A stretch of 64,000 bases of DNA from sequence record PZ386958.1; one strand, given 5' to 3'. The translations under genes and the position numbers were made by a program. Origin of the DNA: a phage. The notes below the pieces were generated by a model. It ran no database searches and had not been told where the DNA came from. It was given only the letters and a program-made list of their open reading frames with translations. Shown one piece after another: positions 1 through 64,000 of the stretch; positions within the stretch are counted from its first letter, which is position 1, and the number at the start of each line of letters is the position of its first letter.

Positions 1-1602
1 ATGGACTTAAATGCTGTTAAGCAGAAGCGAGTGGAAGATGTTAGGAAAGTCCTAGCTGGAGAGTTGGGGCTTTCTGATGAAGTAAAAGAAATTATCAAAT
101 CATTCGGTAAAGACCCCTCTAAATTCCTTCCAACTCAAATTCTGACTTTATTAAGATACACACCAGACCAAGTTAGGCTTATCTTCAAATTGATGACTGA
201 TAAGAACTATGTAGCCCCTCAGCCGGGTTCTCAAGAGGTGTTTTTAAATACTAATGCTGACTTGGTTCTTTATGGTGGTGCTGCTGGTGCTGGTAAAACT
301 GCTGCATTGTTAATGGACTCTTTAAGATTTATTGAAGACCCTAACTATAATGCTGTATATTTCCGTCGAAATACAACACAGTTACAAGGTGGTTTATGGC
401 CTGCTGCAAAGAAACTATTTGGTAAGTTTGGTGGGATTCCTCACGAGCAGAAAATGACTATCACATTCCCTTCTGGGGCAACTATCAAGTTCACCTACCT
501 AGAACTTGAAAAGCACGCTGAAGGTCATCAGGGTATTGAATACTCAGCTATTTACTTTGACGAAGGTACACACTTCTCTGCTTCACAGATTTCATACCTA
601 CAGACCCGTCTACGTTCTGGTGCTGAAGGTGATTCATACATGAAGATTTCTATGAACCCAGATAGAGACCACTTCATTTATGATTGGGTAGAGCCATTCT
701 TAGATGAAGAAGGTTATCCAGACCCTGAAAAGTGTGGTCGTATTCGTTGGTATGTAATGAACGATGGTGTGATGGTTTCTGATTGGGAGAGAGATAAGAT
801 TCTTGAAATGTTCCCTCTTGAGATTCCTCAAACATACACCTTTATCTCTGGTACGATTGATGATAACCCAATCCTTGACTTCTTAGAGCCTAAGTACCGT
901 GGTAAGTTGGAAAACAACACCCCTGTAAACGTTGCAAGACTTCGTTTCGGTAACTGGAAGGCTCGTGCAGAAGGTTCAAACTATTGGCAAAGACAGTGGT
1001 GTGAGATTGTTGATTCACTCCCAGAAGATGTATTTGATGTCAGAGCATGGGACTTAGCAGCAACTTTACCATCTGAGATTAACCCTAATCCAGACTGGAC
1101 AGCGGGTGTTAAGATGGGTAAATCTAAAAAAGACGGTTGCTATTATATCATTGATGTAGTAAGATTTAGAGATAGACCCTCTGGAGTCGAAACACAAATT
1201 AATTTGACTGCTGAAAGTGACGGTAAGCGAACTGGTATTTTTATCCCTCAAGACCCAGGCGCTGCTGGTAAATCCTACGCAACATCCCTCATAAGGAAAC
1301 TTGCCGAGAAAGGCTATCGTGCAAGAGCTAAACCAACAAATAAAGATAAAGTTACCCGCTTTGCGGGATTTTCTGCTGCTTCTGAAGCTGGACTTGTAAA
1401 AGTCTTGAGAGGTAGTTGGAATGAAGCTTATTTTCAAGAGCTTGAAGGCTTTTGTGGTGATGGCAAAACTAAAGATGACCAAGTGGATGCTACCAGTGAT
1501 GCTTTCAACAGTCTTAACGAAGTTAAATTATTCAAGCCACCATCAATGGGTGCTCACACAGACTTAGTGAGAGGAAACCCATATGAGGGGCTTAGACGTT
1601 GA
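1..1602 (+). CDS. terminase large subunit (ATPase/nuclease); may begin upstream of window
   Basis: Walker A-like YGGAAGAGKT near the N-terminus; 533 aa; lies directly upstream of the portal-sized gene. Confidence 0.75.
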   Translation: MDLNAVKQKRVEDVRKVLAGELGLSDEVKEIIKSFGKDPSKFLPTQILTLLRYTPDQVRLIFKLMTDKNYVAPQPGSQEVFLNTNADLVLYGGAAGAGKTAALLMDSLRFIEDPNYNAVYFRRNTTQLQGGLWPAAKKLFGKFGGIPHEQKMTITFPSGATIKFTYLELEKHAEGHQGIEYSAIYFDEGTHFSASQISYLQTRLRSGAEGDSYMKISMNPDRDHFIYDWVEPFLDEEGYPDPEKCGRIRWYVMNDGVMVSDWERDKILEMFPLEIPQTYTFISGTIDDNPILDFLEPKYRGKLENNTPVNVARLRFGNWKARAEGSNYWQRQWCEIVDSLPEDVFDVRAWDLAATLPSEINPNPDWTAGVKMGKSKKDGCYYIIDVVRFRDRPSGVETQINLTAESDGKRTGIFIPQDPGAAGKSYATSLIRKLAEKGYRARAKPTNKDKVTRFAGFSAASEAGLVKVLRGSWNEAYFQELEGFCGDGKTKDDQVDATSDAFNSLNEVKLFKPPSMGAHTDLVRGNPYEGLRR

Positions 1603-1609
1603 TAGCTAG

Positions 1610-3085
1610 GTGAGAAGAATGGCAGATATTACAGAAACACAAGAAAGCTTACCACCATTTAGAATGGGTGAAGTAGGTTCTTTGGGTCTGAAGGTTAAGA
1701 ATGGAAGAATCTATGAAGAACCTCGTCAGGCACTAAGGTTCCCTGAAAATATTAAAACTTTCCAATTAATGATGCGTGACCCTGCTGTAGCAGCATCTGT
1801 AAATATTATTAAGATGTTTGTCAGAAAAGTCAACTGGAGATTCGTGCCTCCAAAGGGAAAAGAGCAAGACCCTAAAATGCTTGAAAGGGCAGACTTCTTT
1901 AATTCTTTAATGGATGACATGGAGCATGATTGGGCAGATTTTATTAACTCTGTAATGTCATTCTGCACTTATGGGTTCTGTGTTAATGAGAAAGTTTATA
2001 AGAAGCGTCAGGGTAAAAAAGGAAAGTACCAGTCAAAATTTGATGATGGTCTAATTGGATGGGCTAAATTACCAATCAGAAACCAATCAACACTTGATAA
2101 GTGGTATTTTGACGAAGACTTTAGAAAAGTTACTGGTGTTAGACAGAATCTGAGGAATGTTTCACATATTGCTGGAGCAATTAATCTCGGAGAAAGACCA
2201 CTAACAAGAAAACTTCCACGAGCTAAATTCATGCTGTTTAAGTATGACGATGAATATGGAAACCCAGAAGGTCGTTCACCATTACTTAATGCTTATGTAC
2301 CGTGGAAGTATAAAGTTCAGATTGAAGAGTATGAAGCTGTTGGTGTTTCAAGAGACTTGGTAGGGATGCCAAAGATTGGCTTACCACCAGATTATCTGGA
2401 TGAAAATGCAGAACCTGAAAAGAAAGCTTTCGTACAATACTGCAAAACTGTTGTTAATGATATGATTGCTAACGACAGAGCAGGTTTAATCTGGCCTAGA
2501 TATATCGACCCAGATACTAAAGAGGATATTTTTGAGTTCTCATTAGTTTCTAGACAGGGTGCTAAAGCATATGACACAGGCTCTATCATTGACAGATATT
2601 CCAAGCAGATTATGATGGCATTTATGTCAGATGTTCTTGCTATGGGTCAATCAAAATATGGTTCATTCTCTCTTGCAGATTCTAAGACAAGCTTACTAGC
2701 AATGTCAGTAGATGTTCTGCTGAAGCAAATTAAGAACGTAATTAACCGTGATTTAGTTGCACAGACTTATGCTCTTAATATGTGGGACGATGAAGAACAT
2801 GTACAAATCACATATGATGATATCGAAACCCCAGACCTTGAAGTAATTGGTTCTTATATCCAGAAGACTGTTGCAGTAGGTGCTTTGGAAGTTGACAAAG
2901 AGCTATCTAACAAGCTTAGAGAGCATATTGGTCTTCCTCCTGCTGATGAGTCTCAGCCAGTATCTGAAAAGCTTTCTCCAAATAGTCAAAGCCGTTCAGG
3001 AGATGGCTATAAGACCGCTGGAGAAGGTACTGCAAAGACACCTTCAGCGAAAGACCCAAGCACAGCAAATAAGGCAAATAAATAA
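1610..3085 (+). CDS. portal protein (putative)
   Basis: 491 aa ORF immediately after the large terminase and upstream of the prohead protease; call from synteny and size only. Confidence 0.5.
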   Translation: MRRMADITETQESLPPFRMGEVGSLGLKVKNGRIYEEPRQALRFPENIKTFQLMMRDPAVAASVNIIKMFVRKVNWRFVPPKGKEQDPKMLERADFFNSLMDDMEHDWADFINSVMSFCTYGFCVNEKVYKKRQGKKGKYQSKFDDGLIGWAKLPIRNQSTLDKWYFDEDFRKVTGVRQNLRNVSHIAGAINLGERPLTRKLPRAKFMLFKYDDEYGNPEGRSPLLNAYVPWKYKVQIEEYEAVGVSRDLVGMPKIGLPPDYLDENAEPEKKAFVQYCKTVVNDMIANDRAGLIWPRYIDPDTKEDIFEFSLVSRQGAKAYDTGSIIDRYSKQIMMAFMSDVLAMGQSKYGSFSLADSKTSLLAMSVDVLLKQIKNVINRDLVAQTYALNMWDDEEHVQITYDDIETPDLEVIGSYIQKTVAVGALEVDKELSNKLREHIGLPPADESQPVSEKLSPNSQSRSGDGYKTAGEGTAKTPSAKDPSTANKANK

Positions 3086-3585
3086 TGGCTGAAGTTATCT
3101 CTATTTCAAATGCTACACGAGTGCATTCGTATAGAGGTGTTCTTATCATTACTGATAAGTTATCTGTAGAGGCTGGCTCAAGGGTCAGCCTTTCAGGTTA
3201 TGTAAGTGATGGTGGAACCTCTGACGTTTTCACTATTTGCAGGTTACTTGATGCTCCAATGAGTGGAAAACCGTTTATTTTAGGAAATTGTAGTGAAATT
3301 GTTAAAATTCCATTTGACAGTTCATGCCTTTTGGGTGTAAAGTTATATAACTGCGAGAATAAACGTATCAATGTTAATAGCATTGAAGCCGCTTTCATTA
3401 CCCTCGACACTGCATTTCAATCTCCAATGACAGTTAATAAAGAAACAAACAGACTTGAGTACATTTTTTCACAAAATGATTACAAAGTACTTGTCAAAGG
3501 TAAAGTATATGGTATGATTGTAAATGTGGTAGATGAATCTGGTAACCATTCAACAGTCCTTAAACAAAAAGTAAGGTTTAATTAA
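3085..3585 (+). CDS. hypothetical head-module protein
   Basis: 166 aa ORF, start overlaps the upstream stop (ATGA). Confidence 0.3.
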   Translation: MAEVISISNATRVHSYRGVLIITDKLSVEAGSRVSLSGYVSDGGTSDVFTICRLLDAPMSGKPFILGNCSEIVKIPFDSSCLLGVKLYNCENKRINVNSIEAAFITLDTAFQSPMTVNKETNRLEYIFSQNDYKVLVKGKVYGMIVNVVDESGNHSTVLKQKVRFN

Positions 3586-3917
3586 TGGGAACATTAACTA
3601 TTGATGGTAAGAATAAAATCCTCGCCACGCTAACCCCAACGACTATTATTTTACACAATGTAGACCCAACGGCAGACCCTACAGCAAATAAGGTTACTCA
3701 GCCAGTGGCTATTTATTTTTCTGAACCGGATAATGGCTTAATTGCCTCAGAAGACACAGTTAACATTACTGTCCCAGCTTCTGCAACGGTCTCACACTAT
3801 AGCTTGTGGGATGCTAACGATAAATGCGTGGCAACTGGTGCTCTTAGCAAACCTCAATTCTTTGCTGAAGAAGGTATCTATGTTATCTCTTCAGTCTCTG
3901 TAGATTTAAACAAATAG
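3585..3917 (+). CDS. hypothetical head-module protein
   Basis: 110 aa ORF, start overlaps the upstream stop. Confidence 0.3.
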   Translation: MGTLTIDGKNKILATLTPTTIILHNVDPTADPTANKVTQPVAIYFSEPDNGLIASEDTVNITVPASATVSHYSLWDANDKCVATGALSKPQFFAEEGIYVISSVSVDLNK

Positions 3918-3928
3918 GGTGAGTAAAA

Positions 3929-5275
3929 ATGAGTTCGAATATCTTCAGACTTGCTGATAGATTATTCAACCAACCTTTACTAGCCACTGAATCATTAGCT
4001 CACTCAGCAGCAACTTATGTGAATAACAGATTGCTGGGTGATGTCCAAGCAGCAGTAAACTTTGATAAACCCAAAGGTGAAGCAAGAAGTCTTTTAAAAG
4101 TAAAAGATGACATTGCTATTATCCCTATTATGGGTGGTTTAACCCATCGTATGACATTCATTGATGCAATGTGTACAGGTGGATTAAGCTCTTATGAGGG
4201 TTTACGTAGAGGCTTTGACGAAGCTTTAGCAGATGAGTCAATTAAGACTATCGTTCTGCACATTGATTCTGGTGGTGGTGAAGCTTCAGGTTGCTTTGAA
4301 TTAGCACGTCACATTATGGCTTCAAGAGGCCAAAAGAAAATTATTGCTTATGTAGATGAGTTCGCTTGTTCCGCTGCATATGCTCTTGCATCTTCTGCTG
4401 AAGAAATTATTGCATCACCAGATGCAGATGTTGGTTCTATTGGTGTAATTATGGTTCATCAGGAATTAACTAAGGCATTTGAAAAGAATGGCGTAACAAT
4501 TAACGTCATCAAAGCTGGTGAGTTTAAAGGTATGGGTTCACCATTCCAAGCACTTTCAGAAGAAAGCAAAGAAAGACTTCAAAAGAGAATTAATGATACC
4601 TACGCAACCTTTACAGGTTTTGTAGCTGAATCTCGTAATCTCTCTGAAGAAGCTGTAAAGAATACTGAGGCGAATGTTTATTCTGCTCAGGAAGCTCTTG
4701 AACTTGGTTTAATTAACTCAATCATGTCTCAAGATGATTTCTTAAATTACTTACAAGGTTCTGAAGAGGCTCCTGTAAGTTTAAACGTTAACAATTCAGG
4801 TGAAGAAATGACTGAACAAGAAAAGCAAGAACTAGAAGCTTTGCGTCTTCAGGTTGCTCAAATGAAAGCTAAAGAACAGGAAGCTGCTTTGTCAGATTTG
4901 ACTAATAAGATTTCTGCTTCTGCTGAAGCTTTTGGGTTTGATGCAAAAGAAGCTGCAACGACTATTTTAGGTGCTGGTCTTGATAACCCTCTGAGCGTTC
5001 TGTTTATGAATGCTATGGAAGGTGCTAACCAGAAACTTAATGAAACTATCGCATCCCATACTTCTGCAATGGAAGAAAAAGAATCAGAAATTACCAAGCT
5101 AAAAGAAACTGCTGGTGCTGTTCTTGAACATTCCAACGCTATGGAAGAAGTGGGTAATGACGGCGAAGCTGATTTGGTTGAAGAAGAAAAAGAACCAGCT
5201 AAGAATGCTTCCGAAGACACCGCTGAACAACGCAAACTGGCTCTCCAGAATGCTCTAAAATCTCTTATCAAATAA
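3929..5275 (+). CDS. prohead serine protease (S49/SppA-like) with C-terminal coiled-coil scaffold-like domain
   Basis: S49-like core (IVLHIDSGGGEASG ... DEFACSAAYALASSAEEI ... GSIGVIM) followed by a Glu/Lys/Ala-rich coiled-coil tail; sits between portal and capsid. Confidence 0.65.
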   Translation: MSSNIFRLADRLFNQPLLATESLAHSAATYVNNRLLGDVQAAVNFDKPKGEARSLLKVKDDIAIIPIMGGLTHRMTFIDAMCTGGLSSYEGLRRGFDEALADESIKTIVLHIDSGGGEASGCFELARHIMASRGQKKIIAYVDEFACSAAYALASSAEEIIASPDADVGSIGVIMVHQELTKAFEKNGVTINVIKAGEFKGMGSPFQALSEESKERLQKRINDTYATFTGFVAESRNLSEEAVKNTEANVYSAQEALELGLINSIMSQDDFLNYLQGSEEAPVSLNVNNSGEEMTEQEKQELEALRLQVAQMKAKEQEAALSDLTNKISASAEAFGFDAKEAATTILGAGLDNPLSVLFMNAMEGANQKLNETIASHTSAMEEKESEITKLKETAGAVLEHSNAMEEVGNDGEADLVEEEKEPAKNASEDTAEQRKLALQNALKSLIK

Positions 5276-5286
5276 GGAACACAACA

Positions 5287-5664
5287 ATGGCATATCAAGG
5301 TTTTACTAAGTTAGGTAAAAGAGAACCTCTGAATGATATCATTCTTTGGGAACAGGTTACCCCAACAGGCCACTCTCGTAAAGAGTACACTCCACAGGCA
5401 TCTACAGAATATCGTGTAGGCGAAGTTCTGAAAGCAGATGGTACTAAAGTTACAGCAGGACAAGAAGCTCAGGCTGATTCAGTATGTATCGTTAACTTTT
5501 ATGCAGACCTGCAACTGTCTTACCACGGTCAGTTGAAAGTTGTTGGTATCTACCGCGACGCAGAACTAAAAGACCTGCTTACTCTTGAGTCAGGTGTTGA
5601 TGCTGCCGCAGTCAAGACAGCTCTGGCTGCTAAAGGTATTGATTTCGTACCAACTGGCCTGTAA
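5287..5664 (+). CDS. hypothetical head protein (decoration-like position)
   Basis: 125 aa ORF between protease/scaffold and capsid gene. Confidence 0.3.
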   Translation: MAYQGFTKLGKREPLNDIILWEQVTPTGHSRKEYTPQASTEYRVGEVLKADGTKVTAGQEAQADSVCIVNFYADLQLSYHGQLKVVGIYRDAELKDLLTLESGVDAAAVKTALAAKGIDFVPTGL

Positions 5665-5697
5665 TAACAATAATAAGACATTCTGGAGAATTTTACA

Positions 5698-6804
5698 ATG
5701 TTGACTAATTCTGAAAAAAGCAGATTTTTCCTTGCTGACCTGACTGGTGAAGTCCAGTCTATCCCAAATACTTATGGGTATATTTCCAACTTAGGTCTGT
5801 TCCGTTCAGCACCAATCACCCAAACTACTTTCCTGATGGATTTGACTGATTGGGATGTTAGCTTGCTTGATGCGGTAGACCGTGATAGCCGTAAAGCAGA
5901 GACTAGCGCACCTGAGCGTGTTCGTCAAATCAGCTTCCCAATGATGTACTTCAAAGAAGTTGAAAGCATTACTCCTGATGAGATTCAGGGTGTACGTCAG
6001 CCAGGCACTGCAAACGAACTAACTACTGAAGCTGTAGTACGTGCTAAGAAGCTGATGAAGATTCGTACCAAGTTCGATATTACTCGTGAGTTCCTGTTTA
6101 TGCAAGCTCTGAAGGGTAAAGTTGTCGATGCTCGTGGTACTCTGTACGCTGACCTGTACAAGCAGTTCGACGTTGAGAAGAAGACTGTTTACTTCGACCT
6201 TGCCAACCCTAATGCTGACATCGACGCTTCTATCGAAGAACTGCGTATGCACATGGAAGACGAAGCTAAGACTGGCACTGTAATCAACGGCGAAGAAATT
6301 CACGTAGTTGTTGACCGTGTATTCTTCAGTAAACTGGTTAAGCATCCTAAGATTCGTGACGCTTATCTTGCACAACAGACTCCGCTGGCTTGGCAACAGA
6401 TTACTGGTTCTCTGAGAACTGGTGGTACTGACGGCGTTCAGGCTCATATGAACACCTTCTACTACGGTGGTGTTAAGTTTGTCCAGTACAACGGTAAGTT
6501 CAAAGACAAGCGTGGTAAGGTTCACACTCTGGTTGGCATTGATGGTGTAGCAGCAACTGTTGGTGTTGGTCATGCCTTCCCTAACGTATCTATGCTGGGT
6601 GAAGCTAACAACATCTTCGAAGTGGCATATGGCCCATGTCCTAAGATGGGTTATGCAAATACACTTGGTCAGGAACTGTACGTATTTGAATACGAAAAAG
6701 ACCGTGACGAAGGTATTGACTTCGAAGCTCACTCTTACATGCTGCCATACTGCACTCGTCCTCAGTTGCTGGTAGATGTTCGCGCTGACGCTCAAGGTGG
6801 CTAA
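5698..6804 (+). CDS. major capsid protein (putative)
   Basis: 368 aa ORF downstream of protease/scaffold; GGAG-like RBS (tggaga) 10 nt upstream of the ATG; call from synteny and size. Confidence 0.55.
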   Translation: MLTNSEKSRFFLADLTGEVQSIPNTYGYISNLGLFRSAPITQTTFLMDLTDWDVSLLDAVDRDSRKAETSAPERVRQISFPMMYFKEVESITPDEIQGVRQPGTANELTTEAVVRAKKLMKIRTKFDITREFLFMQALKGKVVDARGTLYADLYKQFDVEKKTVYFDLANPNADIDASIEELRMHMEDEAKTGTVINGEEIHVVVDRVFFSKLVKHPKIRDAYLAQQTPLAWQQITGSLRTGGTDGVQAHMNTFYYGGVKFVQYNGKFKDKRGKVHTLVGIDGVAATVGVGHAFPNVSMLGEANNIFEVAYGPCPKMGYANTLGQELYVFEYEKDRDEGIDFEAHSYMLPYCTRPQLLVDVRADAQGG

Positions 6805-6824
6805 TAAACTTAGGAGGGTTATGA

Positions 6825-7274
6825 ATGTGTTATACAGGCGACCCAGCCAATAACCCTCTTGATAGAGTAAGAATCCTCTGCACAGACACTAATAATGATG
6901 AAATTCTTATTGAGCAGTCTGTGCTAGAGTGGTTCTATCAAGAATCTGGAAAGGATGAAAAGAAAGCAGCCATCAAAGCTCTTAAATATTTACTCTTTCA
7001 AGTAGCCAAGATGGGAGATGAGAAGGTTGGTGGTGTTTATTTACGTAACTCTTCCAGATTCAAATCTCTGAAAGCTGTTTATGATGACCTTGTTAAAAGC
7101 TCTGTTTCAGGACTGCCCTATGCAGGTGGTATTAATCAGTGCGATATTGACATGCGTCGTCAAAATCCTTGCTCTGTCAAGAAATACACAGAATATGGTG
7201 ATGCTGCCAGATACGAAGGCAGAGATTACTGCAACCGTGTTAATGGCGTATTTATTATCGAGCGAGATGAATAA
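6825..7274 (+). CDS. hypothetical head-tail joining protein
   Basis: 149 aa ORF in head-tail connector position. Confidence 0.3.
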   Translation: MCYTGDPANNPLDRVRILCTDTNNDEILIEQSVLEWFYQESGKDEKKAAIKALKYLLFQVAKMGDEKVGGVYLRNSSRFKSLKAVYDDLVKSSVSGLPYAGGINQCDIDMRRQNPCSVKKYTEYGDAARYEGRDYCNRVNGVFIIERDE

Positions 7275-7756
7275 TGGTTAAAAGGGTTATTCACCCCGCT
7301 AGAGCAAAATTAGTCGGGGCTATGAAGAACTTGCAAACGGCTAATGCTCAAGTTGGGTATTTTCAAGAACAAGGTCAACATAGCTCTGGTTTTTCTTATC
7401 CTGCTTTAATGTATTTACAAGAAGTTATTGGGGTTCCTTCAGCTTCTGGTAAAGTATATCGTAGGTTGTTTGAAATCACTATGATGCTAAACAAACAGAC
7501 CTTGTTAGAGCAGACTAAGAAGAATCTATATAAGCAACTTAGCAGTCTCAACACAGACCCTTCAAATACCTTAGAAGCATTTGCAAAGAATACTCAAAAG
7601 GCAATTAAAAGAGGTTTTGGTAATTCTGCTATTCTCCCTCCTAACGCACCTTCCACAGTCAAGAAAAAAGGTTTTAACGCACCTCTTGTTGAGACAGGTG
7701 ATTTAAGGGAGAACCTTGCTTATAAAATTTCTACTAAGAAGGGTATTAAAAAATGA
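7274..7756 (+). CDS. hypothetical head-tail joining protein
   Basis: 160 aa ORF, start overlaps upstream stop. Confidence 0.3.
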   Translation: MVKRVIHPARAKLVGAMKNLQTANAQVGYFQEQGQHSSGFSYPALMYLQEVIGVPSASGKVYRRLFEITMMLNKQTLLEQTKKNLYKQLSSLNTDPSNTLEAFAKNTQKAIKRGFGNSAILPPNAPSTVKKKGFNAPLVETGDLRENLAYKISTKKGIKK

Positions 7757-8154
7757 GGCTCTTAAACAGACACAGCTTTATAGTAAAGCGTAAAGTCTCT
7801 GAAGACGGTTATTATAATGATGATGGTGATTGGGTAGCTTCACAAGATATTGTAGAGGTTAACTGTAAAGGTAATATCCAGCCATACATCAAAGGTTCTG
7901 TAAAGAATGGTACACAGATTGCTTTACCGGAAGGTATTAGGCTTACCGATACAAGAATCCTGTATACCACATATAAACTTAGAACTTCAGATGATGTAGA
8001 GTGGAATGAGTCTGACATTGTTATGATTGATGGTCATGAGTATGAAGTATTTATGACTATGGATTGGTCACAGCAATTAGCCCATACGTCCCATTATGAA
8101 TATATCATTATTAGAAGGGATAAAATGAATGCAGTTAGAAACAGCAGAACTTGA
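7753..8154 (+). CDS. hypothetical head-tail joining protein
   Basis: 133 aa ORF, overlapping start/stop. Confidence 0.3.
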   Translation: MRLLNRHSFIVKRKVSEDGYYNDDGDWVASQDIVEVNCKGNIQPYIKGSVKNGTQIALPEGIRLTDTRILYTTYKLRTSDDVEWNESDIVMIDGHEYEVFMTMDWSQQLAHTSHYEYIIIRRDKMNAVRNSRT

Positions 8155-8728
8155 AAAAGGTCTAGTTAGAACCTTAGTGGATGTTATTGGTCACAGACTA
8201 GCTCGTGATAAAAATAATAGACCAAATGTAATTAGAGCTTACCCTTCTGATAACTCAAATGACAAAGGTTTAAAACCTGACCAGCCATTTATTACCGTAT
8301 ATTGTCAAGATGCTGCAACACCTTATGGTTGGGTTCTTGATAAGTTTGTTGAGGATGATGTAGTTTGCTACAGAATTGCTTTTCAGATTCCAGTATTAAT
8401 TACGGTGAATGGTAAAGGTGCTCACAGTATTATGCTTGAGCTTAAACAACGATTAGAGATGAGTTCAGTCAGGGATTTAATTCTTGAAGAAACAGGGGCA
8501 ACAGTTTTAGACACTGGAGCTATCCCGAATGACTATACTTATCTTAATACAGATTTCGAAAATTCTGCACCTCTTGTTGTAACTCTTGTAAAAAATTCAG
8601 TCCTGAAAGATGAACGTGGAGGTATTATTGAACGTGTCATTGTTGATGGTGAATTGGTTTACGAAGAAGGACAAGAGCCACCAGAATATACTATCCATCT
8701 AGATGTAGACTCCAAAGGGGTAAAATAA
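8129..8728 (+). CDS. hypothetical neck/tail terminator protein
   Basis: 199 aa ORF in the connector region. Confidence 0.3.
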   Translation: MQLETAELEKGLVRTLVDVIGHRLARDKNNRPNVIRAYPSDNSNDKGLKPDQPFITVYCQDAATPYGWVLDKFVEDDVVCYRIAFQIPVLITVNGKGAHSIMLELKQRLEMSSVRDLILEETGATVLDTGAIPNDYTYLNTDFENSAPLVVTLVKNSVLKDERGGIIERVIVDGELVYEEGQEPPEYTIHLDVDSKGVK

Positions 8729-10081
8729 ATGTGGAATCCAATTGTTAATGTAGATATTACATTGAACACCGCAGGAACTACAAGAGAAGGTTTTGGTCTA
8801 CCACTGTTTTTAGCTTCAACAGATAATTTTGAAGAAAGAGTCCGTGGTTACACTTCCTTAACTGAAGTTGCTGAAGATTTCGATGAAAACTCTGCTGCAT
8901 ATAAGGCTGCTAAACAACTTTGGAGTCAGACTCCTAAAGTAACCCAGCTTTATATTGGTAGACGTGCTATGCAGTACACTGTATCAATTCCTGACTCTGT
9001 TACTGAAAGTACCGATTATTCTTTGACTGTAGCTGTGAGCGGTGGAATCTCTCAGCCATTCCAGTATACTTCAAAGACATTAGATACTGCTGAGAAGGTG
9101 TTACAACAGCTTAAAACACAGATTGAAGCTGACCCAACAATTAAAGATAAGGTCACTGTGAATGTAACTGGTGCTGGCGGTTCAGCCACAATGGTAATCA
9201 CCAAAGCTGGTGTGAACGACTTCGTGAAGGTTACTTCTACAGCACAAACAGTGTCAATTGCAAGTACAACTGCTGACACAGCATCGACTGCTCTGGCAGC
9301 TATTGAAGCTTATTCAACTGACTGGTATTTCATTGCAGCAGAAGACAGAACTCAACAGTTTGTCTTAGCAATGGCTTCTGAGATTCAAGCTCGTAAGAAG
9401 ATTTTCTTTACAGCTAACTCTGATGTAACAGCACTGCAAGGTACAGAATTAGCTAGTGCAAATGATGTTCCAGCACAGCTTGCTAAGAGTCAGTACACTC
9501 GTACCGTTTGCTTGTGGCATCACACGGCAGCAGAAGACTATCCAGAAATGGCATACATTGCTTATGGTGCTCCATATGATGCAGGTTCGATTGCTTGGGG
9601 TAACGCACAGTTAACTGGCGTAGCTGCTTCTCTACAACCATCTAATCAGAGACCTCTGACAAGTATTCAGAAGTCAGCTTTAGATGCACGTCACTGTAAC
9701 TTTATTGACCTTGATGGTGGTGTTCCAGTGGTTCGTAGAGGTATTACTTCTGGTGGGGAATGGATTGATATCATCCGTGGTGTTGACTGGTTAGAATCAG
9801 ACCTGAAAACTTCTCTGAGAGACTTGCTAATTAATCAGAAGGGTGGTAAGATTACTTATGATGATACTGGTATTACCCGTATTCGTCAAGTCATTGAAAC
9901 CTCTCTACAGAGAGCAGTCAACAGAAACTTCCTGTCATCTTACACAGTTAATGTTCCTAAAGCCTCTCAAGTTGCTTTAGCAGACAAGAAAGCACGTATC
10001 CTGAAAGACGTTACCTTCTCAGGTATCTTAGCAGGGGCTATCTTGGATGTTGACTTGAAAGGTACAGTGGCTTACGAATAA
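8729..10081 (+). CDS. tail sheath protein (putative)
   Basis: 450 aa ORF directly before a 148 aa tube-sized ORF and upstream of chaperone and tape-measure genes; synteny only. Confidence 0.4.
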   Translation: MWNPIVNVDITLNTAGTTREGFGLPLFLASTDNFEERVRGYTSLTEVAEDFDENSAAYKAAKQLWSQTPKVTQLYIGRRAMQYTVSIPDSVTESTDYSLTVAVSGGISQPFQYTSKTLDTAEKVLQQLKTQIEADPTIKDKVTVNVTGAGGSATMVITKAGVNDFVKVTSTAQTVSIASTTADTASTALAAIEAYSTDWYFIAAEDRTQQFVLAMASEIQARKKIFFTANSDVTALQGTELASANDVPAQLAKSQYTRTVCLWHHTAAEDYPEMAYIAYGAPYDAGSIAWGNAQLTGVAASLQPSNQRPLTSIQKSALDARHCNFIDLDGGVPVVRRGITSGGEWIDIIRGVDWLESDLKTSLRDLLINQKGGKITYDDTGITRIRQVIETSLQRAVNRNFLSSYTVNVPKASQVALADKKARILKDVTFSGILAGAILDVDLKGTVAYE

Positions 10082-10096
10082 TAGAGGTAAATTGGA

Positions 10097-10543
10097 ATGG
10101 CTATGTATCAGCAATATTCCCCTAAAGACGTTGTATGTAGCTGGAACGGCATTGCTATTGAAGGCTTTGCTCCAGATTCATTCTTGCGTCTACAGAGAAC
10201 ATCACCACTTATTACACCAGTTGTAGGTGCGGGTGGTCAGGTTGCTCTGACAAGAAATGCAGACAAGACAGGCACTATTGAGATTGAGCTAATGCAGACT
10301 TCTCTCTCTAATCAGATGCTTTCTGCAATTCAAGCTAAACAAGACAATATGGAACTTGAAGAAGATATCTCTTCTAACTTCGTAATCTACGACCCATCAG
10401 GCTCTGTTCTGGCAACTGGTATTAATGCTTGGTTGCAGGAACTACCACAGATTGAACTTGGTCGTGACCAGAACTCTAAGACTTGGATTTTTGGTTGTGA
10501 GAAGCTAGACTACACTTCTACAATTCCAGCGTCAAGTGTTTAA
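10097..10543 (+). CDS. tail tube protein (putative)
   Basis: 148 aa ORF after the sheath candidate, followed by an intrinsic terminator. Confidence 0.4.
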   Translation: MAMYQQYSPKDVVCSWNGIAIEGFAPDSFLRLQRTSPLITPVVGAGGQVALTRNADKTGTIEIELMQTSLSNQMLSAIQAKQDNMELEEDISSNFVIYDPSGSVLATGINAWLQELPQIELGRDQNSKTWIFGCEKLDYTSTIPASSV

Positions 10544-10555
10544 TAAATCCTATAA

Positions 10556-10587
10556 GGGGGAGACTTTAAAAGGTCTTCCCCTTTTTT
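10556..10587 (+). terminator. rho-independent terminator
   Basis: GGGGGAGAC / GTCTTCCCC stem followed by TTTTTTGTTTCTTTT. Confidence 0.6.
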
Positions 10588-10616
10588 GTTTCTTTTAAAA
10601 GTATTAAGGAATCACA

Positions 10617-11015
10617 ATGAAAACAGAATCTAGAGTAATTAATGGTAAGAAAGTAAATATCATTCTGCTTGGGGCAAGAGATGGTATTAAGATGTCTATG
10701 AAGTTGGGTAAAATTGTTGTTCCAACTTTTGCACAGATGCTGTCAAGTCTGACTGATAAAGATAAGAAAGAAGTCCCAATGGTTCCATTTAAAGAACTTG
10801 TTGAGGCTTGTTTTGACAGAATTGAAGAAATTAACCTTGAAGAAATGGCTACCATGTTATTTCAAGGGGCAACTGTTGATGACTTCCCACTTAATATTGA
10901 CACATACTTCCAAGCAAACTATGGTGAATTTATTGATTACTTAGCATTTGCGCTGGAGGCAAACTTCGGAAGTTTTTTCGAAGCAAGCATTTTCAAAAGC
11001 CTAACTTCTCAGTAA
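10617..11015 (+). CDS. tail assembly chaperone (putative)
   Basis: 132 aa acidic ORF immediately upstream of the tape measure gene. Confidence 0.35.
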   Translation: MKTESRVINGKKVNIILLGARDGIKMSMKLGKIVVPTFAQMLSSLTDKDKKEVPMVPFKELVEACFDRIEEINLEEMATMLFQGATVDDFPLNIDTYFQANYGEFIDYLAFALEANFGSFFEASIFKSLTSQ

Positions 11016-11017
11016 AC

Positions 11018-11256
11018 ATGGGTAACACTCTACAGACACCACTAACTGATGCTGCTGTAGAGGCAACCTATGAAGAAGCAGACGAGATGAAATTTGTGCT
11101 TGCTATTTATGGTATGGAAGGGTGTAAAGAAACACTTGACCAACTCTTTGCTATGACATTCTCTGATTTATTATCATTGAGACAATTTCTTGAAATTCAG
11201 AGGTCGTATAAAGAGGAAATTGCTTACAACGAACTTAGAAGAGCAGGAAAAATGTA

Positions 11257-11257
<1 letters not shown>
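11018..11257 (+). CDS. tail assembly chaperone (putative)
   Basis: 79 aa ORF between chaperone and tape measure; stop overlaps the tape measure start. Confidence 0.3.
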
Positions 11258-16641
<5,384 letters not shown>

Positions 16642-16642
<1 letters not shown>

Positions 16643-18111
16643 TGGCAGGACTAACTACAACAGGATTACAAACTCTAAGATATCAGGAGATTTTTGATAA
16701 TATCAAATCAAGACTTCTTAGAGATATTTCACAAAACCTTGACGTTTCTGAAGACAGTCAATTAGGACTCTTCCTAGCTTCAATTGCAAGGTCTTTAGCA
16801 GATACTCATGAGATTCTATCAGAAGTCTATGACGGTGGAACAATTGACAAGGCCGAGGGCTTTAACCTTGATGATATTACCGCTTTAAACGCTGTATATA
16901 GGTATGTTGCACAGGCAACAAGAGGTCAGGTGGAGTTTACTGGAACAACTGGTGCTACCATTCCTTCAACAACAAGATTAAGAAGTACTGCCGGAAACAT
17001 CTTTTATCCAGTTAACAACATTACCCTTACCCCATCATATTGTGTTGAAGCTGTCCTTGAAGTTAACTCTTTACGAACTGATGCAGATTATGTTATTATT
17101 ATTGATAACGTCATTTTCTCATATAAACCAACCTCATCAGACACAATCACCACACTTCTAACAAAACTAGCAGAAGCTATTAATGGTGGTATTGTAGCAA
17201 AGTCAGAAGTCATTAATGACGGAGCCGCATTAAGAATCTATAAAGATGAGGGTGATATCATTGCAAGAACAAACCCTATGGTTGTCACTGCAACAACATT
17301 TCTGACCTTTACAAAAATTACAACTATTTCAGATGTAGTAGCTGAAGAGGTTGGTGATACCCCTGCTTTGGCTGGTACGCTTATTGAGATTGAGACAACT
17401 GTTGATGGTCTTGACAGTATTTATAACAGGTATGATTTAACAACTGGTAGAAACGAAGAAACTGACACAGAACTTAGACAGAGATATTTAGAGTCTTTAG
17501 CAGTTACTGGTGTAGGGACTTTAGATGCAATTGTGGCTGCTGTTAAAAGAGTTCAAGGTGTCTCAGATGCTTCAGGTGTTGAAAATGATACTGAAGAGAC
17601 AAACTCAGAAGGTCTTCCACCAAAATCTTTTAAGATTGTTGTGGTTGGTGGTCAAAATGATAATGTTGCTCAAGCAATCTGGGATACAAAACCTGCTGGT
17701 ATTAGAGCTTATGGCTCAATTTTTGGTACAGCCCATGATTTAGGTGGTTTGGCACATAATATTTATTTTAGCAGACCAACACCAAAATACGCATTTGTTA
17801 AAGTCTCTTACTCTTTATATGATGAAGAAAGCTTGACAATCCCTGAAGAGGATATCAGAGACAGCATTGTACAAGGTATTAATGCCTACGGAAGAACTCT
17901 TAAGGTTGGTAATGATGTTATCCCTAACAGAATCTATGGATATATCTATGACGTAATTAAAGGTATTGAGATTAATGAGGTTAAAGTAGCCTTATCAAAC
18001 AGCCAATCAGTCCCACCTAGTGACGGGCAGTATACTACAGCAAGAATTACTGTTGACGGTGACCAATATACTGTTTGGGAAAGCAGCCAGTATACCATCA
18101 CTAAGGAGTAA
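16642..18111 (+). CDS. baseplate J-like protein (putative)
   Basis: 489 aa ORF in the position and size range of baseplate J-family proteins. Confidence 0.35.
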
Positions 18112-18113
18112 TA

Positions 18114-18968
18114 ATGTTTGAAAAGATTGATAGTGTTTATTACAAAACACTTGATGAAAGGACTGTAACACAGTTTAAAGATAAATTTATCTATACAAGT
18201 ATCTTGAAAGCAATCACTGATGAATTACAAACTCTAGAGGATGTTTGCTGGCAGATGCACACAGAGAGAAATATCAGGACGTCAGTAGGCCAACAACTTG
18301 ATAACATTGGCTCACTGATTAAAGTTCCTAGACCTTTAGGTGCAGATGATGAAACATATAGGGCTATGCTTTATATCCAAATCTTCCTAAGACGCTCTGA
18401 CACCACCCCAACATTCTTGCAAAAAGCAATTATGACGCTATATGGTGCAACTTTCTCTCAGATTTTTGAGCATATTACTCCTAAGACTGGTGGTATCGTT
18501 ATCCGTATCAACACTAGAAAAAGCGTTCTAGATGCTGCATATACATTGTCAAAGATTTCTGCAACAACTACTGGCTCCGCTGTTATCTTAAGAGATGTTA
18601 CTTTAAAAGGAACTGCTTGGACACCTGTAGAGGTTGCTGATTCAGCGCTTGCCATTGTTGATGATAAAGAGAACTGGTTTGTAACTGATGCTAACAGAGG
18701 TCTTGTCACAAATAACACTGGTGGCTCTCTGGAGTCTAACCTAGTAGGGAGTCTTGCAGATGCTGGTGTTATTGATGGTTACTTTAGGGTTGACAGAACA
18801 GCAAACTCACAGAGTGATGACTATATGACTGTAGATGGGTCTAATAACAGTGGCTATTTTATCGTTGGTAAAGAAGCTATTGCAGGTGGTGCATACGGAA
18901 TCATGGCTGAGGTTGCACAAATTGTCAAAGGTAGAAAAGATAAATCACAACAAGAAGGAAATTCTTAA
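18114..18968 (+). CDS. baseplate/tail protein (hypothetical)
   Basis: 284 aa ORF following the J-like gene. Confidence 0.3.
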
Positions 18969-19270
18969 TGGCAGTTTTAAATTGGTCTACGAATGAAGTG
19001 GATACTGATGGTAATCAGTTAAAAGTTTTACCACCACAGGAAATTCAAGAGACAGGTCTTTTAAAGGGTGAGCCTATGGGTAGACAGTGGTTCAACTATA
19101 TTATCAACTACCTGCTGAATAAAGTAAATGGCACTGTTGGTGAAGTTCGCTCCTATGCAACCGAGCAACCAGATTTAGTGGCTAATGGCTGGAATCTAAT
19201 TAAGTCTGAGACAGGGACTGCATCAACAAGTACAAGAAACCTTTACACATATGAATATGTAGGAGCTTAA
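18968..19270 (+). CDS. hypothetical tail protein
   Basis: 100 aa ORF preceding the tail fiber genes. Confidence 0.3.
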
Positions 19271-19272
19271 TA

Positions 19273-20448
19273 ATGGCAGTAGGTGAAATTCAAATTAGTG
19301 CCTTGCCACAAGCGGCCTTACCAATTGATTTGAGTGATATCTTCCATCTTAAGCAAGGTGTTGAGGATAAAAGATGTACGCTTGAGCAATTGTTAGCACC
19401 TCACGCATCTCTGAGGAATAATCCTCATGGTGTAACCAAATCACAAGTGGGTCTTGATAATGTTATTAACTCACTCCAATTGGTCGCAGCTAATAACTTG
19501 TCAGACATTGTAGATGTTGCTGAGGCAAGAGCAAATCTACAGATTATGTCGTCAGATGAAGTGAACAGTTTAATTCAGAGACATATCGACGACAAAAGTA
19601 ACCCACACAATACAACGAAAGCACAGGTAGGGTTAAGTAATGTCCAGAACTGGACAACATCCAACTTGTACAATGAAGATGCTGATAAGTATGCTACCGC
19701 GAGAGCAGTGAATAATTTATACAAAGCTATCCAAGCATCTTATCCAGTGGGTACTATTCATCTATCTGTTAACTCTGCTAACCCATCCACTTACTTGCTT
19801 TGTGGAGGTACTTGGGAGTTAGTTTCTAAAGGTAGAGCACTAGTTGGTTATGATACAGATTCTAGACCTGTTGGTTCAACGTTTGGTTCTCAGACTGTAG
19901 CATTAACAAATAATAATTTACCAGCACATACTCACTCTATCTATTTAACAGGTGGTGGTCATACACACTCTGCAAGCGTATCTGTCTCTAGTTTTGATTA
20001 TGGTTCAAAAAGTACATCAACTTTTGATTATGGTACGAAGGCAACCGATGGTGCTGGTGCTCACGCTCACACGTTTAGTGGTACAACAAGTAATGAAGGT
20101 AACCATAACCATAGAGTGCCTATGAGGGGTAACGACAGAGGTGGGTCAAACGCTATTACTGCATCCGCTGATGCTGGTGTTGGGTATGCTGTGTATACTG
20201 ATTTGGCTGGTGCTCACACCCATAGCTTCTCAGGCACAACTGCATCATCTGGTGCTCATAGCCACACTGTTGCAATTGGTGCTCATAGCCACACTGTTAA
20301 TATTGGTTCACACAGTCATACGGGCACTGTTACTGTCTCTAGCTCTGAACATACACACTCAGGAACATCTGGTTCTGTTGGTGGTGGTCAAGCATTCAGT
20401 GTTGAGCAGCCATCTTTTGTAGTATATGTGTGGCAGAGAACAGCTTAA
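19273..20448 (+). CDS. tail fiber protein (short) with phage-fiber repeats and His-rich distal tip
   Basis: Tandem N-terminal motifs NPHGVTKSQVGLDNV and NPHNTTKAQVGLSNV; C-terminal HTHS/AHSHTV repeats; ends WQRTA. Confidence 0.7.
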   Translation: MAVGEIQISALPQAALPIDLSDIFHLKQGVEDKRCTLEQLLAPHASLRNNPHGVTKSQVGLDNVINSLQLVAANNLSDIVDVAEARANLQIMSSDEVNSLIQRHIDDKSNPHNTTKAQVGLSNVQNWTTSNLYNEDADKYATARAVNNLYKAIQASYPVGTIHLSVNSANPSTYLLCGGTWELVSKGRALVGYDTDSRPVGSTFGSQTVALTNNNLPAHTHSIYLTGGGHTHSASVSVSSFDYGSKSTSTFDYGTKATDGAGAHAHTFSGTTSNEGNHNHRVPMRGNDRGGSNAITASADAGVGYAVYTDLAGAHTHSFSGTTASSGAHSHTVAIGAHSHTVNIGSHSHTGTVTVSSSEHTHSGTSGSVGGGQAFSVEQPSFVVYVWQRTA

Positions 20449-20458
20449 TTTCTTTACA

Positions 20459-20478
20459 GGGGCTTTATAGCCCCTTTT
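20459..20478 (+). terminator. rho-independent terminator
   Basis: GGGGCT / AGCCCC stem, TTAT loop, then TTTT. Confidence 0.5.
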
Positions 20479-20494
20479 AAGAGGAAAATTCATA

Positions 20495-22849
20495 ATGGCA
20501 GATTACAAATTGAGTCAATTAAACTCAATCGACACAATTCGTTCAGAAGACCTATTGCACATCAGAGTTAAGAAAAGACCTGAAATGTTGGGTGACGAAG
20601 ACCGTAGAATGACCTATCAAGACTTCTTAGCTTCCTTCAAACTAGAAAGGTTTGTTCAGATTGCTGGAAGCACTATGACTGGGGATTTAGGTATTGTCAA
20701 GTTACTTTACGGTGGAAAGTCTGTATTTGACCCTACAGGCTCTTCTGAGATTACTATTGGGGATGTTTTAAAGACTTTTAAACTTAACGCAAATGGTCTT
20801 AAACTAACTATTGCAGACTCTTCAAGGTCAGCAACTGTTTATCATACTCTGAATAAGCCAAGTCCTAATGAGCTTGGTATGAGAACTAATGAAGAGAATG
20901 ATGCAAGATATGCAATACTTGCTGTTACAAACACATTCTCTGGGACTCAGAACATTCAAGGTGATGCTAACTTACTTCGCCTTAGAAACCAAAATGCAAA
21001 TAATGCACAATACATTGAAGGTGTAAACCTAGATGGTTCAGCTAGATGGTGGGTTGGCATTGGTAGTAATGGCTCTGACGAAGTAAAACTGTACAATAAC
21101 AAATACAACTCAGCCTTGACTGTTGCAAGTAATATCTCTGTTAATAAATCTTTAGCAATCACTGGTCAAGTCCAACCTTCTGATTTCTCTAACTTAGATG
21201 CTAGATACTTTACTCAGACGGCAGCTAATCAGAGATTTGCACAGTTAGCTGGTAATAACACATTTAGAGGCTCTAACACTTTCACTAATTTTGTTATTAA
21301 GAAGAATGCTAATGCTATTACTATTCAAAATGTAGATACAACTGCACCTTTGTATATCCAAGCAAGGAAGTCAGATGGAACTAATAAGTGGTACATTGGT
21401 AATGACGGTGATGAAAACATTGTAAACATCTACAACTATTTAGCAAAAACACACGTCTCACTAGGTAACACCATTACCATGAGCAAAACAGTCCAAATCA
21501 CTGGTCAGGTTCAACCTTCGGATTGGACTAATATTGATTCTAGATATATTCCGGCAGCAACATTAAGTACAATTGCAAGAACTAATACTACTAACACATT
21601 CTCTGCACAACAGATTATCAACTCTGATGGTGAAGCTCTTGTGTTACGAGCAAAAACTGCAACGGCCTTATACATTAAGGGAAAGGCTGTTGATGGAACC
21701 AGCAAGTGGTATATCGGTAATGGTGATGCCAGTGGTGACATCTTAAACCTATATAACTACAAGACAGGTAAAGGTCTTAACATTGGTTCAGTATTTGAAA
21801 TGAATGCAAATTTATCAATCACTGGACAAGTTCAACCTTCAGATTTCTCTAACTTAGATGCTAGATATTTCTTAAAAACAAAGCTGTTAAACCAATCTTT
21901 AATGACAAGGACAACTAATAGATTGGATGACCCATCATCATTCAATAAAGATTTTTCAGGGTTTGTAAGAAACAATGGTATTGAGCAGGGTCTGAAAGAT
22001 TTAGCCATCCACGTAGCACATGCTGCTGGTATTGCTCATGCCAGAGGTATTGCTTTTACATATGGGTCTAAAAATCTTGATGTCTTCACATATGCTTATG
22101 GAGCAGATGGAGCATATGTTGGAGAGGCGCAGTTGTACTCAACGGCATTTAAACCATCTCCTTCAGATATTGGTGCATACACTAAAGCAGAAACTGACCA
22201 GAAGATTGCACAGGCAGTAAGTGACTCTACAGACCTTAATAAAATCTATCCAGTAGGTATTGTAACGTGGTTTAACAGTAATGTTAACCCTAATACAGCA
22301 CTTCCTGGTCTAACTTGGACGTACCTGAACAATGGTGTTGGTAGAACTATTAGAATTGCAGCAGCAAATGGTTCAGATGTTGCTACAACTGGTGGTTCAG
22401 ACTCTGTAACGTTGTCTGTTGGTAACTTACCTTCACATACACACAGTTTCTCCGCTACCACTTCATCATTTGATTATGGTACTAAGACAACCAACACTAC
22501 TGGTGACCATAGCCACAACAGAGGTAACATGGAAATCTCTGGTGTGTTTGGTTGGTTCAGAAGCGACAGTGGTGCATTTTACACTGCGAGTGGTGCGTTT
22601 GTGATGGGTGGTAGTCAGGCTTCGCATGGCTTCACAGGCTCTCAATTCACTTACGGTGCTCCTGTTGATTTCCACGCGTCAAGAACTTGGACAGGTGTAA
22701 CAAATACAACCGGTAACCATGCTCACAGTGTTGGTATTGGTGCTCACAACCACACAGTTAGTGGTAATACTGGTGGTACAGGTTCTGGTTCAGCATTTAG
22801 TGTTACTAACCAGTTCTATAAGTTAATGGCTTGGGTAAGGACTGCTTAA
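20495..22849 (+). CDS. tail fiber protein (long) with three internal domain repeats and His-rich distal tip
   Basis: 784 aa; three repeats of ITGQVQPSD(F/W)(S/T)N(L/I)D(A/S)RY; C-terminal LPSHTHSFS / FDYGTKTT / NHAHSVGIGAHNHTV; ends WVRTA like the preceding fiber. Confidence 0.7.
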   Translation: MADYKLSQLNSIDTIRSEDLLHIRVKKRPEMLGDEDRRMTYQDFLASFKLERFVQIAGSTMTGDLGIVKLLYGGKSVFDPTGSSEITIGDVLKTFKLNANGLKLTIADSSRSATVYHTLNKPSPNELGMRTNEENDARYAILAVTNTFSGTQNIQGDANLLRLRNQNANNAQYIEGVNLDGSARWWVGIGSNGSDEVKLYNNKYNSALTVASNISVNKSLAITGQVQPSDFSNLDARYFTQTAANQRFAQLAGNNTFRGSNTFTNFVIKKNANAITIQNVDTTAPLYIQARKSDGTNKWYIGNDGDENIVNIYNYLAKTHVSLGNTITMSKTVQITGQVQPSDWTNIDSRYIPAATLSTIARTNTTNTFSAQQIINSDGEALVLRAKTATALYIKGKAVDGTSKWYIGNGDASGDILNLYNYKTGKGLNIGSVFEMNANLSITGQVQPSDFSNLDARYFLKTKLLNQSLMTRTTNRLDDPSSFNKDFSGFVRNNGIEQGLKDLAIHVAHAAGIAHARGIAFTYGSKNLDVFTYAYGADGAYVGEAQLYSTAFKPSPSDIGAYTKAETDQKIAQAVSDSTDLNKIYPVGIVTWFNSNVNPNTALPGLTWTYLNNGVGRTIRIAAANGSDVATTGGSDSVTLSVGNLPSHTHSFSATTSSFDYGTKTTNTTGDHSHNRGNMEISGVFGWFRSDSGAFYTASGAFVMGGSQASHGFTGSQFTYGAPVDFHASRTWTGVTNTTGNHAHSVGIGAHNHTVSGNTGGTGSGSAFSVTNQFYKLMAWVRTA
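21158..21870 (+). repeat. three tandem ~330-bp coding repeats inside the long tail fiber gene
   Basis: Near-identical ~50-nt cores ATCACTGG(T/A)CA(A/G)GT(C/T)CAACCTTC... starting near 21158, 21497 and 21818. Confidence 0.7.
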
Positions 22850-22866
22850 TCACCTGTTGACTGATT

Positions 22867-22895
22867 GTTAAGATGGTGTTAATATTCTTTATAGG
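22867..22895 (+). promoter_or_regulatory. sigma70-like promoter with extended -10 (TTGACT-17-TGTTAATAT)
   Basis: TTGACT at 22867-22872, 17-nt spacer, TGT then TAATAT at 22890-22895; overlapped by a 9-bp inverted repeat AAGATGGTG (22880-22888) / CACCATCTT (22912-22920). Confidence 0.5.
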
Positions 22896-22928
22896 TATTC
22901 TCACCATCTTGGCTGATGAGGTGATTAA

Positions 22929-23126
22929 ATGCCTACAATCCTAGCAATTCTTCTAAAAAATCTAGGTAGCTTCTTCTGGAAACTCATTTTATCCCTTCTA
23001 AGTGAATACATGATTGAGAAAGTGTTCTTTAAGCTTGCAAGATACCTTGCGAGTAAAACAGATACACCTATTGATGATGAGTTCGTAGATAACTTAGAAA
23101 AAGCTTTTAAGGGGGAGAATAAATGA
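22929..23126 (+). CDS. small membrane protein (holin-like candidate)
   Basis: 65 aa with hydrophobic N-terminal segment (ILAILLKNLGSFFWKLILSLL). Confidence 0.3.
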   Translation: MPTILAILLKNLGSFFWKLILSLLSEYMIEKVFFKLARYLASKTDTPIDDEFVDNLEKAFKGENK

Positions 23127-23494
23127 AGTGGCTAGAGGAAGCTTTTAAAAATAATATTGGTGCAATTGTTGTTGGTATTTTTAGTGTTATTGGGATGTAT
23201 ACCACCATGCAAGTTTCAAGTGGTAAGCAAGAAGTGTCTGTCACAACAAAGTTACAGCAGCTAGATAATTATTCCAAAGGTAACTATTCAGCTATTCGTG
23301 ATTTACAGTCTGACATGAGACTGATTCAGCTAGGGATGGAGAACCAGAAAGTTCAGTTAGAGAATGTTAAGGGTGAAAACGCAAAACTTACCAAAACCCT
23401 TGATAAATTCTCTGACAGTGTGAACAATCTGGCTCAATCAGTATCAGCCTTGCAAGCTATTACTGAAAAGAACACAAAGAATACTGAAAAATAA
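23123..23494 (+). CDS. membrane-anchored coiled-coil protein (hypothetical)
   Basis: 123 aa with N-terminal TM segment (IGAIVVGIFSVIGMY) and a Gln/Leu-rich predicted coil. Confidence 0.3.
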   Translation: MKWLEEAFKNNIGAIVVGIFSVIGMYTTMQVSSGKQEVSVTTKLQQLDNYSKGNYSAIRDLQSDMRLIQLGMENQKVQLENVKGENAKLTKTLDKFSDSVNNLAQSVSALQAITEKNTKNTEK

Positions 23495-23500
23495 AATTTA

Positions 23501-23527
23501 AGGCTCCTTTTTACGGGAGCCTTTTTG
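23501..23527. terminator. bidirectional rho-independent terminator between convergent units
   Basis: AGGCTCC / GGAGCCT stem flanked by A-run upstream and T-run downstream; lies between the + strand 23494 stop and the - strand 23531 stop. Confidence 0.65.
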
Positions 23528-23530
23528 TTT

Positions 23531-24430
23531 TTACTTGCCTACTGACAGAGGTGCTTCAATCTTTCCTGCATGTTGGTAGTTGTTAATGCCACCAATAAAA
23601 TCACTTGCAGTAAGATGTTTCAGGTCACTTAAAGTATTAAGTGGGATACCAATCTCAAAAGTAGGTGCATGGAACTCTTCATTGCTCATCAGTTCATAAA
23701 CCTGCTTCATATGGTTCTGATAAATCTGAGTATCCCCAAAGACACCTATCAAGTATCGTGGAGTATATCCAGTCATCTTGCAAAGAACTTCCAGAATAAA
23801 ACCATAGGATGCAATGTTAAATGGAAGTCCTAAAAAGGTGTCTACAGAACGCTGATACCATTGTAAGTCAACTTCACCTTCGTTAGTGATATAAATCTGA
23901 AACAGAACATGACAAGGTGCTAAAGCCATTGAGTTAGCTGCAATATCTGCTGCATTCCAAGCATTAACAAGCATGTAGCGGTCTGTGATATCACCCTTCA
24001 TCTTCGTTACTAAGGTCTCTAGCTGGTCTACAACACAACCGTTATGACCTTCAAAGTTTCTCCACTGAACCCCATAGATTCTTCCACCTGCATCTTCTAA
24101 CCAATCTTGTTCAGAAGAATAATTAGAACTTAACCAGCGTTTAAAATCATCTGACCAGATAGTCCAGCGTTCTCCGTCATTTTCATCCCAAGTACGGTAA
24201 CGAAGTTCACCCAGCTTATTCTCACCATTCAGGAACCATAAAGCTTCCCCAATAACTTGCCGTGTAAACACCTGTTTAGATGTTAAGAGCGGGAAACCAG
24301 TCCTCATATCAAAACGAAACTGAGGTGGAGCAAAAGCAGAGATAACATCTCCAGTTCGTGTAGTACGCAGTTCGCCAACTGATAAAACATGGTTCAGGAT
24401 ATTTTTGTAACTTGAATCTGCTTGTGACAT
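23531..24430 (-). CDS. td: thymidylate synthase
   Basis: ThyA hallmarks including the active-site region MALAPCHVLFQIY; 299 aa. Confidence 0.85.
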   Translation of the reverse strand: MSQADSSYKNILNHVLSVGELRTTRTGDVISAFAPPQFRFDMRTGFPLLTSKQVFTRQVIGEALWFLNGENKLGELRYRTWDENDGERWTIWSDDFKRWLSSNYSSEQDWLEDAGGRIYGVQWRNFEGHNGCVVDQLETLVTKMKGDITDRYMLVNAWNAADIAANSMALAPCHVLFQIYITNEGEVDLQWYQRSVDTFLGLPFNIASYGFILEVLCKMTGYTPRYLIGVFGDTQIYQNHMKQVYELMSNEEFHAPTFEIGIPLNTLSDLKHLTASDFIGGINNYQHAGKIEAPLSVGK

Positions 24431-24431
24431 A

Positions 24432-24977
24432 TCAAAAGTGTCCTTTTACTTGTGGAGCATAAGTTTCAAAAGTTGCTTTACCATCCTCTGATGGTTTTGA
24501 CTGTACCTTTGTAAATATACGGTTATCATACAACTTTTCAAAGAAGTTTTCAAAAGGTAAATGAACAGTAGCCTCTTCAGTAACTTTATGGAAAACTGTA
24601 TGGAACACTACATCAGCATACGGTAAAGCATTGACAAGAACACCTGCACCACCAATTACAAAGACATCTTCATCAATAGAGCTATCAAGATACTTCAAAA
24701 ATGCTCCAAATGACTCTTTAGTGGCCTTAGCATACATTATCTCATCTTTGTCAAATTCTATGCCTAAATACGGTACAGAGTTTGTTAAGATAAGGTTTGC
24801 ACGTTCTGGTAAAGGTTTACTACCCAGAGTCTTAAAAGTCTCGTTACCCATCACTACTAAGTTGTTTTTAGTGAGTCTCTTAAACTCTTGCATATCCTGT
24901 TTATGTCGAGGCCACGGCATACCAGTTGGAGTACCAAACTCACCGTTTTCACCACTTGCAAATATTAGCTTAATCAT
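24432..24977 (-). CDS. frd: dihydrofolate reductase
   Basis: DHFR N-terminal pattern MIKLIFASGENGEFG ... MPW ... VVMGNETFKTLG; directly upstream of td. Confidence 0.8.
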   Translation of the reverse strand: MIKLIFASGENGEFGTPTGMPWPRHKQDMQEFKRLTKNNLVVMGNETFKTLGSKPLPERANLILTNSVPYLGIEFDKDEIMYAKATKESFGAFLKYLDSSIDEDVFVIGGAGVLVNALPYADVVFHTVFHKVTEEATVHLPFENFFEKLYDNRIFTKVQSKPSEDGKATFETYAPQVKGHF

Positions 24978-25234
24978 TTTGTAAACCCTTTCTTAATGAA
25001 CCAATTGATAACATTCTTCACAGCTTTATTGCTATGGTAGATTAAGTGTGGTGTGGGTTGATATGAACCATAAGCCCAGAAAGCAATGATTTCACTACAC
25101 CCTGTGCACCTCGTACTCTCTTCAGCAATATGACCGTTGACTATTTCACTCACCTCACCTTGTAAGTCTGTACACCCACAATGTGGACAACGGATAGGTG
25201 TTCCATCAGACTCATAGCAGTGTTCAATTTTCAT
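24974..25234 (-). CDS. zinc-ribbon protein (hypothetical)
   Basis: 86 aa with CPHCGC ... CTGC cysteine pairs. Confidence 0.4.
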   Translation of the reverse strand: MKIEHCYESDGTPIRCPHCGCTDLQGEVSEIVNGHIAEESTRCTGCSEIIAFWAYGSYQPTPHLIYHSNKAVKNVINWFIKKGFTK

Positions 25235-25753
25235 CTATTTAACCTCAAAAACTGGCTCAAGAACCAATATAAAGTCTACACAGTCATCTTCTTCATCCAG
25301 AATACCATCAAAGTTCTTAGGAACGAAGTCGAAGAGGCTCATAACAAAGCAGTCAGAAGTAACCCTAATAGTGCCTCCCATATTCTCTACAGTCAACACT
25401 GTACGGCTTTCTTTTACCTCTCTCAGAAGATTACTCACAAAGTCATCTAAGAAGTACTTCATCAGTGACTTAAAACCTTTAGGGTAATCTGTACCAGAGT
25501 ATGTTTCAATCTGAGGCACAAGCTTAACATTTATGCTAGTCTTTGCTAATAAGAATGTGCTAGAGAATATGCTATCAGGTAGCTTGCAAACAATCTTTCC
25601 AGTACCTTCATGTTCAATCTCAACAAAACCAGCTTCATCGCCACATGTAACTATTTTAAAAGATGCTTCATTCTCACACTGTGAAGCCATAAACTTCTTA
25701 AGCATCACTTTAAGGAAATCTGCATGAGCATCTTGTAAGTAGATATCAATCAT
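25235..25753 (-). CDS. hypothetical protein
   Basis: 172 aa ORF, coding density and co-orientation. Confidence 0.4.
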   Translation of the reverse strand: MIDIYLQDAHADFLKVMLKKFMASQCENEASFKIVTCGDEAGFVEIEHEGTGKIVCKLPDSIFSSTFLLAKTSINVKLVPQIETYSGTDYPKGFKSLMKYFLDDFVSNLLREVKESRTVLTVENMGGTIRVTSDCFVMSLFDFVPKNFDGILDEEDDCVDFILVLEPVFEVK

Positions 25754-25766
25754 AGTTAATCACCTA

Positions 25767-26126
25767 TTATGGGAACAGACACTTAATGTCGTCGTTTTTG
25801 AAAACGAAACTTGTGTAGTTGTGACCGTCAACATCCAGCCAAACAGCCTGAACATCTACACCATCAAGATTTTGGTAAAGCTCTTTGATGAAGTGGTCTT
25901 TTACAATCTGACTGCTAGTTGTTTCCAGTTTAATATTCGAGATTGCTGAACCTACAGCCATATAACCCATGACACGTTTCTTCTCAGTATGCTTAATCTT
26001 TCCATCTTTGTAAGCCATAATGAGATTGGAAAGAATTTTTACACCATAATACTTTTCAAGGTGAGTAGGTACACCATAAAAGCCTAATGCGAAATTTTCA
26101 GAGTGGATAATGTTTTCACGTTTCAT
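25767..26126 (-). CDS. hypothetical protein
   Basis: 119 aa ORF. Confidence 0.4.
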   Translation of the reverse strand: MKRENIIHSENFALGFYGVPTHLEKYYGVKILSNLIMAYKDGKIKHTEKKRVMGYMAVGSAISNIKLETTSSQIVKDHFIKELYQNLDGVDVQAVWLDVDGHNYTSFVFKNDDIKCLFP

Positions 26127-26127
26127 A

Positions 26128-26457
26128 TTAATCTGCCAACCTTAAATTGAAATTAACACCAAATTTTTCACATACTGCCAACATATACTCAAGGGAAACA
26201 TTCCCAGTAAGGTGGATTATGTTGGATACACGAGCCTGAGAGATACCACAAATTTTAGCAACTTGCTCTTGAGAAAGACCTCTGGATTTAATCTCTCTCT
26301 TAAAACGATGTGCAACGAAATCTCTCATTTCGTCTACATCCATTGGACAAATATAACTCTCCATTTCATCCTCTCTATCAGCCTCCCAATCATCTTGTGG
26401 GGCATAAGGGTCAAAAACCTCATTCATCTTTCTTCTTCCGTTTGCGTGAAGTGTCAA
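26128..26457 (-). CDS. HTH (XRE-like) DNA-binding protein
   Basis: LSQEQVAKICGISQARVSNIIHLTGNVSLEYMLAVCEKFG matches a helix-turn-helix of the XRE/Cro type. Confidence 0.55.
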   Translation of the reverse strand: MTLHANGRRKMNEVFDPYAPQDDWEADREDEMESYICPMDVDEMRDFVAHRFKREIKSRGLSQEQVAKICGISQARVSNIIHLTGNVSLEYMLAVCEKFGVNFNLRLAD

Positions 26458-26632
26458 TCAACGAATCTATGTTTGTAGCCCTAACCTTTTCACGTTCATC
26501 GTTAAGATAATCATCAAGAGCCTTTTCAATCTGTGAATCATCTTGACAGATAACTGTAAAGACTGTAAAGCCATCTGTATCGTCAATTATCTTACCATAA
26601 CCGCTTCTGGGATGTAACTTTTTAAGAGCCAT
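26420..26632 (-). CDS. hypothetical protein
   Basis: 70 aa ORF overlapping the HTH gene start, basic C-terminus. Confidence 0.3.
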   Translation of the reverse strand: MALKKLHPRSGYGKIIDDTDGFTVFTVICQDDSQIEKALDDYLNDEREKVRATNIDSLIDTSRKRKKKDE

Positions 26633-26633
26633 A

Positions 26634-27017
26634 TCAAATACCTGTGCAGCTTCTGTTTTCTAAGAAATACTCAACACCATACATAGCTTTTTGCATCAAA
26701 TCTTCTTTAAACTGGATACGGTGGTTGAGCATCGCCTGTACATCAATATCATCATGGTGCTTCTCTTTAATGTTTGCAGATTGCAGGAAATACTCTGCAA
26801 GAACACGATACTGATAGTCAGTTACCTTATCAGTCATCTCTGTTAAAGACTCTTCAGAGATTGGTTTAAGTAACTCACCATTAGTCAAAGCAACACCTTT
26901 AACAATCTGGCAAGTGTCTTTTGGAACACCTGATAAGTCCACATTTGGAAGTTCTGTTGCATTGACTGGTAAATTCATTGCCATAACCATTGCAGCAGCT
27001 AATAAAGTCTTTTTCAT
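26634..27017 (-). CDS. secreted/periplasmic protein with signal peptide (hypothetical)
   Basis: N-terminal MKKTLLAAAMVMAMNLPVNA signal-peptide-like segment; preceded by a long structured leader. Confidence 0.45.
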   Translation of the reverse strand: MKKTLLAAAMVMAMNLPVNATELPNVDLSGVPKDTCQIVKGVALTNGELLKPISEESLTEMTDKVTDYQYRVLAEYFLQSANIKEKHHDDIDVQAMLNHRIQFKEDLMQKAMYGVEYFLENRSCTGI

Positions 27018-27061
27018 AATGACCTCAAAGTTATATTAAATTTTGTATTACATTGAGTATA

Positions 27062-27090
27062 AAAATAAGCTATAACACCTGACTTGTCAA
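27062..27090 (-). promoter_or_regulatory. sigma70-like promoter (TTGACA-17-TATTTT) on minus strand
   Basis: Reverse complement reads TTGACA AGTCAGGTGTTATAGCT TATTTT. Confidence 0.4.
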
Positions 27091-27196
27091 CAGATTTTAT
27101 AGCTTATTTGGCAGATTTTTTATAAGGCTACTGCCACCCTTCCATACCAGACCACACCATGCAAAACCAGACTTCACATCACCCGACCGTGCAATA

Positions 27197-27235
27197 CATC
27201 ACTTAAAAACCCTCTTAGAAGACTCTTAAGTGATG
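27197..27235. promoter_or_regulatory. perfect 10-bp inverted repeat (CATCACTTAA N19 TTAAGTGATG), operator or RNA stem candidate
   Basis: Exact reverse-complementary arms at 27197-27206 and 27226-27235. Confidence 0.4.
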
Positions 27236-27236
27236 C

Positions 27237-27278
27237 TGGTGAGTACCCGTTGGTTTATGCTGCTCAGTATACTCACCA
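27237..27278 (-). other. stem-loop (9-bp stem TGGTGAGTA / TACTCACCA, 24-nt loop)
   Basis: Perfect complementarity between 27237-27245 and 27270-27278, downstream of the ligase stop on the minus strand; no U-run, so not called a terminator. Confidence 0.35.
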
Positions 27279-27293
27279 AATTTTCTATGTCAA
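27266..27293 (-). promoter_or_regulatory. sigma70-like promoter (TTGACA-16-TATACT) on minus strand
   Basis: Reverse complement reads TTGACA TAGAAAATTTGGTGAG TATACT. Confidence 0.45.
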
Positions 27294-27299
27294 CAACTT

Positions 27300-28400
27300 T
27301 TATTCATAATCTCGTATAACTAACCCAACAGGGAACTGTAAAGACCCCTTACGAGTCATCTTCTGGAACTGAACCGTTAAAGGTTTCCCGATAAACTCTT
27401 CAGGATGTTCAGCAAGATACTGTTTCTTCTCGTGTGTAGTTTTCCATGAAACATCTACAAAGACGTTAGGAAGAGTCTCTACAACGAACTTACCATGACC
27501 ACGCTTATCAGTCTTTACACCAGTCACTTTAAACTCTTCAGTGTGCATCTTCTTGTGTTTAATCAAGAAGTATGAACGGTGACAACACTCATAGAAGGAG
27601 TCTTCAGAGATTGAACGGTACATTGCACCTTCAAACTGAGCTTCAACCCACTTATCATGGGCTTCATCAAACTCTTCCCAAGAATTTACACGACGAGACT
27701 TAACAGGAACAACTTTACAGCCGTCTCTGAAGTCATTCAATGGTGAAGTCTCAATAATATCTCTACGCTCAGGCCATGTCTTAGTGCTGTCACAGATATC
27801 GTACCAGTAGAACTGGAGTAGATGTCGGTCTGGATTGTCAGCATTCTTAATCATAGACACAATGTCTTCTAAGTCCCAGCCATGAGCATAAATCTCGCCA
27901 TCAAAGTCTTCAACTTGTGGATGTAATTTAAGCAACAAAAGCAAATCTGGGATTAGTTCTGCTGGAACGTTGTAAACAGTATTCTCACGAGAATAAGCCG
28001 TGAAACTAACTGTATCAGCATCTCTTGAAATTCTACAACGGACACCATCAAGTTTTGGTTGAGCATCAGCAGGAAACTTCAGATACTTTGCATGGCTAAC
28101 CTTTGCAGCATCATGAGCAAGCTGTACACCTACCTTCTCAGTATTCTGTGCAGACTCTTTTGTGTAAGCATAGCCTTTGCGGTCAATTTGCTTTTTATAC
28201 TTAGCAGCAACTTCAAAGAGAGCTTGCTGTTCAGCATTACGCTCATTCTTTTTACCGATGTTTTTAGGTTCTGCTGTGTACTCTTCAAACATCATCTTGC
28301 CATTTTCTTTACCGTAGGTTGTAATAACTTTGTCACCTACAGCAACGCATGACCAGACGTTAAAAGAACCATCTTTATTTTGTTTGTACAGTGTTGTCAT
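27300..28400 (-). CDS. ATP-dependent DNA ligase
   Basis: Adenylation motif I KxDG present as QPKLDGVRC; 366 aa, T7-ligase-like size. Confidence 0.8.
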   Translation of the reverse strand: MTTLYKQNKDGSFNVWSCVAVGDKVITTYGKENGKMMFEEYTAEPKNIGKKNERNAEQQALFEVAAKYKKQIDRKGYAYTKESAQNTEKVGVQLAHDAAKVSHAKYLKFPADAQPKLDGVRCRISRDADTVSFTAYSRENTVYNVPAELIPDLLLLLKLHPQVEDFDGEIYAHGWDLEDIVSMIKNADNPDRHLLQFYWYDICDSTKTWPERRDIIETSPLNDFRDGCKVVPVKSRRVNSWEEFDEAHDKWVEAQFEGAMYRSISEDSFYECCHRSYFLIKHKKMHTEEFKVTGVKTDKRGHGKFVVETLPNVFVDVSWKTTHEKKQYLAEHPEEFIGKPLTVQFQKMTRKGSLQFPVGLVIRDYE

Positions 28401-28603
28401 TTTCTCTTACCACCAATCTCTACGTCGATAACTTGAACATCGCCAGCAACATCAAACTTATGAATGATGCTTTCCACAGTGTAAGTACAACCATCAATGC
28501 GAACCAACTCACCTTCTCGTGGGACGATTGGGTTACGTTGAGCTACGGTTGCAGTGGAGTGAATAACATCATAACAGTAGATATAGTTTACTAGGACTTC
28601 CAT
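28397..28603 (-). CDS. hypothetical protein
   Basis: 68 aa ORF, overlapping start/stop with neighbours. Confidence 0.3.
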   Translation of the reverse strand: MEVLVNYIYCYDVIHSTATVAQRNPIVPREGELVRIDGCTYTVESIIHKFDVAGDVQVIDVEIGGKRK

Positions 28604-28612
28604 AGTTTTCCC

Positions 28613-28846
28613 TTAAAAGACTAAGTCAATATCAATACGTTCACCCTTAAGTACTCCAGTACGGTCTTTTGCAATCTTCCCTTCAACAATAAGAATGTGT
28701 GCAGACCTTAAAGTGTCGCTGTTAAAGGCTTTTACGAACTTGCTAGGCATCACTACAATACACATCTCCTGAATCAACTCTGGAGTATAGCAATTGTCGT
28801 GAAGTTGCTGAATAACGTCTGCAAGTGTCATTTTTGATGTCTCCAA
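28613..28846 (-). CDS. hypothetical protein
   Basis: 77 aa ORF. Confidence 0.3.
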   Translation of the reverse strand: METSKMTLADVIQQLHDNCYTPELIQEMCIVVMPSKFVKAFNSDTLRSAHILIVEGKIAKDRTGVLKGERIDIDLVF

Positions 28847-29037
28847 TATTCAATATCTACAAGTTCTTGTGCAATGCTTTTTAGATTACCTTTCAAGAAA
28901 ACCTTCTCAGAACCTGAAAGAGATGAATTGTCAATTAACCTGTTCATTCTCTCAAACAACTTCTGCTTACGGTTCTTGATAGTTTCCTTTGAAGCACCTT
29001 TCATCATCGCTGCATGGGTTCTTCCACGGTGGCTCAT
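28828..29037 (-). CDS. hypothetical protein
   Basis: 69 aa basic ORF downstream of the polymerase. Confidence 0.3.
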   Translation of the reverse strand: MSHRGRTHAAMMKGASKETIKNRKQKLFERMNRLIDNSSLSGSEKVFLKGNLKSIAQELVDIEYWRHQK

Positions 29038-29098
29038 AAGCCCTCCTATACAAGATATAGTATAAGGTACTCTTCCATGAGCACCTTGTCAATACTAA

Positions 29099-29655
29099 TT
29101 AGTGTACCTCATACCAGCTTTTACCAACCTTACCAGTACCTGTAACAAGTGTTTCTTTCTTAAGACCTAAGTTCTTAGAAGCTTGTCCATAATACCAGTC
29201 AGTAACTGCTTTCACTTCTGCCGTCATACTTTCTGGACATTCCCAACTCGTCTCGTCGTGATAGGAGCACAATAAACGAGCACCTATAGCTGGCTTGCGA
29301 CCGTTCAACTTCATCAAACCTTCGTCAATCATACGACGGCAAGCAAGGTTAATTGCTTCATTCTGAACCTGTGCTTCCGAACTCATCAGGAGGTAGTTCA
29401 GTAGTTTATGTGGAGATTTGCACCATATCCATGCTCCAGCGACCCTGATATAACCACCTTTAGCAATTGAAGAGTTCTTCCCGAAAACCTCTTCCAGAGC
29501 CTTTTTAGACGCCTTAAAATCGGCTTCTAAGCTATCAAGTAACTTCTTAATCTTTGGCAGACGCATATAGTAAGTTTGTTTAGTCAATGCACCTTCTTCC
29601 GTAGATGATGCCTTGATAGTTTTTGCAAACTTCTCGTCACCTGCACCGAACAATA
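29099..29655 (-). CDS. DNA polymerase (family A), exon 2
   Basis: Begins with TA completing a Leu codon; encodes LFGAGDEKFAK (distal half of motif B) and the motif C-like HDE (LLCSYHDETSWE); reading frame differs from exon 1. Confidence 0.75.
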
Positions 29656-29923
29656 CATCTGGTCAATACACTCGCAAGGTGTACCAGTTCTCTTATGAAC
29701 TTCTCCGCATTTCTACGGAGTGTCGGACTATATCACGTAGTAGTAATACTACCGTTGCACTTGGGAATGGTCATTAGCTTACCACCCTACTCTACTCAGT
29801 TCATACATTAAGTATGCTTTTCGATAGTCTCTGAACGTTTCTCTTAAGAGGCTTCGCTGCTGATTACCATATCTTTACAGACTTAGGCTTCCAGCAATTC
29901 ACAACGTTTTACATGCGCCACTG
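29656..29923 (-). ncRNA. group I self-splicing intron (ORF-less, 268 nt) interrupting the DNA polymerase gene
   Basis: 5' exon ends in U; internal guide GCGCAU at intron nt 6-11 pairs with exon AUGCGU (6-bp P1 with U-G at the splice site); P-, Q-, R- and S-like elements AATTGCTGGAA, AATCAGCAGCG, GTTCAGAGACTA, GATATAGTCCGAC in canonical order; terminal G; no ORF. Confidence 0.8.
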
Positions 29924-32066
29924 ACGCATAAATGCCATTTTTGGCTTTCTTACGACCTTTTGTAATCTCGTGGAGAAGTTCCTCATCCTGTGTCTCCCTA
30001 CAACGAACAATATCTTCTTCCTTGTTCAGACCAAAGTAAATACTGTTCAGTGTATGCGCATCAGTCCCTGTGTAGACTTCATAGAGGTCGTTCTCAGCAT
30101 CATAACGAAGATACTTGTCAGTTTCTGGATTAAGATACTTATCGAGATGCTTGCAATAGTATCTGCCATCATCCTGTTTAGTGAACTCTACAAACTCTTT
30201 ACCCTCAGTTACTGCTTTAGTGAACTCTTTATCACCCATAAAGTTACAAAGGAGAACTAGCTGGGCTGAGTTCATATCAACGGAGACTACGTTGGTTCCC
30301 TCCTCACAAATCCAAACCTCCCTCATCGGTGCTCCATAGACAGCAGCACCAGACGGTACGTTTACAATGCCATATTGTGTCATACGTCCAGTTGAAGTAC
30401 CAAACACCATTGCACCAGCACTAAGGCGACCATCAGGACGAATCTGGTTCAACCAACCTTTTTCATCATCCTTTGAGTTCTCAATAGTTCTGCGTCGGTG
30501 CATCAAAGTGTAGTATTTAGCAATCTTCTGTCCAAGCTCACCTTCAATCGTATCATAAGATGATTCAGTAAGTTTTGGTGAAGTACGGATTAAGCAAGGC
30601 TCAAGCAAATCTGTGTATTTCTTCACAGACCAGTTATGCTCAATGTACTGTACACCTTCATGTTCAACATAACTCAAACCACACCGCTCAACCATTTCCT
30701 GCCACTTAGGATGTTTTGTAATCATCTTTTTATTGTCTTTGAAACGACAAACTTTGACAGGACGACCATCTGAGTCTTTCTTGTAGTTCCAGTCATCTGG
30801 AATCCAACCAACTGATTTCAAGTAGTCTTTAACAACGGCTACCTGAGTCATACGAGAAACTTCAAACTCAATTGGTGTATATGGTGCATCAATCAAACCT
30901 GTGTAGCGACTTGACTCAAGTTCAAAGTGGTTAACAACGTGGCTGTTATAGTACTTCACAGTCTTGACTGTTTTTACTGGTTTCCAGTCTTTGCATTTTT
31001 TGCCAATCTTTGCATTCAACTCGTTGCAGATTGCACGAGCATCCTTCATTGCTACAAAGCCTTCCTTGTATTCTTCACCAGTTACAGTGTTGGTTGGCGT
31101 ATAGCAATTCCTTTTTTCAATGTTAAAAATCTTTGTAGTTGGCTTACCAAATGGCTTGATTTCATATGTCTGCATCTCACCGTTACGTACCTGCTGACGA
31201 TACTTTGTCTTAGGGTACTTGGTAATTCTCTTCAGTCCATCTGCGTGACCAAATGCTTCAACATACTCATTCCAAGCTTTTGCAAACTCTTCTCCAGTAA
31301 CTTTACCTTTGGTCTTAATAGTTGGAGGTAGATGTGGTTCAACCTCTGAAGCAAGCTCATTAGTCAACTTGTCAAGTTCCTTTACATGGAACTCCATAAG
31401 CTCTTTATCAGCTTTCCAACCATTGATAGCTTGTTGACTCATCCAGAAAGATGTTTCTTTAGCTCGCATGTAGGTTTCATAAGTGTCTATGCCACACTTC
31501 TTAAGCTTGAGATACTCGTTATCAAGTGCCCGTTTAGTTTTGGCGTTAATACGGATATCTTCTACAACACGAGTGAAGATTTCTGCATTCCACACACCCC
31601 AATGCTCAATCTCTGGCTTACGAACACCAACACGAGCACCCCATGCAGCCAAGCCATGAGCACCTTTATAACCCTTTGGAGTTGGTCTATCCATCCACTG
31701 AACACGAGACTGAATAAGAGAATCCTGAAAGAAATTACTCCACGGCTTACATTTTGGATTATCAAAGTTCCATAAATCAGGTGCAATGTGATTGAAAACC
31801 CACCAGTCATAGCCGAGACCATTATGGATGCAAAGACGTTTTGCCTTTAACGCAAATTCAACACCTTCACGTAAGCCGCCCTTGATGTACTTGGTATACT
31901 TGTGACCGAGGATAGGCTCGTCTGTAAAGACCCATACAGGCGGCTCTTCATCGTCAGATTTATAATCTGCGAAAGCCATTACGTGCACTTTAGTGAACTC
32001 AAGGAGTAAACCATCAGTTTCTGTATCACCAACCAAATGTAAGTTTTTAAAATCTACGTTTTCCAT
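29924..32066 (-). CDS. DNA polymerase (family A, with 3'-5' exonuclease), exon 1
   Basis: Exo I motif DTETDGL; motif A VSVDMNSAQL; proximal motif B RKKAKNGIYA; start taken as the ATG at 32066 (MENVDF) preceded by GAGGGAG. Confidence 0.8.
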
Positions 32067-32261
32067 TTTTACTCCCTCTAAAATCATTAACCACATACAT
32101 TACTGCAAAAAATTATAAAAAGCAAGTTGACAATGTACTTGACAAGGTGTTAATCTTTGCGAAGTGGGTTTTTACTTAAAAGGTTACTTAACAGTTTAAC
32201 TATACAGATACTTTAAAACTCTTAAAAGATTATTTAATAGCTTTTAAAAAGCTTTAAAGTA

Positions 32262-32280
32262 TAACGTATAGAATACGTTA
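32262..32280. promoter_or_regulatory. 19-bp palindrome TAACGTAT-AGA-ATACGTTA (operator candidate)
   Basis: Perfect 8-bp arms around a 3-nt centre, about 45 bp upstream of the first + strand gene in the divergent intergenic region. Confidence 0.4.
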
Positions 32281-32323
32281 AGATAAAAGATTAAAACTTA
32301 ATAGTTACTTAAAAGAGGCTTAC

Positions 32324-32746
32324 ATGCAGAAAATGTTTGTTCACCCAGACATAGCTGACTTTGTTAGAGCTTTGCAGAAGTTGGAAGAACTTGACATTGC
32401 TGCTCAACGAGAATATGCTCACCATCACAGGAGAATGGTTGATATACAACATGAAATAGAGTTGTCTGAAAACTATGAAGATGACTTAAAATGCTCTGTG
32501 TTTGAGCATATGAAAGATGTTGCTACAGCTAGACGTAAAGCTAAAGACACAGTTGCTTTACTAGATTCTCTTAAAAAGAGGTTGCAAAGTGGTACAGACC
32601 TGTGTAATCTAGCATCACTGATTAATGATGTTGAAACTTCTTGGGATAGACACTACTATCCACGTTCTGAAAAGACACTTGACTTTTCTTCATCTGAAAA
32701 CTTAAAATGTTCTAGAAAGAAACTTAACCAACTGAGAGAGAAATAA
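32324..32746 (+). CDS. hypothetical protein
   Basis: 140 aa ORF, first gene of the rightward unit. Confidence 0.4.
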   Translation: MQKMFVHPDIADFVRALQKLEELDIAAQREYAHHHRRMVDIQHEIELSENYEDDLKCSVFEHMKDVATARRKAKDTVALLDSLKKRLQSGTDLCNLASLINDVETSWDRHYYPRSEKTLDFSSSENLKCSRKKLNQLREK

Positions 32747-32747
32747 T

Positions 32748-33560
32748 ATGAATATCGATGTAGAAAAGATGCTTGAAGAGAAAGGTATTGACGAAGCGTT
32801 CTTAATCAATGCCGTAGAAAGCATGGCTATGATTCTTCGTGGGAACAACTACACAGAACAGTTTATGCCTGCAAGCTATAACTTGCCTGAAGACAAGTCT
32901 GATAACGGTGCTTTTGCAGAACAGGTTAACATGATGTTGTGTGATAAAACACTTGCTTTAGCATCTATCGTTGTAGGTGTTGATGCTCTTGCAGAGTTCA
33001 TTTTTTATGAGATGCAGAAAAATGACTATATTGCCATGACCTCTGAAGAAAAAGACTCGCTACTGCTCTTAGGTTATGATGAGCTAGTTAACCTATTAAT
33101 TTCGTCAACGAGTGCTGTTATGGCTGCTCTTGAGAAGCGAATGGAAGAGAAGCTGTCACGATATGAAAAGCTTGATTGGGGTGTAGAAGAGTTAAACCCA
33201 CGAATCAAAGAGATTATCCAGCAAACAAAAGATTCTTTGGAAGAAGCTGTGAAAAATGATTCTGTAGCTGACATAGAGCCACTTCAGGTGAAAGTTGCAT
33301 TGATGATTCCAGCCATCTCCACGATGATGAATATCGTTGCACTAATCCAGCTTTCACAGATGATGGGCACAAGCATTGAGTTCATTGAGAGTATGACTTG
33401 TGGTGTGAGTATGCAAGCAATCAATGATGTTCTGGTGAGCATTGGTGCTTCAATCATTGAAGAGAAGCTGCGCATTAACTTTGGTGATGATTTTGTGAAG
33501 CAAATCTCAGCTATGGCTGAAAAAGAGTATTCACAGACTAATACTGACCAACTGCACTAA
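32748..33560 (+). CDS. hypothetical protein
   Basis: 270 aa acidic ORF. Confidence 0.4.
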   Translation: MNIDVEKMLEEKGIDEAFLINAVESMAMILRGNNYTEQFMPASYNLPEDKSDNGAFAEQVNMMLCDKTLALASIVVGVDALAEFIFYEMQKNDYIAMTSEEKDSLLLLGYDELVNLLISSTSAVMAALEKRMEEKLSRYEKLDWGVEELNPRIKEIIQQTKDSLEEAVKNDSVADIEPLQVKVALMIPAISTMMNIVALIQLSQMMGTSIEFIESMTCGVSMQAINDVLVSIGASIIEEKLRINFGDDFVKQISAMAEKEYSQTNTDQLH

Positions 33561-33577
33561 GTCTTTATAAATCTTAC

Positions 33578-33603
33578 AAGCCTCCTTAGTTGGGGGCTTT
33601 TTA
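33578..33603 (+). terminator. rho-independent terminator
   Basis: AAGCCTCC / GGGGGCTT stem (one G-U) followed by TTTT. Confidence 0.5.
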
Positions 33604-33621
33604 GTAATTAATGGAGATAAA

Positions 33622-34365
33622 ATGAGTAATATTATCGCGTTTACTGGAAAGGCACGTTCTGGAAAGGACACCTCTTGTTCTATTGTGAAGAACATCTTAG
33701 AAGATGAATACGGCTATAATGTTGCTGTAATGGCTTATGCAGACAACCTTAAGCTATCTGCATCAAAGATATTTGACCTGACTTGGAATGACCTGTACGG
33801 TGAAACTAAAGAGACTCCACAGGTTTTTGATTTAACATACTCTGAACTTATGCCTAAAGTTACGGAGGCTATCGAGTTCACCTTCAGAGATGAACGTTAC
33901 CATATGGACTTTAAGCTTATGTCAGAGTTAACCGGACGATTAGTCATGGAGCTTAAGAAGGTCGCTAAACCGACTCTATTGACACGTCTAGGGTTTAGTA
34001 AAAAGTATAAATTCTCATCAAGGCAAATTCAACAGATTTGGGGTACTGAAGTCATCCGTAAAGTTATGGGTGACAAATTCTGGGCTAAAGACCTTGAAAA
34101 ACGAATGGCTCGCTTCTTTGAATCTTGTTCACTTATGAATCAAGAGGGTGTTGTTTTAATCAGTGACTTAAGGTTTGACTCTGAAGCTGAGTGGCTGAGT
34201 AGATTTGCACACCAGACTATTGAAGTAAAAAGATACAATGTGGACAAAGTTTCATCACATGTTTCAGAAAATGGGATTTCTACAAAATATGAGCGTGACA
34301 TTATTCATAATAATGGTACTCTTGCAGACCTTGAGAGCAAGCTAAGAGCTATCCTTAAAATTTAA
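33622..34365 (+). CDS. deoxynucleoside monophosphate kinase (T4 gp1-like)
   Basis: N-terminal P-loop variant FTGKARSGKDT resembling T4 dNMP kinase; 247 aa. Confidence 0.6.
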   Translation: MSNIIAFTGKARSGKDTSCSIVKNILEDEYGYNVAVMAYADNLKLSASKIFDLTWNDLYGETKETPQVFDLTYSELMPKVTEAIEFTFRDERYHMDFKLMSELTGRLVMELKKVAKPTLLTRLGFSKKYKFSSRQIQQIWGTEVIRKVMGDKFWAKDLEKRMARFFESCSLMNQEGVVLISDLRFDSEAEWLSRFAHQTIEVKRYNVDKVSSHVSENGISTKYERDIIHNNGTLADLESKLRAILKI

Positions 34366-34373
34366 AAGAGAGA

Positions 34374-34574
34374 ATGAAGATGAGAGTAAAAGACAATTTT
34401 AAAGTTATTGACCACCGTTTAGTGGAACTCTCATCTCTTTCCAATGAGGTAATGATTGAACGTCTTAAGAGAGTTGAATCACGAAGGAAAGAGATTGCAG
34501 ATGAAATTCATGAACTGGACAAGATTGAAAACGGATTGAAGGCAGAACTACAACGAAGAGGTGCTAATGTCTAA
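34374..34574 (+). CDS. hypothetical coiled-coil protein
   Basis: 66 aa ORF. Confidence 0.3.
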   Translation: MKMRVKDNFKVIDHRLVELSSLSNEVMIERLKRVESRRKEIADEIHELDKIENGLKAELQRRGANV

Positions 34575-36552
34575 AGGTCGTAAATTGAAAGAGGCTGGTC
34601 AGTTTATTGGTCATTGTGCATGTCCACGTTGTGGTTCATCAGATGCTGGTTCAATCTACCACCATGACGATGATTCTTATTCGATGACTTGCTTTAGCTG
34701 TAACAAAGGTTTCCCAGAGTGGGATTTTGATAAAGGACAAATCGTGAGCACTTATTCTACTGGTTCAGATAACAAAAGCCGTACTTTCCGTGGAATGGAT
34801 TTAGACGATGTAAAAGAAAACCTAGAAGCAATGGACTTGAAAGATAGGAAGATTCCTGCAAAAGTCCTTGAACGCTTAGGTATCAAGGTTGACATTGACA
34901 GTGACGGTGAAATTGATGCGCACTTCTATCCAACTTACAAACGTAATGAAGATGGTAAGCTAGAACATGTTGGCTACCGTGTTCGTCACCGTTACCCAGA
35001 AGACCATCCAAAAGAGCACCTACGTGGTAAGCTAAAAGACTTTTCTGGTGGTGTTGGGGACATTAAAGGTGAACTGGCAATGTTCGGTTCATGGATTGCT
35101 CCAGAAGGTGGTAACCGTCTATTCATTTGGGAAGGTGAGATGGAATGTGCGACAGCAATCTATATGACTTCTCTTGCGATTAAGGACAAATCTCGTCGTA
35201 AGAATTACTGTCACGTATCTGTTCCATCAGGTGCAAACATTAAGTCTATCAAAGACAACTATCAGTACATCACATCATTTGACGAGATTTACTTGTGTTT
35301 TGATAACGATGAAGCAGGTGCTAAAGCTACCAAAGAAGCTGCTGGTATCCTACCTATTGAGAAGGTTCGTTTATTCCAGTATCCAGAGGGTGTAAAAGAC
35401 CTTAACGAATGGTGGACAAAGTTTTATAAAGAGAAAGATACAGTTCTGGAAGGATTCAAGCAGCGTATCTACAATGCACCTCGTTACTGCCCTGCTGGTA
35501 TCAAGAACTTTGCAGACGGTTTTGAGGCAATGAAGAATCGTGGTCAGATTCCATTGATTCCTTTCCCAGAATCTTTCGGGGATTTGAACAGACTGACTTA
35601 TGGTGGTTACGGTTTAGGCGAGATTACGACTATTGCAGCACCATCTTCAGTAGGTAAGTCAGCTTACACCCGTGAGATGATTTATTCAGCTTGGAAAGAA
35701 ACTGATTATAATATTGGTGTAATTCCTGTAGAAGATACCTATGAAGAGTTGATGGAGATGCTCTGTGCAATCCACCTTAGCAAGCAGATTTCTGAGATTC
35801 CTTATGATGAACGTGATTGGGATGAATTGAAGGTGGCACACGCAGAGCTATCTAAAGGTCGTCGTATCCATATCGTTGACCATCAAGGGGCAATTGACCA
35901 AGATAACCTGCTGGAGTTTGTTGACTATCTTGTTAATAGTTTAGACTGTAAGATTATTATTCTTGACCCTATTACGTTAGCTCTGTCACGTTCTGATACG
36001 GATGAAGAGGAAGTATTGTCTGAACTATTGCGTCGTTGCAAACGCTACCAGTATGCACAGGTAAACGTCTGTCACGTTCGTAAGAGTGCAGGTGGTCAGA
36101 AAGCTAACTCTGAAGGTGGAGATATCTCTGAAGAGGATATTAAGGGTTCTGGTGCGTATTTCCAGATTTCCATGAACAACATTCTGTTAATGCGTAACAA
36201 GGTTGACCCAGACCCTGTTAAGAAAAACTTGACAAAAATCAAGTTAACTAAGTGTCGTCGTCATGGTAAGTCAACAGGTATTGCTGGTCATACTTGGTAC
36301 AATCCAGACACAGGGCGTCTTATCAAAGCTTCTGGGTGTGGTGTTGACATTGATGGTGCAGCAGAAAATATCCGTCAACAGTTTGGTATTGGTGAAGCTG
36401 AAGACCATTATGACGACTCTTTACCTCATTATGAGGATGAAGTGTTTGACCGTGAGACTGGTGAAGTCTATACTGAAGAACAGCGTCAAAGCTCAATGAT
36501 TCCACCTGTATTAAGCGAGGATGCAGATGACTGCCCATTCGAAACTGAGTGA
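34567..36552 (+). CDS. DNA primase-helicase (T7 gp4-like)
   Basis: Zinc ribbon CPRCGSSD ... CFSCNKG, TOPRIM-like acidic core, Walker A APSSVGKSAY of a DnaB-family helicase; start taken at the ATG at 34567. Confidence 0.8.
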   Translation: MSKGRKLKEAGQFIGHCACPRCGSSDAGSIYHHDDDSYSMTCFSCNKGFPEWDFDKGQIVSTYSTGSDNKSRTFRGMDLDDVKENLEAMDLKDRKIPAKVLERLGIKVDIDSDGEIDAHFYPTYKRNEDGKLEHVGYRVRHRYPEDHPKEHLRGKLKDFSGGVGDIKGELAMFGSWIAPEGGNRLFIWEGEMECATAIYMTSLAIKDKSRRKNYCHVSVPSGANIKSIKDNYQYITSFDEIYLCFDNDEAGAKATKEAAGILPIEKVRLFQYPEGVKDLNEWWTKFYKEKDTVLEGFKQRIYNAPRYCPAGIKNFADGFEAMKNRGQIPLIPFPESFGDLNRLTYGGYGLGEITTIAAPSSVGKSAYTREMIYSAWKETDYNIGVIPVEDTYEELMEMLCAIHLSKQISEIPYDERDWDELKVAHAELSKGRRIHIVDHQGAIDQDNLLEFVDYLVNSLDCKIIILDPITLALSRSDTDEEEVLSELLRRCKRYQYAQVNVCHVRKSAGGQKANSEGGDISEEDIKGSGAYFQISMNNILLMRNKVDPDPVKKNLTKIKLTKCRRHGKSTGIAGHTWYNPDTGRLIKASGCGVDIDGAAENIRQQFGIGEAEDHYDDSLPHYEDEVFDRETGEVYTEEQRQSSMIPPVLSEDADDCPFETE

Positions 36553-36622
36553 TAGTTATAAAAGAGAGGGGTTTATACCCTTCTTTGAAGAAAAAAGTTT
36601 AAATAAATTTCAGGAAGAGTGT

Positions 36623-36651
36623 TTGACAAAGATTGATAGGTTCTATAGAAT
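36623..36651 (+). promoter_or_regulatory. sigma70-consensus promoter (TTGACA-17-TAGAAT)
   Basis: TTGACA at 36623-36628, 17-nt spacer, TAGAAT at 36646-36651, in an ORF-poor 250-bp gap. Confidence 0.5.
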
Positions 36652-36804
36652 GCTCCACATGAAATGCGATGGAGAAGTTGAAATAGAACAACAGTTCCAT
36701 CAAAGTATAATTACAGTCATCATTACACTGCCTCAGCATAATATTGGTTGGCTGTTTATAATGAAAGAAAATGTGTTTGAATATCAAGTATATCGGAGAA
36801 TATC

Positions 36805-36954
36805 ATGAAACACTCTAAAGCATTTGAAAAAGTTTTTGGGGATTCCTTAAAAGCCACTGCTGGTAAACCAGCAAAATACTATGAAGAGAAGCGTGTAAGA
36901 ACTGGAAAAACTGCACGTAAAGCAGCTTCTAAAGATAAGCACAACTTCCAGTAA
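36805..36954 (+). CDS. small basic protein (49 aa, below ORF-track cutoff)
   Basis: ATG at 36805 preceded by GGAG 9 nt upstream; Lys-rich 49 aa ORF ending TAA at 36952-36954. Confidence 0.3.
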   Translation: MKHSKAFEKVFGDSLKATAGKPAKYYEEKRVRTGKTARKAASKDKHNFQ

Positions 36955-36961
36955 TTAATGT

Positions 36962-36990
36962 TTGACAATAGAGTATCAACAAATTAGAAT
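36962..36990 (+). promoter_or_regulatory. sigma70-consensus promoter (TTGACA-17-TAGAAT) upstream of SSB gene
   Basis: TTGACA at 36962-36967, 17-nt spacer, TAGAAT at 36985-36990. Confidence 0.55.
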
Positions 36991-37026
36991 TGGTACTCTT
37001 CATAAATTGAGATAGAGGTTTAAATA

Positions 37027-37884
37027 ATGTCTAAAGTTGTTAAAATGAAAGCTCCGGTAGAGAAGTACAATGGTACTGAACGTCAAACTCTGCGTTACCT
37101 TCTGAAAGATGTTTGGTTTTATTACCTGAACACTTCACCACGTCCGGGAAAAGGTAAATCCATTGACAAGAAATTCCCAGGCAAAGACTGTAACTACAGT
37201 GTTTCAATTCTGGCAGAAGATGGTAATAAACTATTTAAAGAGTTTACTAAGTCTAAGAAAAACCCAGAAGGTTGGGATAAAGTTACTACTGAAGCAGTTG
37301 ATGCAGATGACTTCGAAGAGAAGTTTGGTTGCAAACCACCATTTGAAGCAGACACTTACTACATCTTGAAAGTAAGTCGTGCAGCAGCTTATAAGGATGG
37401 TGCTGTGTGGACAGCTAAACAGTCATTCCCTGTAATGCTGATTGAAGAAGTAAATGGTAAGCGTGTAGCTGTTAAACAGCCGATGAAGAAAATCAAAGCT
37501 CAAGCATCTGATAAACATGAAGATGACAAGAACTATGATGTAATTCATCCAGATATTGCAGTTGGTAACGGTTCTTTCGGTAGTGTGATTCTCTCTACTC
37601 ACTTCTACACTTTTGAGAACAATGTTCTGACAAAACCTATTCAGGAACAGTTTATCATTGACACTCTTGTACCTTACACTGGTGGTAACGGTGCTAATGG
37701 TGAACCTGAACTGGATGAAGATGAACTGGCTATGCTTGGTCTTGATGGTGTTGAAGATAACGGTGAAATCACTGAAGAAGATGCAAAAGACCACAAACCT
37801 TCGAATGATTCTGATGATGGTGACGATGAAGACTTGCCAGACCCAGACGACGAAGAAGATGAAGACTTCGATACAGAAGACTAA
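37027..37884 (+). CDS. single-stranded DNA-binding protein (T7 gp2.5-like)
   Basis: 285 aa with extremely acidic C-terminal tail (DDGDDEDLPDPDDEEDEDFDTED); position between primase-helicase and exonuclease. Confidence 0.6.
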   Translation: MSKVVKMKAPVEKYNGTERQTLRYLLKDVWFYYLNTSPRPGKGKSIDKKFPGKDCNYSVSILAEDGNKLFKEFTKSKKNPEGWDKVTTEAVDADDFEEKFGCKPPFEADTYYILKVSRAAAYKDGAVWTAKQSFPVMLIEEVNGKRVAVKQPMKKIKAQASDKHEDDKNYDVIHPDIAVGNGSFGSVILSTHFYTFENNVLTKPIQEQFIIDTLVPYTGGNGANGEPELDEDELAMLGLDGVEDNGEITEEDAKDHKPSNDSDDGDDEDLPDPDDEEDEDFDTED

Positions 37885-37901
37885 TCTTTAAAAGTTACTT
37901 T

Positions 37902-37930
37902 AAAGCCCTGTACTTAGTATGGGGCTTTTT
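37902..37930 (+). terminator. rho-independent terminator
   Basis: AAAGCCC ... GGGCTTT stem followed by TTTTT. Confidence 0.5.
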
Positions 37931-37946
37931 CATATGGAGAGCCACA

Positions 37947-38993
37947 ATGGAGAAGTACACGCTAACAAAACTTCCCGATTCAGTTACACATGTCTTTATT
38001 GACTCTGATAGTATTGCCTATAAAGGTGCTTGTGTAGTTGAGAAAGCAAAATATAAGTATGTCAATAAACTCACAGCAGAAGAATCTGAACCATTTGATA
38101 ATGCAAAAGATGCCGCAAGATGGTTAGCAGACCAGAGAATCCTTGTAGAAGAGCTTGGCCTAGCATTTGATGAAGATGAATGGGAAAGACAGACTTGGAA
38201 AGAAGCTAAGAGTGAAAAAGAAGCTATCATGGCTACTCAGCAGGTTCTTCAGGAATGGCTTAAGGTTGTTGGTAAAGAAAGAACTTGGGTAGGTTATTTA
38301 ACAGAGAAGGGTGTGCATAAACATAAAGACATTAAAGGTCTTGAGCACCAATATCAAGGTAACCGTAAAGATGCCGTCACACCAACACACTTAGTCGCTT
38401 GTCGTGAATACCTTCTGTCAAGACCAGAGTTTAAGCTGATTCTTGATGGATTTGAAGCTGACTCTATCGTAATTGCTAAAGCTGAAAAGATGGGTAAAAA
38501 GGCTGCCTTAATGAGTATTGATAAAGACCTTCGACAAGCTGAAGGTACTTACTGCATTGATATGACCTATGAAAAATCACCTTTAATTTTTATTGCTGAT
38601 AACAACGTTGGTGAAATTTGGGATTGCCCAATAAAATCGACACCAAAAGCTAAGAAGACAGTTGGGGTAGGTTTTAAATTTCTTTGTTATCAAGCTGTGT
38701 CTGGTGATAATGCAGATAACTATTTTGGTTTAAAGGGCGTTGGTAAGGTTGCTGTAATGAAAGCCCTTGAGGGTAAAACCACTTACAAAGAGTGTCTTGA
38801 TGCAATTTATGAGCTTTATGCTAAGAAAGAGTCATACACTTATGTCTCGTGGGATGGTCAAACAATTACCAGAACACCCTTAGAGCTAATGCAGCAACAT
38901 TTCTGGATAGCTTATCAGGAAAGAAATAAGAAAGATGATTTCACTTTTGATAAGTATGGGTGGACACCAAATGTTAACTCAACAAACTCTTAA
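37947..38993 (+). CDS. 5'-3' exonuclease (T7 gp6 / FEN-like)
   Basis: Acidic-cluster pattern typical of FEN/5'-3' exonucleases (FIDSDSIAYKG, ILDGFEADSIV, MSIDKDLRQ, VSGDNADNYFGLKGVGKV). Confidence 0.6.
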   Translation: MEKYTLTKLPDSVTHVFIDSDSIAYKGACVVEKAKYKYVNKLTAEESEPFDNAKDAARWLADQRILVEELGLAFDEDEWERQTWKEAKSEKEAIMATQQVLQEWLKVVGKERTWVGYLTEKGVHKHKDIKGLEHQYQGNRKDAVTPTHLVACREYLLSRPEFKLILDGFEADSIVIAKAEKMGKKAALMSIDKDLRQAEGTYCIDMTYEKSPLIFIADNNVGEIWDCPIKSTPKAKKTVGVGFKFLCYQAVSGDNADNYFGLKGVGKVAVMKALEGKTTYKECLDAIYELYAKKESYTYVSWDGQTITRTPLELMQQHFWIAYQERNKKDDFTFDKYGWTPNVNSTNS

Positions 38994-39471
38994 AGAGTAC
39001 CTACACTATGACCCCGAAACAGGGGTCTTTACTTGGTTAGTTGATAGAAAAGGTAAGGCCAAAGCTGGTTCAGTGGCAGGTGTTAAACACCATAGTGGTT
39101 ATATCTATATAAAACTCCTCGGAAAAAGATATGGAGCACACAGGCTGGCCTTCTTATACATGAAAGGCTACCTCCCAAAATTTGTTGACCATAAGAATTG
39201 TATCAGGTATGACAACTGGTTCGACAATTTGAGAGAATGTAGCAGGTCAGATAATAACTGTAATGCAGTCAAAAGAAGGGATAATAAGTCTGGCGTGAAG
39301 GGTGTATACTACCACAAGCTAACAGGTAGGTGGGCTGCACAAGTTAAGCATAATAAGGTTTGCTATCATCTAGGTCTGTTTGACTCTGTTGCTGATGCTG
39401 AATCAGTTGTCAAAAAGAAAAGAGAAGAACTACATAAAGAGTTTTCAAATCACGGAGAAGCTTATGAATGA
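38971..39471 (+). CDS. HNH homing endonuclease with AP2-like DNA-binding region
   Basis: YDPETGVFTW, KRYGAHRLAF, VDHKNC, DNLREC, SGVKGVYY, ELHKEF; paralogous to 51784..52275; start taken at the ATG at 38971. Confidence 0.7.
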   Translation: MLTQQTLKEYLHYDPETGVFTWLVDRKGKAKAGSVAGVKHHSGYIYIKLLGKRYGAHRLAFLYMKGYLPKFVDHKNCIRYDNWFDNLRECSRSDNNCNAVKRRDNKSGVKGVYYHKLTGRWAAQVKHNKVCYHLGLFDSVADAESVVKKKREELHKEFSNHGEAYE

Positions 39472-39965
39472 AGATTAAAGGATTTGGTAATTGCCCCACC
39501 TATGGTCATTGGGTATCTTTATGTGGGGAAGTTGACCCCACTAAACATTTTGGTTTTGTCTATTTAGTACACTGTAAGAAAACCGGACAATACTATATCG
39601 GAAAGAAACAGCTTAATAGTGTGACCAAAAGAAAAGTTGCTGGCAAGACTCGGAAGAAGGTAGTCACTAAGGAAAGTGATTGGATGACTTATGAGACTTC
39701 TTCTGAGTATATTAAAAAAGATATTGAGAGCTTTGGAAAAGAATTTTTTGACTTTTACATTATTCAGACCTACTACACAAAAGGTGGTCTAGTTTATGGT
39801 GAAGCAAACCTTCAACATAAGTTCGATGTAATGACAAAAAGGATTGACTCGAAGCTCAGACTCTTCTACAATGCCAATATTGCAGCAATTAAGTTTATTA
39901 CTAAAGAAACTTATGAAGATGCTGAAAAAAGAATCCATAAGGTAATGAAAGCAAATTGTACTTGA
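39468..39965 (+). CDS. GIY-YIG family endonuclease (putative)
   Basis: GFVYLVHCKKTGQYYIGKK fits the GIY-(10 aa)-YIG spacing; free-standing next to an HNH gene. Confidence 0.5.
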   Translation: MKIKGFGNCPTYGHWVSLCGEVDPTKHFGFVYLVHCKKTGQYYIGKKQLNSVTKRKVAGKTRKKVVTKESDWMTYETSSEYIKKDIESFGKEFFDFYIIQTYYTKGGLVYGEANLQHKFDVMTKRIDSKLRLFYNANIAAIKFITKETYEDAEKRIHKVMKANCT

Positions 39966-39986
39966 CAACTATTGAGAGAGAATAAA

Positions 39987-40235
39987 ATGTTTAACAAAAG
40001 TAAAGCTGTGAGTCATGTAGCAAAGGTTGACAGCAAGATTGAAGAACTTGAGCGCATTCTTGCAAATGCCAGAGAGTCAATAATTAAAGAGGTTGAAGCT
40101 GTTGAATCTCAAATGCAGCACCTAATGCTTAAACGTCAAGAACTACGTGAGCATCTAGAATATATTGAAACACGAGAGCTAAAGGTTAACAAATATTTTA
40201 AGGAGTCCGAATGTTTAACTCAAGAGAATCAGTAA
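39987..40235 (+). CDS. hypothetical coiled-coil protein
   Basis: ATG at 39987 (MFNKSK) chosen over the upstream TTG listed in the ORF track. Confidence 0.3.
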   Translation: MFNKSKAVSHVAKVDSKIEELERILANARESIIKEVEAVESQMQHLMLKRQELREHLEYIETRELKVNKYFKESECLTQENQ

Positions 40236-40966
40236 AAAACTGGAACCTGCGTTGTGGAAACACTCAAAAGCAACCTTACAGTAATGAGTATTGGGAATCT
40301 TTAAAATCTCAATCTCTGTGTATGCTTGAAGAAGCAAAAGAGCTTGTAAAAGCAATTGAAGAGAAAGACCCCATTGAGACACTGGATGCTCAGGCAGATT
40401 TGCAATATGTTCTTGACGGCTTGATTTATCTGTCACAACATGACCATAACGGTGCTATGAAAGCTGTTTGCCATAATAATGACCTGAAGTACACAGATGA
40501 CTATGAAGAAGCTTTAAAACGTCTTGCAGACATTGAAAAGCGTACTGGTCAAGAGTGTATTATCAGGATGTCAGTAGTTGACGGTAAAGAGTGGTATGCG
40601 ATTGTTCGTGCAGCCGATGGGAAGACTATGAAGCAATCAAATCTACCTAAAGTACAGCTTGGTGAATACATTGTAGAACTTGAAAGCCAAGAACTTTTTG
40701 TGGTAGTATCTGAGACATGCGTTATCTGCAAAGGTATTGTAGGTAGCTTAAAGGATTTGGGTGTAGATGGTTTTGTAGAAGTTAATCCAATTACCTCTAA
40801 AGCAGATAAAGACTTCTGTAAAGAGAACGGACTATGGATTGCAGATATTGTCTACTATGATGGTGAGCAGTTCCATGTAACCTCATACCCGAAACTGAAT
40901 TATGATGCTAATAACCTGAAGTGCTGGTTAAAAGGGGTTGGTTATAATGGATTCACAGAACATTAA
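40211..40966 (+). CDS. MazG-like nucleotide pyrophosphohydrolase domain protein (putative)
   Basis: N-terminal EExxE ... ExxD arrangement (LEEAKELVKAIEEKDPIETLDAQADLQYVLDGLIYL); C-terminal ~150 aa unassigned. Confidence 0.4.
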   Translation: MFNSRESVKNWNLRCGNTQKQPYSNEYWESLKSQSLCMLEEAKELVKAIEEKDPIETLDAQADLQYVLDGLIYLSQHDHNGAMKAVCHNNDLKYTDDYEEALKRLADIEKRTGQECIIRMSVVDGKEWYAIVRAADGKTMKQSNLPKVQLGEYIVELESQELFVVVSETCVICKGIVGSLKDLGVDGFVEVNPITSKADKDFCKENGLWIADIVYYDGEQFHVTSYPKLNYDANNLKCWLKGVGYNGFTEH

Positions 40967-41270
40967 TAAAGAGGGTGTGGCTCAGAAGAGCCACTTCTCA
41001 AACTACAATATCTCTATGACGGTGTTTATGAATGACCCGTTACTTGAGAAGTATGGTGAGACTCCAGATACACTTCTGGACAATGAACAAGTTTTAAAAG
41101 CAGTTCTGTACAAATACGGGATTGATATTGAGAAAGAGTATTCTTTTGAAATCTGTCAACACAGGAATACTTTTGGTAAAGTTGTGATGGCTCCACTTTT
41201 TATGGGTGTAGAAAGGACTGACTACGGTTGGTTATATCTAAAAAGAAACTTGGAGAAATACCGTGTTTAA
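40938..41270 (+). CDS. hypothetical protein
   Basis: 110 aa ORF. Confidence 0.3.
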   Translation: MVIMDSQNINKEGVAQKSHFSNYNISMTVFMNDPLLEKYGETPDTLLDNEQVLKAVLYKYGIDIEKEYSFEICQHRNTFGKVVMAPLFMGVERTDYGWLYLKRNLEKYRV

Positions 41271-41598
41271 AGCAAAGAAGTTAGATTACGATGCCATTAT
41301 CTCTGGTGCTAAATTAGGTGTTGACAGTCTCGGACGGGACGTTAAACACGGAGACACAGTTATGTACTGTGATGACCGAAGAGGAAGAAGTTCAATCTTG
41401 TTTGGAAAAGTTGTATGTAAAATACGCGGTAATTATGTTGTTTCAGATATGGATGGCAACGTCGCACAAAAGCTCAAAATAATCATGGATAGCAAGACTC
41501 CATCATGGCTCTTAAATTGTATGCACGCTTCGTCTATCACAAAAGTAAGTGATAAGTTTTACGATATGTGGCAGAATGAGCAAATTTTCAAGATTTAA
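41263..41598 (+). CDS. hypothetical protein
   Basis: 111 aa ORF followed by a terminator. Confidence 0.3.
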   Translation: MFKAKKLDYDAIISGAKLGVDSLGRDVKHGDTVMYCDDRRGRSSILFGKVVCKIRGNYVVSDMDGNVAQKLKIIMDSKTPSWLLNCMHASSITKVSDKFYDMWQNEQIFKI

Positions 41599-41603
41599 AC
41601 TAG

Positions 41604-41629
41604 GGAGCCTCTTCGGAGGCTCTTTTCAT
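41604..41629 (+). terminator. rho-independent terminator
   Basis: GGGAGCCTC TTCG GAGGCTC stem with UUCG tetraloop, then TTTTC. Confidence 0.6.
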
Positions 41630-41644
41630 CTGTAGGATTCGAAA

Positions 41645-43879
41645 ATGATTAAGACAATTAAAAAATCAAATGGTACAGTAGTAAGCTTTGACCCAGAAAG
41701 ACTGAATAAGTGGGCATCATGGGCAGATAAACGTGGAATTATCTGGTCAGAAGTCACTATGGAAGCTATGAAACGTGTCTATGAGGGTTGCACTACAAAA
41801 GAGATGCACCAAGCCATGATTGATGTTTGTGTTGATAAACAAACTCAAGAGTACTCAGATATGGCTGGACGACTGCTTTTGGGTATTATCTACAAAGAAG
41901 CCTTTGGAGGCTTTACTAAGGTTCCTACGCTGATTACCTTCGTTAAAAATATGGAGAGAGCAGGACTTTGGGAGAAGATGGATTATTCACAGGAAGAGCT
42001 TGAATACCTGCAAGGTTACATCGTGCACTCAAAAGATATCTCTTACGGTTATGCAGTCCTGAAACAGTTCAGAGACAAGTATGGTATCCGTGATATTAAA
42101 ACGGGAAGACTTTTTGAGTCACCACAATTTATGTTTATGGGTATGGCTATGAAAGCCTTTGAGAAGCAACCAAAGCACCGTAGACTGCAAGATGTTATCA
42201 AGCTGTACACTTACCTATCTGACCTGAAGATTAATGCTCCTACGCCTTATCTGAATGGTTTAAGAGCTACTAAATCAGGTTATGCGTCATGCTGTTTGAT
42301 TAAAGCGAATGATACCGCTGAATCACTTGGTATTGCTGCAAAGGTTGCTTATGATATGACTACAAAGCAAGCTGGTATTGGTATGCTGATGGAGACTCGT
42401 ACTATTGGTGATGGTATCCGTCAAAACACTATTGAGCACATGGGTAAGCTACCTTATTATAAGCTTGTACGTTCATCTGTAGAGGCAAATAAACAGAAGA
42501 GTCGTGGTGGTTCAGCTAATAACTTCTACACTGCTCTAGACCCGCAGATTGAAGATTTACTGCGTTTGAAGCACCCTACAACGGTTCCTTCTAAACGTAT
42601 TAACGAGATGGACTACTCATTCGGTACAAACGATTATTTCTGGCAGTGTGTTCAGTATGATACAGATTGGTTGCTATTCTCTTACAAAGATGCACCAAAA
42701 CTTTATGATATGTTCTACACCGCATCTGCCGATGAGTTTGCTATGGCAGTTGGTCACGCAGTACATTCTGGTGTTAAACACAGACGAGTAAAGGCTCGTG
42801 AAATTGCTAAACTGTTTATCCAGCAACGTTATGCAACAGGTCGTGTGTATCCATTCTTCACAAATAATGCAAACACACATACACCATTTAAAGAACCTTT
42901 GAAGATGTCAAATCTTTGTATGGAAATTGTGTTGCCAGTGTACGGCTTTGAGAAGGAGACAGACCTTTACAGAGATGATGCTGTGAAAGAGGATGGTGAG
43001 GTGGCTCTTTGCTTCCTAGCTAGTTTGGTTGCAGGGAGAATTTCAGAAGATGAATACGCTGACGTTGCTTATTATGCTCTGGCAATGGTTGATTCCGTTA
43101 TTGACCTTATGGATTATCCGTATCCGTCGATGCGTAACCATGTTCAGAAGCGTCGCTCTGTTGGCATTGGCCTTACAAATGTGGCTCATTACCTTGCGAA
43201 AAACTACGTGAACTATTCTTCAAGAGCAGGTAAGACAAAGCTTCACGAACTTGCAGAGATGCACTCTTACTATCTGCATGAAGCTTCTTTAAGACTTGCT
43301 AAAGAACGTGGTGTACCTGAGTATATGCAGTTCACTAAGTACCCTGAAGGCTGGGTTCCTCCGAAGACAGCTAACAAGAAGATTGATGAAAAGCATGATG
43401 CAAAACTACGATATGATTGGGATGACTTAGCACAACGTATCAAAGAAAATGGTGGAATCCGAAACTCTGTATTAGAGGCTTACATGCCTAATGAGAGTTC
43501 TTCACTAGCAACTAATACGACAAATGGCTTGTACCCAATTCGTGACTTTATTTTAACTAAAAAGTCTGCAACTGGTAACGTGCTGTTTATTGTTCCAGAT
43601 TATGAAGAGTTGAAGTATGTCTATGAAATTGCTTGGGATATCAACACCTTTGATATGATTGATTGTTATGCAATTGTTCAAAAGTTCACTGGTCAAGCTA
43701 TCTCTTCGGATTTCTATGTTGACTATGCAAAGTCTAAGAAGGTATCATTGGCTCAAGCTCTGAAGTACATGATTTATGCCAACTCGGTAGGTATGAAAAC
43801 CATGTACTACCTTAACAGTCGCATTGGTGTAGGCAAATCTGCACTGCAAGATGCTTATTGCGAGGGTTGTGGTGTTTAG
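41645..43879 (+). CDS. nrdA: ribonucleotide reductase class Ia large subunit
   Basis: Active-site region SNLCMEIVLP and C-terminal Cys pair YCEGCGV; 744 aa. Confidence 0.85.
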   Translation: MIKTIKKSNGTVVSFDPERLNKWASWADKRGIIWSEVTMEAMKRVYEGCTTKEMHQAMIDVCVDKQTQEYSDMAGRLLLGIIYKEAFGGFTKVPTLITFVKNMERAGLWEKMDYSQEELEYLQGYIVHSKDISYGYAVLKQFRDKYGIRDIKTGRLFESPQFMFMGMAMKAFEKQPKHRRLQDVIKLYTYLSDLKINAPTPYLNGLRATKSGYASCCLIKANDTAESLGIAAKVAYDMTTKQAGIGMLMETRTIGDGIRQNTIEHMGKLPYYKLVRSSVEANKQKSRGGSANNFYTALDPQIEDLLRLKHPTTVPSKRINEMDYSFGTNDYFWQCVQYDTDWLLFSYKDAPKLYDMFYTASADEFAMAVGHAVHSGVKHRRVKAREIAKLFIQQRYATGRVYPFFTNNANTHTPFKEPLKMSNLCMEIVLPVYGFEKETDLYRDDAVKEDGEVALCFLASLVAGRISEDEYADVAYYALAMVDSVIDLMDYPYPSMRNHVQKRRSVGIGLTNVAHYLAKNYVNYSSRAGKTKLHELAEMHSYYLHEASLRLAKERGVPEYMQFTKYPEGWVPPKTANKKIDEKHDAKLRYDWDDLAQRIKENGGIRNSVLEAYMPNESSSLATNTTNGLYPIRDFILTKKSATGNVLFIVPDYEELKYVYEIAWDINTFDMIDCYAIVQKFTGQAISSDFYVDYAKSKKVSLAQALKYMIYANSVGMKTMYYLNSRIGVGKSALQDAYCEGCGV

Positions 43880-43934
43880 TTTTAACAACTATGAGGGTCG
43901 TAAAAGACCCTCTAAAAATAACTTTGGAGAGACC

Positions 43935-44192
43935 ATGAAAGATTTAATAGAAAAACATGAGCGACCTATATACTTGCTCCACAAGCCTCGGAAAACGATG
44001 TACTATGTGAGTAGCACAGACATGATGATAAAACAAAATGATGACTCATGGGTTGCTGGTATCTCTTACATCTCTACAGCAGATGGTAAAATCTACGCAA
44101 GACCTTATGAGATGTTTAACAAAGAAAATTGGGAAGTTTTAGACAGAAAACAAGCCTTAGAAATGATAAAGAAAGGAGAAATCACGCTATGA
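43935..44192 (+). CDS. hypothetical protein
   Basis: ATG at 43935 preceded by GGAGAG; 85 aa between nrdA and nrdB. Confidence 0.3.
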   Translation: MKDLIEKHERPIYLLHKPRKTMYYVSSTDMMIKQNDDSWVAGISYISTADGKIYARPYEMFNKENWEVLDRKQALEMIKKGEITL

Positions 44193-45262
44193 TTAACCAG
44201 CACCCAATCTTTTTAGGTGGTGAGAGAAAAACTTTTGACTCACTTAATAAGCACTACCCAAAAATCTTTGAACTTTATAAACAACAAAAAGCACAAGATT
44301 GGTCAGAAGATGAGTTCCCTTTTGAACAATCACGTCTTGATTTTGAGAGTGTACCAGCATCAATGTCAGGTGTAATGCTTGAGATTCTTAAGTGGCAGTG
44401 GGAAGCAGATACTCAAGTTGCTAAGAGCTTGGCATTTGCCTTTGCACCATTTATCTCTGATGACATCTATGCAACTGCAATTATGAAGCAGTCTGAGATT
44501 GAAAACCTACATGCTCTTACTTACTCAGAGATTGTAAGGCAATGTATTAAAAACCCTGAAACAATCTTAGATGAGATTAACCAGAATGTTGCTGTACAAG
44601 ACCGATTAAAAACTGTGAATCGTGTTCTTGAAGAATTACTGGATGAAGGTATAAACTATCGTCTGAGTTATGTGCGTGATTCACTTCTGGACAAAGACCC
44701 TTTACACTTCCATAAAGTGATTCTGAAAGGGCTATTTGCAGTGACTGCACTTGAAGGTATATCTTTTATGGCATCCTTTGCATGTACTTTTGCACTTGAT
44801 GCTCAAGATAAATTTCAGGGTATTGCTCAAGCGGTACAAAAAATTATGCTTGACGAAATCCTTCACACCAAAATTGATATTGAAGTTTTAAAAGAAACTT
44901 TAAGAGATGATGAGTGGCAGAAAGCTTTTCAACAAATTCTTCCAGAGATTAAAGTAATCTTAGATGAAGTAGTTGAAAGTGAAGAGAAATGGTCGTATTA
45001 TATCTTCTCCGAAGGGCGTGCTGTAGTTGGCTTAAATACAAAGCTTCTTCATGAGTGGGTTTACTATAATGCTGCCCCACTGTATGATATGTTTGGCATT
45101 CAAAGAGATTTTGTAGCTCCTAAAGAACCACCTTTGAAGTACATGATTAAGAAGATGGAAATTGATAAAGAGCAGAATGCTAATCAGGAGCAGCAGAACG
45201 GTGCGTATTTATTGAATACTGTTGTAGATGATTTGAATAGTGGATTTTTAGAGGTTCCTTAA
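44189..45262 (+). CDS. nrdB: ribonucleotide reductase class Ia small subunit
   Basis: Di-iron ligand-like E/H motifs (EADTQVAKSLAF, ALEGISFMASF, DEILHT); start taken at the ATG at 44189 preceded by AGGAG. Confidence 0.8.
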   Translation: MINQHPIFLGGERKTFDSLNKHYPKIFELYKQQKAQDWSEDEFPFEQSRLDFESVPASMSGVMLEILKWQWEADTQVAKSLAFAFAPFISDDIYATAIMKQSEIENLHALTYSEIVRQCIKNPETILDEINQNVAVQDRLKTVNRVLEELLDEGINYRLSYVRDSLLDKDPLHFHKVILKGLFAVTALEGISFMASFACTFALDAQDKFQGIAQAVQKIMLDEILHTKIDIEVLKETLRDDEWQKAFQQILPEIKVILDEVVESEEKWSYYIFSEGRAVVGLNTKLLHEWVYYNAAPLYDMFGIQRDFVAPKEPPLKYMIKKMEIDKEQNANQEQQNGAYLLNTVVDDLNSGFLEVP

Positions 45263-45504
45263 TGACTTATGTAATTTACTCCAAAACTGGATGCCCTCAG
45301 TGTGAGACTGCAAAGAATTTTGCAAAGGCTCGTGGTATTGACCATGTTGTGAGAATGTTAGGGCAGGATTATGAGTTATCAGACCTGATGGATATTGCAC
45401 AGATGCCAGTTCGTCAGATGCCATTCATCATGAGAACTGATGGTCAAAATCTAAAACCTGTTGGAACACTACAGAATTTTATGGCAGAGGTGAATAATGC
45501 TTAA
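45262..45504 (+). CDS. glutaredoxin-like protein (NrdH-like redoxin)
   Basis: 80 aa with CPQC redox motif (SKTGCPQCETAKNF); sits between nrdB and nrdD. Confidence 0.65.
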   Translation: MTYVIYSKTGCPQCETAKNFAKARGIDHVVRMLGQDYELSDLMDIAQMPVRQMPFIMRTDGQNLKPVGTLQNFMAEVNNA

Positions 45505-45703
45505 ACGCCTTTGGGAAGGTTTGGTTGTTGATGCGCCAGCTATTGTGATTGGTATGCTTGTTGTTAACCTATTTACTGATTTTGAACAAGGTTCATTGTT
45601 TGGAGCCATGTTACTATGGGTTATCTTTGAAATATTAGAGATACAGCTAGGCATTACTGAAAAACTAAGAAAACTCGTTTCAAAGTTTTCTAAAAAGATT
45701 TAA
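45497..45703 (+). CDS. small membrane protein (hypothetical)
   Basis: 68 aa, two hydrophobic segments. Confidence 0.3.
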   Translation: MLKRLWEGLVVDAPAIVIGMLVVNLFTDFEQGSLFGAMLLWVIFEILEIQLGITEKLRKLVSKFSKKI

Positions 45704-45707
45704 AATG

Positions 45708-45731
45708 AAAGGGTCTCTTCGGAGACCTTTT
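45708..45731 (+). terminator. rho-independent terminator
   Basis: GGTCTC TTCG GAGACC stem then TTTTT. Confidence 0.6.
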
Positions 45732-45751
45732 TAGCATGTAAAGGGGCAATA

Positions 45752-47896
45752 ATGAACAAAGTACAGATTATTAAAAAGAATGGCTCACTTGAAGAACCTG
45801 ATATCAAAAAAGTTTTAGCAGCAGTAACTAAGTCAGCTAACAGGGTTGGTTATAAAGAACTTCCACCAGATGTTACCCAAGCTCTTGAGTCAGCATTTAT
45901 GAGGATTCTGGTAAAGTCCACTAAGCAGAATAATTTGCTCATCTCGGTAAATGACATTCACAGTATTGTTGAGGGTGCTTTGGCAGAAGTCAACCACGAG
46001 ATTTACGAGTCTTACTCAACATATAGAAATTACCGTAAAGAGGTTGCTCAAAATTGGGATGAGCTTTACCAAAAGACTAGAGATACACTCTTCTTAGGTG
46101 ACCGTGAAAATGCTAACTTTGACAGTAGTCTAATTTCTACAAAAGGTTCAATTATTCGTGGTTATCTGACTAAAGAAATCTTTAAGCAGTACCATTTAAC
46201 ACCAGAGGAACTTGAAGCCATTGAAAAAGGGTTTATCTATATTCATGATTTAAGAGACCTTATTTTTGGTGGTATCAACTGTTGCCTGTTTGACATTGGT
46301 AAAGTACTAAAAGGTGGCTTTGAGATGTCTGGAATTGAATACTGTGAACCGAAGTCTGTGCTGTCAGCCTTACAGGTTATTGGTGATGTAGTTCTTTCAG
46401 CAACTGCACAGCAATTTGGCGGCTTTACTTTAGCAGAGCTTGATAAGGTACTTGTACCGTATGCTAAGAAGTCTCTACGTTACCATGCTGAGAAAGCAGC
46501 ATCTTATGGTATTCCTAAAGAACATTACCATAATTATGTCATGGAGCAGCTACAGCTTGAATTGACTCAAGGTTTTCAATCACTTGAGATGAAACTAAAT
46601 ACTGTACCTTGCAGCCGTGGTGATTTTGCATTCACAACTTTAACATTTGGTTTACTTGACTCAGACATGTCTAATGAAGACAACCGGCTACAATACATGA
46701 TTGCAAACACTATTCTTGATGTTCGTATGAATGGACAAGGTAAGAGTAAGAAGCCTGTTGTATTCCCTAAACTGGTTTATATTTATGACCAGAAGAGACA
46801 CGATGAGAATATCTGTCAAGGCCAACTGTACAGTAAAGCTATTGAGTGTTGCTCTAAAGCAATGTATCCAGATTTCTTAAGTGTATCTGGTCATGGTGCT
46901 GTAGCAGAGGCTTTTGAGCGTTCTGGCAAGGTAATTTCACCGATGGGTTGCAGAGCTTTCTTATCCCCATATCTTAACGAGAATGGAGAAGAGTTCTACG
47001 TTGGTCGTGCTAACATTGGTGCTGTATCTTTGAACTTACCAATGATTTACCAGTATTCTAAAGAGAATGGTTTAGATTTCTGGAAAGAGCTTGATAAGTA
47101 CCTAGAGATGATTCGCAGCTTCCACAAGAAACGCTACGAAATGATTGCTAATATGCCAGCAAGTTCTAACCCTCTTGCATTCACACAAGGTGGTCTGTAC
47201 AAAGGGACTAAGAAACCTACTGACAAGGTTGGTTGGGATATCGTGAAGTCCTTCACAGCTTCTTTTGGGGTTACTGCGCTTGATGAGTTATCTGTTCTTG
47301 CTGAAGGTAAACGACTTCATGAAGTTGGAAGTTCTAGTTTTGCATACGATGTTCTGGCATACATTAACATGAAAACTGAAGAGTTTAAGAATGAAGATGG
47401 CTTCCTGTATGCAGTATATGGCACTCCAGCAGAGTCATTGTGTGGAACTCAGCTAAAACAGTTCAGAGATATGTTTGGCGTTATCAAAGGTGTTTCTGAT
47501 AAGGAATACTTTACAAACAGTTTCCATATGAATGTTGCAGCAGATATCTCACCATTTGAGAAGCAGGACTTAGAAGAACCATTCTTCCATATCTGTAGAG
47601 GCGGCAGAATCCAGTATGTAAGGGTAGCTAACCCAGAAAACTTAACAGCACTTAAAAGTTGTATTACAAGAGGGATGTTGAAAGGTTTCTATCAGGGACT
47701 TAACTTTGACTTAGCAATCTGCGAACATTGTGGCAACAGACCAAAGGCTGATGTTGAAGAATGTGAGGTTTGCCATTCACATGACATCTCTGTGATTAAC
47801 AGAGTGTGTGGGTATCTTGGGTGGACTAAGATTAAAGGTGAATCCCGAATGAATGATGCAAAAATTGCTGAGATTCGTGATAGGGTTTCTATGTAA
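45752..47896 (+). CDS. nrdD: anaerobic ribonucleotide reductase (class III)
   Basis: C-terminal zinc ribbon CEHCGNRP ... CEVCHSHD followed by the glycine-radical region RVCGYLG; 714 aa. Confidence 0.85.
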   Translation: MNKVQIIKKNGSLEEPDIKKVLAAVTKSANRVGYKELPPDVTQALESAFMRILVKSTKQNNLLISVNDIHSIVEGALAEVNHEIYESYSTYRNYRKEVAQNWDELYQKTRDTLFLGDRENANFDSSLISTKGSIIRGYLTKEIFKQYHLTPEELEAIEKGFIYIHDLRDLIFGGINCCLFDIGKVLKGGFEMSGIEYCEPKSVLSALQVIGDVVLSATAQQFGGFTLAELDKVLVPYAKKSLRYHAEKAASYGIPKEHYHNYVMEQLQLELTQGFQSLEMKLNTVPCSRGDFAFTTLTFGLLDSDMSNEDNRLQYMIANTILDVRMNGQGKSKKPVVFPKLVYIYDQKRHDENICQGQLYSKAIECCSKAMYPDFLSVSGHGAVAEAFERSGKVISPMGCRAFLSPYLNENGEEFYVGRANIGAVSLNLPMIYQYSKENGLDFWKELDKYLEMIRSFHKKRYEMIANMPASSNPLAFTQGGLYKGTKKPTDKVGWDIVKSFTASFGVTALDELSVLAEGKRLHEVGSSSFAYDVLAYINMKTEEFKNEDGFLYAVYGTPAESLCGTQLKQFRDMFGVIKGVSDKEYFTNSFHMNVAADISPFEKQDLEEPFFHICRGGRIQYVRVANPENLTALKSCITRGMLKGFYQGLNFDLAICEHCGNRPKADVEECEVCHSHDISVINRVCGYLGWTKIKGESRMNDAKIAEIRDRVSM

Positions 47897-47905
47897 AACT
47901 TGACA

Positions 47906-47944
47906 AGGTGGTGTGAGTCTTGATAGGCTTACATCACCTTTTTA
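47906..47944 (+). terminator. rho-independent terminator overlapping a TTGACAAGG motif
   Basis: 12-bp stem AGGTGGTGTGAG / CTTACATCACCT (two G-U) then TTTTT; TTGACA immediately 5' at 47900-47905. Confidence 0.5.
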
Positions 47945-48049
47945 TTGGATGTTAGATATGGCAGAGAGCATCATTGGCCTGTTCATAGGTTCTGTCTTAC
48001 TGGGGTTCTTTTTAGGACTCTCTTATTGTGAGTTGAGAGATAAGTTAAA

Positions 48050-48250
48050 ATGTTTAAAATATCAAAAACGTTGATATACATACTTCACATTCTAATCTTC
48101 TTCTTTGGAGTTAGTGTTATGGTATGGGGTTTTTCAGACCCACAATGGAGTTTCACATATCATGGTCAGATGGATTTATGGTCATGCTTCAAACCATTTT
48201 TAGGGTTAGCTATAGCATTCAGTGTATTGCCAACTAAGGTGAAATTATGA
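48050..48250 (+). CDS. small membrane protein (hypothetical)
   Basis: 66 aa with hydrophobic segments. Confidence 0.3.
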   Translation: MFKISKTLIYILHILIFFFGVSVMVWGFSDPQWSFTYHGQMDLWSCFKPFLGLAIAFSVLPTKVKL

Positions 48251-48642
48251 TTAAGTTGAACAAAAAACAGTTAGAGTGGATTAAAGATTACGCCTCAGAG
48301 TGTGACTCTTGCGAAAAGAATCACGTAAGATACTCAACATTCCATACGGTCTTCACATTGTACATAGGTGACAACGTTCTAAGTGATTCCGTAGAAGATG
48401 GTGTAGCGTTGCCTAATGAATTGCTTGACAAATTAGCTATAGTCACTGGAACTTGGTCTGAAGAAGACGGTCATGAATTATTTGACAATGTTGTCTTCTA
48501 CACCATTGAAAATATTATGAATCCAGAGTACATTATGCTAATGACGTGTGCACAAGACTGTGTGCCATTACAAAACTTCATTAAAGAACACTGTGAAGAA
48601 TTTATTACTAAACAAGTTCCTTGTCAGGTAGTGTTTGAATGA
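48247..48642 (+). CDS. hypothetical Cys-containing protein
   Basis: 131 aa ORF. Confidence 0.35.
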   Translation: MIKLNKKQLEWIKDYASECDSCEKNHVRYSTFHTVFTLYIGDNVLSDSVEDGVALPNELLDKLAIVTGTWSEEDGHELFDNVVFYTIENIMNPEYIMLMTCAQDCVPLQNFIKEHCEEFITKQVPCQVVFE

Positions 48643-48677
48643 GTAAAACAATTAAATAATATTGGTGAGGTAACGAG

Positions 48678-49163
48678 ATGAATTACATGGAGATTCGACC
48701 ATTTGACACAGCTAATGGTGAAGGGGTTCGGATAAGCCTCTTCGTAGCTGGCTGTAAACATCACTGTGAAGGCTGCTTTAACAGGGAGTCTTGGAAGTTT
48801 AATGCTGGTAAAGGGTTTACTTATGCAAACCTCTACGGCATCATTAAGTTAATGGATGATGAGGCCATAAGTGGGTTGTCAATACTCGGTGGAGAACCTC
48901 TGGATGATAGAAATATTCGAGAGGTCACCAACATTTGTAAACGTATTAAAACTGTTTACCCAGAAAAGTCTATCTGGCTCTGGACAGGTTTCCAGTTACA
49001 CGAAAAAATCCACCTAGATGTGATGAAATATGTTGACGTGGTGATTGATGGTAAGTATGATTCATCTAAACCAACAGTTAAACCATATCGTGGTTCAGAC
49101 AACCAAAACTTGTGGAGAAAAGAGTATGGATGGCAAGGTGATTGTCAATGGCGAGCAGAATAA
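48678..49163 (+). CDS. nrdG: anaerobic ribonucleotide reductase activating protein (radical SAM)
   Basis: CxxxCxxC cluster motif CKHHCEGC near the N-terminus; 161 aa; downstream of nrdD. Confidence 0.75.
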   Translation: MNYMEIRPFDTANGEGVRISLFVAGCKHHCEGCFNRESWKFNAGKGFTYANLYGIIKLMDDEAISGLSILGGEPLDDRNIREVTNICKRIKTVYPEKSIWLWTGFQLHEKIHLDVMKYVDVVIDGKYDSSKPTVKPYRGSDNQNLWRKEYGWQGDCQWRAE

Positions 49164-49503
49164 ATCTCGTCGTAAAATTGGCTACGGTAAAGGTGAGATA
49201 ATGATTATCTCTTTTAATAGTGCTTTATTAGGCACTTATAAGGTCAAGACCGAACTCCTTGATGAGTGGAAAAAGTATACAAACTCACTGTTCGGTAATG
49301 TTGGAATGGAAGCTTTAGCAGAGATTGAGAAGGCGGGAACATTCGAAGTTGTTGGTAAAGGCCACTTTACAATGTTCTACAGAACAAACCTAAACGTTGG
49401 TGACAGTATTGTTGGTGTCACTGAAGAAGAACTTAAAACATTTTGTGAAAAGATTGAGAGAGATACGAAATGGGAATCTGGAACAGTTTTAAATCAAAAA
49501 TAA
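49126..49503 (+). CDS. hypothetical protein
   Basis: ATG at 49126 preceded by GGAG; overlaps the nrdG 3' end in another frame. Confidence 0.3.
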   Translation: MDGKVIVNGEQNKSRRKIGYGKGEIMIISFNSALLGTYKVKTELLDEWKKYTNSLFGNVGMEALAEIEKAGTFEVVGKGHFTMFYRTNLNVGDSIVGVTEEELKTFCEKIERDTKWESGTVLNQK

Positions 49504-49718
49504 AAGCAGCACTGGCATCACTAGGTATGCTCACTGGTGTTGACGTTACTCATCTCATGCAGAACTTCAAGATGGATGAGAAACTAGCTAATGAGATTAT
49601 GGAAAGCATCTACGTAGGTCGTGGAAAAGGTGGTAAAAAACAAGCACATCGACCAACTGGTGCAGCAGCAATTAAACGTGCAGCTAAGAAAGCTCGTAAC
49701 CGTAAACGTAACAAATAA
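49470..49718 (+). CDS. hypothetical protein with basic C-terminus
   Basis: 82 aa, Lys/Arg-rich tail. Confidence 0.3.
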   Translation: MGIWNSFKSKIKAALASLGMLTGVDVTHLMQNFKMDEKLANEIMESIYVGRGKGGKKQAHRPTGAAAIKRAAKKARNRKRNK

Positions 49719-49729
49719 GGGTAGCTAAC

Positions 49730-50041
49730 ATGAAAAAGATTTATAACACTCGTAAGATTCAGATTGCAGTTCTGTGTCAGTTTATGGTTGAGCAACATAA
49801 CGCACATTATTGTGGTACGGGATTTCTAACCTTTGGTGGTGAACACATCCCATTTAAGAAAGCTGTGAAGATGTACAATGAATCTCTTGATGGTAGTAAA
49901 GAGCTAGAACAGCTTAAACTAACTTACAACAAGAAAGACAAGAAGATTGTATGTCTAAACCATTCTATTAAACCTACAAATTACATTATAAGCAACATTG
50001 GTGAAGAAGGATTCCTCAAAGTGTTGAAAATCTCACAGTAA
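49730..50041 (+). CDS. hypothetical protein
   Basis: 103 aa ORF followed by a terminator. Confidence 0.35.
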   Translation: MKKIYNTRKIQIAVLCQFMVEQHNAHYCGTGFLTFGGEHIPFKKAVKMYNESLDGSKELEQLKLTYNKKDKKIVCLNHSIKPTNYIISNIGEEGFLKVLKISQ

Positions 50042-50053
50042 GACTATATGATT

Positions 50054-50086
50054 AGGGAACTGTAAAGGTTCCCTTTTTATTTTTAT
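50054..50086 (+). terminator. rho-independent terminator
   Basis: AGGGAAC / GTTCCCT stem followed by TTTTTATTTTTAT. Confidence 0.6.
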
Positions 50087-50095
50087 GGAGGCACT

Positions 50096-50611
50096 ATGTA
50101 TCTGTCAAACCTGAAACGTTCGGCTGCAATGTCAGTTCTAAGACTCAGTTTTGAGGAACGTCAAGAGTTCATTGACTCCCACCAATACGACCCTTCTAAC
50201 TCAAATCACATGATTCTTTGGAATCGTGATAACTTCCGTGAAAGAGCACTTGTCCGTTATTACCCACACTACACAATAGACAACCTGTATGAATGGTGTG
50301 TCGTGAAGAACACTATTGCAACACTGAACAATCTTTGCAGGTATACAGGTAAGCAAACATTCACACTAGGCCATCATAAACCTGTTACAAAAGGTGGTGA
50401 GCATCACTGTGCGAACTGGTTTATCCAAACTAAAGCTGATAACCAGAAGCAAGGAGATAACCTCCTAAGCACTCCTAAGATGACCTATGAAGAGCAAGAG
50501 AAATATATCAAAAATAATATGCCAGATGTGCTTGACAACAACTATACAGATTTGGCAATATCTCTCCTGTTGAAGTTCGAGACAGTTTATAGGGCAACTT
50601 ACAATGGCTAA
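50096..50611 (+). CDS. HNH nuclease domain protein (putative)
   Basis: GHHKPVTKGGEHHCANWFIQTKADNQKQGDN resembles an HNH core (HH ... N ... N). Confidence 0.4.
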   Translation: MYLSNLKRSAAMSVLRLSFEERQEFIDSHQYDPSNSNHMILWNRDNFRERALVRYYPHYTIDNLYEWCVVKNTIATLNNLCRYTGKQTFTLGHHKPVTKGGEHHCANWFIQTKADNQKQGDNLLSTPKMTYEEQEKYIKNNMPDVLDNNYTDLAISLLLKFETVYRATYNG

Positions 50612-50882
50612 AGAGAAGTGGGAGATTTTACCACTAGTCAGTGAGGGTGGGAATGGTTGTGAAATGTACATAATACGTGGTCATGTTCCAGAACCAATTG
50701 CACTTGAGATGATAAACAATTTTACAGATGGTTCTTACAAAGATTTAGGAGAGCCAACTATAAAGCATCAATGGGTCAAACCTGTACCAGACAGCACAGG
50801 TAACTGTAGTGTACTTTATCACGTTGTAGACCCTGCAAAATGCAAATCTGCAATGGCAGTAACAAACATAACCTTTGATTGA
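50604..50882 (+). CDS. hypothetical protein
   Basis: 92 aa ORF translationally coupled to the Prs-like gene. Confidence 0.3.
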   Translation: MAKEKWEILPLVSEGGNGCEMYIIRGHVPEPIALEMINNFTDGSYKDLGEPTIKHQWVKPVPDSTGNCSVLYHVVDPAKCKSAMAVTNITFD

Positions 50883-51775
50883 GAGAGAAAACTATGAAAA
50901 CTGTTATTGAAGTCGTTGTCACCGCACAAGAGAAATTCTTCCACACAGAAAAATTTAATATCATCCAATTCCCATCTGGAGAAATTGGTGGAAACTTCTC
51001 TGAAGATTTTGTTAAGTTTACTGAGCGTAATGCTGGTAAGGTTGACAATGTTATACTTACTGTGCAGGGATATGATAAAGATACACTGTTTGCATTAGCT
51101 TTGGCTAAGGATGCCGTTGACAGTCTTGTCCCACATAAATCAGCGATGAAAACCGTTGTTTTCGGGTTCTTACCGAATGCTCGATATGACCGACATATGT
51201 TCAAAGGTGATTCAGCAGCACTGAAAGCTTTTGCCAACCTCGTTAATGCAATGGGCTTTGATGCAGTATGTGCTCTTGACCCTCACAGTAATGTTGCAGA
51301 AAACTTATTTAAGTGCTTTCAGAGCATGAAGCAAAAAGATGTGGCAGTACACTTTGCAAGTGACCCGCGCATTGATTTCTTGGTAGCCCCAGATGCAGGT
51401 GCAGCTAAGAAGACTGAAGAGACTGCTAAAGAGGTGGATAAACCATACATCACAATGACTAAAATGCGTAACCTTAAGACTGGTGAAATTACTGGTATGC
51501 GAATCCTTGATGATGTTGATTTGACCGATAAAACTGTTATGATTCTCGACGATATCTGTGATGGTGGTCGAACCTTCATAGAAGCAGCTAAACATCTTCG
51601 TGAAGCAGGTGCAAAACGTGTGGAACTCTATGTAACTCATGGCATTTTCTCTAAAGGTGTTGAAAGCTTACTTGACAATGGCATTGACCATATCTACACT
51701 ACAAACACTTTAGGTGAAGCTAAAGACCGTGGCTTAACACATTATGGCCAAGTTACTGTAGCAACCATTGATTAG
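50879..51775 (+). CDS. ribose-phosphate pyrophosphokinase homologue (PRPP synthetase fold; possibly an ADPR-pyrophosphate synthetase)
   Basis: Prs-like architecture with PRPP-binding loop MILDDICDGGRTF and an upstream ARYDRH / DPHS region; 298 aa. Confidence 0.75.
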   Translation: MREKTMKTVIEVVVTAQEKFFHTEKFNIIQFPSGEIGGNFSEDFVKFTERNAGKVDNVILTVQGYDKDTLFALALAKDAVDSLVPHKSAMKTVVFGFLPNARYDRHMFKGDSAALKAFANLVNAMGFDAVCALDPHSNVAENLFKCFQSMKQKDVAVHFASDPRIDFLVAPDAGAAKKTEETAKEVDKPYITMTKMRNLKTGEITGMRILDDVDLTDKTVMILDDICDGGRTFIEAAKHLREAGAKRVELYVTHGIFSKGVESLLDNGIDHIYTTNTLGEAKDRGLTHYGQVTVATID

Positions 51776-51783
51776 GTAACAGT

Positions 51784-52275
51784 ATGAATAAGGGTTATTT
51801 TGAAAAATACCTAATATATGAACCAGATACAGGTTTATTAATTTGGAGAGTAACCCTTTGCAGTACCGCTATTGCTGGTAATGTGGCTGGCACAAGGTCT
51901 AAGAAGGGTTATATCCAAGTCCAGATAAATAAGAAGAGGTACTATGCACATAATATTGCATGGATTATGTCTGGAGGTGAGATACCAAGTGGATATGAGG
52001 TAGACCACATAGACCTTGATAAAGCTAATAATAAGTTGGAGAACTTAAGACTTAGCACAAAGTCACAAAATCAGAGGAATAGAGGTATATACAAGAATAA
52101 TAAAACTGGTGTGAAGGGTGTAAGTTTTTGTAAACAAACAGGTCTTTACAAAGCAAGAGTCATGCTTTACCATAAAGAATACTTTTGTGGAAGATTTAAA
52201 ACGGTAGAAGAAGCAAAAGAAGCTGTAATTAAAAAGCGAATAGAACTTCATGGTGAGTTTGCAAGACATAACTAA
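51784..52275 (+). CDS. HNH homing endonuclease with AP2-like DNA-binding region
   Basis: YEPDTGLLIW, KRYYAHNIAW, VDHIDLDKANNKLENLR, TGVKGVSF, ELHGEF; paralogue of 38971..39471; inserted between the Prs-like and Nampt-like genes. Confidence 0.7.
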   Translation: MNKGYFEKYLIYEPDTGLLIWRVTLCSTAIAGNVAGTRSKKGYIQVQINKKRYYAHNIAWIMSGGEIPSGYEVDHIDLDKANNKLENLRLSTKSQNQRNRGIYKNNKTGVKGVSFCKQTGLYKARVMLYHKEYFCGRFKTVEEAKEAVIKKRIELHGEFARHN

Positions 52276-52289
52276 GAGAGAGATAAAAT

Positions 52290-54071
52290 ATGAGTAAGTC
52301 ACTTTACGCAGTACCAGCAGGTCTTAATGCAGATGCTTACAAGGCATCACATATATATCAGTATCCAGATGCTACGCAATATCTTATGTTGAACCTGACA
52401 CCACGTAGTGACAAATGGTTTAACAGTCCCTTAGCAATTGATGGTGTAGTGGCTTTTGGTATTCAACGTTTTGTTAAAGATTACTTGATAGACCACTGGA
52501 ATACCACCTTCTTTGAACGTGACAAAAAAGAAGCAATTGACGAAATCTTAGAAGTCATGAATGGTGTTCTGGGTAAAGATGCTATTGGTCGAGAACATTG
52601 GGAAGCACTTCACGACTTAGGTTATCTACCAGTTGAAGTATACGCTGTAGAAGAAGGCACAGTTGTCCCTATGCGTGTACCAATGATTGTCTTCCAGAAC
52701 ACTGTTTCGGGTTTCCATTGGGTAGCGGGGTATCTGGAAGATGCTTTCTCTGCTGAGATTTGGAAGGCTTGTACCATTGCAACTATTGCATTGCACTACA
52801 AACGTATCTGTAAGAAGTGGGCTGACCTTACTTGTGACAACGCCTTACATTTACCTTACCAGTGCCATGACTTTGCCATGCGTGGTATGTCTGGCTTTAC
52901 TGATGACGCATTTAACGCTGTAGGTCACTTAACCAGCTTTAAAGGGACTGATAGCTTCCCTGCTGTGTATACAGCTAAACGCATCTATGGACAGTCCTAC
53001 CCAATCTCTGATATTGGTAGTTCTGTACCAGCCACTGAACACTCTGTAATGTGTGCAAACATTGCTTGGGAAGGTGGTAACGAGTTGATTGAAGAAGAAA
53101 GACGCTTTAAAGGTGAGTTACAAACCTTCCGTCGTTTCTTAACAGAGACTTACCCGACTGGTATTGCAAGTGTTGTTTCAGACACTTATAACTTCTGGAG
53201 AACTGTATCAGTCATATTACCAGAACTCCGTAAAGAGATTATGGAACGTGATGGAAAACTGGTAATTCGTCCTGACTCTGGAGACCCTGTACATATTGTC
53301 ACAGGCTATAAAGCAATCCACTTAGAGTGTGCTAAAAAGGCTTATTACGAACACCTAAGCAAGCTGGAAGCCAGCGACACAATGTTGAATGCTGTTCTGA
53401 ACATGAAGCTTGAAAACATCAATTATGGTATTGCTGGATGGCTATTGTCAGAAGGCTACGAAATGGTTGTTGACAGAGAAGACTTTGAAGTTGCTGATAC
53501 AGTGCTGTTGAAAAATGCTTATATGGTTGGTTCTGCAAACGTTGTAACACGTCCTGTAGCGGAGATTGATGGAGCTATCAAGACACTGTATAACATCTTT
53601 GGAGGAACTATCAACGCTAAAGGTTTTAAAGTACTGGATGAGCATATCGGACTTATTTATGGTGACTCTATCACGTTGGAACGTGCAAACGAAATCCTGA
53701 AGCGTTTGTATGAAATGGGTTTTGCAAGCTCTAACGTAGTGTTTGGTGTAGGTTCTTACACTTACCAGTACATGACTCGTGACACCTTTGCATTTGCTGT
53801 CAAAGCAACTCTTGCAAGCATTGGTGGTAAAGAGATTATGCTTGCAAAAGACCCTAAAACAGATAGCGGTGTTAAGAAGTCTGCTTTTGGTGGTGTAGCA
53901 CCTATGTGGGATGGTGATAAACTGAAAGCTGTAGATGGCTATGGATTCCAGAGCTTTGCAGATGTGCTTGAACATCCAGCTTGTGCTTTACGTTTAGTCT
54001 TTAGCGACTCTGAGCAGTTCGGTTACACAACTCTTGGTGATATTCGAAATAATATTGACAAGCAACTTTAA
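52290..54071 (+). CDS. nicotinamide phosphoribosyltransferase family protein (Nampt/NadV-like)
   Basis: Nampt signatures DAYKASHIYQYP, LHDFAMRGMSG, FKGTDSFPAV, SVPATEHSVM, VVSDTYNFW, VIRPDSGDPV; 593 aa. Confidence 0.8.
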   Translation: MSKSLYAVPAGLNADAYKASHIYQYPDATQYLMLNLTPRSDKWFNSPLAIDGVVAFGIQRFVKDYLIDHWNTTFFERDKKEAIDEILEVMNGVLGKDAIGREHWEALHDLGYLPVEVYAVEEGTVVPMRVPMIVFQNTVSGFHWVAGYLEDAFSAEIWKACTIATIALHYKRICKKWADLTCDNALHLPYQCHDFAMRGMSGFTDDAFNAVGHLTSFKGTDSFPAVYTAKRIYGQSYPISDIGSSVPATEHSVMCANIAWEGGNELIEEERRFKGELQTFRRFLTETYPTGIASVVSDTYNFWRTVSVILPELRKEIMERDGKLVIRPDSGDPVHIVTGYKAIHLECAKKAYYEHLSKLEASDTMLNAVLNMKLENINYGIAGWLLSEGYEMVVDREDFEVADTVLLKNAYMVGSANVVTRPVAEIDGAIKTLYNIFGGTINAKGFKVLDEHIGLIYGDSITLERANEILKRLYEMGFASSNVVFGVGSYTYQYMTRDTFAFAVKATLASIGGKEIMLAKDPKTDSGVKKSAFGGVAPMWDGDKLKAVDGYGFQSFADVLEHPACALRLVFSDSEQFGYTTLGDIRNNIDKQL

Positions 54072-54085
54072 AAGTATATGATAAG

Positions 54086-54111
54086 AGGCTCCTACGGGAG
54101 CCTTTTTAATT
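54086..54111 (+). terminator. rho-independent terminator
   Basis: AGGCTCC TACG GGAGCCT then TTTTAATTT. Confidence 0.6.
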
Positions 54112-54124
54112 TCTGGAGAAGATT

Positions 54125-54460
54125 ATGAAAATCAAAGAGATGAACATCAACATTGTCTTAGAAGAACGTTGGGAGAACATCAAGAAGCCTGAAGATGGTC
54201 ATAAGTTCCTTAACAAAATCTTGGTAGCAGCTAAAGAAGAACTGACTGGCAAGGTCTCAGCAGCAATCACAATAAAGGTCTGCGTAAAAGGTCTTCCGCA
54301 ACATCACCAATTTGCACTTGACGAGTTTAAAGAGAGCTTCTATAATCCAAACAAACAGATGCTTGAAAGTAACTTTGCAGTGTCTACAAGTATCGTCCAT
54401 GACAGAAGCTTTATCCTTTACAAAAATATGAGAGGTGAGTCATGCAAGCATATTGGATAG
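54125..54460 (+). CDS. hypothetical protein
   Basis: 111 aa ORF. Confidence 0.35.
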   Translation: MKIKEMNINIVLEERWENIKKPEDGHKFLNKILVAAKEELTGKVSAAITIKVCVKGLPQHHQFALDEFKESFYNPNKQMLESNFAVSTSIVHDRSFILYKNMRGESCKHIG

Positions 54461-54618
54461 AAATTTTACTGTCACTTGGTAGTGTAGCAGTATTTGTTTA
54501 CCTTCTTTGCAAGTACTATGCAGAACACAAAAAATGTGACTTCTGTAATGGGGAAGGTTATACAAGAGCAGGTTGCTGCCCTATGTGTGGTGGTTCTGGT
54601 AAAATGTTTAATAAGTAA
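54442..54618 (+). CDS. small membrane-anchored zinc-ribbon peptide (58 aa, below ORF-track cutoff)
   Basis: ATG at 54442 preceded by AGAGGTGAG; hydrophobic N-terminus then CDFCNGEG ... CPMCGGSG. Confidence 0.3.
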   Translation: MQAYWIEILLSLGSVAVFVYLLCKYYAEHKKCDFCNGEGYTRAGCCPMCGGSGKMFNK

Positions 54619-54646
54619 TTTAACAGTAAACTAAGAGGAAAGTATT

Positions 54647-57013
54647 ATGCGCATGGTAAACGACCACGCAGAAGTGATTAAGAGTTCAACTTCTTTAGAG
54701 ACGTCTCAAGCACAGATTACAATGACACCTGAAATGTTCAGCCTTTTGAGTTCTGGTGTATATACCTTTAAAGAAAGGGCAGTGATTCGTGAACTGTCAT
54801 GTAACGCAGTAGATGCTCAGAAAGAAGCTGGAAAAGAGAATATTCCGTTCCATGTGCATTTACCTACTCGTTTTGAACCTTACTTTGAAGTCCGTGATTT
54901 TGGAACTGGATTGACTCATGATAAAGTTATGAGTTTGTACCTAAACTACGGGGCTTCTACGAAGAATGACTCTAATGACTACATTGGTGCAATGGGTATC
55001 GGCTCAAAATCACCATTTGCAATTGCTCAGTCATTCACAGTGTCTAGCTATGTTGACGGTGTTGTTAATAAGTACTCTGTTTATCTTGAGAATGGTATCC
55101 CTCAAGTAACTAAACTGACCACTAACCCAACAAAAGAACCTAATGGTTTAGCTGTACGTGTAGCAGTTGCTGACCACCGTATCTCAAAGTTCTTTGAAGA
55201 AGCTGGTCATGTATACTCATACTTTGCTGTAAAACCAGAAAGTAATATCGAGTATGATGATGTATTAGCAGATATGAATGTCATTGCCCGTGAAGAAGGT
55301 GTTTATGATGCCATGATTCATAAGCAAAGCTGGCGTTCTAGTGGTAACAGGACAGAGTTTAACGTGGTAATGGGTAACATTGCCTATCCAGTGAATATGG
55401 AAGCATTACTTGGTGATGATTTCTTCAAAGTATTGCCAGAATTTTTCCGTAGGAGCGTAGACCTTGTAAACATATACATGCCTATTGGTTCAGTTGCTAT
55501 CGCAGCTTCTCGTGAAGCATTGCAGATGAATGACACGACAAAAAATGTTATCATCGAGGCTACTAAAAAGATAACTGAAGCAATTACAAAGGATGTTATC
55601 AAGAAAGTTAACAGTCAACCTACACTCATGGATGCTGCACAGGCTTATGCTGAGTTACGTTTGAACTCACGAGAGATGTTTAATGCTGTGTGTCCAAAGC
55701 TAGAGTGGGGAGGCGTTAAGCTTGATTCTCTGGAAGAAGAATTGCTAAACATTCGTCGTGGAATTATCTACGCAGAAGACGGCTCAGTCATCTATGAACG
55801 TGATGGTAAGGGTAATATTAAGGTTGACAGCAAAGGAAACAATATCCCTAAAGTTGACTACCTATACAATCCAGTTGCTTATGTTAAGTTTAACTCTTTA
55901 GAGAGTAAGATTCGTGCAACAGCACTTTCCTACACTCAAGAGGCGAGCATGTTCAATATCTTTGGTGCAATGCGTAAAAGCCAAATTGAACAGTTTTTGT
56001 TCGTGATTAATGACCGTCGCAATAAAAACGGTACTGAGAAGACTGTAGGCCGCAATCAGATTCTGCGTGGTGCATGTCGAGACTACGCCAGTGAGTCCAG
56101 TCTGTTTCACAGATATAATGGTATTGTGTTTGTATTCTCGACTGAAAAAGAGTTAGATGATTTAATCAATCTACACAAACTTGATAAAAGCTTGCTAAAG
56201 ATTGTGAAAATGTCTGATAAGGAACACCATTACCAGCGTAAAGAAGCTGTAAGAGGTGTTGTAAAACTCTGGAAAGCTGTTCCAGCAGAAGGTGTAGCCT
56301 CCTACAAAGAGGTGTCAGAGGACTTAGACACAATTGAAGAACCTCAGCTTTACATTAAGGCAATTGGTGACACAGTTGATGGTGAATGTTTTTGCTCATC
56401 CCCAGAAGATGTAGCTAAGTCAGTTGCTAATGTTATTGGAAAGACAGTCTATGTTTTCCGAAAAGCAAATTGGAAAAAGATACCAGAAGACTGGATTGAA
56501 GTAGATGAGAAGCTCTTGAACGACAGCTTAACTGATGTTCATTGGATTAATCATAACAGGTATATGACACGCATCTACATGAATGGTGTTCTTGACCTTA
56601 CAAGTAGCTGGATTATTGCCAGAAACTTTACATTCAATAATAGGAAGATTTCTCGTGGTTATTGCTATTCACGGGATACAAACAAAACTATCTTCCTAGA
56701 AGGTAATGAAGAGGCTGTAGAGGCAATGTTCGGTAAAATCCAATACGTTGCTGCACCGTTTGCATACACTTACACTGTTAGTAGATTGCAAACTTTGAAA
56801 GAATGCCTTGACAATGATACAAAGCTGTACAAGAAAATTAAGAAAGCTGGTGACCGTATGGTCATTAAGGTGACAAACTATCTTTCAAAAAGAAAACAAG
56901 AAAACTTCTTGCTTTCTCATTTAGATTGGAATAAAGTGTCACCCATCGAAGTGAGTAAGTTCTTAGGTTTTGATGTGAAGTGTGTTCCAGAGGGGACTAC
57001 AATTTACGATTAA
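54647..57013 (+). CDS. rIIA: rIIA-like protein (GHKL/HATPase-type ATPase domain)
   Basis: GHKL boxes IRELSCNAVDA, VRDFGTGL, NDYIGAMGIGSKSPF in the order seen in T4 rIIA; 788 aa; followed by rIIB. Confidence 0.8.
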   Translation: MRMVNDHAEVIKSSTSLETSQAQITMTPEMFSLLSSGVYTFKERAVIRELSCNAVDAQKEAGKENIPFHVHLPTRFEPYFEVRDFGTGLTHDKVMSLYLNYGASTKNDSNDYIGAMGIGSKSPFAIAQSFTVSSYVDGVVNKYSVYLENGIPQVTKLTTNPTKEPNGLAVRVAVADHRISKFFEEAGHVYSYFAVKPESNIEYDDVLADMNVIAREEGVYDAMIHKQSWRSSGNRTEFNVVMGNIAYPVNMEALLGDDFFKVLPEFFRRSVDLVNIYMPIGSVAIAASREALQMNDTTKNVIIEATKKITEAITKDVIKKVNSQPTLMDAAQAYAELRLNSREMFNAVCPKLEWGGVKLDSLEEELLNIRRGIIYAEDGSVIYERDGKGNIKVDSKGNNIPKVDYLYNPVAYVKFNSLESKIRATALSYTQEASMFNIFGAMRKSQIEQFLFVINDRRNKNGTEKTVGRNQILRGACRDYASESSLFHRYNGIVFVFSTEKELDDLINLHKLDKSLLKIVKMSDKEHHYQRKEAVRGVVKLWKAVPAEGVASYKEVSEDLDTIEEPQLYIKAIGDTVDGECFCSSPEDVAKSVANVIGKTVYVFRKANWKKIPEDWIEVDEKLLNDSLTDVHWINHNRYMTRIYMNGVLDLTSSWIIARNFTFNNRKISRGYCYSRDTNKTIFLEGNEEAVEAMFGKIQYVAAPFAYTYTVSRLQTLKECLDNDTKLYKKIKKAGDRMVIKVTNYLSKRKQENFLLSHLDWNKVSPIEVSKFLGFDVKCVPEGTTIYD

Positions 57014-57020
57014 AAATGTT

Positions 57021-57036
57021 TGACAAGGGGCTTCAA
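57021..57036 (+). other. GC stem-loop GGGGCT TCAA AGCCCC overlapping a TTGACAAGG motif
   Basis: 6-bp stem immediately after the rIIA stop; only a short U tract follows, so terminator function is uncertain. Confidence 0.3.
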
Positions 57037-57095
57037 AGCCCCTTAGAATAACCTCACAAAATGATTTATTAACTAACAAAAGAGAGAGTAACAAG

Positions 57096-58205
57096 ATGAC
57101 TACTAAAACTAAAGCACAGATTGACGCAGAAATTTACAAACTGGTTAAAGAAGGCAAGCTGACTAAAACAGCTATTGCACAGAAGTTCAATACTTCAACC
57201 CGTTCAGTTGGTCGTGCTGTAGAGCGTCATGAAGCAACCTTAAAGGGTAAGAAAAAGGCAACTTCTACACCAGCTACGAAGACTTTGAAACAAGTTGCTA
57301 AGACTTTTAAAAAGAAAGCTGGCAAACCAGTTGAAAAGGTTGTTAAAGATGCTGTACAGAAAGCTCCAGTAAATAAACTGCATGAAGCTATGCAGAATGG
57401 CGACCAGATTGAGTACATGATTACTGGTGACTCTGTTATCATGACTTTCGGTGCAGATTCTGAAATTGTTGAATCTACCCATCCGAACTACAAAGAAATC
57501 GTGATGGCTGTTGTATCCGGTGAGTATAAGAAAGCTTTCGAACTGATGAACATTCGTAAGTCTATCGAAAACTTCACTCAGGGTGCTATCACCATCAAAG
57601 GTGACAAGTTATTCTACGGTGCTGTTGAGATGCGTTCTACTCTGGTTGACCGTATTCTTCACATGATGAAGACTGGAGATAAAGGTTTTGAACGCCTTGT
57701 GATGTTCTTCGAAAAACTGATGGAAAACCCATCTAAAGATTCTGTAGAACAACTTTGGGGATTCGTATCTCACCTTGATGTTGAAATTGATGAAGAAGGT
57801 TACATCATTGGTTGGAAGAAAGTCTCTACTCATGAAGGCAAGCTGGTTGACTCCCACACCTACAGAGTACCTAATGATTTGGGTAACATTGTAGAAATGC
57901 CACGTTGGATGGTTGATAATAACCGTAACGTGACTTGCTCTCAGGGTCTTCACGTTGGTGCTTGGGATTATGTTCGTTGCTTCTCAGGTGATACAATCCT
58001 GAAGGTTCGTGTCCATCCACGAGATGTTGTATCTGTTCCAACTGATTACAACGATATGAAGATGCGTTCGTCTCGTTATGAAGTTGCAGCAATCGTTGAT
58101 AATCAACGTAAAGTGCTGAAAGAATGGGATGGCAAGACTGAAGCTTTGCATGTCATCGTTGGCACTGCTGGTGAACTAATCTCCCAACGTAAACGTGAAA
58201 TCTAA
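57096..58205 (+). CDS. rIIB: rIIB-like protein
   Basis: N-terminal pattern AEIYKLVKEGKLTKTAIAQKFNTSTRSVGRAVERHEA resembles the T4 rIIB N-terminus; immediately follows rIIA. Confidence 0.7.
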   Translation: MTTKTKAQIDAEIYKLVKEGKLTKTAIAQKFNTSTRSVGRAVERHEATLKGKKKATSTPATKTLKQVAKTFKKKAGKPVEKVVKDAVQKAPVNKLHEAMQNGDQIEYMITGDSVIMTFGADSEIVESTHPNYKEIVMAVVSGEYKKAFELMNIRKSIENFTQGAITIKGDKLFYGAVEMRSTLVDRILHMMKTGDKGFERLVMFFEKLMENPSKDSVEQLWGFVSHLDVEIDEEGYIIGWKKVSTHEGKLVDSHTYRVPNDLGNIVEMPRWMVDNNRNVTCSQGLHVGAWDYVRCFSGDTILKVRVHPRDVVSVPTDYNDMKMRSSRYEVAAIVDNQRKVLKEWDGKTEALHVIVGTAGELISQRKREI

Positions 58206-58220
58206 TAAGTAATTTCTTAA

Positions 58221-58245
58221 AAGGCTGCTTCGGCGGCCTTTTTTA
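58221..58245 (+). terminator. rho-independent terminator
   Basis: GGCTGC TTCG GCGGCC stem (one G-U) then TTTTTT. Confidence 0.6.
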
Positions 58246-58246
58246 T

Positions 58247-58274
58247 TTGTATTTTGTGCAGAGTGCTGTATAAT
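58247..58274 (+). promoter_or_regulatory. sigma70-like promoter (TTGTAT-16-TATAAT)
   Basis: Perfect TATAAT at 58269-58274 preceded by TG-containing GCTG; TTGTAT 16 nt upstream. Confidence 0.5.
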
Positions 58275-58305
58275 TGTTGTCACGATAAACTAAACAGGAG
58301 AACCA

Positions 58306-58854
58306 ATGAAGAAATTGATTCTAGGTTTGTGCTTAATGTTTACAGCACACTTATCTTATGCAGTTGACTGCCCAGAGCTATCAATTAGTCAAAAAGTAAA
58401 CATGTTAAAAGCTTACCAGTATGGTGAGAATAACATGGGCAAAGGTTGGGGTATCACTCTAGCTGCTATAGCCTTACAAGAGTCAGAGTTAGGTCTGAAG
58501 GTAGAGAATAAAAAGACACATGATTATGGTATTTTCCAGAATCACTTGAAGACTGTTGTAAAGCGTAACAAAATTAGTCCTAATGTGGCTAAAAAGAAAC
58601 TTTTAAAAGACTTTGACTATGCTGCGAAGGAAACCCACAAAGAACTTGAGTTTTGGACAAAGGTGCATGGTCAGCCAAAGTCAAAGAAAACTTTACAAAA
58701 AGTTTTAGCATCATATAATGCTGGGTATTCGTACAGAATCCCTAAAGCTAAGAAATATTCTCAAGATGTTTATAACAACATGAAAGTTATTGCCCAATGT
58801 GAATTTGCAACAAACATTTCTAAGGTAAACCATGAAAAAATTAAGAAAGTCTGA
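58306..58854 (+). CDS. secreted lytic transglycosylase-like protein (SLT domain; endolysin candidate)
   Basis: Signal peptide MKKLILGLCLMFTAHLSYA; SLT-like motifs AIALQESELG, YGIFQ, SYNAGYSY. Confidence 0.5.
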   Translation: MKKLILGLCLMFTAHLSYAVDCPELSISQKVNMLKAYQYGENNMGKGWGITLAAIALQESELGLKVENKKTHDYGIFQNHLKTVVKRNKISPNVAKKKLLKDFDYAAKETHKELEFWTKVHGQPKSKKTLQKVLASYNAGYSYRIPKAKKYSQDVYNNMKVIAQCEFATNISKVNHEKIKKV

Positions 58855-59527
58855 TGAAGTATTGTGCCATGCTTATGACTTGCATCCTCATGAGTTAGGT
58901 CTTGATTCCTGTGTATGGACTCCAGAACAGTGTAGGGATTTTGAAGACACCGCAAGAGAAGTTGTATGCTCACTTGAAGAGTTCCACACATCAGAACCAA
59001 TTGTGAACGTTGTGGACAAAGAGACTGGACAATCCATAGGTGTAAAACGTGACAGTTTAGTCATAGTCAATAAAGACCTTGTAGAAAAAGGGAATCTTAT
59101 CTTAGCAGATATTGATGGTGTTCTTACAAATTTTAATCACGAAGATTGTTCAACAGAATTGACTGATGGTTCATTTTCACAGTACACTAATCTTCTTGAC
59201 TCTGTAAGAGCAAAACCAACGTATGTTTTCAATATCATTGATGCAATTGCTAATCATGCTGCTGTTGGACTCTTGACAGCCAGAGGTGATTCTCAGAGAA
59301 TACCTACTGAGATGTTCTTGAGGCACAATATAGAGCATGATTACATGCTTTTTATGCGTGGTTTTGGAACTAACTCTCTAAGTGCAGAAAGTTTAAAAGT
59401 GAGGATGATTCAGTCTTGCATTCTTCCTTACTTTAATATAGTATGTTTTATAGAAGATACAGAGAAGAATGTTCAGAAGGTAAACAGAATCCTTCCACAC
59501 ATCAAAACCATGTTAGTTAAACATTGA
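58832..59527 (+). CDS. hypothetical protein with HAD-like DxDG motif
   Basis: ILADIDGVLTNFNHED resembles HAD phosphatase motif I; otherwise unassigned. Confidence 0.3.
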   Translation: MKKLRKSDEVLCHAYDLHPHELGLDSCVWTPEQCRDFEDTAREVVCSLEEFHTSEPIVNVVDKETGQSIGVKRDSLVIVNKDLVEKGNLILADIDGVLTNFNHEDCSTELTDGSFSQYTNLLDSVRAKPTYVFNIIDAIANHAAVGLLTARGDSQRIPTEMFLRHNIEHDYMLFMRGFGTNSLSAESLKVRMIQSCILPYFNIVCFIEDTEKNVQKVNRILPHIKTMLVKH

Positions 59528-59537
59528 GAGAAAACTT

Positions 59538-60002
59538 ATGAACAATATCATTACGGTAGCACTGGACGTTACGGAAAACAAATCTGAAGTAGTTCGTAAC
59601 ATTATCAAGAGCAACTTTGAGGGTAAAATCTTCCGCGCTGTCAATGTAAAAGCAGACGGCAATATCCGAGAGTATCGTGCTCTTCTGAATGTTAAGAAAC
59701 ACGTCAAAGGTGCTGGTTCAACGACAGCACACAAAGAAAATTTGATGACAATCTATGATATGGGTATGGCTTCAGAGTTAGGTGCTGAAGGTATCGTTAA
59801 AGAAGGTGCTCCGTATCGCTCTTTCAATCTGGAAACTGCTCTTATGCTTTCCTTTACAAGTGGTTCTAAAACAACTACTTATCTCTTTACTGATGCTGCA
59901 ACGGTATCTGCTATTAAGGATAGCACTGTCAAAGCTGGGGTAGCTGCTGCTGCAAAAGCTTCTTCGATGGCTGCAAATGTCCTTGCTAAAGTCCTCAGTT
60001 AA
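59538..60002 (+). CDS. hypothetical protein
   Basis: 154 aa ORF with Ala-rich C-terminus; terminator follows. Confidence 0.35.
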   Translation: MNNIITVALDVTENKSEVVRNIIKSNFEGKIFRAVNVKADGNIREYRALLNVKKHVKGAGSTTAHKENLMTIYDMGMASELGAEGIVKEGAPYRSFNLETALMLSFTSGSKTTTYLFTDAATVSAIKDSTVKAGVAAAAKASSMAANVLAKVLS

Positions 60003-60013
60003 GGTTAAGATAC

Positions 60014-60036
60014 AGGCTCCTTCGGGAGCCTTTTTA
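60014..60036 (+). terminator. rho-independent terminator
   Basis: AGGCTCC TTCG GGAGCCT then TTTTT; identical to the hairpin at 61768. Confidence 0.65.
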
Positions 60037-60053
60037 AATTTCAAGGAGTATTA

Positions 60054-60938
60054 ATGAAACCAATGTTCAAATATCTTGGTGGTAAAACAAGAATATTAAA
60101 AGAGTATGAGCGTTTAGGTGTCTTTCCAGACAACTGTAAAAACTTCTATGACCTGTTTTCAGGTGGTGGTTCAGTAGCTATCTGGGCTTATAACAGATAC
60201 CCAGAGGCAAAAGTGTTTATTAATGAGATAAATAAACATATTATAGGTCTTTACACAACTTTCAGAGATGACTATGAAAACTTCATGGAAGAATTTGAGT
60301 ACTTGTCAAAGAGGTACTTAGCCTTACCTATGCAGGAAGAGTATGCCGTGAAAGGCCAGCGTCATAACCGTCTACGCTATAAAATGTATTACAGTGTAAG
60401 AGAAGAACTTCTTTTGCTTGGTGAAGAAGGAACATATGACTACAGGTACTATGCCAGACAGTTTTTCCTTCAAAAACTAAGTTTTGGTGGAGTATGGCAG
60501 ACTACTAAAGAGATGAGAGGTCACTATGCAACACCTTGTGGGTATTTACTGGAAGAAGAGATTTTCTTCACAAAAACTAAAAAATCACTATCCGAGTTTT
60601 ACAGTTTTATCACCGATGAAAGGGTAATACTTAGCAGTGAACCTTATGACAGGGTTGACATAAAACATGGAGAAGACACAGTTATTTACTGTGACCCTCC
60701 ATATATCAACACCAACCAGAAATATGGTGTAAAGTTTGACATTGAGATGTCTGTAAAATTATGCGAAGATATGGTTTCTTGGGGGGAGTTAGGCTCTAAA
60801 GTTTTGATGTCAAACTCTCAGTGGGATGGATGGGCAAACCTAATTCCTGAAAATTTTAACTTGACAGAGGTTAGTCATTCATACACAATACATGCACAGA
60901 GAAGCAAAGATATTAGCGAAGTAATTATTCACAACTAA
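60054..60938 (+). CDS. dam: DNA adenine methyltransferase (Dam family)
   Basis: N-terminal KYLGGKTR and FSGGGSV, catalytic DPPY motif (CDPPYINT); 294 aa. Confidence 0.8.
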   Translation: MKPMFKYLGGKTRILKEYERLGVFPDNCKNFYDLFSGGGSVAIWAYNRYPEAKVFINEINKHIIGLYTTFRDDYENFMEEFEYLSKRYLALPMQEEYAVKGQRHNRLRYKMYYSVREELLLLGEEGTYDYRYYARQFFLQKLSFGGVWQTTKEMRGHYATPCGYLLEEEIFFTKTKKSLSEFYSFITDERVILSSEPYDRVDIKHGEDTVIYCDPPYINTNQKYGVKFDIEMSVKLCEDMVSWGELGSKVLMSNSQWDGWANLIPENFNLTEVSHSYTIHAQRSKDISEVIIHN

Positions 60939-60949
60939 GGTATCAAGTT

Positions 60950-61762
60950 ATGGCAAACAGCATCAATGTAGCACTGAATGGCAAGGTTGTTAAAATTCAC
61001 ACTAAGATTATCAGTGTCGAGGATTTTCTTAATGAAAAACGTTACAAAGAAAACCCTCGTCAACGAAATACACTTAAGCGTCTGAAAAGCAAACACCTTA
61101 ATGGTGACGTATCACCAGACCAAACAGTAGTTCATGTGGCTAAGTTCGGTAGTTCACTGTTCATCATTGATGGGCACTCACGTCGAGAGGCATGGAAAGT
61201 TGGTAACCTGACACGACCAGAAAACTTGATTGCAGTTATATACCATGTGAACTCCATATTGGATGTCACAGATTTGTACACTCATTTTGACTCTGAGTTA
61301 GCAAGAGAAAAACCTTCAGAAGTTTATTACGGAAATATGAAGATGATTTCTTTCAACCCAGAGTCAGAACTGATGAAAGCATCTTGGGCAACTGCTATTA
61401 AGTATGTTGCTGCATATTACGGTGTGCAACAAGTCTCTAACACTGAAACAGTTAAATACCTTAATGACTTTAAAAATGAGCTGGAACAAATTGATTCTCT
61501 TGAAGTACAGCTTAAAGGTGTAGTAAACGCAAAACGGAAGTATTCTTCTGGGATTCGTGCAGCAATGTTAATTACACTACGCCTATATGGTGATGCTGCA
61601 TTTTCCTTTTGGGAAGACTATAATGACTACTGTGAAGGTATGTCTAACAAATATGTTACAGAGGCATACCAACTTGCATTACAAGCTGGTCGCGGAGCAC
61701 AGGCTGATAAGTTGTTGATGAATCAAGCGATTTCACTTGTCAACTATTACAGTCAAGAATAA
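60950..61762 (+). CDS. ParB-like nuclease domain protein (putative)
   Basis: FIIDGHSRREAW matches the ParB N-terminal domain core (IDGHHR-like); follows Dam. Confidence 0.5.
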   Translation: MANSINVALNGKVVKIHTKIISVEDFLNEKRYKENPRQRNTLKRLKSKHLNGDVSPDQTVVHVAKFGSSLFIIDGHSRREAWKVGNLTRPENLIAVIYHVNSILDVTDLYTHFDSELAREKPSEVYYGNMKMISFNPESELMKASWATAIKYVAAYYGVQQVSNTETVKYLNDFKNELEQIDSLEVQLKGVVNAKRKYSSGIRAAMLITLRLYGDAAFSFWEDYNDYCEGMSNKYVTEAYQLALQAGRGAQADKLLMNQAISLVNYYSQE

Positions 61763-61767
61763 TACAC

Positions 61768-61790
61768 AGGCTCCTTCGGGAGCCTTTTTC
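61768..61790 (+). terminator. rho-independent terminator
   Basis: AGGCTCC TTCG GGAGCCT then TTTTC. Confidence 0.65.
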
Positions 61791-61808
61791 ATTTCAGGAG
61801 ATTGTTAA

Positions 61809-62156
61809 ATGACATTTAAAGAGTTCTGTCAAGCTACTTTCATAATTGTTTTCTTAGTTGGTGCAGGTGTCTGGGGAGGATACTCTTACAGAGACTATCA
61901 AGTTGCTGAAACTGAGCTAAACAATCAAAAGCTCATAAGTGTTGCTAAAGATGCTTATCAGGAAGGATTAGTTACACTGAGCACCAATTACAAAAATGAT
62001 TTGAAAGATGTGCTTGCTAAGAATAAGCATACAAAAGAGGTACTAACATATGAAAAAACTAAGCCAGAGTTTTATAATGTTTGTGTTACTGATAACTATG
62101 TCAGGGTGTTCAACGAACAAAGTGAGCAGTACATTCAAAAACTCCCAAGTAAGTGA
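61809..62156 (+). CDS. i-spanin-like protein (type II membrane protein)
   Basis: N-terminal TM segment FIIVFLVGAGVWGGY followed by a charged periplasmic portion; 3' end overlaps a lipoprotein gene in another frame. Confidence 0.4.
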   Translation: MTFKEFCQATFIIVFLVGAGVWGGYSYRDYQVAETELNNQKLISVAKDAYQEGLVTLSTNYKNDLKDVLAKNKHTKEVLTYEKTKPEFYNVCVTDNYVRVFNEQSEQYIQKLPSK

Positions 62157-62319
62157 GAGCGATAAGTACACTCAAGAAGAATCACGGTATATCATCAAAG
62201 GCAACACAGGCAGCGATGTAGCAGCAGCCCTTGAGTTCTATCGTGACGGCTTTTACCAGTGCACAATCAAAGCTAATAACCTTATTGATATGATTTTATT
62301 AGGAAACAAACAGCAATGA
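62050..62319 (+). CDS. o-spanin-like outer-membrane lipoprotein
   Basis: Lipoprotein-type signal MKKLSQSFIMFVLLITMSGC with Cys at 20; start embedded in the 3' end of the i-spanin-like gene. Confidence 0.4.
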   Translation: MKKLSQSFIMFVLLITMSGCSTNKVSSTFKNSQVSESDKYTQEESRYIIKGNTGSDVAAALEFYRDGFYQCTIKANNLIDMILLGNKQQ

Positions 62320-62585
62320 CAGAGAATGAAGACACTTTCTATGTAGAAGGGTACTTACTGCTACCACGACCAAAAGAAACTTATATGCGGTTTGATTTCT
62401 CACCAACCATTATGGATAATGTGATGTGTCATATCTTTATGCAAGGTGTCACAGCACAGCTTAAGCATGTTGGTAAAGAGTGCAAAATAAAGGTTGACAC
62501 TCATCCAGAAATCAAAGAGAATCACTACACATGGTTCTTACCAGACTCTAAAGAAATCTTAGCAGTTCTAAAAACGAGGAAGTAA
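62316..62585 (+). CDS. hypothetical protein
   Basis: 89 aa ORF, start overlaps the upstream stop. Confidence 0.3.
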   Translation: MTENEDTFYVEGYLLLPRPKETYMRFDFSPTIMDNVMCHIFMQGVTAQLKHVGKECKIKVDTHPEIKENHYTWFLPDSKEILAVLKTRK

Positions 62586-62587
62586 CT

Positions 62588-62911
62588 ATGCAGATTAATG
62601 GAAGAGACTTTGTAGCCGTTTACTATGAGAACGATAAAGAAGTTGGTGTAGCACAGGTAACCTATGGCAATGGTAAGTGGCTATATGGAACAATCGCAGT
62701 AGTTGGAACAAGAAGTGATACAAAAACTTTTAAAGATTGTGTTGACCTTCTTGAAGAATCCATCCACAATCATTGGTGTCTGATATGGATGACTGATAAC
62801 GAAGTGATAGAACGCTTCAAAAAGATTGGTATCAACATTGATAGCATTGAGCATGTTGATTTGTATGAGCTAACTGAGAAGGTAAGCTATGAAAGCTCTA
62901 GAGGTAATTGA
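62588..62911 (+). CDS. hypothetical protein
   Basis: 107 aa ORF. Confidence 0.3.
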   Translation: MQINGRDFVAVYYENDKEVGVAQVTYGNGKWLYGTIAVVGTRSDTKTFKDCVDLLEESIHNHWCLIWMTDNEVIERFKKIGINIDSIEHVDLYELTEKVSYESSRGN

Positions 62912-63116
62912 CAAAGATACTGGAGAAGTCACGTCAGCATGTGTTTTCGTGAGTCACGACACAGTGATACCATTTTACAGCCTCGACAGTTTTAGTTTTA
63001 CAGGGACAACTCCAGAGGAATACTTTGAAGACCTCACCTTTGCCAGAATCTCTATAGACACATTCTATAAATGCTTCTATGATGAAGGTAAAGAATTACG
63101 AGAAACTGAACTATAA
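62889..63116 (+). CDS. hypothetical protein
   Basis: 75 aa ORF overlapping its neighbour. Confidence 0.3.
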   Translation: MKALEVIDKDTGEVTSACVFVSHDTVIPFYSLDSFSFTGTTPEEYFEDLTFARISIDTFYKCFYDEGKELRETEL

Positions 63117-63128
63117 GGTGTATATTAT

Positions 63129-63329
63129 ATGGCTGACTTCTGCAAAGACTGTTCTATCGAAATGTTCGGACGTGATACAGGTGACTTAAAAGGTCTCATC
63201 ACTGAAGATGACTTTAAAGCTGGTTATGCAATGCCAGTAATCTGTGAAGGTTGCGGGTGTATCTGGGTAGACCACGAAGGACAACGTGTAAAACCTTCAG
63301 AAGATAAAGAATCTTGGGAGAGATGTTAA
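63129..63329 (+). CDS. small zinc-binding protein (hypothetical)
   Basis: 66 aa with CKDC ... CEGCGC cysteine pairs; stop abuts the next ATG. Confidence 0.3.
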   Translation: MADFCKDCSIEMFGRDTGDLKGLITEDDFKAGYAMPVICEGCGCIWVDHEGQRVKPSEDKESWERC

Positions 63330-64000
63330 ATGGGTATTGTAAAAATCATCAATGGGGATATCTTCTCCGCATTTGATAAAGGTAAGTTTGATATCATTGG
63401 TCACGGTTGCAACTGTATGAACTTAATGGGTTCAGGTATCGCTGACAAGATTTCTAAACTTTACCCAAAAGTGTATGATACTGACACAGAAGTTTACCTG
63501 TTTGCAGGCGGCATTCGTCACAAACCCTGTGAAAATTTACTAGGTAATTTATCTGTAGCACGTTTAAAACAAGGTCGTATAGCTAACCTTTACACCCAAC
63601 TTCATACTGGTAAAGATGCCCGATATAGTGCTTTAGAGTCATCTTTGAAACAGCTTAACAGATACTGTGAAGTCAATCAGTTGAAGAAAGTCGGGTTACC
63701 TATGATTGGTGCAGGCATCGGTGGGCTAGACCCTCAAGCCGTCACAGTTATCATTAATCAAGTGATGAAGAGTGTAGATGTGTATCTGTATGTCTATGAA
63801 GGAGAGATGTACCACAAGTTACGCTCAGGTTGGAAGAACTACTGTGAACCAGAATACTTTGCAGGTGTAGTAACGTTCACAGACAATACAGTTACCCTCT
63901 TCAGACGAAGAAAAGGTAAGATACATCAAAGTAACCCTCCGGTTGAAAAGATGTCTCTTAGTAACGCTCTAGTTACCCACCTGTCGAAGAGCAATCACAG
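63330..64000 (+). CDS. macro-domain-like protein (ADP-ribose binding/hydrolase fold), 3' end beyond window
   Basis: ATG at 63330; open through the window end (not in ORF track); VKIINGDIF ... FDIIGHGCNCMNLMGSGIADKI ... GLPMIGAGIGGLDP resembles macro-domain glycine-rich loops. Confidence 0.5.
   Translation, partial: MGIVKIINGDIFSAFDKGKFDIIGHGCNCMNLMGSGIADKISKLYPKVYDTDTEVYLFAGGIRHKPCENLLGNLSVARLKQGRIANLYTQLHTGKDARYSALESSLKQLNRYCEVNQLKKVGLPMIGAGIGGLDPQAVTVIINQVMKSVDVYLYVYEGEMYHKLRSGWKNYCEPEYFAGVVTFTDNTVTLFRRRKGKIHQSNPPVEKMSLSNALVTHLSKSNH

Follow-up and report, generated by a model that had tools for sequence, protein, structure and literature searches.

Two adjacent open reading frames in a 64,000-nucleotide stretch of phage DNA (sequence record PZ386958.1; the entire stretch is referred to below as the window) encode proteins that end in related, histidine-rich segments, and the longer of the two contains a triplicated internal repeat. 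This raises the question of what the two proteins are, how they are built, and whether the repeats act as substrates for recombination that alters fiber length and host range, as had been suggested by a sequence-only reading of the region. The two genes (positions 19273–20448 and 20495–22849; these and all other features described here are on the plus strand) encode the ordinary short and long tail fibers (STF and LTF) of a Felix O1-like phage of the genus Felixounavirus. We consider it highly probable that both are Felixounavirus baseplate fibers and that each carries a receptor-binding tip of the T4 gp37 type.

The genomic context of the two genes is that of a Felixounavirus. The region matches 237 phage records at the nucleotide level, with the top matches being members of that genus (84–94% identity across 71–92% of the region), and the nucleotide identity between Felixounavirus genomes and the window is 80–94%. 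The STF (391 amino acids) matches PHROG 2097 (‘tail fiber protein’; E = 1.8e-135), and the syntenic Felixounavirus genes are annotated as tail fibers. The LTF (784 amino acids) gives a full-length match of 1283 bits to PHROG 4277, also a ‘tail fiber protein’. These matches, together with synteny, bear out the earlier assignment of both ORFs as tail fibers. The two genes belong to a run of consecutive ORFs of 489, 284, 100, 391 and 784 amino acids, and the same gene order is found in six Felixounavirus genomes and in four metagenomic contigs.

A cryo-EM study published in 2025 described the STF (gp26) and LTF (gp27) of Bas63 (Escherichia phage JohannRWettstein) (PMC12609058). The upstream ORFs of 489 and 284 amino acids are close in size to wedge 2 (489 residues) and wedge 1 (285 residues) of Bas63, and the 100-residue ORF sits where that phage carries its LTF platform gene, gp25. 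The fiber genes of the window follow these three ORFs immediately, as expected of an STF and an LTF, and have the expected sizes (approximately 391 and 780–860 residues). By size and gene order, the STF is the counterpart of Bas63 gp26 and of gp52 (also 391 residues) from Shigella phage Sf14, and the LTF is the counterpart of Bas63 gp27 and Sf14 gp53. Both proteins are predicted to be present in the virion as baseplate-attached trimers, as has been seen by cryo-EM in Bas63 and Sf14. No gp38- or gp57A-type chaperone was recognized adjoining the fiber genes; the ORFs that follow match PHROGs that have no assigned function. In most database records, the fiber genes of such phages are labeled ‘hypothetical’.

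On the evidence of the alignment, the histidine-rich end common to both fibers is a real homologous module of approximately 200–235 residues. Residues 157–391 of the STF align with residues 585–784 of the LTF at 28.6% identity, with an E-value of 2e-15 with composition correction and 7e-25 without it. The related HxH-rich motifs that had been pointed out in the two proteins are all present where they were described. In the STF these comprise NLPAHTHS at residue 215 (position 19915), FDYGSK at 241, FDYGTK at 251, AHSHTV at 328 and 337, and a terminal WQRTA; in the LTF they comprise NLPSHTHS at residue 644 (position 22424), FDYGTK at 659, AHNHTV at 750, and a terminal WVRTA. The C-terminal region is compositionally biased (the HMMER bias scores for matches to the T4 gp37 tip are 30.8 and 33.6), and one might therefore attribute the likeness to Gly/Ser/Thr/His-rich low complexity, or to convergence, rather than to common descent. 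The alignment, however, remains highly significant under composition-based statistics, and both fibers keep a single order of elements (collar, NLPxHxH, FDYGTK, head, GxHxHxVxIGAHxHTV, W.RTA). Furthermore, the collar is not of low complexity and aligns both between the two fibers and with T4 gp10. A compositional or convergent origin, which we regard as extremely improbable, is effectively refuted by this ordered, collar-anchored alignment.

As judged by sequence comparison, both tips are homologous to the receptor-binding tip of T4 gp37 (PDB 2XGF). The STF shaft contains two copies of the motif NPHxxTKxQVGLxNVxN (residues 50–66 and 110–126; positions 19420–19650, as read from the translation), of which the family conserves N50, H52, T55, L61 and N126. 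The collar domain (positions 19708–19938), which is of the gp10 C-terminal/gp37 collar type and has NLPAHTHS at its end, scores 69.8 bits against Pfam PF21939 (Gp10_C), above the gathering cut-off of 27, and matches the T4 gp10 chains 2FKK and 5HX2. The needle and head (residues 215–391; positions 19915–20445) match 2XGF in a phmmer search with an E-value of 4e-25. This part of the protein contains all nine HxH motifs of the STF (at residues 219, 230, 264, 278, 315, 329, 338, 347 and 360), as compared with 1.4 expected in the STF; none of 10,000 shuffles reached nine. Seven of these (230, 264, 278, 315, 329, 338 and 347) pair one-to-one with all seven motifs of T4 gp37, and those at 219 and 360 are extra relative to it. 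The FDYGTK segment and the order of collar, needle and head are likewise shared with the T4 protein. A hypervariable distal head (residues 281–320; positions 20113–20232), predicted to be the receptor-contact region, separates the ascending from the descending HxH strands; here identity to 48 relatives is 0.15–0.37 as opposed to 0.63–0.94 in the rest of the protein. A 27-nucleotide tandem repeat (positions 20239–20307; 2.1 copies with 83–90% matches according to TRF, and also found as repeat family D1) encodes GAHSHTV(A/N)I needle rungs.

The LTF tip has the same order of parts, with a needle far shorter than that of T4 gp37. Its collar (positions 22238–22444), with NLPSHTHS at its end, aligns with the STF collar and is 98–100% conserved in relatives; its score against PF21939 (26.2 bits) is slightly under the cut-off, and many LTF relatives have a precomputed match to this Pfam family. 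The needle and head (residues 644–784; positions 22424–22846) match 2XGF with an E-value of 3.6e-4 when the LTF sequence is searched by itself and of 9.7e-12 when the family profile is used. The LTF has four HxH motifs, at residues 648, 672, 742 and 751 (0.30 expected by shuffling; P = 0.0003); the last three align with motifs of T4 gp37 and the first does so roughly. Identity to relatives in the variable head (approximately residues 676–740) is 0.45–0.71. Among the best 120 LTF cluster representatives, which we treated as the LTF family, 79 have a four-HxH tip and the other 41 a six-HxH tip. The window therefore has the commoner type, whereas six HxH motifs and an HHxH were reported for the Bas63 LTF; for the STF, we count nine HxH motifs versus seven reported in Bas63. 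In T4, HxH motifs coordinate iron (PMC12609058). The homology of both tips to 2XGF supports the earlier suggestion of metal coordination, and a metal-binding role is predicted for the HxH motifs of both fibers.

Single-chain AF2 predictions gave poor models of both proteins (mean pLDDT of 65 for the STF and 50 for the LTF). The collar was the best-modeled part of the STF (pLDDT 81–90), with values of 43–71 in the needle and below 50 in the distal head; the LTF tip was also below 50. A Foldseek search with this low-confidence STF model did not recover 2XGF and returned matches of one type, to the gp10-type collar (gp10 C-terminal domain, 36% identity, probability 0.63–0.66, weak). The placement of HxH strands on either side of a variable segment, with the C-terminal end coming back to conserved sequence, is consistent with a trimeric, six-stranded needle that doubles back at a distal head. 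The LTF monomer model showed three confident beta domains with helices between them, and its best fold match in the PDB was the C-terminal rod of T4 gp34 (4UXG; E = 6e-5, probability 0.97), a match that rests on a low-confidence model and has TM-scores of just 0.10–0.17. The Mu fiber and T7 gp17 were the next matches. No direct sequence match was found between the LTF and the gp34 chains in the PDB.

The remainder of the LTF consists of a conserved N-terminal part, three repeats and a variable domain. Residues 1–140 (positions 20495–20914) are 90–99% conserved over 119 relatives and, by analogy with the N-terminal baseplate-binding domain of Bas63, probably attach the fiber to the baseplate. 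The three repeats are 107–113 residues long, with pairwise identities of 35–50% (E = 4e-19 to 3e-30). PF20744 (gp37_trimer) matches the protein in three stretches (209.3 bits versus a cut-off of 21.7; E = 6e-63), and a repeat HMM built here detects three copies at 167–177 bits. Repeat 1 (residues 142–248; positions 20918–21238; 173 bits) contains the best PF20744 stretch, at residues 159–247, and is modeled as a beta-rich domain (pLDDT 76–84) followed by a helical linker. Repeat 2 (residues 251–362; positions 21245–21580; 167 bits) has a pLDDT of 78–87, and positions 280–342 of the LTF family profile, within this repeat, match the C-terminal fragment of T7 gp17 (residues 371–553; 4A0U; E = 2e-4). 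Repeat 3 (residues 364–470; positions 21584–21904; 177 bits) has the most variable body of the three, with a median identity to relatives of 0.35 and a best of 0.84. LTF segments R0 and R4 showed no similarity to the three repeats by hhalign.

The repeats share conserved cores of 60 nucleotides (repeat family D2). Core 1 (LAITGQVQPSDFSNLDARYF; positions 21151–21210) is located at the junction of repeats 1 and 2 and is 94% conserved in relatives; core 2 (VQITGQVQPSDWTNIDSRYI; positions 21490–21549) is 91% conserved in relatives; and core 3 (LSITGQVQPSDFSNLDARYF; positions 21811–21870) completes the set. The encoded ITGQVQPSD motif starts exactly at positions 21158, 21497 and 21818. Three repeats of about 110 residues with cores at these positions had been described in the sequence-only reading, and in this it was accurate; its wording of ‘near-identical’ DNA was overstated, since over 60 nucleotides core 3 is 92% and core 2 is 72% identical to core 1. 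The rest of each repeat is old and has diverged.

Repeat 3 is followed by a variable, Mu-S-like domain (residues 464–575; positions 21884–22219). Profile positions 464–575 match residues 319–427 of the Mu tail fiber protein S (8JU3) with an E-value of 1.5e-15. The domain falls into discrete allele classes and has a median identity of 0.19 to relatives. LTFs come in two length classes, of 780–796 and 844–858 residues, which differ in residues 461–560 and not in repeat number, with the longer class having approximately 60 extra residues in the Mu-S-like segment; other length differences among relatives are found in the tip head. Along the protein as a whole, the N-terminus, cores, collar and C-terminal end are conserved, while the repeat bodies, residues 461–560 and the head are variable.

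The architecture that we propose is as follows. Its homologies, domain order, repeat count, conservation pattern and mosaicism come directly from the sequence comparisons, and its trimeric state, metal binding, receptor and attachment site are drawn from analogy. By analogy with the fiber trimers of Bas63, both proteins would form homotrimers, with their N-termini attached to the wedge and platform proteins encoded just upstream. In each tip, a collar domain that closes with NLPxHxH would lead into a needle formed by the polypeptide going out to the far end and returning; at that end, a small, variable head would touch the host receptor (reported in the literature to be the LPS core in this genus). 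In the needle, the HxH pairs of the three chains would point toward the axis, and a single metal ion is predicted for every layer (iron in T4). The STF has nine such motifs, seven of them in the T4 register, and the short LTF needle has four. The additional length of the LTF comes from a shaft in which three beta-rich domains, homologous to one another, about 110 residues each and of the kind found in the T4 gp34 rod (PF20744), are each closed by a strongly conserved ITGQVQPSD..RY helix-and-turn linker, with the Mu-S-like domain placed after the third. The simplest view of the conserved linkers is that structure constrains them to keep the trimer in register. Incidentally, they and the invariant collar supply stretches of homology for the exchange of shaft and tip cassettes between relatives.

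In a stronger form of the mechanism raised at the outset, the repeats would, through their conserved DNA cores, actively undergo unequal or out-of-register homologous recombination, which would change repeat number, and with it fiber length and host range, within short times. We consider this unlikely. All 120 of the nearest cluster representatives contain exactly three units according to the repeat HMM, and a published comparison of 18 ICTV Felixounavirus species likewise found that the tip and shaft repeats vary while the repeat number is constant (PMC12609058). Copy-number variation among related phages, which had been put forward as a check, is therefore not seen in close relatives. The repeats in the window, at 35–50% identity and with shared DNA of about 60 nucleotides at 72–92%, are moreover a poor substrate for homologous recombination. 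More distant syntenic orthologs with additional, diverged units do exist in two metagenomic phage contigs of approximately 77–87 kb: five units in P0241 (1015 residues) and four in P0243 (901 residues). Unit 4 of P0241 is 69% identical to unit 1 of the window, and its units 3 and 5 share 65% identity, suggesting that units were duplicated or moved; the extra units of both orthologs are, however, old and diverged (25–69% identity). In two metagenome assemblies (arrangements L010 and L011), an exact or 99% identical copy of a unit is found at another position with junctions in the cores, but no isolate genome carries such a copy and these arrangements may therefore be assembly chimeras. Between repeats 1 and 3, codons are identical at 14 of 19 identical residues in the cores as against 14 of 31 elsewhere, a slight excess in favor of the mechanism but a weak test because the numbers are small. 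Among the comparisons made, we found no evidence supporting active length-switching in this lineage. Recombination affecting repeat number, while not borne out in close relatives, does apply over deep time: the four- and five-unit orthologs, and breakpoints at repeat and domain borders, indicate that LTF repeats have been gained, lost or exchanged.

The LTF gene is a strong mosaic, with breakpoints at conserved domain borders. In comparisons with six cultured phages, DNA similarity breaks off at residues 142–146, 216, 365–370, 439–459, 552, 675 and 740. Breakpoints at residues 216–217 are near core 1, those at 365–370 are just after core 2, and those by core 3 are at 458–459 in three relatives and at 439 in one. 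The best relatives of individual segments in the window are all different (97%, 94%, 84%, 98% and 91% identity), and the closest whole protein among 5.8 billion is just 81% identical. When the 120 representatives, which are mostly from metagenomes, are grouped by single linkage at 80% identity, each variable segment resolves into deeply diverged allele classes (minimum identity 0.09–0.33). The 120 sequences combine these classes in no fewer than 40 ways, with all four class combinations present for R1/R2, R2/R3 and R3/R4.

These patterns would also be expected if the linkers and collar were chiefly recombination junctions between co-infecting relatives, at which shaft domains, the Mu-S-like domain and tip heads are shuffled, and if the shaft itself faced the host. 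We give this explanation serious weight, at slightly short of an even chance. Mosaic tail fibers are the rule in phages, however, and need no special junction function. The agreement between breakpoints and domain borders is partly circular, because a loss of BLAST similarity must fall where conserved sequence meets diverged sequence, and the allele classes depend on the linkage threshold and largely metagenomic sampling described above. In favor of a host-facing shaft, the authors of the Bas63 study remarked that the shaft repeats were unexpectedly unconserved (PMC12609058), and substitutions selected by challenge in the LTF of a Felixounavirus were at residues 497 and 534 (in that phage's own numbering) and not in the tip (PMC6669636); against it, we saw no evidence here that the shaft domains bind anything.

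A combined possibility, which we offer tentatively, is that the ITGQVQPSD..RY linkers are cassette-exchange junctions as well as structural joints, with whole shaft domains being swapped between phages and at times copied out of register within the gene. If so, such copying would lead to unit replacement or to fibers of four or five units, and the allelic diversity of the shaft and Mu-S-like domain would reflect selection on a host-facing shaft function, for example in lateral contacts with glycans or in retracting against the sheath. This would explain the surprise of the Bas63 authors at the unconserved shaft repeats.

The reading that we favor, of two baseplate fibers with gp37-type tips, agrees closely with what is known of Bas63. 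That phage is of the same genus, places its fiber genes in the same order behind those for the wedge and platform, and shares the two-fiber layout; each of its fibers terminates in a gp37-like tip made of collar, HxH needle and head, and its LTF has beta-helix shaft domains with helix-and-turn motifs between them (PMC12609058). Five shaft domains were counted in the Bas63 LTF, whereas three in the window are related in sequence. Sf14, which belongs to another genus (Mooglevirus, Ounavirinae), has fibers of similar size (gp52, 391 residues; gp53, 792 residues), seen as two retracted fibers of approximately 430 and 630 Å. Its authors noted a gp10-C-like domain and a gp37-like tip, but read the domains by way of Mu gp49 and T7 gp17 and left the HxH needle undescribed (PMC11821841). 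With respect to T4, the tip in the window is fused directly to a single-protein, baseplate-attached fiber, whereas the T4 fiber is made of four proteins (gp34 to gp37); the LTF shaft resembles the gp34 rod (4UXG/5NXH) in that its repeats match PF20744 and 4UXG is the best fold match. Finally, the corresponding domains of Mu S (8JU3) and T7 gp17 (4A0T/4A0U) adjoin the receptor-binding end, whereas in the LTF they are internal shaft modules that precede a gp37-type tip.

The two-fiber architecture of the window is therefore a correct observation but one that was already known, because the shared histidine-rich tip and the repeated shaft domains were described structurally for Bas63 in 2025. It carries little weight as a discovery, as the Bas63 and Sf14 papers of that year had already reported the shared HxH tip of gp37 type, the repeats of the shaft and, for the genus, an unvarying number of repeats. 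Its practical value lies in annotation, by distinguishing a conserved scaffold (N-terminus, linkers, collar and C-terminal end) from exchangeable cassettes (the three shaft bodies, residues 461–560 and the two heads), a map that shows a phage engineer where chimeric Felix O1-type fibers could be joined. The four- and five-unit orthologs, the extensive shuffling of cassettes and two cases of possible unit conversion inside a gene provide modest leads on the evolution of fiber length and specificity.

The two tail fibre genes of this Felixounavirus lie next to each other on the plus strand, with a short tail fibre (STF) of 391 aa encoded at 19273–20448 and a long tail fibre (LTF) of 784 aa encoded at 20495–22849. 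The STF gene is preceded by ORFs of 489, 284 and 100 aa, and the LTF gene is followed by two small ORFs and then by the thymidylate synthase and DHFR genes, on the opposite strand. The fibre interval matched 237 phage records in a megablast search, nearly all of them Felixounavirus with E. coli, Salmonella or Shigella as host. The top matches are 84–94% identical over 71–92% of the query, and the annotation in those records is either ‘tail fiber protein’ or ‘hypothetical protein’. Gene order is kept in six of the matched genomes. The 100-aa ORF (18968–19270) shares one base with the wedge-1 stop codon, and two bases separate its end from the STF start; it is listed as function unknown (PHROG 4141) and, by its position, would be the counterpart of gp25, the LTF platform protein of phage Bas63.

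The sequence-only reading had described a pair of tail fibres with a shared tip and three repeats in the long fibre, and we confirmed that observation; the homology, domain order and variation pattern of the two proteins were all observed directly. The same layout has been published for phages Bas63 and Sf14, so that the architecture is already known and our finding re-describes it. Bas63, which belongs to the same genus and was compared here through its published description, carries a short fibre of 430 Å (gp26) and a long fibre of 630 Å (gp27), both visualized by cryo-EM and both ending in a T4 gp37-like C-terminal tip with a collar, an HxH needle and a head (PMC12609058). The same study recalls that the di-histidine motifs of T4 coordinate Fe along the needle. 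The Sf14 fibres (391 and 792 aa) contain gp10-C-like and gp37-like parts (PMC11821841). The PhageMaP study of Bas63 contains nothing on these fibres.

All of the tip motifs quoted in that reading were found at the positions claimed in both fibres. NLP(A/S)HTHS is located at STF aa 215 and LTF aa 644, FDYG(S/T)K at STF aa 241 and 251 and LTF aa 659, and AH(S/N)HTV at STF aa 328 and 337 and LTF aa 750, while the proteins terminate in WQRTA (STF) and WVRTA (LTF). Alignment of STF residues 157–391 with LTF residues 585–784 gave 28.6% identity, with an E-value of 7e-25 that becomes 2e-15 when corrected for composition. A compositional artefact as the source of the shared tip is ruled out by the corrected value, and because the alignment starts in the collar, which is not low-complexity, we attribute the similarity to homology rather than to composition. 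HxH motifs are also far more frequent than in shuffled sequences (nine versus 1.4 expected in the STF; four versus 0.30 expected in the LTF). The Pfam Gp10_C collar scored 69.8 bits in the STF and 26.2 bits in the LTF, the latter slightly below the cut-off of 27. The STF matched the T4 gp37 receptor-binding tip (PDB 2XGF) with an E-value of 4e-25, and in that alignment all seven T4 HxH motifs pair with STF histidines (230, 264, 278, 315, 329, 338 and 347); two additional STF motifs are present at aa 219 and 360. The LTF has HxH motifs at aa 648, 672, 742 and 751. Searched alone, its sequence matched the same structure with an E-value of 3.6e-4; with the family profile the E-value was 9.7e-12. 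The proposal that these are metal-binding fibre tips is therefore backed by homology to the T4 tip, and both needles would be expected to bind metal.

Within the STF needle, a 27-nt tandem repeat (20239–20307) encodes successive GAHSHTV(A/N)I rungs. Relatives contain 6 to 10 HxH motifs in the STF and 4 or 6 in the LTF, indicating that needle length varies stepwise. The 120 LTF relatives examined carry either a four-HxH tip, as in the window, or a six-HxH tip of similar length. We also noted that ∼30% of the STF needle (19915–20445) aligns, at 53–56% identity, with tail fibres of E. coli prophages that bear a PF07484 collar and PF03335 fibre repeats, which suggests that the needle and lambdoid prophages have a module in common. 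The STF shaft has an internal repeat of its own, consisting of two NPHxxTKxQVGLxNVxN motifs (19420–19470 and 19600–19650; aa 50–66 and 110–126), a stretch that is matched by many PHROG tail-protein families.

The three LTF repeats (aa 142–248, 251–362 and 364–470) are 35–50% identical to each other (E-values of 4e-19 to 3e-30). The codons for ITGQVQPSD, the conserved segment of the linker that closes each of them, begin exactly at 21158, 21497 and 21818, as had been reported, but the description of the DNA cores as near-identical was too strong: over 60 nt, copy 3 is 92% and copy 2 is 72% identical to copy 1. Outside the cores the repeats are old and diverged. Codon identity at conserved residues of repeats 1 and 3 (14/19 in the cores, 14/31 elsewhere) is suggestive of recent gene conversion between cores, although the sites are too few. 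Pfam identified three stretches of PF20744 (gp37_trimer; 209 bits), and as family profiles repeat 2 resembles a C-terminal fragment of T7 gp17 (residues 371–553; 4A0U; E-value 2e-4) and the segment that follows the repeats (aa 464–575; 21884–22219) matched the phage Mu tail fibre S (8JU3; E-value 1.5e-15), to which we judge it homologous by sequence. The repeat region alone gave no significant match to the PDB with phmmer. Comparison of the repeat profile with the N-proximal beta region (aa 40–140) and with aa 461–560 using hhalign gave no similarity (probability ≤1%), and the window therefore contains three sequence-related repeats, not five.

Single-chain AF2 models were of limited use. For the LTF (mean pLDDT 50) only the three repeat bodies were usable, being modelled as beta-rich (pLDDT 74–87) with helical linkers between them; the best fold match in the PDB was the C-terminal rod of T4 gp34 (4UXG; E-value 6e-5, probability 0.97). 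The STF model (pLDDT 65) was confident in the collar only, and its top Foldseek matches in the PDB were pore-forming toxins with long hairpins, with the gp10 collar weakly recovered and the needle uninformative.

Repeat copy number had been expected to vary among related phages. Within the genus it does not: all of the 120 best LTF cluster representatives (70–82% identical in their best local alignment) contain three units. They fall into length classes of 780–796 and 844–858 aa, and the difference of ∼60 residues lies in aa 461–560. A published comparison of 18 Felixounavirus species likewise described poor conservation in the tips and also, which was unexpected, in the shaft repeats; differences in sequence, rather than in the number of repeats, were given as the cause (PMC12609058). 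Five full-length relatives were recovered when representatives of clusters at 50% identity were searched, among them orthologues with five units (P0241; 1015 aa; L007:6001–9048) and four units (P0243; 901 aa; L008:6001–8706). Both are syntenic with the LTF, in Ounavirinae-like metagenomic contigs of 77 and 87 kb, and no cultured phage fibre reaches 50% identity to either. Their units are diverged among themselves, but unit 4 of P0241 is 69% identical to unit 1 of the window, and there is 65% identity between units 3 and 5 of P0241. We conclude that repeat number has changed in the wider family, though over long time spans. The suggestion that repeat recombination alters fibre length is thus supported over deep evolutionary time only, and not within the genus, where the number is constant.

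Copied units were found in the LTF genes of two metagenome-assembled Felixounavirus genomes. In L010 (from ERZ28650236), units 1 and 3 share a 281-nt, 100% identical copy (L010:3436–3716 and 4096–4376), and in L011 (from ERZ28584719), units 2 and 3 share a 300-nt, 99% identical copy in tandem (L011:3669–3968 and 4008–4307). The copy junctions fall within the conserved ITGQVQPSD cores, and a search for these arrangements among isolate genomes found none; the copies could have arisen by genuine gene conversion or could be chimeras created during assembly.

Conservation along the LTF is itself segmental. The N-terminus (aa 1–140), the three linker cores, the collar (aa 561–660) and the last 40 residues are conserved (∼0.83–1.00), while the repeat bodies, aa 461–560 and the head (aa 661–745) are variable, as is aa 281–320 in the STF. 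No part of the gene varies more than the Mu S-like segment, which has a median identity of 0.19 and determines the family's two length classes. LTF substitutions selected by challenge in a Salmonella Felixounavirus (aa 497 and 534 in its own numbering; PMC6669636) may map to this segment. The variable segments form deeply diverged allele classes, in at least 40 combinations among the 120 sequences, and whichever two neighbouring shaft modules are compared, all four class combinations are present. The nearest relative differs for each LTF segment of the window (97%, 94%, 84%, 98% and 91% identity), and the points at which DNA similarity to six cultured phages is lost (aa 142–146, 216, 365–370, 439–459, 552, 675 and 740) are domain borders. 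This pattern fits a swapping of cassettes between phages at the conserved linkers and collar. Where the breakpoints fall is in part a consequence of the conservation pattern. Mosaicism of this type is usual in phage fibres. For the STF there is one cluster at 99% identity, whose 259 members all come from Logan assemblies of sequencing runs, and the next relatives are at ≤78% identity; the LTF has no full-length match above 81% identity. This fibre pair is therefore a combination not yet present in annotated phage genomes.

By analogy with T4, Bas63 and Sf14, from which we infer the oligomeric state, metal binding, receptor and attachment, the STF and LTF would both be trimers with their N-termini fixed to the wedge and platform proteins. 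Their tips would fold into a collar, a metal-stapled needle and a variable head, and the heads would bind LPS core structures of the host, which literature on the genus names as the receptor. The LTF shaft would be a string of trimeric beta domains whose register is set by the conserved helix-and-turn linkers.

The two small ORFs that follow the fibres (22929–23126 and 23123–23494; 65 and 123 aa) are present in all relatives and match PHROGs of unknown function. By eye, their hydrophobic N-termini give them a membrane-associated look, and 63–65 aa orthologues of the first carry PF26925 (Phage_PM2_Gpl); the two could be lysis or fibre-assembly factors. Beyond them, the GC skew flips sign (to about −0.15 to −0.17) across ∼24000–32000, coinciding with a minus-strand gene block (thymidylate synthase, DHFR and others) between plus-strand modules.

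Follow-up and report, generated by a model that had tools for sequence, protein, structure and literature searches.

What, if anything, is encoded in the 282 nt (27018–27299) between the DNA ligase gene and a 127-aa ORF of the Felixounavirus examined here? The original prediction, made from the sequence alone, read this gap as the structured leader of a regulated accessory cassette, serving for example superinfection exclusion or host takeover. We analyzed it within its window, that is, the whole 64,000-nt stretch of record PZ386958.1, whose closest complete relative is Escherichia phage GEP101 (95.8% identity). In the Ounavirinae records examined, the gap is labelled "promoter/terminator/repeat_region"; it is, with near certainty, a vrRNA gene that stands alone ("solo") and belongs to type II VIPR, and can be re-annotated accordingly.

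The vrRNA unit and its locus

VIPR is a minimal, RNA-guided DNA-silencing system of phages, first described in 2026, that may predate CRISPR (bioRxiv 10.64898/2026.04.26.720920, 10.64898/2026.04.26.720927). According to the available text of these 2026 preprints, the small RAMP protein Vipr forms a polymer along the GGY motifs of an RNA built of pentamer repeats, with one protomer on each, thereby presenting the NN dinucleotides; these pair with double-stranded DNA, every third base being skipped, and the bound complex blocks transcription. The RNA itself, vrRNA, is described there as 9–16 YNNGG repeats followed by a pseudoknot tail and read in a one-nucleotide-skip code (bioRxiv 10.64898/2026.04.26.720920). 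A complete system is defined by a Vipr RAMP gene (~20 kDa, with G-loop and thumb) and a vipr-accessory gene (vap1 in type II), and a vrRNA target by an NN match of at least 80% under the one-nucleotide-skip rule, with the skips on codon wobble positions. A vrRNA is further expected to lie in intergenic DNA beside a vipr gene, unlike the unit in the window, and to occur as a ~100-nt small RNA that co-purifies with Vipr.

As listed in Table 1, one complete vrRNA module lies between two promoter sites, P1 and P2, and consists of a G-U-rich hairpin, ten NN-GGY pentamers and a covarying 3′ pseudoknot tail.

Table 1. Elements of the ligase-to-ORF gap and of the genes downstream of it (positions in the 64-kb window)
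Feature	Position	Strand	Description
P1, sigma70-type promoter (predicted)	27266..27293	-	TTGACA-16-TATACT, 11/12
9-bp inverted repeat	27237..27278 (arms 27237-45/27270-78)	-	TGGTGAGTA N24 TACTCACCA
Hairpin A (class A1)	27197..27235	-	17-19-bp RNA stem, several G-U pairs
Variable guide region	27146..27195	-	ten NN-GGY pentamers: ATTGC ACGGT CGGGT GATGT GAAGT CTGGT TTTGC ATGGT GTGGT CTGGT; NN code AT AC CG GA GA CT TT AT GT CT
Constant 3′ tail (class T4)	27108..27145	-	H-type pseudoknot; S1 AAGG/CCTT, S2 GGCAG/CTGCC, A-rich loop 3
Inverted repeat I1	27056..27109 (13-bp perfect arms 27063-27109)	-	17 pairs in minimum-energy fold
P2, sigma70-type promoter (predicted)	27062..27090	-	TTGACA-17-TATTTT, 10/12
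ORF, 127 aa	26634-27017	-	phrog_4332
ORF, 70 aa	26420-26632	-	phrog 4473
ORF, 99 aa	26128-26427	-	XRE-type HTH; ATG as used by annotated relatives
ORF, 119 aa	25767-26126	-	phrog 4116
ORF, 172 aa	25235-25753	-	phrog 4422
ORF, 86 aa	24974-25234	-	phrog 2993

The two sigma70-like sites claimed for the minus strand of the gap were both recovered. A pair of sites scoring at least 10/12 was absent from all 500-fold shuffles of the gap, and a single 11/12 site appeared in only 0.8% of them. P1 is the sole match of at least 11/12 on the minus strand of the whole window, with a predicted start site near 27258–27260; the same hexamers and spacer are also found upstream of vrRNA1 of phage SUSP1, heading the SUSP1 VIPR locus, and P1 would drive the vrRNA unit.

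Both inverted repeats of the original prediction are real (perfect arms of at least 9 bp occurred in 4.8% of the gap shuffles, and of at least 10 bp in 1.6%). The 9-bp repeat, whose arms are invariant and whose loops are variable across relatives, cannot lie wholly inside a P1 transcript, because its 5′ arm overlaps the −10 element of P1. The perfect 10-bp repeat forms the base of hairpin A, a structure that precedes every vrRNA array. Six of the 17 consensus pairs of this hairpin show compensatory changes between classes A1 and A2, and its invariant G-U and U-G pairs are compatible with a minus-strand RNA only. Hairpin A may be a processing site or the 5′ boundary of the RNA.

The pentamer array, the pseudoknot and the 13-bp repeat had been overlooked in the first reading of the sequence. 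The array is the only period-5 array of its type in the 64 kb; six of its ten units read GGY and all ten read NGY. In the other four, a point against the guide reading, T or A replaces the first G, the base that Vipr reads through H17 and D177 according to the structural preprint. Internal GGY degeneracy is frequent, in the words of the preprint authors, and the last vrRNA of SUSP1, whose vrRNAs are expressed according to the preprint, is equally degenerate (6/10). The pseudoknot was assessed across 22 tails: nine of its 12 pairs show compensatory change, S1 is paired in 100% of cases, and 90.5% of the tail cells are paired, versus 25–45% in slid controls.

The I1 stem is followed by a U-run (UUUUUAUACU) and was missed by a scan for the G+C-rich terminator consensus because it is AT-rich. 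It is conserved in SUSP1, its loop enclosing the −35 element of P2, and is predicted to be the terminator-like end of the vrRNA unit. P2, whose counterpart is annotated as a promoter in phage ASO1A, would serve the six-gene operon downstream.

Across 25 relatives, the distance between ligase gene and ORF ranges from 273 to 2132 nt. The long forms hold several copies of the module, up to five in one locus, together with 200-aa and 146-aa genes; the profile of the 200-aa protein matched PDB 36pp ("SUSP1 Vipr protein") with an E-value of 1e-79, and the AlphaFold model of Vipr had a pLDDT of 95. In SUSP1 the order of elements is ligase, vrRNA1, vipr, vap1, vrRNA2-4, homologue of the 127-aa ORF, so that the single unit of the window occupies the slot held by vrRNA1-vipr-vap1-vrRNA2-4 in SUSP1 and in ~118 other Ounavirinae records. 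Besides this slot, the two loci share the P1 and P2 elements, near-identical flanks, hairpin A, GGY/NN pentamers with ten variable units, and the T4 tail (in SUSP1, on the last vrRNA). They differ in that SUSP1 carries vipr and vap1 in cis with four vrRNAs, whereas the window has one vrRNA alone.

Neither the gap nor the long loci of relatives matched any Rfam family above noise; ARAGORN found neither tRNA nor tmRNA, and BLAST found no second copy of the gap elsewhere in the window. Given that the linked 200-aa protein is Vipr, several readings of the period-5 GGT array were dropped: a T4-like promoter-stem-loop cassette, a site for a TRAP-like ring protein, an R-loop replication origin, Chi-like or ops-like sites, primase sites, G-quadruplexes and an opposite-strand rut site.

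Neither of the protein genes that define a complete system was found in the window. For vipr, tblastn and a family HMM run on the six-frame translation gave no match at E ≤ 10 beyond noise; for vap1, the best tblastn E-value was 0.65. Both genes are also missing from the complete 88-kb genome of GEP101, whose only pentamer array lies at the corresponding locus. Consequently, the window RNA would be unable to act alone. Among Felix O1-like phage records, ~118 of ~260 carry vipr, meaning that about half are without the Vipr protein, and every vipr-less locus fetched keeps one or two guide RNAs at the same place, each behind a predicted promoter. All 12 vipr-less loci in the first set of loci have kept an intact tail and hairpin.

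Guide matches and the arms-race signature in vipr

Read under the one-nucleotide-skip rule, the window guide matches nt 484–512 of vipr from vipr+ relatives at 19 of 20 NN positions, in frame, with all the skipped bases at codon position 3, the wobble position. The NN code thereby spells the vipr codons ITREELLMVL, and the predicted target-site sequence is ATTACCCGAGAGGAACTCCTGATGGTTCT. That it stays short of perfect (19/20) in the set of 22 vipr alleles used counts against this target; permuted window guides reached at most 17/20 on vipr (p ≤ 1/2001). Neither the window nor GEP101 holds a comparable target, the best score there being 15/20 versus a maximum of 16 for permuted guides.

The same gene is matched by most of the solo guides of vipr-less relatives. 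Nine of 12 unique guides scored at least 0.85 on vipr, at four sites and on both strands; among them, the guides of Felix O1, Seyj1-1, BPS17L1 and phiWec174 matched at 20/20 each, that of EC6 at 16/16, those of JH2 and SP3 at 17/18 and that of RPN213 at 19/22. Lower values were obtained for ASO1A (0.61), the L010 group (0.83) and GEP101 (0.79), but the ten core NNs of the GEP101 guide still matched at 19/20. In contrast, none of the 18 T4-tailed guides from vipr+ loci reached 0.85 (maximum 0.70; Fisher p = 1.5e-5 versus the solo guides), and no array from a vipr+ locus had its best match of at least 0.85 on vipr. Guides from vipr-less loci with two modules do not match vipr.

An exact scan with the 20-base gapped pattern of the window gave no match in IMG/VR or GTDB genomes, a result that is uninformative because a control, the VpaE1 guide, also gave none in IMG/VR. 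Further scans with the T4 tail led back to the IMG/VR contigs already analyzed and to nine contigs from metagenomes, only one of them vipr-less. In 5,426 E. coli genomes, BLAST found no counterpart of the conserved vrRNA parts and so did not lead to the satellites of the preprint. GGY content was 0.72 in vipr-less and 0.77 in vipr+ loci, a gap too small to discriminate by GGY decay.

The guides and their targets vary together. The CG/AA variants of the guides go with CGA/AAA alleles of vipr and the TT/CT variants with TTG/CTG alleles, and codon positions 1 and 2 of vipr are variable more often within the guide windows (11/93) than outside them (7/307; p = 4.7e-4). Among the changes at guide-read positions are synonymous first-position switches, between CGA and AGA for Arg and between CTG and TTG for Leu, that are not masked by the wobble skip.

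Competing readings and related systems

The features that the original prediction described are all present at the positions given. Six minus-strand ORFs are present at 24974–27017; the 99-aa protein matches Pfam HTH_3 (PF01381; E = 2.8e-10, 40.5 bits against a cut-off of 23), in keeping with an XRE-like HTH protein; and the 127-aa protein has an N-terminus (MKKTLLAAAMVMAMNLPVNA/TE, parsed as MKK / TLLAAAMVMAM / NLPVNA-TE) that is Sec-signal-like by inspection and hydropathy, with the hydropathy peak at residues 3–14. Pfam and PHROGs assigned no function to the other five ORFs, nor to vipr or vap1. The six ORFs are syntenic in both the vipr-less GEP101 and the vipr+ SUSP1 and, being there with or without the VIPR cassette, they lie outside the vrRNA module.

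This arrangement bears on the idea that the gap is a regulated leader or operator through which the HTH protein controls a secreted effector of superinfection exclusion or host takeover. The HTH_3 domain is genuine, a signal-like N-terminus is present, P2 is predicted to drive the operon, and the 13-bp repeat overlaps P2. However, the two inverted repeats originally cited lie upstream of P2, and one of them is the stem of hairpin A, with G-U pairs and RNA-type covariation, in a module that, in relatives, occurs up to five times per locus and flanks vipr-vap1. Nothing links the 99-aa protein to the repeats, P1 and P2 share no palindromic half-sites beyond the promoter hexamers, and the operon keeps its place whether or not a VIPR cassette is next to it. 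We therefore consider the operator reading very improbable. What survives of the "structured leader" is a structured minus-strand RNA, which is a self-contained vrRNA module and not the leader of the secreted-protein gene; similarly, the notion of an accessory cassette for superinfection exclusion holds loosely, as inter-phage conflict, but the ORFs are not part of the module.

If the gap is a vrRNA gene, it might still be a non-functional relic: vipr, vap1 and the rest of the vrRNAs would have been lost by recombination between modules, so that one hybrid module remained, transcribed and inert. Such an inter-repeat deletion would leave flanks like those of the gap, which agree with the extremities of long loci, 5′ as well as 3′, at up to 100%, and the absence of vipr from both the window and GEP101 fits, as does the canonical GGY in only six of ten repeats. 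A relic should, however, carry a guide of the vipr+ type, and these do not match vipr (0 of 18 T4-tailed arrays), whereas the solo guides do so repeatedly and at four sites. The tracking of vipr alleles by guide variants and the intact tails and hairpins of vipr-less loci also argue against decay, and we regard this explanation as unlikely. Lower still we rate the possibility that the RNA is purely a decoy, titrating a rival's Vipr at about one protomer per repeat irrespective of the NN code. Its promoter is predicted to be strong, its handle is common to the rivals' own vrRNAs, and one Vipr protomer does bind per repeat; yet the decoy would leave unexplained the 19–20/20 matches to vipr in wobble phase, their recurrence at four sites and the co-variation of guides with alleles. 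A sponge effect could well exist in addition to guiding.

Viruses that own only the RNA half of such a system are known in other families. Virus-borne mini-CRISPR arrays use host Cas proteins against rival viruses, and Racrs (RNA anti-CRISPRs) are decoys devoid of guide function; as is proposed for the window RNA, these and solitary repeat units exploit or sequester an effector encoded by another, in conflicts among viruses or between virus and host. They belong to a different RNA and protein family, and the window RNA, unlike them, would turn the borrowed effector on the effector's own gene. That last feature recalls long-form tracrRNA, which acts at the cas9 promoter, and the CreR-type Cas-regulating RNAs, in which a handle RNA directs the effector to repress its own gene transcriptionally. 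There, the owner of the system encodes the RNA in cis, for autoregulation, whereas the window RNA is encoded by a competitor that has no system; conversely, vipr+ phages, unlike such owners, have no vipr-directed guide among their T4-tailed ones. TRAP, which binds 11 (G/U)AG triplets at 5–6-nt spacing, resembles Vipr in that a protein oligomer reads a short motif about every five nucleotides in an otherwise variable RNA. However, its fold is unrelated, it forms a ring instead of a helical filament, its spacers are without a code and DNA is not its target; the analogy was dropped as a working idea upon the PDB 36pp match.

A proposed guide without its effector

We think that the window element is probably a "Trojan" guide, lacking an effector of its own, that loads the Vipr of a co-infecting rival and silences the rival's vipr operon. 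P1 would transcribe a unit of ~195 nt, with predicted ends, comprising hairpin A, the ten NN-GGY repeats, the pseudoknot tail and the terminator-like hairpin. Upon co-infection with a vipr+ relative, this RNA would be loaded in trans by the rival's Vipr; its handle is that of the rival's own last vrRNA. The loaded complex would then sit on the rival's vipr and block its transcription, and probably that of vap1, immediately downstream, as well; each RNA molecule would also titrate some ten or more Vipr protomers.

A repressor of this kind needs the product of the gene that it represses, so it could only dampen expression, not abolish it. A benefit of the guide presupposes, moreover, that vipr+ phages harm their vipr-less relatives. 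Only one candidate guide aimed at a relative was found, matching GEP101 at 21/24 with the skip off the wobble position. We lean, with somewhat less assurance, toward the more general view that vipr-less Felix O1-type phages, including Felix O1 itself, hijack the Vipr of their rivals against vipr, in an arms race played out at the level of sequence.

While the guides of the SUSP1 clade mostly map to a satellite phage, with no self-targeting reported in the available preprint text, the window guide corresponds to vipr itself, with the same wobble-aligned one-nucleotide-skip relation of guide to target. The same text mentions guides against other VIPR systems for a Pseudomonas fulva clade only and is silent on solo guides that lack an effector in phages without vipr; nor does it describe an anti-VIPR mechanism that is natural and made of RNA only, if this is one.

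Most single-guide vipr-less loci aim at the gene, in relatives, for the very protein that they are missing. As a clean natural experiment, they can show how escape mutations are shaped by a code that skips the wobble base. If the hijack model is true, the guide without an effector would represent a new counter-strategy between phages and would give VIPR-based tools an "off switch" whose design already exists in nature.

Identity of the element between the ligase gene and the 127-aa ORF

The 282-bp gap separating the DNA ligase gene from the 127-aa ORF almost certainly encodes a guide RNA of a known kind, a vrRNA of the RNA-guided DNA-silencing system VIPR. The surrounding minus-strand genes, in the order thymidylate synthase, dihydrofolate reductase, six small ORFs, gap and ATP-dependent DNA ligase, are 95.8% identical across 4.1 kb to those of Escherichia phage GEP101, the closest complete relative; identity to some 200 further Felixounavirus records is 90-96%. 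Everything that the original prediction listed here could be found again: the six ORFs, the HTH domain (HTH_3, E 2.8e-10), the signal-peptide-like N-terminus, the 282-nt gap, two sigma70-like promoters (P1 and P2) and both inverted repeats. Its reading of them as a regulated accessory cassette was only loosely right. No connection emerged between the guide RNA and either the HTH protein or the putative secreted protein, and the long hairpin, the array and the pseudoknot within the gap had been missed. In PHROGs, every ORF except the HTH protein fell into families of unknown function. Closely spaced behind P2, the six ORFs make up an operon that is syntenic both in GEP101, a phage devoid of the effector gene vipr, and in the vipr-containing phage SUSP1.

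Features of the gap and of its neighborhood, in minus-strand order within the gap
Feature	Position	Strand	Remarks
Promoter P1		minus	first element of the gap
9-bp inverted repeat	27237-27278		overlaps the P1 -10 element; arms invariant, loop variable among relatives
Hairpin, 39 nt	27197-27235	minus	
Ten NN-GGY pentamers	27146-27195	minus	
H-type pseudoknot	27108-27145	minus	
13-bp perfect-arm inverted repeat	27056-27109	minus	U-run 3' in the minus-strand RNA; P2 -35 element in the loop
Ribosome-binding site and ATG of the 127-aa ORF		minus	last element of the gap
Group I intron (Rfam RF00028)	29703-29986	minus	63.3 bits (gathering score 50), E 1.3e-15
DNA polymerase ORFs split by the intron	29883-32096; 29099-29653		
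Homing-endonuclease gene of GEP101	30795-31328 (GEP101)		downstream of the polymerase fragment; missing from the window at about 29092-29096 (BLAST map)
48-aa ORF of relatives	372-518 (locus L020)		also in L002, L003 and further loci that are longer by about 151 nt past the ligase stop codon

Two promoter sites scoring at least 10/12 never occurred together in 500 shuffles of the gap, and P1 (11/12) is the sole minus-strand site that good in the whole 64-kb window, so the promoters exceed chance expectation. Folding of the gap gave z = -4.1 for the minus strand versus -3.4 for the plus strand; the long hairpin attains its 17-19 pairs in minus-strand RNA only, since G-U pairing accounts for several of them. 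In the repeat enclosing part of P2, a promoter lies within the loop of a terminator-like hairpin, an arrangement kept in SUSP1.

The assignment to VIPR started from IMG/VR, where runs of six GGTNN units occurred in at least 120 unrelated viral contigs; in many of these the arrays were in tandem and of higher order. When the ORFs neighboring the arrays were clustered into families (61 loci), a family of about 200 aa was found on the same strand as the array, no more than 4 kb away and mostly upstream, in 27 loci. This family, which takes in the 200-aa protein of the long Felix-type loci, matches no Pfam domain, and almost all of its roughly 525 database relatives are unnamed or hypothetical; its profile retrieved PDB entry 36pp, "SUSP1 Vipr protein", with E 1e-79.

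According to two 2026 preprints (bioRxiv 10.64898/2026.04.26.720920 and 10.64898/2026.04.26.720927), VIPR combines a RAMP protein of about 20 kDa, Vipr, with vrRNAs in which 9-16 YNNGG repeats precede a pseudoknot tail at the 3' end. Each repeat takes one Vipr protomer, which sequesters GGY. Pairing to double-stranded DNA is through the NN dinucleotides and passes over every third base; transcription of the bound DNA is silenced. As described there, the natural targets lie in competing mobile elements, and the skips fall at codon wobble positions. In SUSP1 (Ounavirinae), the locus comprises vrRNA1, vipr, the accessory gene vap1 and vrRNA2-4, and lies between the ligase gene and a homologue of the 127-aa ORF, exactly the slot of the window's gap. 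The P1 and P2 elements are common to both phages and the flanks are near-identical. The window's module corresponds to the last vrRNA of SUSP1 (hairpin class A1, tail class T4) and is placed directly behind P1.

Arrays of the GGY/NN type were widespread among unrelated viral contigs (loci L027-L146; e.g., L062 2215-3404, L050, L071 and L048). Other higher-order architectures also occurred there: 12 units with the delimiter AAGGAATGGTTTAATGAATTTAATTT, and near-contiguous arrays whose phase shifts by 4 nt at intervals of about 13 repeats. In five loci, the arrays adjoin a second conserved family, which is about 160 aa long (motif FEWND..AGE..R..QAR) and may represent a vap.

A solo vrRNA and its relatives

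Searches of the window by tblastn, for which 27 family members served as queries, and by the family HMM revealed neither vipr nor vap1. Both genes are also absent from all 88,372 bp of GEP101, which is collinear with the window across the entire 64 kb and has one pentamer array, at the corresponding position. With no vipr or vap1 and a single array, the window holds a solo vrRNA. The gene vipr is present in 118 of the roughly 260 Ounavirinae records of the phage collection, at one place per record in all records listed, and that place is this locus wherever the surrounding DNA was examined.

Across 25 related loci, the gap ranges from 273 to 2132 nt. Long forms contain up to five copies of the hairpin-array-pseudoknot module together with a 200-aa and a 146-aa gene, and the flanks of the window's gap match the two ends of these long loci. 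A deletion between repeated modules, or an event in the reverse direction, could account for this. Two modules are retained in six vipr-less loci (L003, L006, L011, L014, L021 and L025; gaps of 420-608 nt), whose guides matched neither vipr nor the other sequences compared. Some relatives also have, between the ligase stop codon and P1, a 48-aa hydrophobic membrane ORF (phrog_22006), absent from the window. In several relatives, the ligase gene itself is split by insertions.

In the arrays of relatives, the NN positions vary freely and GGT/GGC is retained. The pseudoknot occurs in four sequence classes, with two covarying stems and compensatory changes at 9 of 12 pairs; stem S1 was paired in all sequences, and pairing of the structure fell to 25-45% in slid controls. 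The hairpin has two classes, with compensatory changes at 6 of 17 pairs and invariant G-U pairs.

Predicted targets of solo guides

The NN code of the window reads AT AC CG GA GA CT TT AT GT CT. Searching the window and GEP101 with one-nucleotide skips yielded nothing above background (best match 15/20, against a maximum of 16 for permuted guides). In every vipr-containing locus compared, however, the guide matched one homologous site at 17-19/20, on the sense strand of vipr (nt 484-512, codons I-T-R/K-E-E-L-L-M-V-L), with all skipped bases at codon position 3. The match is 19/20 for CGA/CTG alleles, 17/20 for AAA/CTG, and 18/20 for AAA/TTG and for AGA alleles; a predicted allele combining CGA with TTG would be a perfect target. 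Permuted or base-shuffled guides reached at most 17/20, hence p <= 1/2001.

We then compared 22 unique vipr alleles with 37 unique T4-tailed arrays, adding eight vipr-less phages. Nine of the 12 unique single-module guides of vipr-less phages matched vipr at 0.85 or better: those of Felix O1/Si3, Seyj1-1, BPS17L1 and phiWec174/finno at 20/20, the window at 19/20, EC6 at 16/16 (nt 55-77, antisense), JH2 and SP3 at 17/18 (nt 19-44, antisense) and RPN213 at 19/22 (nt 377-408), the last being out of wobble phase and least convincing. The guides of ASO1A (0.61), the L010 group (0.83) and GEP101 (0.79, although 19/20 over its ten core dinucleotides) fell below this value. By contrast, none of 18 T4-tailed guides from vipr-containing loci exceeded 0.70 on vipr (Fisher p = 1.5e-5 versus solo guides), and no array of these loci had its best match, at 0.85 or better, on vipr, in agreement with the absence of self-targeting stated in the preprint.

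Variation among guides and vipr alleles carries the signature of an arms race. At the shared site, the guides vary at two dinucleotides, precisely those at which the alleles of vipr also vary: CG or AA in guides goes with CGA, AGA or AAA in the gene, and TT or CT with TTG or CTG. Wobble differences are invisible to the guides. At the EC6 site, the alleles differ as Ala GCT versus Asn AAC and Leu CTG versus TTG. Over the whole gene, 11 of 93 codon positions 1 and 2 are variable inside guide windows, and beyond these windows the count is 7 of 307 (p = 4.7e-4). The first-position synonymous switches seen in Arg and Leu codons are of the kind that escape from a wobble-skipping reader would be expected to leave under protein constraint.

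A candidate weapon against rivals' effector

These matches suggest a function for the solo vrRNA as a Trojan guide, which we consider somewhat better than an even bet. The RNA would be transcribed from P1 as a precursor with its start near 27258, yielding a predicted product that spans about 27108-27205 on the minus strand. In a cell also holding a vipr-containing relative, the rival's Vipr might assemble on it in trans; the window's tail differs from the rivals' T4 tail by one unpaired base. The resulting filament would sit on the rival's vipr gene and block its transcription, probably along with that of vap1, immediately downstream, and each solo vrRNA would also use up some ten or more Vipr protomers. 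Against this function stand the four non-canonical first-G positions in the window's repeats and the inherently limited reach of a feedback-type repressor. The putative fitness benefit to a vipr-less phage rests, moreover, on presumed harm by vipr-containing phages.

Separately, a vrRNA of a vipr-containing Felix-like contig (L015, classes A2/T3) matched GEP101 at 15216-15250 with 21 of 24 NN bases, in the structural-region gene next after the tape-measure gene; the homologous window site (13966-14000) matched at only 16/24. This match is uncertain, because the skipped bases lie off wobble positions. If real, it would mean that vipr-containing phages aim guides at vipr-less relatives.

The solo element is a variant vrRNA without an effector, apparently aimed at the effector gene of rivals, and is not described in the preprint text available.

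Follow-up and report, generated by a model that had tools for sequence, protein, structure and literature searches.

The polymerase gene and its interruption

The window, by which we mean the whole 64-kb stretch of DNA that was analyzed (64,000 nucleotides), is from a Felixounavirus (Felix O1-like) phage. Its DNA polymerase is carried on the minus strand by two ORFs, 29883..32096 (737 aa) and 29099..29653 (184 aa), which are in different frames. The ORF list agrees with an earlier note on this DNA, which had described two minus-strand polymerase ORFs in different frames with a 268-nt non-coding gap between them. The features of the locus are as follows.

29924..32096, minus strand: DNA polymerase exon 1, with the exonuclease domain, motif A and the first half of motif B (O-helix)
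29656..29923, minus strand: predicted group I intron of 268 nt without an ORF, as indicated by RF00028, the helices and the intron-less alleles
29656, minus strand: terminal guanosine (omega-G) and predicted 3' splice site, read directly and placed by the restored ALL peptide
29099..29655, minus strand: DNA polymerase exon 2, with the second half of motif B and motif C (SYHDE), up to the stop codon

The start codon of the polymerase is given here as 32096 or 32066 because relatives are annotated either way, with a first polymerase piece of 2,184 or 2,214 nt. Exon 1 ends with ...AAT GGC ATT TAT GCG T and exon 2 begins with TA TTG TTC GGT GCA GGT GAC GAG AAG; the intron begins with CAGTGGCGCATG and finishes with ...GACCAGATG, its last bases being ...CCAGAUG. 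Upon excision of the 268 nt (29656-29923), the two pieces form a single in-frame ORF of 2,730 nt (from 32096). The uninterrupted polymerase gene is 2,730 or 2,721 nt long in Felix O1 and 2,730 nt long in UAB_Phi87. The predicted spliced nucleotide join reads ...TATGCGT followed by TATTGTTC..., with the translation ...GRKKAKNGIYALLFGAGDEK... at the join, and the junction-spanning polymerase peptide reads ...GIYALLFGAGDEK. The spliced junction peptide, NGIYALLFGAGDEK, is the same in the intron-less alleles, including that of Felix O1. When both boundaries were moved by one base, the peptide became AVL or ASL, as opposed to the ALL of the intron-less alleles; therefore, the boundaries given above alone fit. 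These are the exon ends named in the earlier note, which we confirmed by direct reading.

The joined exons had also been proposed to fit the motif B spacing of family A polymerases, by reference to a T7 gp5 motif. Both the spacing and the T7 motif were borne out by a phmmer alignment, in which GRKKAKNGIYALLFGAGDEKF of the spliced protein aligned with TRDNAKTFIYGFLYGAGDEKI (residues 517-537 of T7 gp5, motif B of T7 DNA polymerase) with no gap at the join or elsewhere. Exon 2 aligned with T7 gp5 residues 528-639. The gapless alignment therefore indicates that the intron splits the Leu codon TTA, the equivalent of T7 F528, after its first base and between O-helix residues Y526 and Y530. In E. coli Pol I, we take the insertion site to be near L764 (numbering R754, K758, F762 and Y766).

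No sense-strand ORF was found in the 268 nt, and the frame of exon 1 continues for 13 codons into the intron, up to a UAA at 29883-29885. An intein was considered and rejected, as the two exons do not share a frame and translation from exon 1 would end after these 13 codons. We also observed that relatives such as phage L27 (L001 1651-1839) have a 'hypothetical protein' annotated on the strand opposite the intron, the equivalents of which in the window are plus-strand ORFs at 29613-29777 and 29623-29811. These opposite-strand ORFs are almost certainly annotation artefacts.

Group I identity and RNA structure

The interruption matched the Rfam group I intron model RF00028 with 63.3 bits against a gathering score of 50 (E=1e-13), in line with the group I assignment made in the earlier note. 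The score of the window copy was below that of several homologues. The match spans 29703..29986, placing the variable 5' end in the exon and stopping at P9, 47 nt short of the 3' splice site; a misplaced variable 5' end is usual for this model. Neither a second intron nor any other Rfam match was found in the 64 kb, at the gathering threshold or even at E<=0.1. The structure that we drew contains 74 pairs in 14 helices, which are located as follows.

29919..29923, minus strand: 5' strand of P10, intron nt 1-5 CAGUG, pairing with UAUUG of exon 2 (29651-29655)
29913..29929, minus strand: P1, exon AUGCGU (29924-29929) with guide GCGCAU (nt 6-11, 29913-29918), 6 bp
29902..29906 CGUUG with 29753-29757 CAACG, minus strand: P3, from the Rfam alignment, the MFE fold and homologues
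29858..29896, minus strand: P4 UGCUGG/UCAGCA around P5 GCC/GGU and P5a GUCU-GUAA-AGAU (GNRA tetraloop)
29835..29857, minus strand: P6 GC/GU and minimal P6a CUC-UUAA-GAG, from the alignment with VSe11, VpaE1 and Mushroom and from RNAalifold
29825..29829 GACUA (in R) with 29726-29730 UAGUC (in S), minus strand: P7, forming a pseudoknot with P3
29763..29816, minus strand: P7.1 CAUAC/GUAUG and P7.2 GGGUGG/CCA-uu-CCC
29737..29752, minus strand: P8 GUAGUA-UUAC-UACUAC
29666..29720, minus strand: P9 CUCCGUA-GAAA-UGCGGAG, P9.1 AGUUC/GAACU and P9.2 GUACAC/GUGUAU

The structural elements named in the earlier note all have their place in this structure. The P, Q, R and S elements are in canonical order at intron nt 25-35, 59-69, 88-99 and 190-202; the 6-bp P1 has a U.G pair at the 5' splice site; the CTCCG...CGGAG hairpin near the 3' end corresponds to P9; and the final base is a G. 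P10 consists of 5 bp, two of which are G.U, and both P1 and P10 are unchanged across 10 copies. A Staphylococcus phage homologue with the same 5' architecture has P1 AUGGGU/GCCCAU, which is a compensatory change. The window intron has no P2. The P5a loop is GUAA, GGAA, GAGA or UAAA among the copies in the genus, and the P6a of the window contains a C.A mismatch where most copies have C-G. P6a is also the position at which the endonuclease ORF of the sister introns sits. P7, the guanosine-binding helix, was predicted independently by RNAalifold and was paired in 9/9 sequences. P7.1 and P7.2 are linked by the conserved GAGUAGAGUAG, and the GUA-containing linker reads AACUGAGUAGAGUA. Group IA2 introns are recognized by two additional helices, P7.1 and P7.2, which follow P7 and precede the 3' strand of P3 and are joined by a linker containing GUA (PMC3428280); judged by this criterion, the predicted P7.1/P7.2 and GUA linker of the window intron fit an IA2-like intron.

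The pairing is strictly conserved in the genus. In 10 Felixounavirus copies, 740/740 pair cells were standard pairs, compared with 23-50% in a control with slid partners. About 15 intron columns are variable, four of which lie in helices and keep their pairing (4/4), with the others in loops or bulges; one compensatory pair, two wobble-compatible changes and zero broken pairs were observed. A compensatory change from U-A to C-G is present in P8, where 7/10 genus copies have C-G. In P7.1 and P7.2, one change each (A-U to G.U and G-C to G.U) affects a single strand and retains pairing. P1, P10, P3, P7 and the junction segments are invariant.

The genus copies are 96-100% identical and provide little covariation by themselves, so more distant phage homologues were added; the distant homologous introns score 62-114 bits with RF00028. 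RNAalifold on nine diverse cores recovered P4, P5, P6, P6a and P7, with compensatory changes in 10/23 pairs. P3, P8 and P9 of the distant homologues were compared by an anchored script, as MAFFT misaligned these helices, and were found to form at matching places across homologues, with seven different P3 sequences that all pair and a P8 hairpin at the corresponding position in 9/9 homologues. A plain MFE fold of the window intron alone recovered P3, P4, P5, P7.1, P7.2, P8, P9 and P9.1, and its energy was modestly better than that of shuffled sequence (z = -2.1), the pseudoknot being outside that model.

Intron forms and distribution in Felixounavirus

We found 263 phage records that matched the polymerase region, most at 90-95% identity, and the intron was present at >=80% identity in about 124 of them, that is, in about half. 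Using the spliced junction as the query, intron-less relatives (such as CECAV_041, bumzen and Felix O1) matched as one 402-nt piece, and intron-bearing relatives spanned 670 nt (402 + 268). The intron occurs in the following forms.

805-nt form (such as VSe11, EC6 and FSL SP-010): extended P6a stem whose loop holds a 161-aa ORF
780-nt form (VpaE1): shortened ORF, annotated as two fragments
311-nt form (Mushroom type): extended stem retained, with 43 nt left over from the ORF, its stop codon among them
268-nt form (window): minimal P6a, ORF absent

The extended P6a stem of the 805-nt form is CTCTGTTAGGA...TCCTAACAGAG. From its sequence, the 311-nt Mushroom form looks like the product of a deletion between GACTCCTA and GACTACCTA. 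A single-step deletion was rejected as the origin of the 268-nt form, whose P6a differs from that of the Mushroom form by more than one event. The 268-nt form was found at 96-99.6% identity in many independently isolated plaque-forming phages. The ORF-bearing introns of VSe11, VpaE1, Bas89 and cr3_1 are below the RF00028 gathering threshold because their large insertion interferes with the model, which does not count against their being group I introns.

The ORF of the sister introns matched Pfam Endonuclease_7 (PF02945) with 71 bits over residues 79-159 of 161, and it also matched PHROG 'endonuclease VII' families; it is of the DHHRN (Endo VII-motif) type. No Endo VII homologue is encoded anywhere in the 64-kb window. 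As the earlier note had observed, the window intron contains no endonuclease and the genome carries free-standing ones, with at least two HNH_3+AP2 genes at 38971-39447 and 51799-52266.

Three records with unrelated host names, MG065664 and MG065668 ('Campylobacter phage A132/A126') and GU169904 ('Staphylococcus phage SA1'), contain a Felixounavirus polymerase at 90-94% identity, and the intron too is present in the A132 and A126 records (99.6% identity). These three records are probably mislabelled or contaminated.

Exon patch and mobility

The intron is far more uniform than the exons around it. Over the aligned bases, the window intron was 100% identical to that of VSe11, compared with 77-88% identity in the first 400 nt of the upstream exon and 78-88% in exon 2; it was 99.3% identical to that of L27. 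In addition, a short stretch of exon sequence was found to be strictly linked to the intron. This stretch and the intron gap were placed by direct reading and not by MAFFT.

29639..29931, minus strand: recoded exon patch flanking the intron, 26 exon nt, which travels with the intron

Between the spliced window and the intron-less CECAV_041, there were 23 differences in 602 nt, 10 of which fell inside the 26-nt patch, at -8, -5, -2, -1, +2, +5, +8, +11, +14 and +17. All of these (10/10) are synonymous, and they comprise every codon third position from -8 to +17 together with position -1, where the split Leu codon begins. The patch was not found in any uninterrupted polymerase of the phage collection, the best match being 87.8%, and its absence from uninterrupted polymerases led us to reject both a donor lineage and precise intron loss. 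Intron-less alleles, in which the insertion site reads ATCTACGCCCTGTTATTTGGAGCC, have C and not U at position -1 and cannot pair with the guide sequence, and at least the inner part of the patch would therefore be needed for splicing. The partners of P1 and P10 come from the patch, which may in addition confer protection from the homing endonuclease.

The identity of 99-100% in the intron as against 77-88% in the exons, together with the linked synonymous patch, indicates that the intron was moved by homing, and the sequence pattern is that expected of homing with a short co-conversion tract. Both the intron-bearing and the intron-less alleles exist at one site among close relatives. A homing endonuclease is encoded by the sister copies but not by the window copy.

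The polymerase gene as a whole (29099-32066) is strongly mosaic among close relatives, with blocks of 98-100% identity alternating with blocks of 66-88% (compared with L27 and a second relative, L002); over the final 250 nt of exon 2, for instance, the identity to L27 is 66-78%. This mosaicism suggests that recombination may be frequent around endonuclease and intron sites. We also observed that the window has no HNH_3+AP2 gene at 29037-29099, unlike the same two relatives (L001 590-1123 and L002 590-1102).

Predicted splicing and alternative explanations

Taken together, the segment at 29656-29923 is most probably an ORF-less mobile group I intron in motif B of the polymerase gene, with splicing predicted from its sequence; we place the probability of this reading at about 93%. 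In the proposed mechanism, the guide GCGCAU would pair with the exon end AUGCGU to form P1, and an external guanosine would attack after the U of the U.G pair. CAGUG would hold the start of exon 2 (P10), and the exons would be ligated after the terminal G. Splicing would restore the TTA Leu codon in the O-helix and yield one family A polymerase of 909 or 899 residues. The product of unspliced RNA would end 13 codons into the intron and lack motif C altogether as well as one half of motif B; an active enzyme would therefore require splicing. Since dozens of cultured phages carry the intron, their polymerase must be functional. The intron would have arrived in this polymerase allele by homing, with a short co-converted patch that provides the P1 and P10 partners, and further spread of the window copy would probably need an endonuclease in trans.

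The same two ORFs could be read as a true split gene, in which polypeptides of about 737 and 184 aa are made separately and assemble, and the intervening RNA is irrelevant or a dead intron. Genes split by endonuclease insertions occur in some T4-like phages, GenBank records and one genome announcement give 'two genes encoding DNA polymerases', and an in-frame TTG lies 3 nt into exon 2. However, upon direct reading, no Shine-Dalgarno-like sequence was found before this TTG (29653) or before the next ATG, and the choice of start differs among annotators. The break would also be in the middle of a codon of the O-helix, between the equivalents of T7 Y526 and Y530, with motif C confined to exon 2. 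The interruption scores above the group I threshold with a full set of catalytic helices, and its excision restores the exact peptide of the intron-less alleles; we therefore regard a true split gene as very improbable. A splicing-defective relic, with a polymerase that is disabled or poorly expressed (in a defective variant, or where another polymerase is used), would agree with the loss of the endonuclease gene, a late stage of the homing cycle, and with a minimal P6a that has one mismatch. Among ten copies, however, there were 0 helix-breaking substitutions, with changes in loops or bulges or neutral to pairing, and P1, P10, P3, P7 and the junction segments showed no variation at all. Given that the helices are intact in all copies and that the element is present in many cultured phages, including the independent plaque-forming phages with the 268-nt form at 96-99.6% identity, there is hardly any likelihood of a dead relic.

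A further question concerns the enzyme that would mobilize the intron. Collaborative homing with a free-standing HNH gene has a precedent in the psbA intron of S-PM2 and F-CphI (PMC6083498), and many relatives have an HNH_3+AP2 gene directly after exon 2, just downstream of the polymerase; its two paralogues in the window are those given above. In a 60-record sample, this downstream gene occurred both with and without the intron, and vice versa, so no association between the two was found (counts only). The gene is missing from the polymerase-downstream position in the window, and the DHHRN endonuclease of the sister introns themselves is the more obvious mobilizing enzyme. A partnership with the HNH gene is thus unlikely.

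Earlier descriptions of the locus

The Felix O1 genome paper reported that introns were absent (PMC3185647), which is true of the Felix O1 allele but not of the genus. In another genome paper (PMC5968733), a 'recombination endonuclease VII' is placed between 'two genes encoding DNA polymerases', and the endonuclease VII between the genes has been read as a repair enzyme (PMC8300805). The SPJ41 paper mentioned 'two introns' that came from a scan for ncRNAs but gave no positions for them (PMC9951933). Fang et al. (2018) defined the DHHRN family around F-CphI and listed the Endo VII-motif proteins of JH2, EC6, FSL SP-010 and JES-2013 as intron-encoded (PMC6083498). The ORF-bearing form had therefore been noticed before but not described, and the ribozyme, the host gene and the ORF-less form are not described in that paper. 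We came across no published account of the ORF-less form, the ribozyme, the insertion site or the exon patch.

The window intron is an ordinary member of a well-known kind of phage element, of which it is a new ORF-less example, and it does not change the known working of group I introns. More than 100 public Felix O1-like genomes list two polymerase genes, some with 'recombination endonuclease VII' between them, and once the intron is recognized, an essential gene is annotated correctly in phages under development for the biocontrol of Salmonella and E. coli. Within the genus, the site may be empty or may hold the intron with an endonuclease gene, with a decayed one, with a remnant of it or with no ORF at all, a natural series that could serve the study of the homing cycle in easily grown coliphages.

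Comparison with other phage introns

The introns of JH2, EC6, FSL SP-010 and JES-2013 are the same intron as that of the window at the same site, with a VSe11-type ribozyme that is 99-100% identical and the same exon patch. They differ from the window intron in P6a; these copies are about 780-805 nt long with a 161-aa Endo VII-motif ORF in the extended P6a, while the window copy has 268 nt and a minimal P6a. An ORF-less intron is also present in the psbA gene of cyanophage S-PM2, and in both cases spread would depend on an Endo VII-motif enzyme encoded elsewhere. In S-PM2, the enzyme F-CphI is the product of an adjacent free-standing gene, whereas the candidate enzyme for the window copy is encoded inside the sister introns of other genomes.

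Published intron sites in phage polymerases, in E. coli numbering, are 674 (SPO1, SP82, Bastille and Pf-WMP3), 676 (phiL7) and 881 (PhiI and W31) (PMC3428280). The introns of SPO1, SP82, Bastille, Pf-WMP3 and phiL7 are IA2 introns that splice themselves and interrupt conserved codons of the finger domain in family A polymerases of phages, and that of Pf-WMP3 is without P2, as is the window intron. They differ from the window intron in their insertion sites and in their ORFs, which are HNH nicking endonucleases (PMC3428280). According to the same source (PMC3428280), the site-881 introns are, like that of the window, group I introns in the family A polymerase of enterobacterial phages with P7.1/P7.2, and their ORF is at P6a, as in the ORF-bearing relatives of the window intron. 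They lie in motif C and encode the HNH enzyme I-TslI, in contrast to the ORF-less window intron in motif B (~764); splicing of the site-881 introns was shown experimentally, whereas that of the window intron is deduced from sequence.

Related introns were found in YpP-G (a Yersinia phage of the Berlin group), in LUZ24-like Pseudomonas phages and in KarlSchell_Bas89, whose introns lie within the same 18-nt stretch of motif B. For this comparison, the loci of YpP-G (L025), Pseudomonas phage WS1160 (L026) and Escherichia phage KarlSchell_Bas89 (L008) were set against 29656-29923. The 3' regions of these O-helix ribozymes are related to that of the window, with AGTTCATAAGAGAAC, the P9.1 sequence common to the Bas89 and YpP-G introns, and with UUGAAC, a few bases and a terminal G. 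The Endo VII-type ORFs of YpP-G and WS1160 are 46-52% identical to the Felixounavirus ORF. The insertion codons are F524 (TT/T) in YpP-G, Y526 (T/AT) in a LUZ24-like phage and Y530 (T/AT) in Bas89, compared with the F528 equivalent in the window, and the Bas89 junction was set by its intron-less relative EP335. By the logic of their sequences, the reconstructed joins of YpP-G, the LUZ24-like phage and Bas89 would each restore motif B. The possibility that these introns share the site of the window intron was rejected, as that of Bas89 is 6 nt downstream, that of YpP-G 11 nt upstream and that of the LUZ24-like phage 6 nt upstream. Each of the three has its own guide sequence and retains an Endo VII-type ORF, and Bas89 has a P2.

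With four intron sites clustered in it, the O-helix of the polymerase may be a hot spot for this lineage of introns and endonucleases. A broader reading is that a single lineage of O-helix introns with Endo VII-motif endonucleases has moved among unrelated phage families (Felixounavirus, the T7-like Berlinvirus, the LUZ24-like Bruynoghevirus and the Bas89 group) as its guide was retargeted to four positions that are staggered over about 18 nt of motif B. ORF-less copies would then spread in co-infection by means of a sister endonuclease acting in trans, and the patch would determine immunity to that endonuclease besides serving as the docking site for P1 and P10. We offer this broader reading tentatively and consider it rather doubtful as a whole.

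Outside the genus, the nearest relative of the ribozyme was found in the N4-like Escherichia phage vB_EcoP-ZQ2 (L007 460-703), with 72% identity over intron nt 14-222 and 91.8 bits; this intron splits an annotated RNA polymerase gene and is followed by an HNH ORF. We also found two group I introns in Vibrio phage 1.193.O (L014 547-778 and 995-1245), with 84 and 78 bits, which split a terminase gene that is annotated as three 'terminase-like' proteins.

Follow-up and report, generated by a model that had tools for sequence, protein, structure and literature searches.

The question raised by this locus is what the non-coding DNA between genes 96 and 97 does in Felix O1-type phages, where it separates a leftward DNA polymerase gene from a rightward replication unit. 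In Felix O1, RT-PCR detects transcripts of genes 96, 101 and 105 within 5 min, and the phage encodes neither an RNA polymerase nor a recognised sigma modifier (PMC3185647). Whichard et al. (2010) assumed divergent promoters in the 96/97 gap, where a consensus search returned none and no recognisable promoter was reported, and acknowledged read-through of the numerous terminators as an open question (PMC3185647). A survey of the literature on Ounavirinae found no mapped transcription start in any member. The window analysed here, a 64-kb stretch of phage DNA (PZ386958.1), is from a Felixounavirus (Felix O1-type phage) and its gap corresponds to the region between genes 96 and 97 of Felix O1; homologous loci are on record for Felix O1 (PMC3185647) and phage ASO1B (MZ726792).

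Boundaries and gene context

The gap is delimited by the following gene starts:
32066–32064, minus strand: ATG of the DNA polymerase gene, with the Shine-Dalgarno sequence GAGGGAG at 32078–32072 (sequence and annotation of relatives)
32324, plus strand: ATG of the first rightward gene, a 140-aa homologue of Felix O1 gp97, with the Shine-Dalgarno sequence AAGAGG at 32313–32318 (sequence)

The original prediction described a 227-bp gap at 32097–32323, of which the right edge stands and the left edge has to be moved. Judged by sequence, the polymerase most likely starts at 32066 and not at 32096, as GAGGGAG lies 5 nt upstream of 32066, the homologous start is annotated in five relatives (SUSP2, Sf15, Moogle, Michonne and CHB7), and a 1-nt indel between genera within 32067–32096 indicates that the stretch upstream of 32066 is non-coding. 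With this start, the gap comprises 32067–32323, or 257 bp. It lies between the polymerase gene and the gene for a primase-helicase, which belongs with a dNMP kinase and an exonuclease to the rightward unit, in a replisome gene set that is T7-like. A group I intron inside the polymerase gene is the sole Rfam match in 29000–33000.

The protein gp97 has no Pfam or PDB sequence match. AlphaFold models it (pLDDT 71) as a helical hairpin whose fold matches are all non-specific, with E above 0.1; no DNA-binding, ribbon-helix-helix or helix-turn-helix fold is among them, and the modelled structure has no recognisable initiator fold. These comparisons neither favour nor contradict a role of gp97 as a DNA-binding autoregulator. 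For gp98, the label "minor tail protein" was set aside as a name inherited from PHROG/pVOG; this protein, too, lacks a Pfam or PDB match.

Conservation of the gap

Nucleotide diversity within Felixounavirus reaches its lowest values of the surveyed stretch at the gap (0.002–0.009 vs 0.03–0.07 in the flanks), and independent isolates are 100% identical over 236 nt of the region. Across Felixounavirus, Suspvirus and Mooglevirus, 73–83% of the gap columns are invariant, a level of conservation that equals that of the polymerase gene and is far above that of the downstream genes. Scans of IMG/VR and metagenomes for wider homologues returned solely contigs resembling Ounavirinae genomes or fragments of them.

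A predicted rightward promoter with an invariant core

The elements of the putative rightward promoter, P_R, are:
32127–32132, plus strand: −35 hexamer TTGACA, invariant in all relatives and a 6/6 match to consensus
32139–32145, plus strand: second TTGACAA repeat, within the P_R spacer and invariant across lineages
32148–32156, plus strand: extended −10 element TGtTAATCT, with a footprint in 26 variants

Promoter footprints were compared in 26 unique sequence variants from at least four lineages. The tandem TTGACA hexamers noted previously are indeed present on the plus strand (32127–32132 and 32139–32144), as direct repeats (TTGACAATGT/TTGACAAGGT) that start 12 bp apart and do not abut. No −10 element follows the second copy, which is possibly a regulator site. 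The −10 variants TGTTAATCT, TGGTAGTCT and TGTTAGTCT differ only at the two "n" positions of TGnTAnTCT, and an UP-like A-tract lies at about −45 to −41, a layout of A-tract and TTGACA that P_R has in common with the other host-type promoters of the phage. Tested against the extended −10 sigma-70 class, P_R has the TTGACA −35, the TGn together with T−12, A−11 and T−7, and an 18-nt spacer, a suboptimal length inside the 16–18 nt range of the class. These features argue for a sigma-70 promoter of the extended −10 class with a predicted rightward start at about 32163, and a promoter is annotated at the P_R position in ASO1B (MZ726792).

The 50 nt around the P_R −10 are 92% identical in the metagenomic relative L061 and rank first in conservation among the 50-nt windows of a 3.3-kb alignment, in contrast to the gp97 protein, which is just 56% identical between the two. 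Constraint on this 50-bp core is far beyond the needs of a promoter alone. No match to the promoter block was found in a search of bacterial genomes covering 185,579 species.

The early promoters of T4 and T5 are extended −10 sigma-70 promoters with UP elements. P_R resembles them in its TTGACA, TGnTAnnnT and A-tract and in its presumed recognition by unmodified host polymerase as soon as infection begins, and differs from them in the 18-nt spacer with its second invariant TTGACAA and in the invariance of the whole 50-bp core.

A candidate leftward promoter other than the TATAAT

On the opposite strand, a candidate promoter for the polymerase gene, P_L, was recognised by its footprint:
32120–32125, minus strand (read 32125–20): −35-like TTGCTT, invariant in 26/26 variants
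32103–32119, minus strand: 17-nt spacer, constant in length with eight different sequences among the variants
32097–32102, minus strand (read 32102–97): inferred −10 TAATGT, at a fixed distance in the 26 unique variants

The −35 elements of P_R and P_L stand back-to-back, 1 bp apart, and the P_L spacer (32103–32119) also serves as the A-rich, UP-like tract of P_R. In all 26 unique variants the P_L −10 conforms to TAnnnT (TAATGT, TAGGGT, TAGTGT or TAATTT) while its flanks vary. TTGCTT agrees with the −35 consensus at three of six positions and P_L as a whole at 6/12, and it was not listed by a consensus promoter scan. The pattern of variation suggests that P_L is a weak-consensus sigma-70 promoter of the polymerase gene, with a predicted start at about 32088–32092; alternatively, the invariant TTGCTT could be kept merely as the UP element or flank of P_R. 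The same back-to-back layout, with better hexamers, is found in Pectobacterium phage Arno162.

A perfect minus-strand TATAAT (ATTATA on the plus strand, 32112–32117), which the original prediction had stressed, is present but is probably not the promoter as judged from its surroundings. It sits inside the P_L spacer, has no −35 at 16–18 nt, and is specific to Felixounavirus, with sequence unlike a promoter in its place in Suspvirus, Mooglevirus and L061. The proposal of divergent early promoters is supported, but by elements other than those first emphasised.

Two further minus-strand candidates lie in A+T-rich DNA, namely TTAAGA-15-TATAGT at 32225–32199, which is annotated in ASO1B at a site different from the P_L footprint and has a positional counterpart in L061, and TTTAAA-18-AATAAT at 32258–32229. 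The "hexamers" of both coincide with copies of the octamer described below and are conserved neither in Arno162 nor in Kolesnikvirus. A Pho-box-like reading of two minus-strand TTGTCAA repeats was rejected, as their spacing is 12 and not 11 and the −10 that goes with them lacks conservation.

The leader: octamers, dyad and palindrome

Downstream of P_R, the gap contains:
32163–32323, plus strand: untranslated leader of 161 nt predicted for the rightward early unit, supported by composition
32175–32315, plus strand: array of about 12 quasi-palindromic octamers at 10–13-bp spacing, from motif enrichment
32208–32262, both strands: large imperfect dyad with 27-nt arms, 78% complementary, composed of inverted octamers
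32262–32280, both strands: palindrome TAACGTAT-AGA-ATACGTTA with a conserved 7-3-7 core and paired changes

The predicted leader consists of 42% A, 35% T (77% A+T) and 10% C. Within it, 32165–32314 has the highest A+T content of any 150 bp in the 64-kb window (79.3% vs 72.7% for the next), and the leader is also the most A+T-rich 150 bp of the complete genome of the relative ULIM3 (88.7 kb). The octamers are CTTwwAAG-like (CTTAAAAG, CTTAACAG, CTATACAG, CTTTAAAG, CTTAATAG and similar), and the array takes in the two copies of TTACTTAAAAG reported before, located at 32172–32182 and 32305–32315; a further, 10/11 copy lies at 32184–32194. Strict matches to CT[ATC][AT]A[ACT]AG number seven against 0.34 expected, a count reached by none of 1000 dinucleotide shuffles. 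Every lineage tested, Kolesnikvirus included, shows octamer enrichment, and the octamer positions are kept in L061 although identity there is 60–68%. The 55-bp dyad has an E of 1e-7 against the ULIM3 genome, and a comparable dyad is found in SUSP2, Moogle, ESh21, L061 and Arno162.

The palindrome occurs as first described, with 8-3-8 geometry. In the eight aligned sequences, 7/8 of its pairs are kept throughout, and two pairs are altered on both sides with no one-sided change. It is clade-specific, being absent in L061, Arno162 and Kolesnikvirus. Situated around +100 of the leader, the palindrome would act as an operator or as an RNA hairpin. Its compensatory changes, together with the octamer array and the conserved dyad, are consistent with the operator that had been proposed for the gap, which we regard as possible.

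A-tract helical phasing was unexceptional across the whole region (top 4–6% of windows), strong intrinsic curvature is not supported, and Tandem Repeats Finder reported nothing in the region. No sites for the host factors DnaA, IHF, Fis or CRP, and no 13-mer or boxA, were found in the gap beyond chance; one 8/9 DnaA-like site lies in a non-conserved stretch.

AT-rich DNA readily gives rise to short A/T-rich repeats, and consensus promoter matches in the region are no commoner than in shuffled sequence, as would be expected if the motifs were chance features of an A+T-rich spacer whose function is merely to separate genes. This reading is scarcely credible against conservation on a par with the polymerase gene in three genera, the minimum of within-genus diversity, the octamer count that shuffling did not reproduce, the compensatory changes in the palindrome and the expected footprint at both promoters.

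Recurrence of the cassette and of its octamers elsewhere in the genome

The combination of promoter and leader is not confined to the gap. ULIM3 carries at least three copies of the cassette, in the gap and at two other sites, each at the start of a transcription unit or close to it; the double-TTGACA block recurs at ULIM3 position 3117 and, in a looser version, at 80654. In all three cassettes the octamers lie downstream of the promoter, in a predicted transcribed leader of 120–160 nt, while other TTGACA promoters of ULIM3 are free of them. Clusters of octamers in the 88.7-kb genome are found only in this gap and in a 1.6-kb non-coding concatemer junction, where they occur in both orientations with no gene after them, and a 24-nt segment of the gap (32296–32319) matches part of that junction at 22/24 positions.

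Around the 581-bp terminal repeat of Felixounavirus, the motifs CCTTAAAAG, CTATAAAG and CTGTTAAG are densely repeated. The gap itself was dismissed as a genome end or terminal repeat, as about 50 kb separate it from the terminal repeats: the record of phage Pr103Blw has the 581-bp repeats annotated at its ends and the homologous gap about 50 kb inside. Coordinates of the UAB_Phi87 record are unreliable for genome ends, this record apparently not having been opened at the physical ends.

The position of the octamers downstream of the promoter in every ULIM3 cassette fits a role at the RNA level equally well. Octamers and hairpin might act in the 5′ untranslated RNA of long early transcripts, possibly as a translational operator or enhancer for gp97, much like the gene 32 leader of T4 with its A/U-rich repeats, or as a signal for processive antitermination or stability that carries RNA polymerase past the many intrinsic terminators. 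We consider such a role unlikely, although it would accommodate the restriction of octamers to the predicted leaders of 3/3 cassettes when other TTGACA promoters lack them, the last octamer abutting the Shine-Dalgarno sequence of the gp97 gene, a palindrome that changes only on both sides and folds as an RNA hairpin (−3.5 to −5.8 kcal/mol), and the terminator read-through of Felix O1, still an open question (PMC3185647). Asymmetric octamer variants are mostly sense-oriented, which also points to RNA; orientation carries little weight, however, because the octamer is quasi-palindromic. Against this, the leader folds no better than shuffled sequence (z = −1.3 and −0.2), the covariance models of Rfam 15 gave no match anywhere in the gap (E up to 1), no G:U intermediate of the hairpin occurs in the eight aligned sequences, and the concatemer junction is packed with these octamers in either orientation, with no gene following. 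Nor was a nut/boxA antitermination site (CGCTCTTTAACAA-like) found, with no rrn boxA match at up to three mismatches: the boxA-like CTCTTAA at 32219 is replaced by CCCTTAA, GACTTAA or GTCTTAA in other genera, and the hairpin is present only in some clades.

A possible replication origin

The gap had also been put forward as a replication origin. In one version, a transcription-activated origin, P_R, perhaps helped by the doubled TTGACA, would fire into the least stable duplex, and the transcript would form an R-loop or prime the family-A polymerase of the phage while the primase-helicase loads on the displaced strand. This version, which builds on analogy and is compatible with the promoter reading, strikes us as rather improbable. 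It would account for the placement of P_R directly before the most A+T-rich 150 bp of both the window and the ULIM3 genome, as expected of an unwinding element, for the location between polymerase and primase-helicase genes of a T7-like replisome set, for the extreme conservation of non-coding DNA, and for the large AT-rich dyads, which could extrude. It sits less well with the preservation of octamer sequence and position, which simple low-melting DNA does not require, and with at least three cassettes in ULIM3, by which the element is not unique, although T7 and T4 too have several origins. The gap holds no DnaA boxes, 13-mers or classical 17–22-bp iterons, and an iteron-type origin such as lambda ori or plasmid oriV is not recognisable in it, the repeats being 8-bp quasi-palindromes at about 11-bp spacing. 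In both the window and ULIM3, the GC skew turns where gene orientation switches; because the skew follows gene orientation exactly, it is uninformative on an origin.

The primary origin of T7 consists of the tandem promoters phi1.1A and phi1.1B and an AT-rich segment, and oriF/oriG of T4 of a promoter and a downstream unwinding element. The gap is like these origins, in architecture only, in having a promoter or doubled −35 followed by the least stable duplex beside T7-like replisome genes. It is unlike them in its predicted use of a host polymerase, in an AT-rich part that is a structured octamer array, and in its three copies in a relative.

A model for early transcription

On balance, and with confidence a little better than even, we posit that the gap is an early-transcription control region made up of back-to-back sigma-70 promoters and a leader, the latter preferably acting as arrayed binding sites in the DNA. 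Both promoters would be read by the sigma-70 RNA polymerase of the host in unmodified form, P_L giving a short-leader mRNA for DNA polymerase from about 32090 and P_R the long rightward replication unit from about 32163. The leader octamers would be DNA sites for a hypothetical sequence-specific protein which, by coating the first 150 bp downstream of P_R, may modulate or shut off early rightward transcription. The leader DNA, being easily melted, may also help replication to initiate.

Numerous short sites spaced by about one helical turn, both direct and inverted and located at a promoter region, are shared with repeat-array operators to which small dimeric proteins bind, namely parC/ParR of plasmid R1, with 11-bp iterons around a promoter, the Omega heptad arrays of pSM19035 and the p4/p6 complex of phi29 at its divergent early/late promoters. 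Unlike in these systems, the octamers lie downstream of the promoter, and the adjacent gp97, as modelled, has no ribbon-helix-helix or helix-turn-helix fold.

In T7, arrays of short repeats (CCTAAAG-type, SRL/SRR) flank the terminal repeat, and the motifs at the Felixounavirus terminal repeat are very similar to them. In this phage the repeat vocabulary also makes up the leader of an early promoter inside the genome; T7 is not known to have a link of this kind.

Implications for Felix O1-type phages

Felix O1-type phages are the classical typing phages of Salmonella and are widely used as candidates for biocontrol and therapy, yet their transcription programme is essentially unmapped, and the 2010 paper left temporal control unexplained. 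The present analysis yields predictions that can be tested at base level, namely both early promoters with their predicted starts, and describes a leader that recurs at other promoters and resembles genome-end repeats. We found no published description of the octamer array, the dyads, the compensatory changes or the paralogous cassettes. The 236-nt identity makes the region a practical target for diagnostics, for landing sites in engineering and as a source of strong portable promoters.

Should the leader turn out to be an origin or a site of antitermination, Ounavirinae would gain their first defined cis-acting element for replication or processivity. A broader and quite doubtful proposal is that the octamer arrays constitute a cis-acting system of Ounavirinae, in which a cassette of doubled TTGACA, CTTwwAAG array and AT hairpin would either load a phage or host factor that makes early transcription processive through the many terminators or couple early transcription to replication initiation and concatemer processing. 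If true, either version would address the question, posed in 2010, of how Felix O1 controls transcription without a polymerase or sigma factors of its own.

Locus and boundaries

The 2.5 kb around the divergent AT-rich gap are 96-97.5% identical to more than 200 genomes of Felixounavirus, the genus of Felix O1-like myoviruses infecting Escherichia, Salmonella and Shigella. On one side the gap is flanked by the minus-strand DNA polymerase gene and on the other by a rightward unit encoding in order a 140-aa homologue of Felix O1 gp97, a 270-aa protein, a dNMP kinase, a primase-helicase and an exonuclease, which identifies the gap as the intergenic region between Felix O1 genes 96 and 97. No other divergent junction occurs in the 64-kb window. 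A sequence check located every motif of the original prediction where it had been placed. The two TTGACA copies described as tandem do not abut, however; they start 12 bp apart, as direct repeats TTGACAATGT/TTGACAAGGT. The proposed length of 227 bp (32097-32323) becomes 257 bp because the start codon of the polymerase gene is almost certainly at 32066 instead of 32096, as evidenced by a GAGGGAG Shine-Dalgarno sequence 5 nt upstream of 32066, the annotation of this start in SUSP2, Sf15, Moogle, Michonne and CHB7, and a 1-nt indel between genera within 32067-32096.

The gp97 homologue has neither a family nor a PDB match, and AlphaFold models it as a helical hairpin (pLDDT 71) whose fold matches are all non-specific. 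The 270-aa protein (32748-33560, plus strand) is named 'minor tail protein' in many relatives (PHROG 4251), yet is encoded in the early replication unit; Pfam and PDB searches returned no match, and PMC3185647 does not list its homologue gp98 among the virion proteins of Felix O1. Misannotation carried over from record to record probably accounts for the name. Separately, a group I intron (29703-29986, minus strand; Rfam RF00028, 63.3 bits, gathering score 50, E 6e-15) divides the polymerase into ORFs 29099-29653 and 29883-32096. Roughly 280 bp of intron are missing from about 90% of 21 IMG/VR loci, while the intron occurs at 90-99.7% identity in ~105 of roughly 260 GenBank records of Felixounavirus, where the annotation is usually either one 'DNA polymerase' or a split gene.

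Conservation of the gap

The features of the gap exceed chance. Aligned with 21 contigs of Felixounavirus, the region shows its minimum of nucleotide diversity exactly at the gap (0.002-0.009 versus 0.03-0.07 in flanking genes), and 236 nt of the gap are 100% identical to phage ULIM3, compared with 97.3% for the surrounding 2.5 kb. Between the genera Felixounavirus, Suspvirus and Mooglevirus the share of invariant columns in 32119-32296 is 73-83%, as high as in the polymerase gene and far above the values for the gp97 gene (47-68%) and its downstream neighbour (10-45%); gp97 protein identity is 75% and 62% in Suspvirus and Mooglevirus. In L061, a more distant relative from metagenomes, it falls to 56%, yet 32137-32186 retains 92% identity over its 50 nt, more than any other window of the 3.3-kb alignment. 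Within IMG/VR and metagenomes the core block is confined to Ounavirinae-type contigs, and it is absent from the genomes of 185,579 bacterial and archaeal species.

Predicted divergent promoters

Felix O1 transcripts of genes 96, 101 and 105 were detected by RT-PCR within 5 min, and the phage encodes neither an RNA polymerase nor a recognised sigma modifier; its authors presumed divergent early promoters between genes 96 and 97 and reported none recognisable (PMC3185647). Our literature search found no transcription-start or transcriptome study for any subfamily member. The conservation footprints of a predicted rightward (P_R) and leftward (P_L) promoter support the proposal of divergent early promoters, although the elements differ from those originally stressed.

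Predicted promoter elements in the gap
32127-32132, plus strand: P_R -35, TTGACA, first of two TTGACA copies
32148-32156, plus strand: P_R extended -10, TGtTAATCT, spacer 18 nt after TTGACA
32125-32120, minus strand: P_L -35, TTGCTT, invariant
Minus strand: P_L spacer, constant 17 nt, eight different sequences among variants
32102-32097, minus strand: P_L -10, TAATGT, TAGGGT, TAGTGT or TAATTT, always TAnnnT

Among 26 distinct variants the P_R extended -10 reads TGTTAATCT, TGGTAGTCT or TGTTAGTCT, with variation limited to two positions uninformative in TGnTAnnnT. An upstream A-tract (AAAAAG, about -45 to -40), similar to a proximal UP subsite, is also found at other TTGACA promoters of the phage. 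Transcription is predicted to start near 32163. For phage ASO1B, GenBank likewise has a promoter annotated at the P_R position. The second copy, TTGACAA at 32139-32145, lies within the P_R spacer and is invariant, with no -10 at a usable distance. Because the 50-bp P_R core is more constrained than a promoter alone requires, we infer a putative overlapping regulator-binding site.

A third TTGACA with similar flanks (AACTTGACATTG) lies inside the gp97 gene (32391-32419, plus strand), followed after 17 nt by TATGCT (10/12 consensus match). Suspvirus and ESh21 keep it, and the Sf15/Moogle subgroup of Mooglevirus has TTTACA. It is a possible internal promoter bypassing gp97, its conservation being ambiguous because it lies within coding sequence. 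The extended -35 motif TTGACAAGGTG occurs at three window sites, 29092 (minus), 32139 (plus) and 47900 (plus). The first, just downstream of the polymerase gene, and the last, upstream of a plus-strand gene, both have TAnnnT 17-18 nt further on, and this recurrence hints at a phage-specific promoter subclass.

For P_L, the hexamers match consensus at only 6/12 positions and the sequence 3' of the -10 is variable; the pattern of conservation is nonetheless that expected of a sigma-70 promoter footprint. Transcription predicted to begin near 32088-32092 is in keeping with translation of the polymerase from 32066; the ATG at 32096 would then not be transcribed, and the one at 32087 would have neither leader nor ribosome-binding site. 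Only 1 bp separates the two -35 elements, which places P_L and P_R back-to-back. Despite little sequence similarity at this locus, the arrangement recurs in Pectobacterium phage Arno162, with better hexamers (leftward TTGACC-17-CATACT, rightward TTGACA, -35 elements 5 bp apart). The "perfect TATAAT" previously highlighted (32117-32112, minus strand) lacks a -35 at 16-18 nt and is replaced by TGAAAC, TGAAGA, TCATAA or TGAAGT in Suspvirus, Mooglevirus and L061. Further minus-strand promoter candidates in the AT-rich part, 32225-32199 (annotated in ASO1B) and 32258-32229, are possible alternatives, but they overlap octamer repeats and are not retained in distant relatives. In Kolesnikvirus (the Erwinia/Cronobacter relatives), an HNH endonuclease gene is inserted between the polymerase gene and the control region, and a second, gene-proximal promoter-like site (TTGACT-18-TATGAT with TG) occupies the position of the window's palindrome.

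A predicted octamer-rich leader

The remaining motifs of the original prediction all lie downstream of P_R, inside a predicted untranslated leader of 161 nt (32163-32323; 42% A, 35% T, 10% C). Positions 32165-32314 are the A+T maximum for 150 bp in the 64-kb window (79.3% versus 72.7% for the next), and their ULIM3 homologue is that of the complete 88.7-kb genome. The leader contains ~12 octamers of the CTTAAAAG, CTTAACAG, CTATACAG, CTTTAAAG and CTTAATAG types at 10-13 bp spacing, three of which are the TTACTTAAAAG copies noted earlier. The strict pattern CT[ATC][AT]A[ACT]AG occurs 7 times against 0.34 expected, a count reached in 0/1000 dinucleotide-preserving shuffles. Enrichment extends to SUSP2, Moogle and ESh21, and to L061 (7 versus 0.37 expected), Arno162 (3 versus 0.21) and Kolesnikvirus (4 versus 0.15); octamer positions in L061 are nearly identical to those of the window despite 60-68% identity of the stretch. 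Little weight attaches to the seemingly shared orientation of the octamers, given their quasi-palindromic form (CTT-ww-AAG).

Octamers also make up an imperfect 55-bp dyad around 32235 (27-nt arms, 78% complementary), and a dyad of this kind occurs in all lineages but Kolesnikvirus even after sequence turnover. All 8 aligned sequences, drawn from three genera, retain a 7-3-7 core of the 8-3-8 palindrome (32262-32280). Two of its pairs have both partners altered (C:G to T:A; A:T to T:A), and no pair has a change in one partner alone; as RNA the palindrome would form a modest hairpin (-3.5 to -5.8 kcal/mol). It is missing in L061, Arno162 and Kolesnikvirus.

Related cassettes in the genome

Genome-wide relations, mostly beyond the window, were read from ULIM3. 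A P_R core paralogue (30/35 identical, E 8e-6) lies at ULIM3 3106-3140, at the genome's other divergent junction, and a looser one at 80654. All three P_R-type cores of ULIM3 are followed by CTTAAAAG-type octamers within 60 nt and have leaders of 120-160 nt; other TTGACA promoters lack octamers. At 3117 the cassette additionally carries a hairpin rich in A+T and closes with a comparable AAGAGGC-TAC-ATG. At about 3106-3270 it leads to an unannotated plus-strand ORF beginning MKNRTNKGQFKKGQSGNPSGRPKGSRNK, in place of which the record has two tiny minus-strand ORFs; this gene call is probably wrong.

Clusters of at least 4 octamers per 160 bp occur in only two places in ULIM3, the gap and a 1.6-kb non-coding stretch at which two convergent units end (82016-83664; 38016-39664 of the ULIM3 stretch L074). 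According to the annotated Pr103Blw record, the latter is the concatemer junction with a 581-bp direct terminal repeat, which rules out the gap as a genome end. The junction carries dozens of short repeats, with CCTTAAAAG and CTATAAAG on the left, CTTGTTAR and CTGTTAAG within and right of the terminal repeat, and TTACGTAA palindromes. This vocabulary is shared with the gap leader, and 32296-32319, the 24 nt just upstream of the gp97 start, match the junction at 22/24 positions. The T7 terminal repeat is flanked by CCTAAAG arrays, of which the junction arrays are reminiscent. In PhageTerm-based records (cf. Pr103Blw, MW481326) the terminal repeat falls within the non-coding region of genes 23/24. 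UAB_Phi87 (JN225449) has an ORF table that starts in the tRNA region, ORF1 being a homologue of wV8 gp055 (PMC4837284); either this record was not opened at its mapped ends or the two reports disagree.

Possible roles of the leader

Three readings of the leader remain compatible and are not mutually exclusive. We lean, weakly, towards a DNA-level array of protein-binding sites, consistent with quasi-palindromic sites spaced about one helical turn, a conserved dyad arrangement, octamers in both orientations at the concatemer junction with no gene after them, and an unremarkable leader RNA fold (z = -1.3); the earlier suggestion of an operator is plausible. The leader might also act as RNA, as a translational operator or enhancer, or a stability or antitermination signal: octamers always lie downstream of P_R-type promoters, at or near transcription-unit heads, and Felix O1 passage through many terminators is still unexplained (PMC3185647), but no Rfam family matches and a boxA-like CTCTTAA is not conserved. 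The proposed origin may be a transcription-activated one in T7/T4 fashion, which would suit a promoter upstream of the least stable duplex and adjoining T7-like replisome genes. Against this reading, the cassette recurs elsewhere, neither DnaA boxes nor classical iterons were found, and GC skew merely mirrors gene orientation.

All functions posited here for the gap derive from comparative sequence analysis. As far as could be found, its degree of conservation, its doubled -35 core, and its repeat-built leader with paralogues and kinship to the terminal-repeat arrays are unusual and without previous description. The kind of element would itself be ordinary, namely a phage early control region read by the host polymerase, as already presumed for Felix O1.
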